A stretch of DNA of 45,678 nt from a virus (taxonomy: Duplodnaviria > Heunggongvirae > Uroviricota > Caudoviricetes): the IMG/VR virus record IMGVR_UViG_2663763326_000005. One strand, given 5' to 3'. This document shows, in pieces, positions 1-45,678 of the stretch. Both the position numbers and the translations under genes were made by a program. Position 1 is the first letter of the stretch; each line of letters begins with the position of its first letter. The notes under the pieces are model-generated. The model searched no databases. It had not been told where the DNA came from and saw only the letters and a list, made by a program, of their open reading frames with translations.

Positions 1-855
1 TGGCATTATTACTGGAGCCACTGCAGTTCACCTTTATGAGTCACGCACTGCTGATTTCACTGGTAGTTTCCATACCCTGTGCGCTGCTGTCGGTCTTTCT
101 GGTCCTGAAAGGTTGGGCACTGATGGGTGACGCGATGAGTCATGCGGTTTTTCCTGGCATCGTGCTTGCCTGGATTCTGGGGTTACCTTTGGCTACAGGG
201 GCATTCGTCGCCGGAGTATTCTGTGCGGTGGCGACGGGATACCTGAAAGACAACAGCCGAATCAAGCAAGATACAGTGATGGGGATTGTTTTTTTCTGGC
301 ATGTTTGCCGCAGGTCTGATCTTGTATATTGCAGTCAAACCAGACGTACATCTTGACCATATTCTTTTCGGCGACATGCTCGGGATAACCATCGGCGATA
401 TAATCCAGACGATGATTATTGCCGGGCTGGTTACACTTGTTATTAGCGTAAAATGGCGGGATTTTTTGCTGTTCAGCTTTGATTATCAACAGGCGCAGGT
501 AAGCGGTTTGCATACGAGATGGCTGCATTATGGGCTGCTGTGCATGGTCTCTCTGACCATTGTGGCGACGCTGAAAGCGGTAGGTATCATTCTCTCCATT
601 TCTCTGCTCATTGCGCCTGGCGCCATTGCGGTACTCCTGACACAACGCTTTCATATTGCGCTCCTACTGGCGACTGGCATATCGGTAATAGTGTCAATGA
701 CTGGTGTCTGGTTGTCCTTTTTTATCGACAGCGCACCAGCTCCGACGATTGTCGTCTTATTCGCGGTTTTGTTCATCATGACGTTTGCCGTTACCAGCAT
801 CAACGCACGCAAAAAGGGAAACTCCCATACACAGGATCTGTTATCACCCAATTAG
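1..855 (+). pseudogene. sitD: Mn/Fe ABC-transporter permease SitD-like gene, 5-prime end outside window; reading frame switches at a T7 run (289-295)
   Basis: ORFs 36..356 and 286..855 are in different frames but together read as one polytopic permease (ALLLEPLQF..MSHALLISLVVSIPCALLSVFLVLKGWALMGDAMSHAVFPGIV.. then ..SGMFAAGLILYIAVKPDVHLDHILFGDMLGITIGD..). The frame opens from base 3. The join is at gttttttt (289-295). Confidence 0.6.
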
Positions 856-946
856 CACAACATCCGAGGACAGCAACACCCGATACTTTTTCCTGGCTTC
901 CAGCAACGGGGTTTCTTCCTCCGTTGCATATACAGCTCACCTTTTT

Positions 947-1240
947 TCACCCACGATTAACCAACAGCCAGACCAGCAGACACGCCACCACCGGCACAGC
1001 AAAATCCATCAGGCTTGCCACATCCCAAGCTCGCGGATCAAAACCGCCCCACCACGGCATATTCATTCGCTTGCCATGCCCGAACATTTCAATCCAGCGA
1101 TATTCTGCCTGGGTATGTTCACGCGCAATGAAGAACGTACAACCGGCTATCGCTCCGTAAGCCCAGTTTCCGGTAAAAAGACCAACCAGTATCTGCGCAG
1201 CCACAGCACAAAGTGCATGAAGTAAGGGGCTTATATCCAT
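947..1240 (-). CDS. hypothetical small membrane protein (97 aa, about 3 predicted hydrophobic helices)
   Basis: ORF with hydrophobic segments LLHALCAVAAQILVGLFTG, AYGAIAGCTFFIA and LMDFAVPVVACLLVWLLV. Lies 12 bp downstream of the 92-aa ORF on the same strand. Confidence 0.4.
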   Translation of the reverse strand: MDISPLLHALCAVAAQILVGLFTGNWAYGAIAGCTFFIAREHTQAEYRWIEMFGHGKRMNMPWWGGFDPRAWDVASLMDFAVPVVACLLVWLLVNRG

Positions 1241-1252
1241 TATTTCCTCCTT

Positions 1253-1531
1253 TCAGCTCCATTCCCGAAGCGGTGTTTCCAGCTCCACGACATAATCAGA
1301 GAATACAGAAACATCAAACAAGTCATCAAGAATGCGAATGTTGACAAAATAACCGTCATTCCGGACACAGACAGGTTCTCCCTCTTCTGTTACCCCTGTT
1401 TCTGTGTAGGTGAAACCAATTTCATCGACTAACAGTTTATTCTGGAGGTCTTCATCCTCCTCCCAGTCAAGAGATGACAGGAAGGATTTAAACTCTCTGT
1501 TACCAGGAAATTTCAAAGTTAAATCTTTCAT
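1253..1531 (-). CDS. hypothetical small acidic protein (92 aa), start overlaps tail-fibre stop (ATGA)
   Basis: ORF rich in D/E (DWEEDEDLQNKLLVDEIGFTYTETGVTEEGEP). Its ATG at 1531 overlaps the stop of the upstream tail-fibre gene at 1528-1530. Confidence 0.4.
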   Translation of the reverse strand: MKDLTLKFPGNREFKSFLSSLDWEEDEDLQNKLLVDEIGFTYTETGVTEEGEPVCVRNDGYFVNIRILDDLFDVSVFSDYVVELETPLREWS

Positions 1532-3549
1532 ACTGCCTCCTTGATTTGCCTGTCATTTAATTCTTTAAACCAGACTCTGAAATTTCTGATGTGTCCAAAC
1601 AAATGACGCGTTCCTGCTGCGGTCTGCCCACCAAACCGGTACGATGTTGCTGTAACTCCAAATATTTTACCATTAAGGTTTGTTGTATAATTACCATTGC
1701 ATATTGCATTTACTGATAAATCAGATTTAGCTCTCACACCCACAATGAACCTTTCTCCATCTGAGGCAATTTGTGGCTGAACCATTCCTACGTTGGCGCT
1801 TATCTTTCCTGTTGCAACAAACCCCAGCGATAAATAATTATCATCAATACTGTGCCCTCCAACATCAAATATCCTTGGCGCAACATTGGGCGGTGTACTC
1901 CAGTTCCTGCTTACTTCGCACAATACCGTAAAAGGCCGTGTTGACAGGTTATTCTGCGATGGGATAGTAACTACATCACTTGCGCGTGTTGTTGGCATTG
2001 TAGTTACAATAAATGACGATGCCGTATTGCCCAGTTCAATTTGCGGCGTCGTCATGGTTAATGTTGAGTCATCATAGAATGTCTCATTACTTATTTTATT
2101 TGTCATATAAAAAGCACAGTTAACGGTATCAATGTCCGTATTAGCTGTATAAGTGGCCTCATAGTAGGTCCACTCGCCCTGTTGTTCAGCTTTGGCTGTT
2201 ATAAGGGATGTATTACCGCTTACTGTTGCGATCCGGGTATCCAGATCAAGATAAGAGTCAGCAGAGAAGGTATCTGTTCCACCAATAATAACTGAAACTC
2301 TTAACCTGCATCGTGCTTTAGCGCCTTTAACCCGGCACGAAAAAGTGAAACATTCACCACTTGCCAGCGGGAATCTGTCTGCTGCAACCACACCATGCAC
2401 AGTATAGCCACCTGTTGTTCCCACTATACTTTCCGTGGGTGTCACCGTGGCATAATTGAACCCCTGTTTATCAGTGCCAAATGTTTTATTCAGTGCGGAA
2501 TGAACAGTCCATGAGTCTGGTTTATTTGAGTTCCTCAGATAATTTGTCCTCTGTCCTTCAATCAATAAGCCATCGCGCTCAAATCGCGGTTCGTCAACTT
2601 CAGCAAGCTTGAGTTGGCCGGACTTATTAATATACGTTGCTGTTGAAGCACGTTTAAACTTAACAATCTTGTCGCCTGGCATTGTTATTTCATCGTCACC
2701 AATAACTATCTTTTTATAAGATGGCGAAAAACCCGTAATCATATCCAGTGAATCGTTAAACGGTATCCACACATCAGGCAGCGGCGGCACTATATTCGCA
2801 CAGGGCTCTGCAGTCACTTCCGCTGCGGCTTCTGCGCGGTCTGCCGCCTTTTCAGCTCGTGTCGCTGCCGACAGAGCCTCATCCTTTTTCTGCCCGGCCT
2901 TTGTTGCGTCTGCTGCGGCCTCCCGCGCTTTTGTGGTGGCGACTCCGGCATTTTCAGCGGCTGACTCTGCATTACGGCGGGAAGCCTCTTCACTGTCTGC
3001 GGAGGCTTCTTCTGACGCACGGGCATTTGTCTCTGAACGTTCTGCCGCTGTTGCTGCGTTTTGTGCGGCTGTTTTTGAAGAAGCTGCCGCTTTCGCGCTG
3101 TTACCTGCATTCGTCTCTGATGTTTTCGCCGCGTTCCTGGACGATGCCGCTGCTGTTTCTGATTTCTTTGCTGCCGCTGCGCTCTGAGAGGCGGCTTCAG
3201 CGTTGCGTGCCGCCTCTTCCACCATCTTTTCAAAACGATACAGTGCCTCCGGACAAACATCATCTTCTGTTGCAGCGCCCAGAAAATCATTCAATGTCCC
3301 CGGCTTAGAATCCTCATACACGGTGATGGTCCCGGCATGTGAAGGCGGAAAACCTTCAACCAGCAGGGCGACGCTGTACTGGCCATACTCAACATCCATG
3401 CTGTAACGTCCGGCTTCATCCGGATTTTCTGAGGCCACCGTGTTCACCACAACTGTGGTGCTGTTACGTTTTGCTTTGAGCTGAATGGTGCAGTTCTGTA
3501 TCGGTTTTCCTGCACCGTCTTTCAGCACACCTGAAATCTGTACTGCCAT
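1528..3549 (-). CDS. side tail fiber protein (Stf-like), about 673 aa
   Basis: N-terminus MAVQISGVLKDGAGKPIQNCTIQLKAKRNSTTVVVNTVASENPDEAGRYSMDVEYGQYSV matches the conserved N-terminal domain of lambdoid side tail fibers as I recall them, followed by an Ala/Ser/Thr-rich repetitive shaft. ATG at 3549 is preceded by GGAG; the ORF-track start at 3555 is a GTG. Confidence 0.75.
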   Translation of the reverse strand: MAVQISGVLKDGAGKPIQNCTIQLKAKRNSTTVVVNTVASENPDEAGRYSMDVEYGQYSVALLVEGFPPSHAGTITVYEDSKPGTLNDFLGAATEDDVCPEALYRFEKMVEEAARNAEAASQSAAAAKKSETAAASSRNAAKTSETNAGNSAKAAASSKTAAQNAATAAERSETNARASEEASADSEEASRRNAESAAENAGVATTKAREAAADATKAGQKKDEALSAATRAEKAADRAEAAAEVTAEPCANIVPPLPDVWIPFNDSLDMITGFSPSYKKIVIGDDEITMPGDKIVKFKRASTATYINKSGQLKLAEVDEPRFERDGLLIEGQRTNYLRNSNKPDSWTVHSALNKTFGTDKQGFNYATVTPTESIVGTTGGYTVHGVVAADRFPLASGECFTFSCRVKGAKARCRLRVSVIIGGTDTFSADSYLDLDTRIATVSGNTSLITAKAEQQGEWTYYEATYTANTDIDTVNCAFYMTNKISNETFYDDSTLTMTTPQIELGNTASSFIVTTMPTTRASDVVTIPSQNNLSTRPFTVLCEVSRNWSTPPNVAPRIFDVGGHSIDDNYLSLGFVATGKISANVGMVQPQIASDGERFIVGVRAKSDLSVNAICNGNYTTNLNGKIFGVTATSYRFGGQTAAGTRHLFGHIRNFRVWFKELNDRQIKEAV
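2810..3250 (-). repeat. low-complexity Ala-rich degenerate repeat region inside the tail-fibre gene
   Basis: Protein segment AARNAEAASQSAAAAKKSETAAASSRNAAKTSETNAGNSAKAAASSKTAAQNAATAAERSETNARASEEAS. It creates spurious long ORFs in other frames (2814..3290, 2859..3308, 2933..3187). Confidence 0.5.
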
Positions 3550-3560
3550 ATTCACTCCAC

Positions 3561-3588
3561 AAATAAAAAAGGCACCATTTCTGGTGCC
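3561..3588 (-). terminator. intrinsic terminator between J and the tail-fibre gene
   Basis: Minus strand reads GGCACCA-GAAA-TGGTGCC followed by TTTTTTATTT (plus-strand stem 3571-3577 / 3582-3588, A-run 3561-3570). Confidence 0.7.
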
Positions 3589-3607
3589 CGAATTTGGGTT
3601 TTAAAAT

Positions 3608-6600
3608 TCAACTGATACTGATGCCGGCTGTTGATTTCTTCATCACGACAACAAGAAGGTCGCTGATACTGGTCGTTGGCGTCCAGTTATTTGCACCATA
3701 TGAAGAAACATTGAAAGTCAGGGTGACATGGCCGTGTCCGGCAGGCATATCAATGACTGATGAAAATACCCTGCTGACATCCGTCGCGGGTTGCTGAAAG
3801 ATTTCCTGTCCGTTCTTCAGCACCTGCAGCTTACAGGTTGAATACCAGTATGACTGTTGGTTGTTGCTGTTGAAGTTTTCATGCTTACCACCGCGAAACA
3901 GAACGGGGGGGACGACTATCTGACGGTCAAAAGCCTGGTCATCGTACACAGTGACCGTTATTGTACCGCTGGCATAACTGCCATTTCTCGGAAAGGCTTT
4001 TCCCACCGTTTTGACAATATCACCTTCAATCTGGTTAGCTGACAGTTTTCCCAGAATCCGACAGTTCTGGTTAATCGTGACATTATTGAGCGTCCCGGAG
4101 TTCGCATTCACGTTACCGCTGATATCCGCATTTCTCGCAGAAAGTCGACCATCAGGTGTCAGTGAAAACGTTGGGGATTGCCACCGCTGGTAATGGTGGG
4201 AGCCGTCAGATATTTCAGGAACACTTCGTTCATGAATATCTGATCGCCCTGCCCAACAAACATCGGCTTTGTATTGCCATTCGCAGGATTAATCATCGCA
4301 ATCCTGTCCGCCGCCAGCAGCACCTGACTCTGCATACCGTCAGGGGTATTCTCAATACCGGCACCAATACCCGCGATATAAAGGCGTCCGTCCTGCATCT
4401 GCTGCAGCTTCACAGCCCACATGCTGTTCAGGTTATTATTTGTATCAACCTGAACCTTCTGTATCTGCTGGATCGCTGCACTCTGGTCTTCCAGTTTCTT
4501 ATTGACGGTCTGCGTGATTTCATTGCTGACATCCGTAATGGACGTCCTGATTTCAGCCAGGTCAGGCGCAAGCTGACCGTTATCAATCTGCGTCCACAAC
4601 TCCTGAGCCAGATGGGTTTTCCCTATCTCTCCTTTGAAAAAATCCAGATAGCCGGATGCATCATCACTCGGCTGGCCAACAGCCTCCACAAATGCCGATT
4701 TGCCAACGGTGTTCACACTGCGAATGTAAAAATAATAATCATGGCCCGGTTTGATATTGATACTGGCGGCTATCCAGTACAGCGCCGTACCAAGATAACG
4801 CGCGCTGGCTTCAACCTGCCTGATATCCGCAATCCGCTTTTCCGAGAACCAGAACTCAAACTGTACCGTCGGATCATAAACGGCAAGATGCGGCGTTGCG
4901 GTTATCTGAAAATAGCCCGGCGTCAGCTCAATCCGCGATGGCGCTGCCGGTGCGGCAATCCGGAACGATACCGACGCCGGATCCCCCTGCTGCCCCCACG
5001 CATTTACCGCCCGGACTGTCAGCCTGTAGTTCCCCAGCGCCAGTTGCCTGAAGCGGTATGTGGTTTCCGTCGTCCTGGCCGTGCTGACCAGCCGCTCACT
5101 GCCGTCATCCGCTGCCACGGTCAGGCGAAGCATAAAGCTCACCCCCTTCACCACCTTCGGTGTGTCCCATCGCGCCAGCACCTGATATTCCCCGCTGTCT
5201 GCGGTGACTTCTGCGGTCAGGTGCTGCACCGCGGGCGGCGTGACACCATTCACCGTGCCACTCTGTTCGCCGTCAAAGTGCGCCCCGTTATCCACGATGG
5301 TCTCTTTTTCCGGCACATGCTGCACGGCGGTGATGGCATACGTGCCGTCGTCGTTTTCACGGATACTCACGCAGCGGAACAGTCGCTGGCGCAGCGTCGG
5401 CAGCTTCAGCCCCATACGCTGTATTCAGCAACACCGTCAGGAACACGGCTCACTTTCACCTTCACGCCGTCGGTGACGGACTGAACCTCCACGCTGACCG
5501 GATTGCCACTTCCGTCAACCAGGCTTATCAGCGTGGTACCGGAGGATGGCAGCGTGATTTCACGGTCGAGCGTCAGCGTCCGGGTCTGGCTGTTCACCGC
5601 CAGCACACGACCACCGGTGCTGATACCGGCATAGTCATCATCGCAGATTTCAATGACATCCCCCGGTACATGGCGAAGCCCTTCAGCACCCACGCTGAAG
5701 TCCACGGTCTGCGTTTCCAGCAGCTCCGTTTTAATCAGCCACAGCCCGGCGCGGTGTGCCTGCCCCCGGCTGGTACAGCCAAAGGCATCCATCTTCGTGA
5801 CGTTACGGCCGTAACGGGCAATGGCCTGCGTATCCTCCACGAGCTCTGTCGCCGTCTCCCAGCCGTTATCCGGGTCAATCCAGTTCACCTCAACGGCATT
5901 ATGGCGGTCCTTCAGGGCGCTGAAGCTGTAGCGGAACGGCGCGCCATCATCCGGCATCACCACATTACTGCGGTTATAGGTCCACACCTTATCTGATGGT
6001 CGGTCCTGCACGAACGTCAGCGTCTGCCCGTTCCATACCGGCATACAGCGCATCGCCGAGCAGAAATCACTGAGCACATCCCACGCCTTGCGCTGTGTGG
6101 TCAGGTACGCATTACAGGTAATGCGCGGCTCCGTGCCGCCAAAGCCGTCCGGCACCGACTGGTCGCAGTACTGGCCGATGACATACAGCGCCCATTTATC
6201 CACATCCGCCGCACCAAGACGTTTCCCCATGCCGTAGCGCGGATGGGTCAGCATATCCCACAGACACCAGGCCATGTTGTTGCTGTATGCCGGTTTTAAC
6301 GTTCCGTCCCAGATACCGCTGTATTGCCGCGTCTGCGGGTTATAGTTCGACGGCACCTGCAGAATGCGCCCGCGAAGATGATAATTACGGCTCACCTGCT
6401 GGCTGCCGAACTGCTCCGAGTCCACCTGCACGCCAACCAGTGCCGTGTTCGGGTAGCACTGTTTCACATCGATGATTTCGGTGTATGACGACCAGAGCGT
6501 TTTGTTCAGCAGCTGGTCTGTGGTGCTGTCCGGCGTCATCCTGCGCATCCGGATATTAAACGGGCGCGGCGGCAGGTTATCCACCACCACCGAGGCCAGA

Positions 6601-7088
6601 TACTGCGAGGTGGTTTTGCCCTTAATGGTGATGTCTTTTTCCGTCACCCAGCCACCGTTACGCTGTATCTGAACCAGCAGGCGAACTTCCGACGGATTCC
6701 TGTCTCCCTTTGAGGTGGTTTCCACCAGTGCCTGTACACCGAAGGTAAAGCGCAGACGGTCGATGTTTGCCGACGTGATGGTCCGGGTGATCGGCGTGTC
6801 ATATTTCACTTCCGTACCCAGCACCGTCTCGGAGCCGGAGGATTCAAATCCCTCCGGCGGTGACTGCTCCTGCTCACCGGCCCGGAACACCACCGTGACG
6901 CCGGATATATTGGTATTCCCCTCACTGTCCAGCACCGGCGTACTGTTCAGCAGCACGCTTTTTAATCCATCCACCGGACCTTCAACCGGCCCTTCGCTGA
7001 TGGCATCGATCACACTCAGCAGCTGCGTGGACTTCAGGTTGTCCTTCGCTTCGCGCGGGGTATGCCCCTTACTGCTGCCTTTACCCAT
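3608..7088 (-). pseudogene. J: tail tip / host specificity protein J, reading frame interrupted twice
   Basis: ORFs 5406..7088 (MGKGSSKGHTPREAKDNLKSTQLLSVIDAISEGPVEGPVDGLKSVLLNSTPVLD...), 4159..5415 and 3608..4111 are consecutive segments of lambda J in three frames. Joins are at a C4 run (5410-5413) and a G4 run (4173-4176); adding one base at each restores a continuous J-like frame. Confidence 0.85.
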
Positions 7089-7148
7089 TCGTCATGCTCC
7101 ATAAACGATAAAACCGCCCGGAGGCGGTTTCACATAAAACGTTTTTCA

Positions 7149-7790
7149 TCAGCGACCAATCACCACAACCTGACCACCATCACCTTCATCTGCTGTGCTG
7201 ATCTCCTGAGATACCACACGTGATCCCACGCGCATTTCACCGTACAGAACGGGCAGAACATTGCCCTGGGCAACCATATTATCCAGTGAAGAAAAATAGG
7301 TGTTCTGTTTGCCGTTATCCGTTGTCTGTGTGCGGGGGGTTCTGGGTTTAGGGGCCAGCATCTGTGCAACACCGCCAAGCGTCATACTGGCACCGAGAGA
7401 AAACAGCAGATTACTCGCCATAATTCCTACCCCCGGCATCCATATAGCAACCGCCATAACAGCCGCCCCCAGCACAGCCTGAAACACACCGCCACTTTTG
7501 GCTCCTGCCAGACGCGGCACGATATGGATCACAGCACCATTTGCCAGCGGTTCATTAAGACGGGCTGATAATTCCGTTTCACCTGTATCACGCCCGGCAA
7601 TCCGTACCTGATACCAGCCGTCGCTCAGTTTCTGACGAAACGCCGGGAGCTGTGTGGCCAGCGCCCGGATGGCTTCAGCCCCCGTTTTCACACGAAGGTC
7701 GATGCGGCGGCCAAATCGTTGTAAATCCCCGTAAAGGCAGATGCGCGCCATGCCCGGTGACGCCAGAGGGAGTGTGTGCGTCGCTGCCAT
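7149..7790 (-). CDS. I: tail assembly protein I
   Basis: MAATHTLPLASPGMARICLYGDLQRFGRRIDLRVKTGAEAIRALATQLPAFRQKLSDGWYQVRIAGRD matches lambda I; overlaps K as in lambda. Confidence 0.9.
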   Translation of the reverse strand: MAATHTLPLASPGMARICLYGDLQRFGRRIDLRVKTGAEAIRALATQLPAFRQKLSDGWYQVRIAGRDTGETELSARLNEPLANGAVIHIVPRLAGAKSGGVFQAVLGAAVMAVAIWMPGVGIMASNLLFSLGASMTLGGVAQMLAPKPRTPRTQTTDNGKQNTYFSSLDNMVAQGNVLPVLYGEMRVGSRVVSQEISTADEGDGGQVVVIGR

Positions 7791-8431
7791 TTGTCGGTAT
7801 ACCTCTCTCGTTTGCTCAGTTGTTCAGGAATATGGTGCAGCAGCTCGCCATCACCACAGTAAATGGCGGCATGATTCGGCACCGATGAACCAAAACAGCA
7901 CAGCAGCACATCGCCCGGTTGTGCTGATGACAACGGCACCTGATACAGCCCTGTGGCCTCCAGATTATCCAGATAGAGATTCTGACCGTGACGCCACCAG
8001 TCATCCCCGCGATGAAAATCCGGCATCTCAATCCCCGCCAGATGATAAGCATCCCGGAACAGCGTGTAACAGTCCGTCACCCCGTGCTCAAAGCACCGCC
8101 CGGTAAGATGCGGCACACAGCGGAATTTATGAATCTCACCCCGGCAGACCAGCCACCACGGCAAATCGCTCTGCACCTGCAGCCGCCTGTCAGCCTCACT
8201 CAGCCAGGGCAGACCACCGGGGTGGCTGTGGACCAGCGCCACAATCTCACCCTGCATCTCTGCCCGCAGCCAGTCCTCCGGCGACATCCGGAAATACGCC
8301 TCCGGCTCACCGGAGATATTCACGCAGGGAAAATATCTTTCCCCCTTCGGCGTTCTCACCACGAAGCCACACGACTCCGCTGGCGCACATCGCCGGGCGT
8401 GCGCCAGAATCGCTGATTCTGTCTGTGTCAT
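7688..8431 (-). CDS. K: tail assembly protein K
   Basis: From internal Met, MTQTESAILAHARRCAPAESCGFVV.. matches lambda K; the longer ORF-track start at 8473 is probably an upstream extension. Confidence 0.85.
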   Translation of the reverse strand: MTQTESAILAHARRCAPAESCGFVVRTPKGERYFPCVNISGEPEAYFRMSPEDWLRAEMQGEIVALVHSHPGGLPWLSEADRRLQVQSDLPWWLVCRGEIHKFRCVPHLTGRCFEHGVTDCYTLFRDAYHLAGIEMPDFHRGDDWWRHGQNLYLDNLEATGLYQVPLSSAQPGDVLLCCFGSSVPNHAAIYCGDGELLHHIPEQLSKRERYTDKWQRRTHSLWRHRAWRASAFTGIYNDLAAASTFV

Positions 8432-8435
8432 GGGA

Positions 8436-9134
8436 TTACTGCGAAAGTTTGTTAATGGAAAGGAAGCCGCCAAAGTTGCCGACGTTATTGCGGAACTTAC
8501 AACCGCTCAGGCATTTGCTGCATTTATCCTTCGTGATATCGGACGTTGGCTGGTCATATTCATCCGCGACAGCCGGACCGCTATAACCGCACTCGTCACC
8601 GCGATAGGTCCAGGTGCAGGTGTTGGCCAGCATGATACGTCCCGGAAAAACAGCGCCATCCGTTTCCGTCGGCGTGGACAGTACAAAGGAGGCACTCACC
8701 GCGCTCAGTTCGCTGCACTGCTCAATGCGCCAGCGGCTGATCACCTCCTGCTCCGGATCGGCATAACTGTTTCCGTTGACGAAGTTCACCGCATCCAGAA
8801 AACGGGCGTAAACCTTACGCCGGACCACCGTTCCGCCGACCAGACTCTGCAGATCTTCCGCCATCCCGGTGACCATACCGTACAGGTTAGAAACCGTCAG
8901 CGTGGGGCGCGTACTGGTGCCTTTGCCATTCAGTTCAAAACCGCTCCCCTGAATGGGATACGGCTGATACTGTCGCCCCTGCCAGGTGACCGGCTCACCT
9001 TTTTCGTTCTGCTCATTACAGAAAAAATAACGTTCTCCACCGACCTCTGTCAGGTCGATTTCCCAGAGCACCACGCTGGCCGACTGCTCCGCACGGGTGC
9101 ATTCATTCAGTGTTTCCTGCCGGATATCCTGCAT
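8436..9134 (-). CDS. L: minor tail protein L
   Basis: MQDIRQETLNECTRAEQSASVVLWEIDLTEVGGERYFFCNEQNEKGEPVTWQGRQYQPYPIQGSGFELNGKG; 232 aa as lambda L. Confidence 0.9.
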   Translation of the reverse strand: MQDIRQETLNECTRAEQSASVVLWEIDLTEVGGERYFFCNEQNEKGEPVTWQGRQYQPYPIQGSGFELNGKGTSTRPTLTVSNLYGMVTGMAEDLQSLVGGTVVRRKVYARFLDAVNFVNGNSYADPEQEVISRWRIEQCSELSAVSASFVLSTPTETDGAVFPGRIMLANTCTWTYRGDECGYSGPAVADEYDQPTSDITKDKCSKCLSGCKFRNNVGNFGGFLSINKLSQ

Positions 9135-9463
9135 CAGTTCACCACCTGTTCAAACTCTGCGCTGAACTCAACACGCAGCATACTGACCCGCGACGACCAT
9201 TTTGCGCAGGTCACCTTTATCTGCTGCCACTCATAAGGCGGCGTCCACAGAAAGGATTTCCAGCCCCCGTGCTCTTCCAGAAACGACTCCAGTACCGTGG
9301 CCTCCTCACGGGGGACAGAAAGCGTCACGCTGTACGTTTTCAGGTTGGCATTCAGCCCGGCAGGCGCTCGCTGAGAATAGCCATCACCAAAGCGCACCTT
9401 TCTTACAGAAGGGACCGAAGCCACATCCATACCGGGTTTCACTTTCCAGCGGAAGGTCTTCAT
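9134..9463 (-). CDS. M: minor tail protein M
   Basis: MKTFRWKVKPGMDVASVPSVRKVRFGDGYSQRAPAGLNANLKTYSV; 109 aa as lambda M. Confidence 0.9.
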   Translation of the reverse strand: MKTFRWKVKPGMDVASVPSVRKVRFGDGYSQRAPAGLNANLKTYSVTLSVPREEATVLESFLEEHGGWKSFLWTPPYEWQQIKVTCAKWSSRVSMLRVEFSAEFEQVVN

Positions 9464-12021
9464 CGTCCACCTCCGGAGAACAGGCCACCATCACGCATCT
9501 GTGTCTGAATTTCATCACGGGCACCCTTGCGGGCCATGTCATACACCGCCTTCAGAGCAGCCGGACCTATCTGCCCGTTCGTGCCGTCGTTGTTAATCAC
9601 CACATGGTTATTCTGCTCAAACGTCCCGGACGCCTGCGACCGGCTGTCTGCCATGCTGCCCGGTGTACCGACATAACCGCCGGTGGCATAGCCGCGCATC
9701 AGCCGGTAAAGATTCCCCACGCCAATCCGGCTGGTTGCCTCCTTCGTGAAGACAAACTCACCACGGTGAACAATCCCCGCTGGCTCATATTTGCCGCCGG
9801 TTCCCGTAAATCCTCCGGTTGCAAAATGGAATTTCGCCGCAGCGGCCTGAATGGCTGTACCGCCTGACGCGGATGCGCCGCCACCAACAGCCCCGCCAAT
9901 GGCGCTGCCGATACTCCCGACAATCCCCACCATTGCCTGCTTAAGCAGAATTTCTGTCATCATGGACAGCACGGAACGGGTGAAGCTGCGCCAGTTCTGC
10001 TCACTGCCGGTCAGCATCGCCGCCATATTCTGTGCAATACCATCAAAGGTCTGCGTGGCTGCACTTTTTACCTGCGACATACTGTCCGTGGCGCTCTCTT
10101 CCCACTCACTCCAGCCGGACTTCAGGCCTGCCATCCAGTTCCCGCGAAGCTGGTCTTCAGCCGCCCAGGTCTTTTTCTGCTCTGACATGACGTTATTCAG
10201 CGCCAGCGGATTATCGCCATACTGTTCCTTCAGGCGCTGTTCCGTGGCTTCCCGTTCTGCCTGCCGGTCAGTCAGCCCCCGGCTTTTCGCATCAATGGCG
10301 GCCCGTTTTGCCCGTTGCTGCTGTGCGAATTTATCCGCCTGCTGCGCCAGCGCGTTCAGGCGCTCCTGATACGTAACCTTGTCGCCAAGTGCAGCCAGCT
10401 GGCGTTTGTACTCCAGCGTCTCATCTTTATGCGCCAGCAGGGATTTCTCCTGTACAGACAGCTGGCGACGTTGCGCCGCCTCCTCCAGTACCGCGAACTG
10501 ACTCTCCGCCTTCCACAAATCCCGGCGCTGCTGGCTGATTTTCTCATTTGCTCCGGCATGCTTCTCCAGCGTCCGGAGTTCAGCCTGAAGCGTCAGCAGG
10601 GCAGCATGAGCACTGTCTTCCTGACGATCGCCCGCAGACACCTTCACGCCGGACTGCTTCGGCTTTTTCAGTGTCGTTTCATAGTCCTTTTTCGCTGCCG
10701 CCATCAGCGTGTTGTAATCTGCCTGCAGGATTTTTCCGTCTTTCAGGGCCTTATTCAGTTCTTCCTGACGGGCGGCATATTTCTCCAGCGGCGTCTGCAG
10801 CCGTTCGTAAGCCTTCTGCGCCTCTTCGGTATATTTCAGCCGTGACGCTTCGGTATCGCTCTGCTGCTGCGCATTTTTGTCCTGTTGACTCTGCTGTTCA
10901 GCCTTCTTTCGGGCGGCTTCAAGCGCAAGACGGGCCTTTTCACGATCATCCCAGTAACGCGCCCGCGCTTCATCGTTAACAAAATAATCATCCTTGCGCA
11001 GATTCCAGATGTCGTCTGCTTTCTTAAACGCAGCCTCTGCCTTAATCAGCATCTCCTGCGCGGTATCAGGACGACCAATATCCAGCACCGCATCCCACAT
11101 GGATTTGAATGCCCGCGCAGTCCTGTCTGCCCAGGTCTCCAGCGTGCCCATGTTCTCTTTCAGGCGGCGGGTCTGGTCATCAAACCCTTTCGTTGCGGCC
11201 TCGTTCGCCGCCTGCAATGCCCCGGCTTCATCGCCGGAACGCTGCAACTGAGCAACATACGCAATCTGCTCCGCCGTCACGTTATGGAACTGGCGTGCCA
11301 TCGCCGTCAGCCCCGACGTCGGGTCTGTGGTCAGCTTCCCGAAGGCTTCAGCGACCTTGTCCACCTCCACGCCGGATGCAGAGGAGAAACGCGCCACACT
11401 CTGGCTGATGGACGCAATCTGAGCCTCACCGCTTACCCCCGCCTTAACCAGTGCGCTGAGTGACTCGCTGGTCTGGTTAAACGTCAGCCCTGCCGCCTGC
11501 CCGGCTCTGGACAGGACCAGCATACGATCTGCCGTCAGACCCGCCTGATTGCCGGAAAGGACCAGCGTTTTGTTGAAATCGGACAGGGTTGAGTTGCCCT
11601 GATACCAGGCATACGCCAGCGCACCGGTCGCCACCGCCAGCGAGGTGGCCCCCACCATCGGCAGGGTGATCGCACCGGCAAGCCCCCTGAACATGGGGAT
11701 CATCCCGCCGAAGGAGTCCTTCACCTGCCCCCCCTGTTGCAGCAGGATCAGCCACGGACTTTGCCCGCCTGCAAGCTGCGTGGCCACGTCGGTGAACTGT
11801 GCAGGCAGCATACGCATGGCGGCTTTATACTGCCCGACGGAAATCCCCGCTTTCTGTGCAGCCAGCGCCTGTCGGCTCAGCGACTGTTCAACGACTGCCG
11901 CTGTTTTTTTCGCATCACTTTCCGTACCGGAAAAATGACGCCTGACTCTGGCCATCTGCTCGTCAAATCTGGCCGCATCCAGACTCAAATCAACGACCAG
12001 ATCGCCTACCGGTTCAGCCAT
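9460..12021 (-). CDS. H: tail tape measure protein H
   Basis: 853-aa ORF, MAEPVGDLVVDLSLDAARFDEQMARVRRHF.., same length and sequence character as lambda H. Confidence 0.9.
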   Translation of the reverse strand: MAEPVGDLVVDLSLDAARFDEQMARVRRHFSGTESDAKKTAAVVEQSLSRQALAAQKAGISVGQYKAAMRMLPAQFTDVATQLAGGQSPWLILLQQGGQVKDSFGGMIPMFRGLAGAITLPMVGATSLAVATGALAYAWYQGNSTLSDFNKTLVLSGNQAGLTADRMLVLSRAGQAAGLTFNQTSESLSALVKAGVSGEAQIASISQSVARFSSASGVEVDKVAEAFGKLTTDPTSGLTAMARQFHNVTAEQIAYVAQLQRSGDEAGALQAANEAATKGFDDQTRRLKENMGTLETWADRTARAFKSMWDAVLDIGRPDTAQEMLIKAEAAFKKADDIWNLRKDDYFVNDEARARYWDDREKARLALEAARKKAEQQSQQDKNAQQQSDTEASRLKYTEEAQKAYERLQTPLEKYAARQEELNKALKDGKILQADYNTLMAAAKKDYETTLKKPKQSGVKVSAGDRQEDSAHAALLTLQAELRTLEKHAGANEKISQQRRDLWKAESQFAVLEEAAQRRQLSVQEKSLLAHKDETLEYKRQLAALGDKVTYQERLNALAQQADKFAQQQRAKRAAIDAKSRGLTDRQAEREATEQRLKEQYGDNPLALNNVMSEQKKTWAAEDQLRGNWMAGLKSGWSEWEESATDSMSQVKSAATQTFDGIAQNMAAMLTGSEQNWRSFTRSVLSMMTEILLKQAMVGIVGSIGSAIGGAVGGGASASGGTAIQAAAAKFHFATGGFTGTGGKYEPAGIVHRGEFVFTKEATSRIGVGNLYRLMRGYATGGYVGTPGSMADSRSQASGTFEQNNHVVINNDGTNGQIGPAALKAVYDMARKGARDEIQTQMRDGGLFSGGGR

Positions 12022-12448
12022 ACCGGACTCCTCCTGCGATCCCTTCTGATACTGTCATCAGCATTACGTCATCCTCCGTCATGTCCGCCACATCCGGGGA
12101 AGCGGGGATAACTTCATTCCCGTCCGGGCCAAAGCGGACACCTCCGGCAAGCCCTGCCGCTTTCTGCATCAGCACATCATCTTCAGGCTCTTCGTCAGCC
12201 TCGCGCCGGTTCAGCAGACTGAAATCCAGCGGATGCATATCCGGATCGCTGAAAAACAGGCTGAGCACGGTGTACGTCAGCCCGGAAAAGTGCATATCCA
12301 GCAGAACATCATGAAAATAATGGGTACTGTAAAAGCGGTGCCAGTCGGCATACTCCGTGGATGACATCCCGGCAAGCATGGCACGCCAGTCGGGTCGCCC
12401 CATCTCACGCGCCAGTTTCAGGGCAAAACTCAGCTCACCGTCGAACAC
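12014..12448 (-). CDS. T: T portion of the tail assembly chaperone G-T fusion (reached by -1 frameshift from G)
   Basis: ORF in the -1 frame relative to G starting at the slippery site; FDGELSFALKLAREMGRPDWRAMLAGMSSTEYADW.. matches lambda gpT. Confidence 0.8.
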   Translation of the reverse strand: MFDGELSFALKLAREMGRPDWRAMLAGMSSTEYADWHRFYSTHYFHDVLLDMHFSGLTYTVLSLFFSDPDMHPLDFSLLNRREADEEPEDDVLMQKAAGLAGGVRFGPDGNEVIPASPDVADMTEDDVMLMTVSEGIAGGVRYG

Positions 12449-12852
12449 TTTCCCGCAGAAACAGGCTCTGCAGGCCCGGCGTCCTCTGCCTGTTCGGGGG
12501 CATTATTCACCACAAACTCATACATACCGGACAGCCGGTACACCACGTTTTCAGCATGAGAAATTGCCTCTGTGGGCCAGGTGGTAAGCACTTCCTGCTC
12601 AATCTGTTTAACGGCTTCATTCATGGACGGCATCTGCGTCTTCTTCGGATGGTTATGCCACAGGGACATCGCCACCAGAAACGCGCCGGTTCTGATGACG
12701 TCTTCCACAGTAACCTGCCGGTTGCTGTCGGATCCCGCCGGTTCTGCCTGCCGTTTCATCAGGGCAAGATGCTCAATACGCTGCAGGGCTGACAGTTCAG
12801 AAAGCGTGACGGTCACGCCGTTATATTCAAATGATTCGGTTTTCAGGAACAT
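12430..12852 (-). CDS. G: tail assembly chaperone G
   Basis: MFLKTESFEYNGVTVTLSELSALQRIEHLALMKRQAEPAGSDSNRQVTVEDVIRTGAFLVAMSLWHNHPKK; 140 aa as lambda G. Confidence 0.9.
   Translation of the reverse strand: MFLKTESFEYNGVTVTLSELSALQRIEHLALMKRQAEPAGSDSNRQVTVEDVIRTGAFLVAMSLWHNHPKKTQMPSMNEAVKQIEQEVLTTWPTEAISHAENVVYRLSGMYEFVVNNAPEQAEDAGPAEPVSAGKCSTVS
12448..12454 (-). other. programmed -1 ribosomal frameshift slippery heptamer G GGA AAG (G to G-T)
   Basis: Minus strand GGGAAAG (reverse complement of plus ctttccc, 12448-12454) sits near the end of G. Translation in the -1 frame from it gives ..GKVFDGELSF.., the start of the T ORF. Confidence 0.75.
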
Positions 12853-12867
12853 CGCTGACTCTCCGGA

Positions 12868-13608
12868 TTAACTGGCGGTGACGGTGATTTCTGCAACCGC
12901 AGCAAACTCACCATTACCGGATACAACCGGAATGTTGACCTTGCCTGCAGCAACGCCGTTCACGGTGATGGTCATACCGCTGACCGACACGGTGGCTTTT
13001 GTTTTATCCGCAGACACCGCACGGAAGCTCTTGTCGGTTGCGCCCTCCGGCTGGAATGCCACGGTCAGCGTAGTGCTCTGCCCTTTCACTACGGAAGCAC
13101 TGGCGGGTGTCACCGTCATGCCGGTTGTCGCCGTCACCGTGCTGCGATCTTCTGCCATCGACGGACGTCCCACGTTGGTGACTTTCACCGTGCGGGTGAT
13201 CACTTCCTTCGCCGTCACCGCCTTACCGATACTGCTGACCCAGCCGCGGAACACATCGACCGTGCCGTTCGGGAAGCGGATTTTATAGGCACGGGTATCC
13301 CCTTCATTAAACCACGCCAGCAGCGCCTGCTGCCCCTGCTCTCCGGGCATCCACGCCAGCGTGAAGCTGGTATCTCCGGCAGATTTCTGCCCCTGCCCGG
13401 TCGCAGTCCAGTCCGCATCTTCATCATCGAGATAGCTGTCGTCATAGGACTCAGCGCTCAGTTCGCCGGGCGTCAGGTCTTTAACTTTAGCCAGACGCGA
13501 CCAGTCAACGTCTGAAAGCGGGTTCGCATAAGGGTCACCGTTCCCCTTATAAACCCACAGGGTGGTCCCGGCCCCTTTCACCGGCATTACTGGATTTGGT
13601 ACAGGCAT
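12868..13608 (-). CDS. V: major tail protein V
   Basis: From internal Met, [50 protein letters not shown].. matches lambda V, including a C-terminal Ig-like extension. Confidence 0.9.
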
Positions 13609-13615
13609 ATCGTCC

Positions 13616-14011
13616 TCACATTTCATAGGTAATGACATAAGTCAGATCGGCTGAACTCCACAGGCCCGCATCATCGTCGCGCCGGTAGTCATAGCCACTG
13701 GCCACCATACTGGTGATCAAATCTGACAGTGCCGGGACATCGCTCATCACCGGATAAATCCGGGACTCCATCCACGAATCCAGCTCTGAATCCGGCACCT
13801 GAGCAGGCAGGAAAACTTCAATATGCAGCTCCGCCTGCCAGGTATCGCTGTCCAGCTCTTCGCCCGTGTATTCAGCGCCGGTGAGATAAACGGCAACTGC
13901 CGGAAAATCCTCCTCATCAAAAACAGCGGGGCGACCATCAAAAAGCGTCGCCCCGGTGTCATGTTTTTCCAGTGCATCCAGTACGGCTGCACGGAGTTCT
14001 GTATGTTTCAT
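13616..14011 (-). CDS. U: tail terminator protein U
   Basis: [54 protein letters not shown]; 131 aa as lambda U. Confidence 0.9.
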
Positions 14012-14585
14012 CGCTTTATTACCATCCTCAGTTGATGCTGCAGCGCATAGCCCAGCTCTTTCGGAAGACGTTCACGCCGTATCCGCTCAATATTCTGTTT
14101 AAACGCCGTGGTCAGCGGCACTGCCATCGGGATTTTCACCACATCAATGGGGTAACGGTTTTTCCCGGCCACACGCTGCATGACATGCCATCGGCCATTT
14201 TTCAGTTGCTGAATAAACGCGCCGGGAATACGACGGTTTCCCACCACAAGCACGCTGTCGCCACCTTTCAGGGATGAACGCTGCCCCTTTTTACGACGCC
14301 TGCGTCGGGACAGGACAACCCGCGCGTTACCCAGCCTGATTACGGGCAAATCCCCCGGTTAACCTTGATTCTGGCCTGCGGATTTTTGACCGTGGCCCTT
14401 TTCAGCCTGGCCCTTTCCTTTACCAGTTTCCGGCGTACCTTTGTCTCACGGGCAACCTGTGACGCCGACTGCGATATCGCGGATGAAGCAACGCGGTTAA
14501 TGGCCATTGCGGCGGCACCGGGCACCGCCGTTCTGCTGATACGGCTGAGGTTTTCAACGGCCTGCTCAAGACCTTTTATGGCCAT
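14008..14585 (-). pseudogene. Z: tail completion protein Z, reading frame interrupted once
   Basis: ORF 14340..14585 (MAIKGLEQAVENLSRISRTAVPGAAAMAINRVASSAISQSASQVARETKVRRK..KVNRG) and ORF 14008..14349 (..VIRLGNARVVLSRRRRRKKGQRSSLKGG..) are the N- and C-terminal parts of lambda Z in different frames. The join is at a C5/G5 run (14352-14356). Confidence 0.85.
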
Positions 14586-14596
14586 ACATCCCCCCT

Positions 14597-14950
14597 TCAG
14601 CGACGACGGTTAACGGCAGGCGGCACGCCACGCCCAAGCCAGAGATGACAGCTTCCGCCATCATCCGTCGAAATCCGGTCTATCCAGAAGTTTTCCTCAC
14701 CGATGGTCAGCGTGTCGCCGCGCCGCAGCTGCCGCACATCATCAGTCCGGACAAACAGGGACGGGCTGGAGCCTTCAACGCGCACGCCCTGTCCGGCATA
14801 GCTGATATTTTCAGGGTCATCAAAAACACCACGTATTACTGCGCCGGACTGCTCACCGGATGTCATGGTGGCTGACGTTCCCATGTACCCGCGTATCGTT
14901 TCATCGGCGCGGACAATGGCAGCATCGAACAGGTTATCGAAATCAGCCAC
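14597..14950 (-). CDS. FII: head-tail connector protein FII
   Basis: MADFDNLFDAAIVRADETIRGYMGTSATMTSGEQSGAVIRGVFDDPENISYAGQGVRVEGSSPSLFVRTDD; 117 aa. Confidence 0.9.
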   Translation of the reverse strand: MADFDNLFDAAIVRADETIRGYMGTSATMTSGEQSGAVIRGVFDDPENISYAGQGVRVEGSSPSLFVRTDDVRQLRRGDTLTIGEENFWIDRISTDDGGSCHLWLGRGVPPAVNRRR

Positions 14951-14961
14951 AGCGCCTCCCG

Positions 14962-15360
14962 TTATTGCATTCTGGCCAGGCCACGTTCTGTCATTTCGGC
15001 TGCCACACCGGCAGAGACACGGAACGCCGTTCCCGGAAGCACAAATGCCACAGGTTCATCCCGCGTGGCGTGAAGTGCATCAGTATGCAGCGTCACCAGT
15101 GCCACGACCGTGACCAGTTCAGACGTATCCAGAATCACGGTATCCGGCTGCGCTGATCCCACCTCATTTTCATGTCCGGTCAGCACATTTTCCCGGCTGA
15201 GAGGGGTGTCCTGACCGGCAGTTTCATCCGTGTCATCAAGCTCCTCTTCCAGCTCTGCCACACGGAGCGCCAGTTCTTCTTTCGTCCCCGTCAGGCTGAC
15301 ATCACGGTTCAGTTGTTCACCCAGCGAGCGGAGACGGGCAATCAGTTCATCTTTCGTCAT
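14962..15360 (-). CDS. FI: DNA packaging protein FI
   Basis: From internal Met, MTKDELIARLRSLGEQLNRDVSLTGTKEELALRVAELEEELDD.. matches lambda FI. Confidence 0.85.
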   Translation of the reverse strand: MTKDELIARLRSLGEQLNRDVSLTGTKEELALRVAELEEELDDTDETAGQDTPLSRENVLTGHENEVGSAQPDTVILDTSELVTVVALVTLHTDALHATRDEPVAFVLPGTAFRVSAGVAAEMTERGLARMQ

Positions 15361-15401
15361 GGACTCCTCCACAGAGAAACAATGGCCCCGAAGGGCCATG
15401 A

Positions 15402-16427
15402 TTACGCCAGTTGTACGGACACGAACTCATCAGGGTCAGCCAGCAGCATCAGCGGTGCTGACTGAATCATGGTGAACTCACGCGCCGGATCGCCGGTGGT
15501 CACCCAGTTTTTCGGGTAACGGGCAGAGGCGTTAATGCCTTCGAGCTGTGCGTCCGCATCCTGAATGCAGCCATAGGTGCGCAGACCGCGTGCCTGAGTG
15601 TTCCCCAGCACCATCGTGTTGTCCGGCAGGAAGTTCTTTTTGACGCCGTTTTCCACGTACTGTCCGGAATACACGACGATGGCCACATCGCCATACATCC
15701 CCTTATAGGACACCGCTTTACCCAGGTCTTTCACCGCTGTCTCCAGCTCGGAATTAGAACCACGACGGGTATCCAGCTTCTCCTTGACGGCTTTGAAGGA
15801 ACGGAACAGCGCCCAGCCTTTCGGATCGAACACGATGATATTCACCACACCGCTGGCGTTCAGCGCGTAGGCTTCGATATCGTCGGTCGGGTCATACGTG
15901 GACTTGTCACGCTTGCTCCACTCCGTGCCGCCGGACTGCGTGATGTTATTCTCCTCACTGCGGCCCATATCCACCTCAACCGGATCGAAGGCTTCACCGG
16001 TCATGGTGTATTTGCCCTTAAGCACGGCAGAAACTGCCTGCATCTCTTCGACCTGAGCAATGGCCAGCTCTTCGTCACGCATGTTCTGCATGATGATGCG
16101 ACGGCGGCGGTAAGCCGGGTCCACCAGATTCTGCGGATCTTCATCCGGCAGGCGACGCAGGGTCATCTGCGGATTCACTTCATGCTTCGGCTTGACATAT
16201 CCCGGCGTAAATTCAGAGGTGGAGCCGCCACGGGAACGGATAACCTCACCGGAAACAATCGGCGAAACGTACAGCGCCATGTTTACCAGTCCCGGAATTT
16301 GTGAGAGATAGACTTTCTCCGTGGTGAAGGGATAGCTCTCACGGAAAAAGAGACGCAGAAACAGCGGATCAAACTTAAATTTCTGCTCATTTGCCGCCAG
16401 CAGCTGGGCGGTTGTGTACATCGACAT
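15402..16427 (-). CDS. E: major capsid protein E
   Basis: From internal Met, MSMYTTAQLLAANEQKFKFDPLFLRLFFRESYPFTTEKVYLSQIPGLVNMALYVSP.. matches lambda E (341 aa). Confidence 0.9.
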   Translation of the reverse strand: MSMYTTAQLLAANEQKFKFDPLFLRLFFRESYPFTTEKVYLSQIPGLVNMALYVSPIVSGEVIRSRGGSTSEFTPGYVKPKHEVNPQMTLRRLPDEDPQNLVDPAYRRRRIIMQNMRDEELAIAQVEEMQAVSAVLKGKYTMTGEAFDPVEVDMGRSEENNITQSGGTEWSKRDKSTYDPTDDIEAYALNASGVVNIIVFDPKGWALFRSFKAVKEKLDTRRGSNSELETAVKDLGKAVSYKGMYGDVAIVVYSGQYVENGVKKNFLPDNTMVLGNTQARGLRTYGCIQDADAQLEGINASARYPKNWVTTGDPAREFTMIQSAPLMLLADPDEFVSVQLA

Positions 16428-16482
16428 AAAAAAATCCCGTAAAAAAAGCCGCACAGGCGGCCTTTAGTGATGAAGGGTAAAG

Positions 16483-16815
16483 TTAAACGATGCTGATTGC
16501 CGTTCCGGCAAACGCGGTCCGTTTTTTCGTCTCGTCGCTGGCAGCCTCCGGCCAGAGCACATCCTCATAACGGAACGTGCCGGACTTGTAGAACGTCAGC
16601 GTGGTGCTGGTCTGGTCAGCAGCAACCGCAAGAATGCCAACGGCAGCACCGTCGGTGGTGCCATCCCACGCAACCAGCTTACGGCTGGAGGTGTCCAGCA
16701 TCAGCGGGGTCATTGCAGGCGCTTTCGCACTCAATCCGCCGGGCGCGGTTGCGGTATGAGCCGGGTCACTGTTGCCCAGCGGCTGGTAATGGGTAAAGGT
16801 TTCTTTGCTCGTCAT
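16483..16815 (-). CDS. D: capsid decoration protein D
   Basis: [68 protein letters not shown] matches lambda D. Confidence 0.9.
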
Positions 16816-16824
16816 AAACATCCC

Positions 16825-18124
16825 TTACACTGGTGTGTTCAGCAAATCGTTAACGGCATCAGATGCCAGGTTACCTGCAGCCAGCGGTGCCGGTGCCCCC
16901 TGCATCAGACGATCCAGCGCAGTGTCACTGCGCGCCTGTGCACTCTGTGGTGCAACTGCCAGAATGCGGCGGGCCGTTTCCACGGTCATACCAGGGGTTT
17001 CGGCCAGCACGCGTGCCTGTTCTTCGCGTCCGTGAGCTTCCTCACAGTTGAGGATCCCCATAATGCGACTGTTTTCTGCCGCAACCGCTGCGGTGATCTG
17101 CGCGTTCACGTCCGGCTGCGCAGCGCTGGCGTTCTCGCCCTCCGTCGCTGGCACCACGCCAGTAACGTCAGCCTGCGAAGCAGTGGCTGAAACAGTTGTT
17201 GATTGAGTCTCTTTGGTCATTCGCCCTCCTGAGAGACGGGATTTACGTGCATCCAGTGCATCACGCATGACGGTGATCGCATCGGTACTGTTAACAAGTT
17301 CATCAGCCAGTCCGGCATCAATGGCCTCCTGACCGCTGTACACTGCAGCCTCGGTATCCAGCACAGCCTGCACGGACAGGCCGGTATATGCCGACACCTT
17401 CTGTGCAAACATCCGGCGGGTTGCATCCATCCGGGACTGCAGTGTTTCCCGGACATCATCCGGTAGATGGCTGTAGGGGTTGCCATCCACCTTATGGCTG
17501 CCGCTGTAAATCAGCGTGATTTCCACGCCCTGTTTCTCCAGCGCAGCACCGTAATTACTGTGAGCCATCATGACGCCGATGGAGCCTGTCCGGGCGGTCT
17601 GCGTGACCAGACGTCGGGAGGCGGCGCTGGCAAGCAACTGACCTGCACTGCAGTTCATGTCGTTGGCCAGCGCCCATACCGGCTTTATGTCACGCACACG
17701 GGCGATGATGTCAGCGCAGTCAAATGCCCCTGCCACCATCCCGCCTGGCGTATCCATATCGAGCAGAATGCCGTCCACCATCGGGTCGCTGGCAGCCTGT
17801 TGCAGACGGGCGATAATGCCGTTGTAACCGGTCATCCCCGAATACGGCTGCAGCGCTCGCGTCCGACTGACCAGCGTGCCGGACACCGGCAGCACGGCGA
17901 TGCCGTTCATGACCTGATAACTGCGGGCCTGTCGTGGTCCGTCATCATCAACGGATAACGCCAGCGCCGCGGGTGCCTCTCCGGCAGTCAGGCTGTCGCC
18001 GGATACCGCATCCGTCAGGCGGCTGATCCCAAGCTGGCCTGCAAGCGCACAAAAGAAAACCCGCGCATAGGCGGGTTCAAGCATCAGCGGCTCATTAAAG
18101 GCCATACTGGCAATATGCGGGAGA

Positions 18125-18144
<20 letters not shown>
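16825..18144 (-). CDS. C: head protease / scaffold C, with nested in-frame Nu3
   Basis: ..TAELRNLPHIASMAFNEPLMLEPAYARVFFCALAGQLGIS.. matches lambda C. Likely GTG start at 18144 preceded by GGAGG; the ORF-track start at 18279 is an upstream extension overlapping B. Confidence 0.85.
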
Positions 18145-21825
<3,681 letters not shown>

Positions 21826-21851
<26 letters not shown>

Positions 21852-22371
21852 TCAGCAACCCCGGTATCAGTTCATCCAGCGCGGCTGCTTTGTTCATGGC
21901 TTTGATGATATCCCGTTTCAGGAAATCAACATGTCGGTTTTCCAGTTCCGGAAAACGCCGCTGCACCGACAGGGGGATCCCGTCGAGAATACTGGCAATT
22001 TCACCTGCGATCCGCGACAGCACGAAAGTACAGAATGCGGTTTCCACCACTTCAGCGGAGTCTCTGGCATTTTTCAGCTCCTGTGCGTCGGCCTGCGCAC
22101 GCGTAAGTCGATGGCGTTCGTACTCAATAGTCCCTGGCTGGAGATCTGTCTCGCTGGCCTGTCGCAGTTCTTCAACCTCCCGGCGCAGCTTTTCGTTCTC
22201 AATTTCAGCATCCCTTTCGGCATACCATTTTATGACGTCGGCAGAGTCATAAAGCACCTCATTACCCTTCCCACCGCCTCGCAGAACGGGCATTCCCTGC
22301 TCCTGCCAGTTCTGAATAGTACGGATACTCGCGCCGAAAATGTCAGCCAGCTGCTTTTTGTTGACTTCCAT
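21826..22371 (-). CDS. Nu1: terminase small subunit Nu1
   Basis: MEVNKKQLADIFGASIRTIQNWQEQGMPVLRGGGKGNEVLYDSADVIKWYAERDAEIENEKLRREVEELRQASE; 181 aa. Confidence 0.9.
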
Positions 22372-22379
22372 TGTTCATT

Positions 22380-22600
22380 CCACGGACAAAAACAGAGAAA
22401 GGAAACGACAGAGGCCAAAAAGCCCGTTTTCAGCACCTGTCGTTTCCTTTCTTTTCAGGGAGTGTTTTAAATAAAAACATTAAGTTACGGCGAAGAAGAA
22501 CGGAAACGCCTTAAACCGGAAAATTTTCATAAATAGCGAAAACCCGCGAGGTCGCCGCCCCGTAACCTGTTGGATCGACGGAAAGGACCCGAAAACGAGA
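22380..22600. other. cos site region; cosN 12-nt cohesive end at 22549-22560, cosB toward Nu1
   Basis: Reverse complement of 22549-22560 is GGGCGGCGACCT, the lambda cohesive end, followed (toward Nu1) by CGCGGGTTTTCGCTATTTATGAAAATTTTCCGGTTTAAGGCGTTTCCGTTCTTCTTCG..., which is lambda cosB-like. Confidence 0.85.
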
Positions 22601-22708
22601 ATAATTATCACTTACAGCAAGAATCGAATCTGATCTATTATGGTGCTTGCTATTATGTGCCGGCACAAGTGCGTCGTTTACCGTCATTTCACACAGAGGC
22701 ATCATCAA

Positions 22709-22960
22709 ATGAAAATCAGAAATATTCTCGCTATCTCCCTTGCGACATCATCCTTCAGTTGCCTGGCATTTAAATCCTCGCCCAATGTGCTACCAGGACC
22801 AACGAATCAACTAACTGCGGTAGAAAGTAAAATTATCGGACATTTTTATGCCCCACACAGTACATTACCCGGAACAACCATCACAGGGACATGTGACGCC
22901 TCCCCCGTCCCGGGATGCACCTGTCCGTTTTGTACTATGCTGCGTAGCCAAAACCGATAA
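22709..22960 (+). CDS. small secreted Cys-containing protein (83 aa), hypothetical
   Basis: ATG at 22709 preceded by AGAGG; N-terminal signal-peptide-like MKIRNILAISLATSSFSCLA; C-terminal part has CxxxxxxxxCxC cysteines. Confidence 0.45.
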   Translation: MKIRNILAISLATSSFSCLAFKSSPNVLPGPTNQLTAVESKIIGHFYAPHSTLPGTTITGTCDASPVPGCTCPFCTMLRSQNR

Positions 22961-23021
22961 CATCCGCATTTACCTGGTATTCCATGATGAGTTCACGCAG
23001 CGACTGATAGAGGAAGGAAAG

Positions 23022-23201
23022 ATGGTTAGTAAAAGCAAGGCGCATTGCCGCCGCATGCTGCAGGCATTGCAACAGACGAGAGCAGGTATTTTTGACCAGT
23101 TGGAAAACTGCCAGCATACTTTGCCCGAGTATATCGCCATCTCATCGGAAACCAGTGCAACTCTTATTCATCGGGTTCCACCAGAGAAAAAGAAGAAATG
23201 A
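23022..23201 (+). CDS. small hypothetical protein (59 aa)
   Basis: ATG at 23022 preceded by AGGAAGGAAAG; ends 6 bp before a bidirectional hairpin. Confidence 0.3.
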   Translation: MVSKSKAHCRRMLQALQQTRAGIFDQLENCQHTLPEYIAISSETSATLIHRVPPEKKKK

Positions 23202-23207
23202 ACAGTG

Positions 23208-23232
23208 AGGCGTTGTGTGGCATACAACGCCT
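23208..23232. terminator. bidirectional terminator-like hairpin between convergent genes
   Basis: AGGCGTTGT-GTGGCAT-ACAACGCCT (9-bp stem) followed by TCTTCC on plus; on minus it is followed after a short gap by a T-rich run. Confidence 0.5.
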
Positions 23233-23323
23233 TCTTCCATCATTCCTCGTCAGCCATGACAAAAATATAACCGCTGGCTCTTTCATTTTTCTCCTGCTTC
23301 CAGCCCCTCTCTACCTGGAAGCA

Positions 23324-23650
23324 TCAAGGACGTGACGGCGTAAAGATAAATTGTCTCTTCACTCCCTGACAGGGGCGATTCTTTTCAAATCGCCATTTCG
23401 CCATGGCCTTCACCACTTCATCACGAAACAAATTATGAGGCTCTGAGCGGAGAAAAACGATCCGTGTCACAGTCCCATCAGCACCAATATCGAACTTAAC
23501 CTCAACCAGCCCCTTGATATAATTTGCTGCAGCATATTCCGGATATCGTGGATACACCGTCACTAATTGCCGGGGCTCATCAGCTTTTTGCTGCGAGCAT
23601 CCCACTGCCAGGACAGATAACAGAAAAAGTAGTAAAAGGCGTCTTTTCAT
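23324..23650 (-). CDS. lipoprotein with TonB C-terminal-like domain (putative envelope protein)
   Basis: MKRRLLLLFLLSVLAVGCSQQ (lipobox-like LAVGC), then a TonB C-terminus-like segment (VYPRYPEYAAANYIKGLVEVKFDIGADGTVTRI). Confidence 0.55.
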   Translation of the reverse strand: MKRRLLLLFLLSVLAVGCSQQKADEPRQLVTVYPRYPEYAAANYIKGLVEVKFDIGADGTVTRIVFLRSEPHNLFRDEVVKAMAKWRFEKNRPCQGVKRQFIFTPSRP

Positions 23651-24130
23651 TTTTATTCCTACGGGTCTTATTCTGACAATATATCCTGTGTTCCAGACTG
23701 CCACATCACCACATCCTGTGCCATTATCTGACTCACATTACATACATCGCATCGGGATACAGTAGTAGCACTTTCTGTAATACAGCTTCCTGTTTCTTCC
23801 ACCATCGCACCGGGATAAACCCGCGAATCATTAACGCGGTAAAAACCCGGTGTGCATCGTTTTTAATTATTCCCGCACACTCACGCAGAAGGAATTCCCC
23901 GTCGGGCTACGGTCATGGTTAATGCGGGAATACGGCGACGATACAGCGCAGCTAAAAGGGTAATGGACGGATAGACCGGTTTATTTCATTCCACAGGATT
24001 CTGAGTGTCCCCAACTTCCTCCAATAGTCTGAGCCCACCTGTGTAGTTTTAATTTTCATCAATCCATTTAACTATCGTTTAATTGTTGTCACATAGGATT
24101 CTGCCGTTTTTAACAATGCAGGATAATAAG

Positions 24131-24424
24131 ATGAAAAAAATGTTGTTTTCTGCCGCTCTGGCAATGCTTATTACAGGATGTGCTCAACAGACGTTTACTG
24201 TTGGAAACAAACCTACAGCAGTAACACCAAAGGAAACCATCACCCATCATTTCTTCGTTTCGGGAATTGGGCAGAAGAAAACTGTCGATGCAGCAAAAAT
24301 TTGTGGTGGTGCAGAAAATGTTGTTAAAACAGAAACCCAGCAAACATTCGTAAATGGATTGCTCGGTTTTATTACTTTAGGCATTTATACTCCGCTGGAA
24401 GCGCGTGTGTATTGCTCACAATAA
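24131..24424 (+). CDS. bor: Bor lipoprotein (serum-resistance protein, Iss homolog)
   Basis: MKKMLFSAALAMLITGCAQQTFTVGNKPTAVTPKETITHHFFVSGIGQKKTVDAAKICGGAENVVKTETQQTFVNGLLGFITLGIYTPLEARVYCSQ matches lambda Bor as I recall it; ATG preceded by AGGATAATAAG. Confidence 0.85.
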   Translation: MKKMLFSAALAMLITGCAQQTFTVGNKPTAVTPKETITHHFFVSGIGQKKTVDAAKICGGAENVVKTETQQTFVNGLLGFITLGIYTPLEARVYCSQ

Positions 24425-24455
24425 TTGCATGAGTTGCCCATCGATATGGGCAGCT

Positions 24456-24917
24456 CTATCTGCACTGCTCATTAATATACTTCTGGGTTCCTTCCAGTTG
24501 TTTTTGCATAGTGATCAGCCTCTCTCTGAGGGTGAAATAATCCCGTTCAGCGGTGTCTGCCAGTCGGGGGGAGGCTGCATTATCCACGCCGGAGGCGGTG
24601 GTGGCTTCACGCACTGACTGACAGACTGCTTTGATGTGCAACCGACGACGACCAGCGGCAACATCATCACGCAGAGCATCATTTTCAGCTTTCGCATCAG
24701 CTAACTCCTTCGTGTATTTTGCATCGAGCGCAGCAACATCACGCTGACGCATCTGTATGTCAGTAATTGCCGCGTTCGCCAGCGTCAGTTCTCTGGCATT
24801 TTTGTCGCGCTGGGCTTTGTAGGTAATCGCGTTATCGCGGTAATGATTAACCGCCCATGAAAGGCAGACGATGACGCAGATAACCAGAGCGGAGATAATC
24901 GCGGTTATTCTGCTCAT
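24456..24917 (-). CDS. Rz: i-spanin Rz
   Basis: [97 protein letters not shown] matches lambda Rz. Confidence 0.9.
24515..24697 (-). CDS. Rz1: o-spanin Rz1 (embedded in Rz, +1 frame)
   Basis: [60 protein letters not shown]; lipobox and proline-rich as lambda Rz1. Confidence 0.85.
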
Positions 24918-25390
24918 ACCTCACTCTCTCTGAGCGTTCCGCCAGCTTCTTTGAATTTTGCAATCAGGCTGTCAGCCTTATGCTCGAACTGACCATAACC
25001 AGCGCCCGGCAGTGAAGCCCAGATATTGCTGCAACGGTCGATTGCCTGACGGATATCACCGCGATCAATCATCGGTAAAGCACCACGCTCTTTAATCTGC
25101 TGTAATGCCACTGCGTCCTGGCTTTTGGGGGAGAAGTCTTTCAAACCAAGCTGTTTACGGTAAGCATCCCACCAGCGTGAAAGAAGCTGATAACGTCCGG
25201 CGGCTGTTGATTTGAGTTTGGGGTGTAGCGTGACAAGTTTGCGAGGGTGATCGGAGTAATCAGTAAACAGTTCGCCGCCAACAATAACATCATAACCGTG
25301 GTTACGTGTCGGTTGTCGCCCGTTATCCGTTCCTTCTGACCACGCCAACATATCGAGGAAGGCTTTACGCTGAGGATTAAGATTTTGCAT
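24914..25390 (-). CDS. R: endolysin R (lytic transglycosylase)
   Basis: [85 protein letters not shown] matches lambda R. Confidence 0.9.
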
Positions 25391-25694
25391 TTTTCACCCC
25401 TGTCAGTCGTTCCCAGAAGTACGTCAGTGCAACCGAACCCATCGCACCACTAATCCCCGCTGTCGCGAGAATCATGTAAATACTGAATCCACTTTCGATG
25501 CTGATCAGGCCACCAATAACACCGGTGAATCCTGATACCACTATTTGAGCCAGAGCATTTATCCAACTCCACGTTGCTTTACTCTGCTTCACATCTATCA
25601 GGTAGCGGACCAGACCGCCCCAACCTGCGATGATCAGCAAAACGAGCCAGAACGCTCCGGCAAGGCTCTCTTTTTCGTGCATATGAATAGCCAA
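25377..25694 (-). CDS. holin (not lambda S-type), possible dual start
   Basis: 105-aa ORF immediately upstream of R with hydrophobic helices (FWLVLLIIAGWGGLV, IVVSGFTGVIGGLISI, IYMILATAGISGAMGSVALT); N-terminus MAIHM has two Mets four codons apart. Confidence 0.7.
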   Translation of the reverse strand: MAIHMHEKESLAGAFWLVLLIIAGWGGLVRYLIDVKQSKATWSWINALAQIVVSGFTGVIGGLISIESGFSIYMILATAGISGAMGSVALTYFWERLTGVKNAKS

Positions 25695-25796
25695 TGTTTC
25701 GCCGCCGACAAAAGGCCGGGACGTTAAATGTCAGAAATCAGGCTCACGGGGTAATTTAACGACAAAGCACGGAGTTGATGCTCCCCGCAAGCCTGG

Positions 25797-25822
25797 AATA
25801 AAAAAGCCAGCATGTAGCTGGC
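25797..25822 (-). terminator. intrinsic terminator in late leader (tR-prime-like)
   Basis: Minus strand GCCAGC-TACAT-GCTGGC followed by TTTTTTATT (plus 25806-25822 stem, A-run 25797-25805), between the Q-position gene and the holin. Confidence 0.7.
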
Positions 25823-25897
25823 AACAGAGGGTTAAGCAATATCAACTCAACAGCTGAAGACACCCTGGCTGGGGTAGGTTGGAAGGCTACTCACCGT

Positions 25898-25936
25898 TCA
25901 GAAACAGAAAAGCCCAAGGCTTTAAACCTCGGGCTT
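25898..25936 (-). terminator. second terminator-like hairpin in late leader
   Basis: Minus strand AAGCCCGAGG-TTTAAAG-CCTTGGGCTT (10-bp stem with one G.U) followed by TTCTGTTTCTG. Confidence 0.45.
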
Positions 25937-26003
25937 GAATTTGGATTACTGCCAGTGCGTACAACATTGGCAAAATATCAGATTTACATAAAATATATGA
26001 TTT

Positions 26004-26693
26004 TTAATCCAGTTTTGCAATATCTTGCTGTGAAAATATGGTCTTTTGTTTTGAACGTGTTTTCGTTAAAAGCAATAAAGCTTGGCTATCAAGCTGTAGA
26101 AAAATGTGCTTCATTGCAACCCAGCGTTCAGTAAATGTCTCAGACCAGTTTTTTGATGTCACTCCCACCAGTGATGCCAGCTCCTGGTATTCATAGGTCT
26201 TACGCCCTGCCAGCTCGTTCTTCACATCCTGTGCCGCCAGCCAGATCAACTTCTTCAAACGTTCCAGTGTTTTACCTGCAATTTTCCTGGTACCCAACAG
26301 AGTCTTAAACTCGCTCCATGCCCACTGCGTTATGGTGACCTGATGTTCCCAGCGAACACTTTCGCTGTAACTCCACAGCAACCACGCTTTCTGATGTTCT
26401 TCGAGAGACAGAACCGCGCGGCGCCATGACGAGGTTGAGAACTCAACCTGGCTGACCAGTGCAATGGATGAACCTTTTGCGTACAACTGCTTACCGGAAA
26501 TCGGCGGATTATCCAGCGTAATCATCCTGCCAGTTACCTCATCCAGAATGCGCGGCTTCTTTCGTTTGTATGTACCAGTATCAAATTGTGCATGCTCCAG
26601 CCAGGCTTCAAGCTGTCCTTTCGTTGCTCCGCTCAAATCAGCGGTAGCCACAATGAGTTGCTCGCGGACATACTGTAAATATTGGGTATTCAT
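26004..26693 (-). CDS. putative late-gene antiterminator at the Q position (non-lambda type, cysteine-free)
   Basis: 229-aa ORF between rusA and the terminator-containing late leader upstream of the holin. Not similar to lambda Q as I recall it and contains no Cys. AAGGAG RBS upstream. Confidence 0.5.
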   Translation of the reverse strand: MNTQYLQYVREQLIVATADLSGATKGQLEAWLEHAQFDTGTYKRKKPRILDEVTGRMITLDNPPISGKQLYAKGSSIALVSQVEFSTSSWRRAVLSLEEHQKAWLLWSYSESVRWEHQVTITQWAWSEFKTLLGTRKIAGKTLERLKKLIWLAAQDVKNELAGRKTYEYQELASLVGVTSKNWSETFTERWVAMKHIFLQLDSQALLLLTKTRSKQKTIFSQQDIAKLD

Positions 26694-26826
26694 GCGGCAG
26701 CTCCTTTCAGTGTTTTGGCGTAATTCTTCAGTATCCGGTAATCGGTCAAAACAGAACTAGGAAAACGATATAAGCGCAGGCGCACCCAGCGGCGGCGAAG
26801 ACGTTCTGCCATATAAGACTCAAACA

Positions 26827-27189
26827 TCATTCATCTCCCAGTTCAGTGATAGTCAGCTCCAGCTTCCCACCTTTGGTAACGGGCATCTTCACAACGCGGT
26901 AATCAACGACCTGAGCATCATCCAGCCAGAAACCTGCTTTGGTGAGTGCGTCAAAAGCGGCCTTTTGCAGATTATCAAGGTCACGGCGACGGCGATCCGG
27001 CATGTGGCACTCAATGCTGATTTTCACAGGAATAGCCAGGCCGATATCCAGCATTGCGTTTTTAATGATTCGGGCGACATTATCGCGGTATGCCTGCCCC
27101 TCTGCGCTGATATGCGTGCGTCCGCGATTATGGCGGTAATAGCGATTATTGCTCGGCGGCCAGGGTAGTGTGATGCAGTAAGTATTCAC
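26827..27189 (-). CDS. rusA: Holliday junction resolvase RusA
   Basis: [94 protein letters not shown]; RusA-family signature. Confidence 0.85.
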
Positions 27190-27476
27190 GCCTTAATTAC
27201 CCCCTCTTTCAGCCAGATAACCTGTGTTCTCGCCATACCTTCCAGCGCACATTCTTTTGCATATCCAGCGTCAACAAAATGCGTGCGACGGTCGATTTCG
27301 TCGTGGCAGGCAGAACATGCAATGGTGGCAATCAGGTCTGGCGGTTTGATACCGGTACCGCACAATCCAGCCAGCCGGATATGTGCCAGTACTGACGTTT
27401 CAGGATTGCCATTACATACGCCAGGGATTCTTACCTGGCATTCCCGACCACGCGCTGCTTTTCTCAAGTCAGCCAT
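27186..27476 (-). CDS. ybcO: YbcO-like nin-region protein (DUF1364-type, putative nuclease)
   Basis: [64 protein letters not shown]; Cys/His-rich. Start chosen at internal Met overlapping the ninE stop; stop overlaps rusA start. Confidence 0.65.
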
Positions 27477-27639
27477 GATTCCTCCTTGCTGCCAGTCGCA
27501 ACCATTTTTTATCAACCAGGCTGGCGGTATATCCGAGCAGTGTTGGTATTTCGGATGGTTTCAGCTCAGGCTTACGCTTACGACGATTTGGTACTCTGTA
27601 GATGTGTCCGTTCATGACACGAATAAGCGGTGTAGCCAT
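27469..27639 (-). CDS. ninE: NinE-like small protein (56 aa)
   Basis: Hand-translated: [56 protein letters not shown]. Basic, lambda NinE-like C-terminus (W-L-R-.-.-A-R). ATG overlaps the ybcN stop (TAATG). Below the ORF-track length cutoff. Confidence 0.5.
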   Translation of the reverse strand: MATPLIRVMNGHIYRVPNRRKRKPELKPSEIPTLLGYTASLVDKKWLRLAARRNHG

Positions 27640-28094
27640 TACGCCTCCTGCTTGTCGCGCAGCAGCTGGAACTCGCAGCTCTGCGGAATAGTCAGGTGGC
27701 AGCCAATATTCACCGCCCAGGCTTCAACCTTACACAGGAAGACATACATCTCTCCGGTATCGAGATCGGAGGTATGGCGTAACGACTGGATAGTAGTGAT
27801 TTCGCCGGTTACGACATCAACCAGGTCCTTGGTTTCATAACCGAGGTATGTGTGTTTGAGAGCATCTTTTACCCATGCTGCGGTAGCGAACGATTTCCCC
27901 CTGCTGATGAGGTATTCACTGATTTCGCTGTACCACATGTGGCTGAGTGCATTCTGGGAAAGACTGCGTTTCTCACGCCACGGTTTAAGCACCATGCGAA
28001 AGCATTTTCCGTTCTCCAGATAAGGCTGGATCTGCTGGCCGATAGCGATGAAGTTACCGCGATGCAGTTTGATGCCATCTTGTGGTAGGTTCAC
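27639..28094 (-). CDS. ybcN: YbcN-like nin-region protein
   Basis: [71 protein letters not shown].. resembles DLP12 YbcN as I recall it. Confidence 0.7.
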
Positions 28095-28541
28095 GCTTCA
28101 CCTCCACAGAGGTCAGACGCTAGATGCAAAAAAACGCAGGTGCATTTCTGCATCTGTGAAGGGAGAAGAGAGTTTGGATTGTGTGTGCGCATAAACGTCC
28201 CCGTTTAGCGCAGAAGTCACCGGAGTTGTTCAGGCTCCGGTGATACAATTATGGCGAATTGATTATTCATAATCAAACAAGATAAGGTCTCAAACTTCAT
28301 GCAAGCCAAGATTTATTTCTGACAGAATTATACAAAGAAGCTATTGGTCAGAATCTACTCGGACTGTAAAACATACGCATAACCTTAAGCTCTCACTTTA
28401 AGCATTGTTGAAATAATAGCCGTCAAGTACAACCTTAACCACGACTGGGATATTTCCCTGGCTACCACGAGTTGTACGGCTATTAAACTGCCGTTAAATT
28501 TAGTAAGAGAATTTCATCCGATAAGTCAAGGCATGTAAAAC

Positions 28542-29573
28542 ATGAAAATTAACAAGATATTATCATCTGCAACACTATTGTATGGTATGTCAATGGCCAT
28601 GTCGGTCGGGAGTTGTGCAACACCTGTCCAGACTAATCTTCCTGGTTACACCCCGGGTGCAGATATCATTAGTGTTTCACCGACCAGAAACCAGGTCGAT
28701 CTCATTGGTGATGTTGTTTATTCCCAGATAAAAGGAACTCGTTCTGTCAGACAGCTTCACATGTCAGTTCTTGTCCCGCGAACAAATGATTTAAAACCAG
28801 CCATTATTTATTATCCCGGCGGCGGATTCATGTCTTCTGAACATGACAAATTTATTGAAATGAGAATGGCTCTGGCAGAAGCTGGTTTTGTTGTGGCCGC
28901 TGTAGAATACAGAACAATTCCTGATACATTTCCAGCACCAGTTGAGGATGGAAAAGCTGCAATACGTTACCTGAGAGAGCATGCCAGCAATTATGGGATT
29001 GATCCTCAAAGAATCGGAGTTCTGGGTGACTCTGCCGGTGGATGGCTTGCCCAGATGATGGGAACTACAAATGGTGACAAAACCTTTGATAAAGGTGACT
29101 TTCTTCAGCAATCCTCAGATGTTCAGGCAGTTGCCACACTTTATGGGATTTCTGACTTGTTGAATATTGGCGAGGGGTTCCCTGAATCAGTGCAGGAGGT
29201 TCATCGCTCTCCTGCCGTAACCGAAGCCTTAATGATCAATGGCCCTGCATTCAGAAATTTTGCGGGAGCCCCCATCACAGCGTCAAAAGAAAAAGCGCTA
29301 AACGCCAGTCCAATCGGACATATGAAAGGAGTAAAACCCCCATTTCTTATTATGCATGGTAGCAAAGACACTCTGGTTTCACCTGAGCAAAGCGCCAAAC
29401 TATTCAGGATGTTGAAGAAGAACGGTGATAACGCTGAGTACGTGCTGGTAGAAGGGGCCGAGCATGGCGATAAGACATGGTATCAGCCAATTATTATAAA
29501 CAGAGTCGTTGAGTGGTTTACTAAAAACCTGGGAGCGCCTATAAAAACAGCTCCCCAACAACAAAACCCGTAA
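28542..29573 (+). CDS. secreted alpha/beta-hydrolase (esterase/lipase-like), 3-prime end clipped by IS insertion
   Basis: Signal-peptide-like N-terminus MKINKILSSATLLYGMSMAMSVGSCA; oxyanion-hole-like YYPGGGF; nucleophile-elbow-like GDSAGG; later H/D candidates (HGSKDT, AEHGD). The stop TAA (29571-29573) lies inside the IS66 left end. Confidence 0.7.
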   Translation: MKINKILSSATLLYGMSMAMSVGSCATPVQTNLPGYTPGADIISVSPTRNQVDLIGDVVYSQIKGTRSVRQLHMSVLVPRTNDLKPAIIYYPGGGFMSSEHDKFIEMRMALAEAGFVVAAVEYRTIPDTFPAPVEDGKAAIRYLREHASNYGIDPQRIGVLGDSAGGWLAQMMGTTNGDKTFDKGDFLQQSSDVQAVATLYGISDLLNIGEGFPESVQEVHRSPAVTEALMINGPAFRNFAGAPITASKEKALNASPIGHMKGVKPPFLIMHGSKDTLVSPEQSAKLFRMLKKNGDNAEYVLVEGAEHGDKTWYQPIIINRVVEWFTKNLGAPIKTAPQQQNP

Positions 29574-29599
29574 GCGTCAACGGAGCACCGTATTGACGC

Positions 29600-31213
29600 T
29601 TATTTATTGGTGAGTACTACGTTCCATGGCAGGAGTTCGTCAACTCGGTTGGAAGGCCATTCCGGCAGTACGCTCAGGATATGGCGCAGATACGCTTCCG
29701 GATCGATACCGTTCAGACGGCAGGTGCCGATCAGCCCGTACAACAGTGCTCCACGCTCGCCGCCGTGATCGCTGCCAAAGAACATAAAGTTTTTCTTTCC
29801 GAGACAGACTGCACGAAGCGCTCTTTCCGCAGCATTATTATCCGCCTCCGCCAGACCGTCATCACTGTAATAACAGAGGGCATCCCACTGATTCAGTACA
29901 TAGCTGAACGCTTCGCCCAGTCTGGATTTTTTCGACAGCGTACCATTCTTCTCCACCATCCATTCATGCAGCGACGTCAGTAACACTTTGCTTCGCTGCT
30001 GCCTGACGGCAAGACGCTCTGACTCCGGTAATCCCCGTATTTCATCCTCGATGGCGTACAGTTCACTGATTCGCTTCAGGGCTTCTTCTGCCGTCGCACT
30101 TTTGCTGCTGATGTATACATCGTGGATTTTTCGCCGGGCATGGGCCCAGCACGCAACTTCTGTCAGTGCACCACCTTCACGTTCTGCACTGAACAACCTG
30201 TCGTAACCTGTGAACGCATCCGCCTGCAGGATACCCCGGAAGGGGCGGAGGTGTTGCTCCGGGTGTTTCCCCTGCCGGTTCGGCGAGTACGCGAACCAGA
30301 CCGCTGGAGGAGATGACGAACCCACATTGCGATCATCCCGGACATACGTCCAGATACGCCCTGTTTTCGCCTTTTTCTGACCCGGTGCCAGTACCTTTAC
30401 CGGTGTGTCATCAGTGTGAACCTTGCGGGTGTTCATTACATAACGGTACAGGGCATCATTCACCGGTGTCATTAACTGGCAGCACGCGTCAACCCAGTTG
30501 GAGAGTAAGGCCCGGCTCAGTTCGACACCCTGGCGGGCAAAGATTTCACTCTGACGATACAGTGGCAGATGTTCGCAGTATTTTCCCGTTAACACGCGGG
30601 CAAGTAATCCGGGGCCCGCGATACCACGCTCTATCGGGCGGGACGGCGCCGGTGCTTCAACAATACAGTCACATTTTGTACAGGCTTTTTTTACCCGTTC
30701 TGTGCGGATCACTTTCAGGGCACTGCTCACCAGTTCCAGCTGTTCAGCGCTGACTTCCCCCAGATAATCCAGCTCACCGCCACACTCCGGGCAACAGCTT
30801 TCTTCTGGCTCCAGGCGGTGTATTTCACGGGGAAGGTGTGCCGGTAACGGACGACGATGGCGCGACTGTCGCAACTGGCGGGGAACCTGAGGATCGTCTT
30901 CCCGCCCACTGTAACGATCGCTGTCCTGTTCACGTTGTTTCAGCAGAGCCTCAGCCAGTTCAACTTCACGACGCAGTTTTTCAGAACGGGTACCGAACAG
31001 CATCCGGCGCAGTTTTTCTATCTGAGCCCGCAGATGTTCTATTTCCCGTTCATCTTCTTCGATCTTTTCTTCGGCACGTGTCAGTGCAGAGCGCAGGAAG
31101 GCTTCCGTCTCTTCAACCAGACTCAGTTGCTGGTCTTTCTGACGGAGGGCTTCAGCCTGCTCAGAGAGCAACCTTTCCAGCTCTGCGATGCGAATGAGGT
31201 ATTTCTGACTCAT
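29600..31213 (-). CDS. IS66-family transposase (TnpC/Orf3)
   Basis: 537-aa ORF with N-terminal coiled-coil/leucine-zipper-like region, Cys cluster (CPECGGEL, CTKCDC) and DDE-type core typical of IS66 transposases. Confidence 0.85.
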   Translation of the reverse strand: MSQKYLIRIAELERLLSEQAEALRQKDQQLSLVEETEAFLRSALTRAEEKIEEDEREIEHLRAQIEKLRRMLFGTRSEKLRREVELAEALLKQREQDSDRYSGREDDPQVPRQLRQSRHRRPLPAHLPREIHRLEPEESCCPECGGELDYLGEVSAEQLELVSSALKVIRTERVKKACTKCDCIVEAPAPSRPIERGIAGPGLLARVLTGKYCEHLPLYRQSEIFARQGVELSRALLSNWVDACCQLMTPVNDALYRYVMNTRKVHTDDTPVKVLAPGQKKAKTGRIWTYVRDDRNVGSSSPPAVWFAYSPNRQGKHPEQHLRPFRGILQADAFTGYDRLFSAEREGGALTEVACWAHARRKIHDVYISSKSATAEEALKRISELYAIEDEIRGLPESERLAVRQQRSKVLLTSLHEWMVEKNGTLSKKSRLGEAFSYVLNQWDALCYYSDDGLAEADNNAAERALRAVCLGKKNFMFFGSDHGGERGALLYGLIGTCRLNGIDPEAYLRHILSVLPEWPSNRVDELLPWNVVLTNK

Positions 31214-31243
31214 GACCGTTTTTATAATGCGGTCAGGAGTTTT

Positions 31244-31594
31244 TTACAACATTGTCAGTGAGTTACGGCTGGATGTTTTTGGCTGACGCCAGTCCAGCTT
31301 ATCGAGGAGCATTGCCAGTTGCGAGCGGGTAATGGATACCTTGCCGTCACGTACCGCAGGCCAGATAAACTGGCCTTCCTCCAGGCGTTTGGTGAACAGG
31401 CACAGACCATCAGCATCAGCCCAAAGAATTTTGACGGTGTCACCCCGTCGGCCACGGAAGATAAACAGGTGACCGGAGAAGGGATTATCATTCAGCACAT
31501 GTTGTACCTGTTCTCCCAGTCCGTTGAAGGATTTACGCATATCGGTAACGCCGGCAACGAGCCAGATACGGGTACCTGATGGGAGTGAGATCAT
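31244..31594 (-). CDS. IS66-family accessory protein TnpB (Orf2)
   Basis: MISLPSGTRIWLVAGVTDMRKSFNGLGEQVQHVLNDNPFSGHLFIFRGRRGDTVKILWADADGLCLFTKRLEEGQFIWP; typical IS66 Orf2. Confidence 0.85.
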   Translation of the reverse strand: MISLPSGTRIWLVAGVTDMRKSFNGLGEQVQHVLNDNPFSGHLFIFRGRRGDTVKILWADADGLCLFTKRLEEGQFIWPAVRDGKVSITRSQLAMLLDKLDWRQPKTSSRNSLTML

Positions 31595-32016
31595 CTTCCC
31601 CTCCCGGTCAGTTCACGGATCAACACTGTGAGCAGCTCTGGCGATGGATTTTCCAGCGTCATGTTACCGTGACGGAATTCCACCTTGCAGGAACTGGCAC
31701 TGACTCTGGTCTGAGTGGAAGTGGATAAAGACGGCGCAATGGCCGCCACAGGTTCTTTCTGCTCATCCGGCGTTATTTCTACAGGTAATAATTCAACGCC
31801 AGTGTCAGAAGAGGTCGTTACCGGAAGACGCCGCGAAACACGCCCTTCGTTCTGCCAGAGCCTGAGCCATTTGAAAATAACATTATCATTGACGCCATTT
31901 TCACGTGCAATCTGTGCAACACAAGCTCCAGGTTGTGATGCCAGTTCCACCATACGAAGTTTGAATTCATTCGAATAGTTTTTACGAGGTTCTTTTCGCC
32001 AGTCCTGTAATTCCAT
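31591..32016 (-). CDS. IS66-family accessory protein TnpA (Orf1)
   Basis: 141-aa ORF with HTH-like segment (ASQPGACVAQIARENGVNDNVIFKWLRLW); overlaps TnpB start (ATGA). Confidence 0.8.
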   Translation of the reverse strand: MELQDWRKEPRKNYSNEFKLRMVELASQPGACVAQIARENGVNDNVIFKWLRLWQNEGRVSRRLPVTTSSDTGVELLPVEITPDEQKEPVAAIAPSLSTSTQTRVSASSCKVEFRHGNMTLENPSPELLTVLIRELTGRGR

Positions 32017-32130
32017 ACTTAGATGTCCGTCTATATCAGATGGGCGTCTAAGTTACCAATTCTCGTCTGATGGCTACATACGGCGGTCAGTTTACGCTTA
32101 CCAAAACCCAAACGCTAACCTGTAAAAAGA

Positions 32131-32149
32131 GGGAGGGCTAAGCCCTCCC
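32131..32149. terminator. bidirectional intrinsic terminator shared by the hydrolase (pre-insertion) and the adhesin gene
   Basis: GGGAGGGC-TAA-GCCCTCCC. On the minus strand it directly follows the adhesin stop and is followed by TCTTTTTAC; on plus it is followed by CATTCAATTTTG. Confidence 0.75.
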
Positions 32150-32161
32150 CATTCAATTTTG

Positions 32162-35100
32162 TTAACTATCCTTTTCAGGTAGTTTTACAACATAAGTCCT
32201 TATTGTTTTCTCATATGTATTTTTGCTATTCGTTATTTTGGCCTTAATCCAGTGATAACCACTTTCATAGGTGCTGAATTCCGAAGCTGCATTACCTGTC
32301 CAGTGTAACGTTACTGTAGCAGGCTCCATTTTGACCCGTTGAGAGTCTGGACTATCTTCACTACCAGCAGAAAACTCAACCGTACCAGATAATGGGTTTC
32401 CAAAATGATCGACAAATCGAGCATAAATACCTACTGGAGATCCATCGTTTGTCTCATAACCAGGATCTTTTGTTAGAGTCAATACTCCATTTGCGTCATC
32501 AGCGTACAGGGAGAATGATTTCACCGCGCTAACATCACTGCCAAGTTCGTTTAAGGTCGCCGTTAATTTATACGAACCAACCGTTCGACCATGTACGCTT
32601 ACCGTAGCCTGACCGTTCTCATCAGTCGTTACTGTGGTTTTATCAACCACCAACGCACCATATTTAGACGGCCCAGATGTCTTAACATTCAATGCTCGAC
32701 CACTTAATGCTTCGCCTGACTTACTTTTCAACAGTAACGTAAATACCAGATTGTTGGTATCGCTCACTACAGCCGAAGATGCAGATGATGTGATCTCCAA
32801 CACAGCCCCCTTCACATCCGTCACGGCATCAATATTCTGGCTTGCGGTTATGCGTTTCCCATCCAGAACATACTCGGCCTGAATTGTGTACTGGCCTGAT
32901 TTCGATGCAGTGAACTGCGTTGTTGCCTGTCCATGAGCATCCAGTTGCAGATTACTACTGGTCAATGATGCTCCCGTCGATGGTGTAATCGTTAAATCCA
33001 CCTCGCCTGTAAACGCATTGTTATTCGCATCAACCAACTGAATGTTTACTGTTGCGTTTTCACTGCCATCGGCCACAATCTCCTGTTTTGATACACTCAT
33101 ATTCAGTTCTGCAGAAGCAACATCGGGCACAAAAGTTAACTTAACGCTGCCAGATTCCACGCTATGGGAACCGTCAGTCACCCGTGCAGTCACCGTGTAC
33201 TCACCAGCTTTCACCGTTGTAAGCGGAACAGAAACATGCCCTGTTGAATCAGTCACGATATTTGTTGGTACAGATAATCCTTCAGATGAGGTGATGAGCT
33301 GAATCTTTTGCCCATTGACCGACGCATTCGTATTTGTCAGCTGCACATCTAATACCGCTGCATCCTTACCATTAGCAGGAATATTGGAAATTAAACTACT
33401 GCTTTCAGGCGTCAGTGACAGTGAAGCTCCGGTCATATTTGATGCAAAGGTCACTGTTAACTCAGTAGACATCTGAGAACCAGCATGAGCTGTAATCACG
33501 TAAGACCCCGGAGTGGAGCTTATTAACGCAAAAATAGCATTACCATTTTCGTCAGTTGAAACAGCATGTTCACCACCAACTTGAGTTATCCCTGCTGGTA
33601 AAGACAATGTGACAGCATAACCAGGAACAACATTGCCGAAACGGTCCGCAAGGCTTACAGTTACCATATTTCTCTGTTTTCCATCAGCCAATGCATTATT
33701 TTGGCTGGCTTCAAACTGAGAGAATGTAACCTGCTGCCGGTCCTCAATAAAGGTGATTTCTTTCTTAACACCTGAGAAATCATGACTATCAGATTTAACA
33801 CCGATAGTAATCTTACCAGCTCGTTTTGAAGTTACTGTCGCGCTATAGACACCGTCTTTTTCCGTTACAGTCCCAAACTCGACTCCTTCTGCCTGGTTAA
33901 GAGCATAAAAGCTCAGAGTGTTATCACCAGTGATTGCATTTCCTTGTGAATCCTTCACTGCCAGTTGTAGATTGATATTGTAACCAACTACCTGTTCTGC
34001 TGGTGCAGCGGTTAAAACAGCACTGACCTCAGAATCAGGTTCTGTTGTTGCTGTTTGCTTAATACTGAGAGTAAATGTTTTTCCCTGAACTTTTGCAGTT
34101 ACACGTACCGTACCAGCCTGCGAACCAGCAGCCAGAACAGAGCGATATACCCCAGCAGAGATTTCCTCTACCGCGCCTAATGACGGAGCAGTTACCGTTT
34201 CACGCTGTCGAGCACTATTGCTATCTGCTGTAAATTCCACTGACATTTCAATGTCATCAGCCAGTCCGGTTAATGCCTTACCGTTACTATCTTTCAGGCT
34301 TAATACTATCGGATAAGTGGATTGGCTATCAGCAGAGATCGTCGGCGACGAATCTCCATCCAGTGTAAAAGACGAATCAGCTGTCGATACATCACTATCA
34401 GTAATGGCTGCCTGCTTAATATTCAGAGTAAAGGTTTTTCCCTGAACTTTTGCAGTTACACGTACCGTACCAGCCTGCGAACCAGCAGCCAGAACAGAGC
34501 GATATACACCAGCAGAGATTTCCTCTACCGCGCCTAATGACGGAGCAGTTACCGTTTCACGCTGTCGAGCACTATTGCTATCTGCTGTAAATTCCACTGA
34601 CATTTCAATGTCATCAGCCAGTCCGGTTAATGCCTTACCGTTACTATCTTTCAGGCTTAATACTATCGGATAAGTGGATTGGCTATCAGCAGAGATCGTC
34701 GGCGACGAATCTCCATCCAGTGTAAAAGACGAATCAGCTGTCGATACATCACTATCAGTAATGGCTGCCTGCTTAATATTCAGAGTAAAGGTTTTTCCCT
34801 GAACTTTTGCAGTTACACGTACCGTACCAGCCTGCGAACCAGCAGTCAGAACAGAGCGATATACCCCAGCAGAGATTTCCTCTACCGCGCCTAATGACGG
34901 AGCAGTTACCGTTTCACGCTGTCGAGCACTATTGCTATCTGCTGTAAATTCCACTGACATTTCAATGTCATCAGCCAGTCCGGTTAATGCCTTACCGTTA
35001 CTATCTTTCAGGCTTAATACTATCGGATAAGTGGATTGGCTATCAGCAGAGATTGTCGGCGACGAATCTCCATCCAGTGTAAAAGACGAATCAGCCGTCG

Positions 35101-36427
35101 AGACACCACTATCAGTAACGCTAATATTCATCACGGCATAGTTGGAAACGTTGCCTCTGTTATCCTGTACTGTGGCTCCAACATTCCACGAATTTACACC
35201 TTCGCTTTTATAAGCCGGTAAAGTGATCTGCCATGATGTGCCATTTCCACTGATCTTGCCGCCAGCCGCAGTGAATGCACTATCATTCCACTGTACAGAC
35301 TTGATACCACCACTAGCATTGTTGATTGTCAGTGTTACAGGGATGATTGATTCCCCCTCCCCCTGAACAGACTCTGGCAAACTGATTTTCAGTGCATGCT
35401 TCTTCTTGTACTCCAGAACAATGTTGTTATTTCGTTCAACAAAATCATAACGCCGGTTCTGGACTTCTCGCATAACTGCAACATTATCGCTGCTAAGCTG
35501 TTCAGCCAAGGAAACGCCCGGGCGATAATTAAACTCAACACCAAAGGTTGTATCGTGAGTGTTGCTCTGTCCTTGCTTATGCTGTGCAGAAAACTTAATC
35601 AGAGGAACTGGTGTATAAGAAATTCCCCCAGTAACTGCGTAAGGGTTTTCCTGCAGGTTATCGCTTCCAAATAACCCGACATTTTTACCATAATATTTTT
35701 CAAACTGAATAGATGCCCCTAATTGCGGATAAGCAGGTAGCCATCCTTCAGCAGAAAAATCCCAGCCATTTGCAGGTCTTTCCAGATAATCATCAATATC
35801 ACGACTGTTCTTCCAGTCAGATAGACCAAAATAGGTATTTACACCAAGCCTGAAATAATCCCTCCAGTACTCAACCCCAAAACCTGCACGAGAGTGACTA
35901 CGACTTAAATCGTAATCATAGAAAACATTCGCACCCAACATTGCGTTATCAGGAGTGAAATGACGAATCCCCAAACCAATATTGGTCTGATTTCGGTCAT
36001 CAGTACGATGTAGTGATGTCTGACTGAATAACACATAATCCTGAGTATCCAGCCATGGATATAAAAAGTCGAATGATGAATCCTTCAAGGAAAAAGAATC
36101 ATCGACATTAAGCTTGATGCGCGCATTGCCATATTGTTGCAACCAGTCGACGACCTCTTTTGTCGCCTGAGTTGATAAAGTATTTACAGCAAAACTACTT
36201 GCATTATTATTCGCCAGGCTCTGACCTGCACTTGCTGCAAATGAGGCCACTTTATTTGCATGCTCATCGCTGGCATAAATTTGCGTAACATCTTTATTAC
36301 CAGATGATGCAAAACTGTTTGCTGGGATCAAAGAAAGAGAAACTGGAGATAATATCTGGGTAACAATTACCGACCATGTAATCGCGCCAGATGCAGTTTT
36401 TTTTAACTTTTTATTCACAGTGGTCAT
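32162..36427 (-). CDS. inverse autotransporter adhesin (intimin/invasin family), 1421 aa, with Ig-like repeats
   Basis: N-terminal signal/anchor, then a beta-barrel-like region (DFLYPWLDTQDYVLFSQTSLHRTDDRNQTNIGLGIRHF.., GFGVEYWRDYFRLGVNTYF, EGWLPAYPQLGASIQFEKYYG), then a long series of Ig-like passenger repeats including three near-identical 119-aa units. AT-rich upstream region. Confidence 0.8.
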   Translation of the reverse strand: MTTVNKKLKKTASGAITWSVIVTQILSPVSLSLIPANSFASSGNKDVTQIYASDEHANKVASFAASAGQSLANNNASSFAVNTLSTQATKEVVDWLQQYGNARIKLNVDDSFSLKDSSFDFLYPWLDTQDYVLFSQTSLHRTDDRNQTNIGLGIRHFTPDNAMLGANVFYDYDLSRSHSRAGFGVEYWRDYFRLGVNTYFGLSDWKNSRDIDDYLERPANGWDFSAEGWLPAYPQLGASIQFEKYYGKNVGLFGSDNLQENPYAVTGGISYTPVPLIKFSAQHKQGQSNTHDTTFGVEFNYRPGVSLAEQLSSDNVAVMREVQNRRYDFVERNNNIVLEYKKKHALKISLPESVQGEGESIIPVTLTINNASGGIKSVQWNDSAFTAAGGKISGNGTSWQITLPAYKSEGVNSWNVGATVQDNRGNVSNYAVMNISVTDSGVSTADSSFTLDGDSSPTISADSQSTYPIVLSLKDSNGKALTGLADDIEMSVEFTADSNSARQRETVTAPSLGAVEEISAGVYRSVLTAGSQAGTVRVTAKVQGKTFTLNIKQAAITDSDVSTADSSFTLDGDSSPTISADSQSTYPIVLSLKDSNGKALTGLADDIEMSVEFTADSNSARQRETVTAPSLGAVEEISAGVYRSVLAAGSQAGTVRVTAKVQGKTFTLNIKQAAITDSDVSTADSSFTLDGDSSPTISADSQSTYPIVLSLKDSNGKALTGLADDIEMSVEFTADSNSARQRETVTAPSLGAVEEISAGVYRSVLAAGSQAGTVRVTAKVQGKTFTLSIKQTATTEPDSEVSAVLTAAPAEQVVGYNINLQLAVKDSQGNAITGDNTLSFYALNQAEGVEFGTVTEKDGVYSATVTSKRAGKITIGVKSDSHDFSGVKKEITFIEDRQQVTFSQFEASQNNALADGKQRNMVTVSLADRFGNVVPGYAVTLSLPAGITQVGGEHAVSTDENGNAIFALISSTPGSYVITAHAGSQMSTELTVTFASNMTGASLSLTPESSSLISNIPANGKDAAVLDVQLTNTNASVNGQKIQLITSSEGLSVPTNIVTDSTGHVSVPLTTVKAGEYTVTARVTDGSHSVESGSVKLTFVPDVASAELNMSVSKQEIVADGSENATVNIQLVDANNNAFTGEVDLTITPSTGASLTSSNLQLDAHGQATTQFTASKSGQYTIQAEYVLDGKRITASQNIDAVTDVKGAVLEITSSASSAVVSDTNNLVFTLLLKSKSGEALSGRALNVKTSGPSKYGALVVDKTTVTTDENGQATVSVHGRTVGSYKLTATLNELGSDVSAVKSFSLYADDANGVLTLTKDPGYETNDGSPVGIYARFVDHFGNPLSGTVEFSAGSEDSPDSQRVKMEPATVTLHWTGNAASEFSTYESGYHWIKAKITNSKNTYEKTIRTYVVKLPEKDS
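34050..35120. repeat. three near-perfect direct tandem repeats of 357 bp inside the adhesin gene
   Basis: The same string (e.g. gcttaat.. at 34057, 34414, 34771) recurs with a 357-bp period. It encodes DSGVSTADSSFTLDGDSSPTISADSQSTYPIVLSLKDSNGKALTGLADDIEMSVEFTADSNSARQRETVTAPSLGAVEEISAGVYRSVL.. three times and produces identical spurious plus-strand ORFs at 34322, 34679 and 35036. Confidence 0.9.
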
Positions 36428-36676
36428 AGTTCAATCAACGTTATGAATATAATGAAAAAAATAACTGGTATGACAAGAGGCGCGAAATATACAGCTCGTT
36501 ACAAAAAAATCAACTCAAAAATAAAATAAAATCTCTGCATAAACTTTATGGCTAAATGATTTCACAACAATGGAAGAAAAATTTTGTTGCTCACGCAATC
36601 AATCATTTCGGGCGTTACAACTAGTCCTAGATTATATTCGCTAGGTATACTTTATTTTTAAGCTAATACTTTAGCT

Positions 36677-37378
36677 CTATTTCATCGCTCCTTTCAGCCC
36701 GAACTTAGCTTTGATTTCTGCGATCTTCGCCAGAGCCTGTGCACGATTTAGAGGCCTACCGCCCATGACAGGAAGTTGTTTTACTGGTTCAGGTATAGCC
36801 TCACCACGGTTAATTCGCGCGGTCATACAGGCCAGTTCATCGGCAGCCTTGCGCCGTAATTCCGCGTCAGTCAACGCATTGGCCCGCATGTTCTGATACA
36901 GGTTGGTAACCAGCCAGTAGTGCGCGTTTGATTTCCACGGATAAGACTCTGCATCCGGATACAGACCACGCTTCCGGCAATACTCGTAAACCATATCAAC
37001 CAGCTCGCTGACGTTTGGCAGCCCGGCGGTAACGGATGCTTCTTCCCGGCACCATGCAACAAACTGCCCGGGTGATGGCAGAAATGGTCTATTCTGCCGA
37101 CGGGCAACACGCATTCCGTCGCTCACCTGCTCCATCGTGGTGATCCCGTTTTCCCGGAAAGCCAGAACCCACTGGCGGCGGATTTCGTTCAGTTCGTTCT
37201 GGTCACGATTAGCCAGGCTCGCCGGGAAAGTTGCCAGTAACTGGCTGAATACACCGTTGATTATCTGCGCTACCTGCTGTACCTGCGGCTTTTCGTCGTA
37301 CTGTTCCGGCATGTTGTTGGCGATCCGACGCATCTGCTCACGGTCAAAGTTAATCATCTGTGCGGCGATGTTTTTCAT
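36677..37378 (-). CDS. P: replication protein P (DnaB helicase loader)
   Basis: MKNIAAQMINFDREQMRRIANNMPEQYDEKPQVQQVAQIINGVFSQLLATFPASLANRDQNELNEIRRQWVLAFRENGITTMEQV; 233 aa as lambda P. Confidence 0.9.
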   Translation of the reverse strand: MKNIAAQMINFDREQMRRIANNMPEQYDEKPQVQQVAQIINGVFSQLLATFPASLANRDQNELNEIRRQWVLAFRENGITTMEQVSDGMRVARRQNRPFLPSPGQFVAWCREEASVTAGLPNVSELVDMVYEYCRKRGLYPDAESYPWKSNAHYWLVTNLYQNMRANALTDAELRRKAADELACMTARINRGEAIPEPVKQLPVMGGRPLNRAQALAKIAEIKAKFGLKGAMK

Positions 37379-38394
37379 AGATCCACCCCGTAAATCCAGT
37401 CTGTGTTTGTCAGGTCGAGTTTTGGTTTGCTAGCTGTCACGCCTGCCTGTTGCTTGTTACGGTTGATTTCGAGTTGGGTCCACTTGTCGCGGAGTTTGGC
37501 CGGACTTAGCACGTTACCGGACCAGAAGTTGTCCTGGCATGCCCAGCGGAACAGCACGCACATGTCGCGGTGGTTACGTCCGTCACGTTCACGCATCAGG
37601 CGGATATCGTTAGCCCACCCTGCAAAATTCGGTTTTCTGGCTGATGGCGCGATGGTCTTCACCATGTCAAACATCCACTCTGCGGCGGTCAGGTCTTCTG
37701 CTGTCCCCCACTTGCTGCCGCTCTGAATTGCAGCATCCGGTTTCACCACAGGAAGATCGTTTTCTGGTTGGTCAGAGGATTCGCCAGAATTCTCGGACGA
37801 AAAAGGTTTTATATTGTCTTTTGTTAGTTTGTCTTTTGTGTTTACCTGATTCGGGTAAACGCCTTTACCTGATTTGGGTAAACTTTTTTTACCTGATTCA
37901 GGTAAATTTACCTCTTTCAGGTAAACTTTATTTTTCTTACCTGATTCGGGTAATGTTGACCATTCACTGACCACATTATTAATGCCGGTATTCCGCCCGC
38001 TCTGAATAAAAATCCCACGCTTTACCAGAACACTTTTTGCAGCAGAACACTTGTGCGGCAATATCCCGGTTAATTCGGAAAGTTGCTCGTTGCTAACCCA
38101 ATCCAGTTTTTTATTAAAGCCATATGTTTTGCGCATGACAGCCAGAAAGACCAGAAGCTGGTGCTGTGTTAATCCGGCCAGCATCACAGCTTCCAGCAAC
38201 TCATTTGCAATGCGCGTATAACCATCATCGAGATCTGCCACGCGCGGCTCCTTTTGTGCCGCATCCGGCACTGGAAAATTGAATATCTCAGCAGTGTTTG
38301 CCATAATTCCTCCCGCAATGAGTGTGTTACGATTTGCACCTGAAAGTCGGTTCTGTTCCAGCAGACCGGCTTTCGCCATTTCTGAACCTGTCAT
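37375..38394 (-). CDS. O: replication initiator O-like protein (origin-binding)
   Basis: Lambda-O-like N-terminal domain (ADLDDGYTRIANELLEAVMLAGLTQHQLLVFLAVMRKTYGFNK), iterons inside the coding sequence, stop overlaps the P start. Confidence 0.8.
   Translation of the reverse strand: MTGSEMAKAGLLEQNRLSGANRNTLIAGGIMANTAEIFNFPVPDAAQKEPRVADLDDGYTRIANELLEAVMLAGLTQHQLLVFLAVMRKTYGFNKKLDWVSNEQLSELTGILPHKCSAAKSVLVKRGIFIQSGRNTGINNVVSEWSTLPESGKKNKVYLKEVNLPESGKKSLPKSGKGVYPNQVNTKDKLTKDNIKPFSSENSGESSDQPENDLPVVKPDAAIQSGSKWGTAEDLTAAEWMFDMVKTIAPSARKPNFAGWANDIRLMRERDGRNHRDMCVLFRWACQDNFWSGNVLSPAKLRDKWTQLEINRNKQQAGVTASKPKLDLTNTDWIYGVDL
37842..37954. repeat. replication origin iterons (5 x 17-bp TTACC..GGTAA) with adjacent AT-rich tract
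   Basis: TTACCTGATTCGGGTAA (37842), TTACCTGATTTGGGTAA (37865), TTACCTGATTCAGGTAA (37889), TTACCTCTTTCAGGTAA (37908), TTACCTGATTCGGGTAA (37938); AT-rich 37801-37841. Confidence 0.8.
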
Positions 38395-38930
38395 ATCGCC
38401 CCCAGCATGGTAGTAACCATCGCCATCAATGGACCAGCCAGATCTGGGTCCACACGAAACATCGACACAATACCTTCACTAATTTCCTTCAGTTTCTGGT
38501 GGCGTGGTGCGTTGAGAATGACAGCCTGTTTTGCCTCACTGAGTTCCTTTTCCATTTCAGCCAACCTAGCCATGAAGCTATCCTGCTCAACCAGGTAACC
38601 GCGATATTCCAGCGGTAGTACCGCCAGAATTGCCGGGGTCAGTTCACGCACGTTATTTCGGTATTTTTCAGAATCGAATTTGTTATCGAGGAAGCGGAAC
38701 AGCTTCTGGCGTGCACGGCTGACATCATCAGGGAAATCGATGGTGCCGCCGCCCTGCTCCAGATACTCATTCACAATGAGTGTGGCAACGACATCCTGAT
38801 TATCTACAGCCGACCAGGCGCGGACGGCATCACGGATTTTTTCGTGGCCTGGCACCTGTTTTGTTTGAGAACGATTTATCACCGCAGTCGGGCTAAATCC
38901 GCTAGTCTGTTGGTATGTAAGTGGTTGCAT
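38391..38930 (-). CDS. putative CII-like regulatory protein (179 aa) between cro and O
   Basis: Position between cro and O, stop overlapping the O start (ATGA). Sequence not lambda cII; assignment is by position and a vague resemblance to CII-like prophage regulators. Confidence 0.35.
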   Translation of the reverse strand: MQPLTYQQTSGFSPTAVINRSQTKQVPGHEKIRDAVRAWSAVDNQDVVATLIVNEYLEQGGGTIDFPDDVSRARQKLFRFLDNKFDSEKYRNNVRELTPAILAVLPLEYRGYLVEQDSFMARLAEMEKELSEAKQAVILNAPRHQKLKEISEGIVSMFRVDPDLAGPLMAMVTTMLGAI

Positions 38931-38999
38931 AATTGACTCCTTTAGTTTGAATTGACTGTTAAGTTGATTGCTTATTGTTAAAGAGCGTGAAATGGAAAT

Positions 39000-39230
39000 T
39001 TAAGCTGCGTTCTTTTCGGTGTGTGGAAACAACTTCGGAAGATCCGGGCGAATCTGGTATGCCTTCACTACTCCACCAGTAGCCGTAACAATGCTGCCGA
39101 CATGTTCAGGGGATACCTTTGCTTTGTTGTGAAGCCACTTATAGACGGCCTGCTGTGAAACTTCGCAAGCAGCGCCCAGTTTCTTTTGTGAACCAACGAT
39201 ATTGATCGCTGTTTTGATAGCTGGGTTCAT
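39000..39230 (-). CDS. cro: Cro-like repressor (small HTH protein)
   Basis: 76-aa ORF divergent from cI with an HTH-like segment (QKKLGAACEVSQQAVYKWLHNK) and GGAGG RBS at 39236-39240. Confidence 0.75.
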   Translation of the reverse strand: MNPAIKTAINIVGSQKKLGAACEVSQQAVYKWLHNKAKVSPEHVGSIVTATGGVVKAYQIRPDLPKLFPHTEKNAA

Positions 39231-39334
39231 AACAACCTCCGTGGTTAATTTGAATCAAGATTAAAACTATGGTTGTTTTTAGTCAACAACCATTTTCGTT
39301 TGATGGAATAAAACCTTGGTTGTACATTTGGACT
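39231..39334. promoter_or_regulatory. OR operator / divergent PR and PRM promoter region
   Basis: Palindrome ATGGTTGTT-TTTAGTC-AACAACCAT (39269-39293) plus further AACAACC/GGTTGT half-sites. Candidate PR on minus: TTGACT (39281-39286), 17 bp, TAATCT (39258-39263). Candidate PRM on plus: TTGATG (39300-39305), 17 bp, TACATT (39323-39328), with cI ATG at 39335 (leaderless-like). Confidence 0.6.
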
Positions 39335-40024
39335 ATGAAAACAACACTCTCAGAAAGACTTAAAGAAGCCAGATTAGCGCGAGGCCTTACACAAAAGGCG
39401 CTTGGGGATTTGGTCGGGGTTAGCCAGGCTGCTATTCAGAAAATCGAAACAGGGAAAGCTAATCAAACAACTAAAATCGTGGAGATCGCGAACGCTTTGG
39501 GTGTGCGCGCAGAATGGTTATCTTCTGGCGTTGGAAATATGTCAGACAGTACAGTGCAACCAATACAATCAACTGTCAGCCATTCCAAATACTTCAAGAT
39601 TGACGTTCTTGATATAGAAGTCAGTGCTGGGCCGGGAGTCATCAACCGTGAGTTTGTAGAAGTTCTACGCTCGGTTGAGTACTCGTTTGACGATGCTCGT
39701 CACATGTTCGATGGTAGGAAGGCGGAAAATATCCGCATCATTAACGTGCGTGGTGACAGCATGTCAGGAACGATCGAACCAGGTGATCTGCTGTTCGTTG
39801 ATATCACAGTTAAATCTTTCGACGGTGATGGTATCTATGCGTTTCTGTACGACGACACAGCCCATGTAAAGCGCCTGCAAATGATGAAGGATAAGCTGCT
39901 GGTCATCTCTGATAACAAAAGCTACTCACCGTGGGACCCGATCGAGAAAGACGAGATGAACCGGGTGTTCATCTTCGGTAAGGTTATTGGGAGCATGCCG
40001 CAGACATATAGGAAGCATGGGTAG
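39335..40024 (+). CDS. cI: CI-type prophage repressor (HTH plus LexA/S24-like autocleavage domain)
   Basis: MKTTLSERLKEARLARGLTQKALGDLVGVSQAAIQKIETGKANQTTKIVEIANALGV (HTH) and a C-terminal S24-like domain (VRGDSMSGTIEPGDLLFVD..AHVKRL). Confidence 0.85.
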   Translation: MKTTLSERLKEARLARGLTQKALGDLVGVSQAAIQKIETGKANQTTKIVEIANALGVRAEWLSSGVGNMSDSTVQPIQSTVSHSKYFKIDVLDIEVSAGPGVINREFVEVLRSVEYSFDDARHMFDGRKAENIRIINVRGDSMSGTIEPGDLLFVDITVKSFDGDGIYAFLYDDTAHVKRLQMMKDKLLVISDNKSYSPWDPIEKDEMNRVFIFGKVIGSMPQTYRKHG

Positions 40025-40145
40025 TACCAATTAAAAATTATCAACTGGGCATTGTGCTCATTCAGTAAAGAACTAATTCCTATCTTTGCTCTAGGTAGTA
40101 ATATTAAGCCACCGCAATAATATCTTTACCTAACGGCGTAAGAAT

Positions 40146-40172
40146 CCCGGTCACCGTGCCGGGTTTTCTTTT
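40146..40172 (+). terminator. intrinsic terminator downstream of cI
   Basis: CCCGG-TCACCGTG-CCGGG followed by TTTTCTTTT. Confidence 0.6.
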
Positions 40173-40286
40173 GCCCTCCCCTCATCACACACACCGTTAA
40201 AAAAACCACCATAACCTCGCTTCAGTTATCGCTATGCGATTCAAGTCACAAAATAAATCCATCCTAAATACAACCAGTTATATCTA

Positions 40287-40345
40287 AAACAACCAATAAA
40301 ACAACTTTTGTTGTTGACGATAAAACAACTATAGTTTTAAATAAG
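40287..40345 (+). promoter_or_regulatory. candidate OL operators / PL promoter
   Basis: Repeated AAAACAAC motifs (40287, 40299, 40322) and inverted GTTGTT (40310-40315) share the OR half-site. TTGACG (40314-40319), 17 bp, TTAAAT (40337-40342) is oriented toward gam-bet-exo. Confidence 0.5.
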
Positions 40346-40346
40346 T

Positions 40347-40489
40347 TCATCGCAACAACACAACGATACGGCAACTACCTGATTCACCGTTGCGATGACC
40401 GCTTAGATCCGCAGTTTGAATTTCAGCAGGCTTCGGGGAGTGCGAGGGGTGAAACGGACGCGTGAACGTCGGTGTGACCAGCTGAAATT
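40347..40489 (+). promoter_or_regulatory. two consecutive long-range inverted repeats in the predicted PL leader (candidate structured RNA: nut- or put-like)
   Basis: TCATCGCAAC (40347-40356) pairs with GTTGCGATGA (40389-40398). AATTTCAGC (40419-40427) pairs with GCTGAAATT (40481-40489); its loop holds GACG-CGTGAA-CGTC (40457-40470). Confidence 0.35.
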
Positions 40490-40535
40490 AACTCAACATT
40501 TCATACCTTAGTCGCTTCAACGAGGCGGCTTAGTT

Positions 40536-40826
40536 ATGACAACCGGCGGCCATCCACCGCCTGAATACGCGCAGAAGTCTCTATATGTTCAGCAGCCCAG
40601 CTTACGGGCAGGAGTTTTTATGGTTCATCAACATTACGGAACGCAGACCGTTAATCGCGGTGCGGTCATGCCAGGAATGCTGGTCAAACACAAAGATGGT
40701 ACCTGGACTGCATCAGCTAATTTACGCGGACGGCTTTATCTGCATCGCGGCATCGAGCGCACTTATACCCGTGATTTGCTCGTGGAAGTTTTTCTCGACG
40801 GACGCGGCAACGGCCTGAATCACTAA
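40536..40826 (+). CDS. hypothetical protein (96 aa) at the N-gene position
   Basis: First ORF downstream of the candidate PL, upstream of gam; no arginine-rich N-like motif; GAGG about 10 nt upstream. Confidence 0.4.
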
Positions 40827-40901
40827 TCCCCTTTCCTGTTTACCTAATCAGCCCGGCATTTCGCAGGCGATATTTTCACAGCCATTTTCAGGAGTTCAGC
40901 C

Positions 40902-41198
40902 ATGAACGCTTATTACATTCAGGATCGTCTTGAGGCTCAAAGCTGGGCGCGTCACTACCAGCAGATCGCCCGTGAAGAGAAAGAGGCAGAACTGGCAGAC
41001 GACATGGAAAAAGGTCTTCCACAGCACCTGTTTGAATCACTCTGCATCGATCATTTGCAACGCTGCGGGGCCAGCAAAAAAGCCATTACCCGTGCGTTTG
41101 ATGACGATGTTGAGTTTCAGGAGCGCATGGCAGAACACATCCGGTACATGGTTGAAACCATTGCTCACCACCATGTTGATATTGATTCAGAGGTATAA
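40902..41198 (+). CDS. gam: Gam (RecBCD inhibitor), short GamS-like form
   Basis: [98 protein letters not shown] matches lambda Gam; no in-frame upstream ATG for a long form. Confidence 0.9.
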
Positions 41199-41203
41199 AA
41201 CGG

Positions 41204-41989
41204 ATGAGTACAGCACTCGCAACGCTGGCTGGGAAGCTGGCTGAACGTGTCGGCATGGATTCTGTCGACCCACAGGAACTGATCACCACTCTTCGTCAGA
41301 CGGCATTTAAAGGTGATGCCAGCGATGCGCAGTTCATCGCATTGCTGATCGTCGCCAACCAGTACGGCCTTAATCCGTGGACGAAAGAAATTTACGCCTT
41401 CCCTGATAAGCAGAACGGCATCGTTCCGGTGGTGGGCGTTGATGGCTGGTCCCGCATCATCAATGAAAACCAGCAGTTTGATGGCATGGACTTTGAGCAG
41501 GACAATGAATCATGTACGTGCCGGATTTACCGCAAAGACCGCAATCATCCGATCTGCGTTACCGAATGGATGGATGAATGCCGCCGCGAACCATTCAAAA
41601 CTCGCGAAGGCAGAGAAATCACGGGGCCGTGGCAGTCGCATCCCAAACGGATGTTACGGCATAAAGCCATGATTCAGTGTGCCCGTCTGGCCTTCGGATT
41701 TGCTGGTATCTATGACAAGGATGAAGCCGAGCGCATTGTCGAAAATACTGCATACACTGCGGAACGTCAGCCGGAACGCGACATCACTCCGGTTAACGAT
41801 GAAACCATGCAGGAGATTAACACTCTGCTGATTGCCCTGGACAAAACATGGGATGACGACTTATTGCCGCTCTGTTCCCAGATATTTCGCCGCGACATTC
41901 GCGCATCGTCAGAACTGACACAGGCCGAAGCAGTGAAAGCTCTTGGATTCCTGAAACAGAAAGCCACTGAGCAGAAGGTGGCAGCATGA
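41204..41989 (+). CDS. bet: Bet (Red-beta single-strand annealing protein)
   Basis: [72 protein letters not shown]..; 261 aa. Confidence 0.9.
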
Positions 41990-42666
41990 CACCGGACATT
42001 ATCCTGCAGCGTACCGGGATCGACGTGAGAGCTGTCGAACAGGGGGATGATGCATGGCACAAATTACGGCTCGGCGTCATCACCGCTTCAGAAGTTCACA
42101 ACGTGATAGCAAAGCCCCGCTCAGGAAAGAAGTGGCCTGACATGAAAATGTCCTACTTCCACACCCTGCTGGCTGAGGTTTGCACCGGTGTGGCTCCGGA
42201 AGTTAATGCTAAGGCGCTGGCGTGGGGAAAACAGTACGAGAACGACGCCAGAACCCTGTTTGAATTCACTTCCGGCGTGAATGTTACTGAATCCCCGATC
42301 ATCTATCGCGACGAAAGTATGCGCACCGCCTGCTCTCCCGATGGTTTATGCAGTGACGGCAATGGCCTTGAGCTGAAATGCCCGTTTACCTCCCGGGATT
42401 TCATGAAGTTCCGGCTCGGTGGTTTCGAGGCCATAAAGTCGGCTTACATGGCCCAGGTGCAGTACAGCATGTGGGTGACACGAAAAGATGCCTGGTACTT
42501 TGCCAACTATGACCCACGAATGAAGCGTGAAGGCCTGCATTATGTCGTGGTTGAGCGGGATGAAAAGTACATGGCGAGTTTTGACGAGATGGTGCCGGAG
42601 TTCATCGAAAAAATGGACGAAGCACTGGCTGAAATTGGTTTTGTATTTGGAGAGCAATGGCGATGA
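41986..42666 (+). CDS. exo: Exo (Red-alpha 5-prime to 3-prime exonuclease)
   Basis: [69 protein letters not shown]..; 226 aa. Confidence 0.9.
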
Positions 42667-42845
42667 CCCATCCTCACGATAATATCCGGGTAGGCGCGAT
42701 CACTTTCGTCTACTCCGTTACAAAGCGAGGCTGGGTATTTCACGGTCTTTCTGTTATCCGAAATCCGCTGAAAGCCCAGCGGCTGGCTGAGGAGATAAAT
42801 AATAAACGGGGGGCGGTATGCACAAAGCATCTCCTGTTGAGTTAA
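42657..42845 (+). CDS. small b-region protein (lambda orf61-like)
   Basis: 62-codon ORF directly after exo, overlapping its end. Confidence 0.5.
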
Positions 42846-43009
42846 GAACGAGTATTGATTTGGCACATAGCCTTGCTCAAATTGGAGTCAGGTTTGTGCC
42901 AATACCAGCAGAAACAGACGAAGAATTTCATACGTTAGCCACATCCCTTTCACAAAAGCTGGAAATGATGGTGGCGAAAGCAGAAGCAGATGAGAGAGAC
43001 CAGGTATGA
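42818..43009 (+). CDS. small b-region protein (lambda orf63-like)
   Basis: 63-codon ORF, acidic C-terminus; overlaps neighbours. Confidence 0.5.
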   Translation: MHKASPVELRTSIDLAHSLAQIGVRFVPIPAETDEEFHTLATSLSQKLEMMVAKAEADERDQV

Positions 43010-43089
43010 CAACCACTGAATGCATTTTTCTGGCAGCGGGCTTCATATTCTGTGTGCTTATGCTTGCCGACATGGGGCTTGTTCAGTGA
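43006..43089 (+). CDS. possible 27-aa hydrophobic peptide
   Basis: Hand-translated ATG at 43006 (ATGA overlap with the preceding stop): MTTTECIFLAAGFIFCVLMLADMGLVQ; one predicted transmembrane helix. Below the ORF-track cutoff. Confidence 0.25.
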   Translation: MTTTECIFLAAGFIFCVLMLADMGLVQ

Positions 43090-43301
43090 CACCTCAGCAA
43101 GAAAATGCCCTTCGCAGCATTGCCCGTCAGGCTAATTCTGAAATCAAAAAAGTCAGACAGCAGTTTCCGGATAAAAACGTCAATGACATTTGCCGTAGCG
43201 TACTGAAGAAGCACCGCGAAACGGTAACGCTGAAGGGATTCACACCGACTCATTTAAGCCTGGCAATCGGCATGTTAAACGGCGTCTTTAAGGAACGATG
43301 A
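43086..43301 (+). CDS. small hypothetical b-region protein
   Basis: ORF 43020..43301; likely start at GTG 43086 (..TPQQENALRSIARQANSEIKKVRQQFPDKNVNDICRSVLKKHRETVTLKGF..). Confidence 0.4.
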   Translation: MTPQQENALRSIARQANSEIKKVRQQFPDKNVNDICRSVLKKHRETVTLKGFTPTHLSLAIGMLNGVFKER

Positions 43302-43399
43302 ACATGAAAAGCAAAATTATCAGGGAGCTACAGGCTCCTTTTTTATTGTTCGCATTCACCCTCAAGCGTATTAACCAACAGTTCAGGGATTAATGAAAG

Positions 43400-43621
43400 A
43401 TGGCAGACATCATTGATTCAGCATCAGAAATAGAAGAATTACAGCGCAACACAGCAATAAAAATGCGCCGCCTGAACTACCTGGCTGTATCTGCCACTCA
43501 TTGTTGTGAGTGTGGCGATCCGATAGATGAACGAAGACGCCTGGCCGTTCAGGGTTGTCGGACTTGCGCCAGTTGCCAGCAAGATCTGGAGCTTATCCGC
43601 AAACAAAGGGGGATTAAGTGA
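43400..43621 (+). CDS. DksA/TraR-type C4 zinc-finger protein
   Basis: 73 aa with CxxC..17..CxxC (CCECGDPIDERRRLAVQGCRTCASC), typical of phage TraR-like proteins. Confidence 0.7.
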   Translation: MADIIDSASEIEELQRNTAIKMRRLNYLAVSATHCCECGDPIDERRRLAVQGCRTCASCQQDLELIRKQRGIK

Positions 43622-43947
43622 TGGCTAACCTGCAACTTGCTGTTAAAAGTGAATACTTCGATGCCATGATTCGCGGAGAGAAAACGGAAGAGTATCGCTT
43701 GTGTAATGACTACTGGAATAAGCGAATTATGTTCCGGGAATATGACCGCCTGATTATCACAAAGGGATATCCGAAGCGCGACGATTCCAGTCGCAGAATT
43801 GATGTTCCGTATGACGGATATGAAGTGAAGACAATCACACATCCGCACTTTGGCGATAAACCGGTAAAGGTGTTCGCTATAAAGGTGAATATCAGCACTG
43901 AATATCAATCCGCACAACACAAGGTCAAGAATGTTCAGAGTGATTGA
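43621..43947 (+). CDS. ASCH-like (PUA-fold) domain protein, hypothetical
   Basis: About 108 aa with a GxKxxExR-type motif (IRGEKTEEYR) near the N-terminus as in ASCH domains; start overlaps the TraR-like stop (TGATG). Confidence 0.4.
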   Translation: MANLQLAVKSEYFDAMIRGEKTEEYRLCNDYWNKRIMFREYDRLIITKGYPKRDDSSRRIDVPYDGYEVKTITHPHFGDKPVKVFAIKVNISTEYQSAQHKVKNVQSD

Positions 43948-44170
43948 CCCTAACACCTGGTACGTCGACCACCACGGCACTCCCTGCAAAATCCTGCGTT
44001 CTACCCACAACAAAGTTCACTACATCCGAAAAGGCAGAACATGTATCGCCAGCATGTTCCGCTTTAATCATGACTTTGAACCTGTGAATAAAGCTGATGC
44101 AGATCGGATAGCAGAAGAGATCGAAACGGCAGAACACATTAAGAAGTTACGTGACATGCGCAGGAAATAG
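43931..44170 (+). CDS. small basic hypothetical protein (79 aa)
   Basis: ORF whose start overlaps the end of the ASCH-like gene by 17 nt. Confidence 0.4.
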   Translation: MFRVIDPNTWYVDHHGTPCKILRSTHNKVHYIRKGRTCIASMFRFNHDFEPVNKADADRIAEEIETAEHIKKLRDMRRK

Positions 44171-44309
44171 AAAAATTGATAAATTCAATACTGCATTTCT
44201 CAGCATTAAATTTATCTCTATGACCAGTCAAGAGATGTACCTGCCATGAGCTTAATATCATGTCAGATATATCGGTCACAAACTCCCTCAGCAGCTAAGA
44301 GGAGGACAA

Positions 44310-44546
44310 ATGTCTCGACTAATCACTTTACAGGACTGGGCTAAAGAAGAATTTGGGGACTTAGCACCAAGTGAGCGAGTTCTGAAAAAATACGCGCAAG
44401 GGAAAATGATGGCCCCACCCGCTATAAAAGTTGGTCGCTACTGGATGATTGACCGAAATTCCCGTTTTGTAGGAACGCTTGCAGAACCGCAACTCCCAAT
44501 AAACGCAAACCCAAAACTCCAAAGGATAATCGCTGATGGCTGCTAG
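44310..44546 (+). CDS. excisionase-like protein (Xis)
   Basis: 78-aa ORF immediately upstream of and overlapping int; N-terminus MSRLITLQDWAKEE resembles the Xis LTLQEWA motif; AGAGGAGG RBS. Confidence 0.65.
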   Translation: MSRLITLQDWAKEEFGDLAPSERVLKKYAQGKMMAPPAIKVGRYWMIDRNSRFVGTLAEPQLPINANPKLQRIIADGC

Positions 44547-45678
44547 ACCCCGATCTCACAAAATCTCTATACCCAATTTATATTGCAAATTAGATAAGCG
44601 AACCGGAAAGGTATATTGGCAATACAAACATCCACTATCCGGTCGTTTTCATAGCTTAGGAACTGATGAGAATGAAGCAAAACAAGTTGCTACTGAAGCA
44701 AATACCATTATTGCTGAACAACGTACCAGACAAATATTAAGCGTCAATGAGCGTCTGGAAAGAATGAAAGGCAGGCGCTCAGACATTACGGTGACAGAAT
44801 GGCTTGATAAATATATTTCTATCCAAGAGGACAGGCTGCAACATAATGAACTAAGACCCAACTCCTATCGGCAAAAAGGCAAACCCATTCGTCTTTTCCG
44901 TGAGCATTGTGGAATGCAACACCTCAAGGATATTACCGCACTTGATATTGCCGAAATAATTGATGCTGTAAAGGCTGAAGGTCATAACAGGATGGCGCAA
45001 GTCGTGAGAATGGTGTTGATCGACGTCTTCAAAGAAGCACAACACGCAGGACATGTTCCGCCAGGATTTAACCCAGCGCAGGCAACAAAACAACCGCGAA
45101 ATCGAGTAAACCGCCAAAGATTGTCACTGCCCGAATGGCAGGCAATATTTGACAGCGTAAGCAGACGGCAGCCCTATTTAAAATGCGGCATGCTACTTGC
45201 TCTTGTTACTGGACAACGTTTAGGCGATATCTGCAATTTGAAATTCTCTGATATATGGGACGACATGTTGCACATTACTCAGGAAAAAACCGGTTCAAAA
45301 CTTGCTATTCCGCTTAACCTGAAATGCGATGCTCTGAATATTACCCTTCGTGAAGTTATATCTCAGTGCAGGGATGCTGTTGTTAGTAAATATCTGGTCC
45401 ATTACCGTCACACTACCTCTCAAGCAAACAGAGGAGACCAGGTTTCTGCAAATACTCTGACAACGGCTTTTAAAAAGGCCCGGGAAAAATGTGGCATAAA
45501 ATGGGAGCAAGGAACTGCGCCCACATTTCATGAGCAGCGATCTCTGTCAGAACGGTTATATCGGGAACAGGGTCTGGATACGCAAAAGTTGTTAGGCCAT
45601 AAATCCAGAAAAATGACCGACCGATACAATGATGATCGTGGTAAAGACTGGATTATCGTAGATATCAAAACAGCATAG
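44536..45678 (+). CDS. int: tyrosine integrase, complete (stop is the last codon of the window)
   Basis: 380-aa ORF with the recombinase C-terminal catalytic region (..HEQRSLSERLYREQG..LLGHKSRKMTDRYNDD..), located next to xis at the prophage end. Confidence 0.85.
   Translation: MAARPRSHKISIPNLYCKLDKRTGKVYWQYKHPLSGRFHSLGTDENEAKQVATEANTIIAEQRTRQILSVNERLERMKGRRSDITVTEWLDKYISIQEDRLQHNELRPNSYRQKGKPIRLFREHCGMQHLKDITALDIAEIIDAVKAEGHNRMAQVVRMVLIDVFKEAQHAGHVPPGFNPAQATKQPRNRVNRQRLSLPEWQAIFDSVSRRQPYLKCGMLLALVTGQRLGDICNLKFSDIWDDMLHITQEKTGSKLAIPLNLKCDALNITLREVISQCRDAVVSKYLVHYRHTTSQANRGDQVSANTLTTAFKKAREKCGIKWEQGTAPTFHEQRSLSERLYREQGLDTQKLLGHKSRKMTDRYNDDRGKDWIIVDIKTA

Follow-up and report, generated by a model that had tools for sequence, protein, structure and literature searches.

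Overlapping genes for an Orf73 orthologue, a predicted ASCH-fold protein and a DUF4222 protein upstream of xis–int in a phage-21-type lambdoid prophage

We consider it very probable that three overlapping genes located upstream of the xis and int genes of a lambdoid prophage are promoter-distal accessory genes of the pL operon, independently assorting cassettes that occupy fixed slots between orf73 and xis. The genes (ORF1, ORF2, and ORF3) lie in a 45,678-nucleotide stretch of viral DNA (IMG/VR record IMGVR_UViG_2663763326_000005; hereafter, the window). As judged from DNA comparisons of related loci, they are separate mosaic cassettes with breakpoints at gene boundaries, shuffled independently of one another, and not a co-evolving module. 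As a discovery, the locus offers little, since its sequence is identical to that of sequenced phages and of hundreds of E. coli prophages, its annotation is already public, and ORF1 belongs to an experimentally characterised family. What is added here is that the ASCH label of ORF2 holds at the level of the predicted fold, that ORF3 falls in the family of the EHEC virulence regulator RgdR, and that the overlapping gene chain is a by-product of mosaic cassette exchange and of a one-base stop loss.

The locus and its prophage

The features of the region are listed below.

42657–42845, + strand: orf60a/DUF1317 (Pfam DUF1317, E 8.5e-39)
42818–43009, + strand: orf63/DUF1382 (Pfam DUF1382, E 9.1e-29)
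43020–43301, + strand: orf61-like ORF, 93 aa, similar to lambda orf61
43322–43340, + strand: terminator-like hairpin followed by a T-run, from a consensus scan, between the orf61-like ORF and orf73
43400–43621, + strand: ORF1 (TraR-type), 73 aa; stop codon TGA at 43619–43621
43621–43947, + strand: ORF2 (predicted ASCH fold, phrog_625), 108 aa; start codon ATG at 43621–43623
43931–44170, + strand: ORF3 (DUF4222, RgdR family), 79 aa; last gene before the recombination module
44178–44216, no strand assigned: AT-rich inverted repeat with a 16-bp stem, in the ORF3–xis spacer
44310–44546, + strand: xis, phage-21-type excisionase (Pfam Exc)
44536–45678, + strand: int, phage-21-type tyrosine integrase (Pfam Arm-DNA-bind_1 and Phage_integrase)

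The ORF1/ORF2 junction reads AAGTGATGG, with a single A common to the TGA stop and the ATG start codons, and ORF2 and ORF3 overlap by 17 nt (43931–43947). The chain of three overlapping ORFs upstream of xis–int described in the original prediction, with its TGATG (1 nt) and 17-nt overlaps, is thus present in the sequence. An in-frame GTG at 43618 provides an alternative start for ORF2. A Shine–Dalgarno-like purine-rich stretch precedes each of the three ORFs, and a gap of 139 nt separates ORF3 from xis. The inverted repeat in this gap travels with the phage-21-type xis–int cassette and not with DUF4222. Because ORF1, ORF2, and ORF3 have strong family matches (PF01258, 36 bits; phrog_625, E 2e-51; and PF13973, 68.5 bits, respectively) and hundreds of conserved homologues each, they are, by homology, genuine genes and not chance ORFs. 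Overlaps are common throughout this part of the operon: six of the ten junctions between 40902 and 45678 overlap, the two of the trio included, the others being bet/exo (4 nt), exo/orf60a (10 nt), orf60a/orf63 (28 nt), and xis/int (11 nt). An antisense ORF of 154 aa (43549–44013) runs opposite the trio, but the conservation of this stretch is accounted for by the + strand genes. No Rfam RNA family was found anywhere in the window.

Over a 1-kb segment, the window shows 100% identity with Escherichia phages ev207 and PhiR63_2 and 97.7% identity with phage 21. Of 5426 complete E. coli genomes, 592 carry at least 80% of the length of this segment, including the full trio, and the trio arrangement is unchanged in four phage records. 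In the RefSeq annotation of E. coli SK1144 the gene order is gam, bet, exo, DUF1317, DUF1382, a hypothetical protein, TraR/DksA, an ASCH domain-containing protein, a DUF4222 domain-containing protein, excisionase, integrase, and icd; the phage 21 record has the same layout. In the identical prophages, icd lies directly beyond int. The window is thus a phage-21/ev207-type lambdoid prophage that integrates at icd, and the trio is part of its exo–xis region. RefSeq already names all three genes (TraR/DksA, ASCH-domain, and DUF4222), and these assignments are public knowledge.

Homology to lambda DNA extends from 43000 to 43611 (96%), and the products of orf60a, orf63, and the orf61-like ORF are 89–98% identical to their lambda counterparts. 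The exo–xis region is non-essential in the laboratory (PMC4195576). In lambda and phi24B, a terminator, t2, and a promoter, p1, are predicted between orf61 and orf73, and transcript levels change between these two genes (PMC4195576). The 43322–43340 hairpin is found at the site where t2 is predicted in both phages, so that orf73 and the genes that follow it may be expressed as a sub-unit. Only to this extent does the notion of a unit have some support.

The three proteins

ORF1 was originally predicted to contain a TraR-type zinc finger, and this assignment is borne out by a match to PF01258 (zf-dskA_traR) above the gathering cut-off (36 bits against 24.9; E 6.7e-09) and by 90% identity, with seven substitutions, to lambda Orf73, whose gene is un-annotated in the lambda record. 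ORF1 also matches phrog_54 ("DksA-like zinc-finger protein", E 2.5e-25), scores slightly under the cut-off of NCBIfam TIGR02419 (55.1 against 59.7), and has a RefSeq entry, WP_000763374.1, named "TraR/DksA family transcriptional regulator". The D3 and D6 residues and the zinc-site cysteines C35, C38, C56, and C59 are retained, as in lambda Orf73. By these sequence criteria, ORF1 is an orthologue of lambda Orf73, a TraR/DksA-type C4 zinc-finger protein. Lambda Orf73 is a TraR homolog that binds RNAP and complements a dksA-null strain (PMC9239242; see also PMC8614690). It inhibits rRNA and ribosomal-protein promoters and slows host growth (PMC9239242), and phage yield is 3–4-fold higher in its presence, an effect that depends on D3 and D6, as tested with D3A/D6A (PMC9239242). 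At 90% identity to Orf73, ORF1 would be expected to bind at the RNA polymerase secondary channel and to regulate rRNA promoters.

The original prediction labelled ORF2 as ASCH-like. At the sequence level the match is weak: Pfam ASCH (PF04266) scores 14.3 bits, below the gathering score of 21.2, and covers residues 6–28 only. Sub-threshold matches to the same model were obtained for 49 of 100 close ORF2 relatives and 10 of 124 distant ones. No NCBIfam model matched ORF2 (or ORF3), and searches of PDB chains with the single sequence and with close-family and diverse-family profiles returned no ASCH entry at a significant E-value, the only ASCH entry among the matches listed being 3iuw (E 0.43). 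At the level of fold, the label holds. An AlphaFold2 model built with 100 homologues (pLDDT 82.6; mostly >88 in core residues 1–90, and <50 in C-terminal residues 100–108) gave an ASCH/PUA-like beta-barrel for the 43621–43947 product, and in a Foldseek search of the PDB, ASCH entries (3iuw, 2z0t, 1wk2, and 5gus) came out on top, with modest scores (best E 5e-3). The GxKxxExR-like motif on which the label had been based is present as the octapeptide G19-E-K21-T-E-E24-Y-R26, and is conserved in 124 relatives with 36–76% identity, all of which have K21, with G19, E24, and R26 each kept in 90% or more. Among close relatives, there is almost no variation at His74 and His76. On the strength of the model, ORF2 is a divergent ASCH/PUA-like fold protein with its own phage-borne family, phrog_625.

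The ORF2 family comprises 1026 clusters at 50% identity (E up to 1e-3), and is found in 333 phage records, among them Salmonella phages (133), HK022, Stx phages, and Ralstonia phages; beyond lambdoids, it occurs in the Ralstonia phages and in two phages with genomes of 270 and 469 kb. Homologues with 66–84% identity are present in Citrobacter, Kluyvera, Brenneria, and Enterobacter. When larger ASCH-containing proteins were scanned for domain fusions, no informative fusion was seen: nine had no Pfam domain, and the single fusion, Ea22–ASCH, is probably a merged gene call. A literature search found no studied phage ASCH protein from the exo–xis region, and a review modelling exo–xis proteins mentions neither ASCH nor DUF4222 (PMC8614690). 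An assignment of ORF2 as a YqfB-type amidohydrolase was rejected because the nucleophile, Thr24, is replaced by Glu24; from the YqfB catalytic set (Lys21, Thr24, Arg26, and Glu74), ORF2 keeps Lys21 and Arg26.

ORF3, which was expected to be a small basic protein, is indeed one (79 aa, pI 9.56), and it matches DUF4222 (PF13973; 68.5 bits, E 3.6e-19, gathering score 27). Proteins 70–77% identical to it are found in Citrobacter and Enterobacter. In a structural model with a pLDDT of 90.9, a small five-strand barrel, SH3/Tudor-like in its fold, is followed by a basic helix of 25 residues; this barrel fold is generic, and unrelated domains (PWWP, FeoA, eL27, and chromo) score equally well. The same Pfam family includes RgdR (ECs1581; 82 bits, E 2e-23), a basic protein of 99 aa encoded by a prophage of E. 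coli O157:H7. RgdR stimulates LEE1 and type III secretion, represses motility, and shows only weak DNA binding that is not sequence-specific (PMC3378721, PMC10877973); an RGD tripeptide matters for its activity (PMC3378721). Among DUF4222 proteins, such pleiotropic host-gene regulation (LEE1, motility) is known only for ECs1581 and C1493 (PMC3378721). A pairwise alignment of ORF3 and RgdR has 24% identity (E 7e-06), and by family match and alignment ORF3 therefore belongs, as a distant member, to the one DUF4222 lineage for which a phenotype has been described. The RGD motif aligns with P7-N8-T9 (PNT) in ORF3, and Klebsiella-phage and phi24B members of DUF4222 have RGQ at these positions. We considered the possibility that the RgdR prophage resides at icd, as does phage 21, and rejected it: the RgdR prophage, Sp7, is a P4-like element located between roxA and phoQ.

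Cassette exchange and the origin of the overlaps

The overlaps had been taken to imply that the three genes are co-translated as a unit, whose conserved synteny should be seen across prophages. To evaluate co-occurrence, 80 viral loci were sampled per gene (ASCH copies at least 88% identical, DUF4222 at least 96%, and TraR at least 93%); the sampled loci share phylogeny, and the counts that follow are descriptive only. The trio was present in 21 of the 80 ASCH-centred loci, 14 of the 80 DUF4222-centred loci, and 20 of the 80 TraR-centred loci. It was absent from all 12 loci from other genera (ASCH 66–84% identical), and neither ASCH nor the trio was seen at any of 80 more divergent DUF4222 loci. 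Conserved co-occurrence was thus not observed. The gene upstream of ASCH was DUF551 in 26 loci, TraR/Orf73 in 24, DUF4752 in 21, a Lar-family gene in 6, and others in 3; the downstream gene was DUF4222 in 25 loci and otherwise belonged to at least six other ORF families. Irrespective of the partner, the ASCH start overlapped the upstream stop by 1 nt (34 loci) or 8 nt (44 loci). TraR without ASCH accompanied DUF4222 in 64 of the 80 DUF4222-centred loci, and most close DUF4222 copies directly follow TraR, with no ASCH in between. In the TraR-centred set, the next gene was Ea22-like in 31 loci and ASCH in 29, and an orf61-like gene lay upstream in 77.

Pairwise DNA comparisons placed the breakpoints at gene boundaries, namely at 43611/43622, 43911, and 43927. 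The core of the portable ASCH cassette is 43622–43911. The DUF4222 cassette starts at 43927, and in loci with a different xis, homology ends at 44160. The stop of lambda orf73 lies in the same AAGTGA context, and there it is overlapped by the GTG start of ea22. In phage ev017 and in one further locus, the ASCH frame ends with GAA TAA, giving a 94-aa protein and a 25-nt spacer; in the window and in phage 21 the sequence is GAA TAT, and ASCH is longer by 14 and 16 residues, respectively. The 17-nt overlap thus results from a recent single-base, TAA-to-TAT stop loss, and residues 95–108 of ORF2 are, from this comparison, a read-through tail. Varied partners, cassette breakpoints, the stop loss, and the frequency of overlaps in the operon together indicate that the overlaps reflect general compaction and cassette slots. 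The idea of a co-translated functional unit is accordingly not upheld, though with genes so tightly packed translational coupling is possible.

The association between TraR and DUF4222 extends further than the trio. In a second, divergent DUF4222 sample, a TraR-like gene was found at most 2.5 kb upstream in 69 of 80 loci, and in a Klebsiella phage with a DUF4222 protein of only 44% identity, TraR directly adjoins DUF4222 with a 1-nt overlap; the co-residence fails in P27 and in Sp7. Since Orf73 belongs to the conserved exo–xis block, such co-residence is expected from position alone, and we regard it as a lead and not a result. The presence of both genes in the same segment in most lineages sampled leaves room for the view that some functional interplay may exist. 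DUF4222 is also the last gene before xis/int in the window, in 78 of 80 close relatives, in the Klebsiella phage, in phi24B, and in P27, and in the divergent sample it is followed by an HTH_17 excisionase-type protein and an integrase in 69 of 80 loci. This position before the recombination module holds whatever the xis or int family, and may be non-random.

Several other readings of the locus were weighed against the cassette explanation. That the trio is a true module, kept at a fixed ratio by translational coupling and acting jointly on RNAP or RNA for takeover or anti-defence, is suggested by the stop/start overlaps at both junctions, by the arrangement preserved in 592 complete E. coli genomes and four phage records, by the TraR–DUF4222 adjacency with its 1-nt overlap in the distant Klebsiella phage, and by the TraR-like gene near 69 of the 80 divergent DUF4222 loci. 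It is nevertheless very unlikely: ASCH copies at least 88% identical have at least seven upstream and at least seven downstream partners, their 1- or 8-nt overlap persists with all of them, ASCH occurs outside lambdoids (in Ralstonia phages and in the 270- and 469-kb phages), and close DUF4222 copies mostly lack ASCH. Moreover, the second overlap is a one-base stop loss whose TAA-keeping version has a 25-nt spacer, overlaps are the norm in the operon, and PADLOC yielded no matches. The opposite view, that ORF2 and ORF3 at present serve no function, being either dispensable filler or genes in decay, is most improbable. The region can be dispensed with in the laboratory (PMC4195576), and in phages 1H12 and ev017 all that is annotated of DUF4222 is a 117-nt remnant, with 1H12 also lacking ASCH; against this, both proteins are conserved across genera (ASCH 66–84%, DUF4222 70–77%), and both have sharply conserved residues and confident folded models.

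Two further alternatives concern single members of the trio. An enzymatic ORF2, either a YqfB-like N4-acylcytidine amidohydrolase or a ZmASCH-like ribonuclease acting on RNA or nucleosides, would agree with the conservation of Lys21 and Arg26 at the same positions as in the YqfB catalytic octapeptide and with the nearly invariant His74 and His76 of close relatives; it is unlikely given the Glu24 in place of the YqfB nucleophile, Thr24, the 12% identity to YqfB, and the lack of a link to any characterised ASCH enzyme in PDB sequence searches. We find it quite unlikely that ORF3 belongs with the recombination module and controls xis/int expression or the direction of recombination. DUF4222 does come last before xis/int in every lambdoid context examined, with unrelated xis types (Exc-type and HTH_17-type) and different integrases, but the 3' end of ORF3 coincides with a cassette boundary, across which DUF4222 is freely combined with different xis–int modules, a pattern that points to a positional slot rather than to co-adaptation. 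In addition, the annotations of the isolated phages 1H12 and ev017 include truncated DUF4222 remnants, and RgdR, whose gene neighbours that of a primase in a P4-like element, has LEE and motility as its targets.

Proposed roles and comparison with known systems

According to the explanation that we favour, in which the trio consists of accessory cassettes of the pL operon, the three genes would be transcribed after induction or infection on the N-antiterminated pL transcript, as shown for the lambda orthologue, with the transcript reading through the 43322–43340 hairpin. By orthology, ORF1 would contact the RNAP secondary channel through its N-terminal acidic helix (D3, D6) and C4 zinc module, inhibit rRNA and ribosomal-protein promoters, slow host growth, and raise phage yield. 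ORF2, by its model a small stand-alone ASCH/PUA-like barrel, may bind RNA or a (modified) nucleotide ligand in a putative cleft formed by the invariant Lys21 together with Glu24 and Arg26. ORF3 may act like RgdR, its only studied relative, and serve as a small cofactor with pleiotropic effects on host transcription that binds DNA weakly and without sequence specificity. For ORF2 and ORF3, we infer these mechanisms from the fold and from one distant relative. In lambda, the slots between orf73 and xis contain ea22, ea8.5, and orf55. The product of orf55, which occupies the equivalent pre-xis slot, was considered as a diverged DUF4222 protein and rejected (hhalign probability 0.1).

The trio had also been proposed to serve host manipulation or anti-defence. 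The former stands: it is established for the Orf73 family (PMC9239242) and, through RgdR, plausible for DUF4222 (PMC3378721). The latter gained no support, as PADLOC gave no match for ORF1, ORF2, or ORF3. The sole hint of anti-defence is that 6 of 80 ASCH copies adjoin a Lar-family gene. A bolder view, in which DUF4222 proteins (ORF3 and RgdR) are Tudor-like adaptors that dock on host RNAP and act alongside the upstream TraR-type protein, is improbable; it is suggested by the TraR-like gene found upstream of DUF4222 in most lineages sampled. If it were true, the distal pL operon would carry at least two small RNAP-targeting factors, and the pleiotropic effects of RgdR on LEE and motility would gain a mechanism. 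The phage ASCH family (~1000 clusters at 50% identity) and DUF4222 are relevant to host reprogramming by lambdoid and Stx prophages.

The locus can be compared with several known systems. F-plasmid TraR and lambda Orf73 are DksA/TraR C4 zinc-finger regulators of the RNAP secondary channel, and ORF1 is assigned to the same class by homology. Lambda Orf73 also has 73 aa, and its C-x2-C...C-x2-C zinc site, D3, and D6 are kept in ORF1; in both phages the gene follows orf61 and a terminator-like hairpin, and its stop forms an AAGTGA junction with the next gene. The differences are the seven substitutions of ORF1, none of which is at a known functional residue, and the next gene, which is ea22 in lambda and ASCH here. 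[quoted passage not shown] Where lambda has ea22, ea8.5, and orf55, the window has ASCH and DUF4222.

The ASCH family (PF04266, of the PUA-like clan) includes E. faecalis 3iuw, P. horikoshii PH0355, E. coli YqfB, Z. mobilis ZmASCH, and human TRIP4. ORF2 is 12–22% identical to the solved ASCH structures (12% to YqfB), and differs from the family in scoring under the Pfam gathering threshold and in having Glu at the position of YqfB Thr24. Like RgdR, ORF3 matches PF13973 and is a small basic prophage protein with a predicted barrel domain followed by a basic C-terminal segment. The two proteins are 24% identical, and ORF3 has no RGD motif; while RgdR is encoded beside the primase gene of a P4-like element, ORF3 is encoded directly before the xis–int genes of a lambdoid prophage.

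Boundaries of the ASCH gene

The genes immediately upstream of the ASCH gene in comparison loci L031-L085 are unrelated (DUF551, Lar-family, and others), yet they share the C-terminal peptide ...PQEVNRG. It thus appears that the mosaic breakpoint falls within the upstream gene, ~20 nt short of its 3′ end, and that it brings the ASCH ribosome-binding region along. In the same set of loci, the DUF4752 partner has another C-terminus, ...EEGRG.

At the other end of the gene, a comparison of window positions 43903-43947 with the equivalent position in loci L005 and L028 revealed that one TAA-to-TAT change has cost the ASCH gene its stop codon, both in phage 21 and here. The change adds a tail of 14 residues in the window and 16 in phage 21, and the ASCH and DUF4222 genes overlap because of it. 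The final nine residues of the tail are modeled with low confidence. The 94-aa form of ASCH is commoner (60 of the 80 loci).

Beyond E. coli-type phages, TraR and ASCH were seen together only in Brenneria bubanii (L254), where a different TraR-like zinc-finger ORF (4935-5138, 67 aa, beginning MADIIDQANEL...) lies ~1.1 kb downstream of an ASCH homologue.

The DUF4222 slot and the xis-int cassette

Two features mark the distal end of the region:

43931-44170, DUF4222 gene (ORF3), last gene before xis/int
44178-44216, AT-rich inverted repeat (16-bp stem), just 3′ of the DUF4222 stop

DUF4222 genes occupy a fixed slot as the final gene 5′ of xis/int in the window and in loci L086-L165, L258-L260, and L262-L341. 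The slot is kept in three or more diverged subgroups of DUF4222, whether the excisionase is Exc-type or HTH_17-type, and with different integrase families. The cassette boundary is the 3′ end of the DUF4222 gene; the inverted repeat, which has a terminator score on the minus strand only, is part of the phage-21-type xis-int cassette.

The segment upstream of orf73

A hairpin lies between the orf61-like ORF and orf73, and a short ORF overlaps it:

43322-43340, plus strand, hairpin with a T-run
43298-43393, 31-aa ORF overlapping the hairpin

The DNA around the hairpin is 96% identical to lambda, and a terminator, t2, and a promoter, p1, have been predicted at this site in lambda and phi24B (PMC4195576). 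The 31-aa ORF, the phage 21 equivalent of which is annotated as a “putative secreted protein”, is doubtful.

The orf61-like ORF (43020-43301) has 93 aa, as does phi24B vb_24B_7c; the RefSeq call in the window is a shorter, 71-aa product. In lambda (3216-3495 of locus L003) the match is split into two segments in different reading frames, and the 61-aa lambda orf61 therefore looks, from sequence, like a frameshifted version of the 93-aa ORF.

Cargo and immunity region

The prophage cargo sits between the replication genes and the late region:

28542-29573, plus strand, BD-FAE/alpha-beta-hydrolase esterase
29600-32016, minus strand, IS66-family element
32162-36427, minus strand, 1421-aa intimin/invasin-like inverse autotransporter (IAT_beta plus Big_1/Invasin_D3 repeats)

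The immunity region comprises:

38391-38930, minus strand, YdaT_toxin-domain protein, 5′ of the O/P replication genes
39269-40024, plus strand, 251-aa repressor (HTH_3 plus Peptidase_S24)

The immunity region of the window is not lambda-like.
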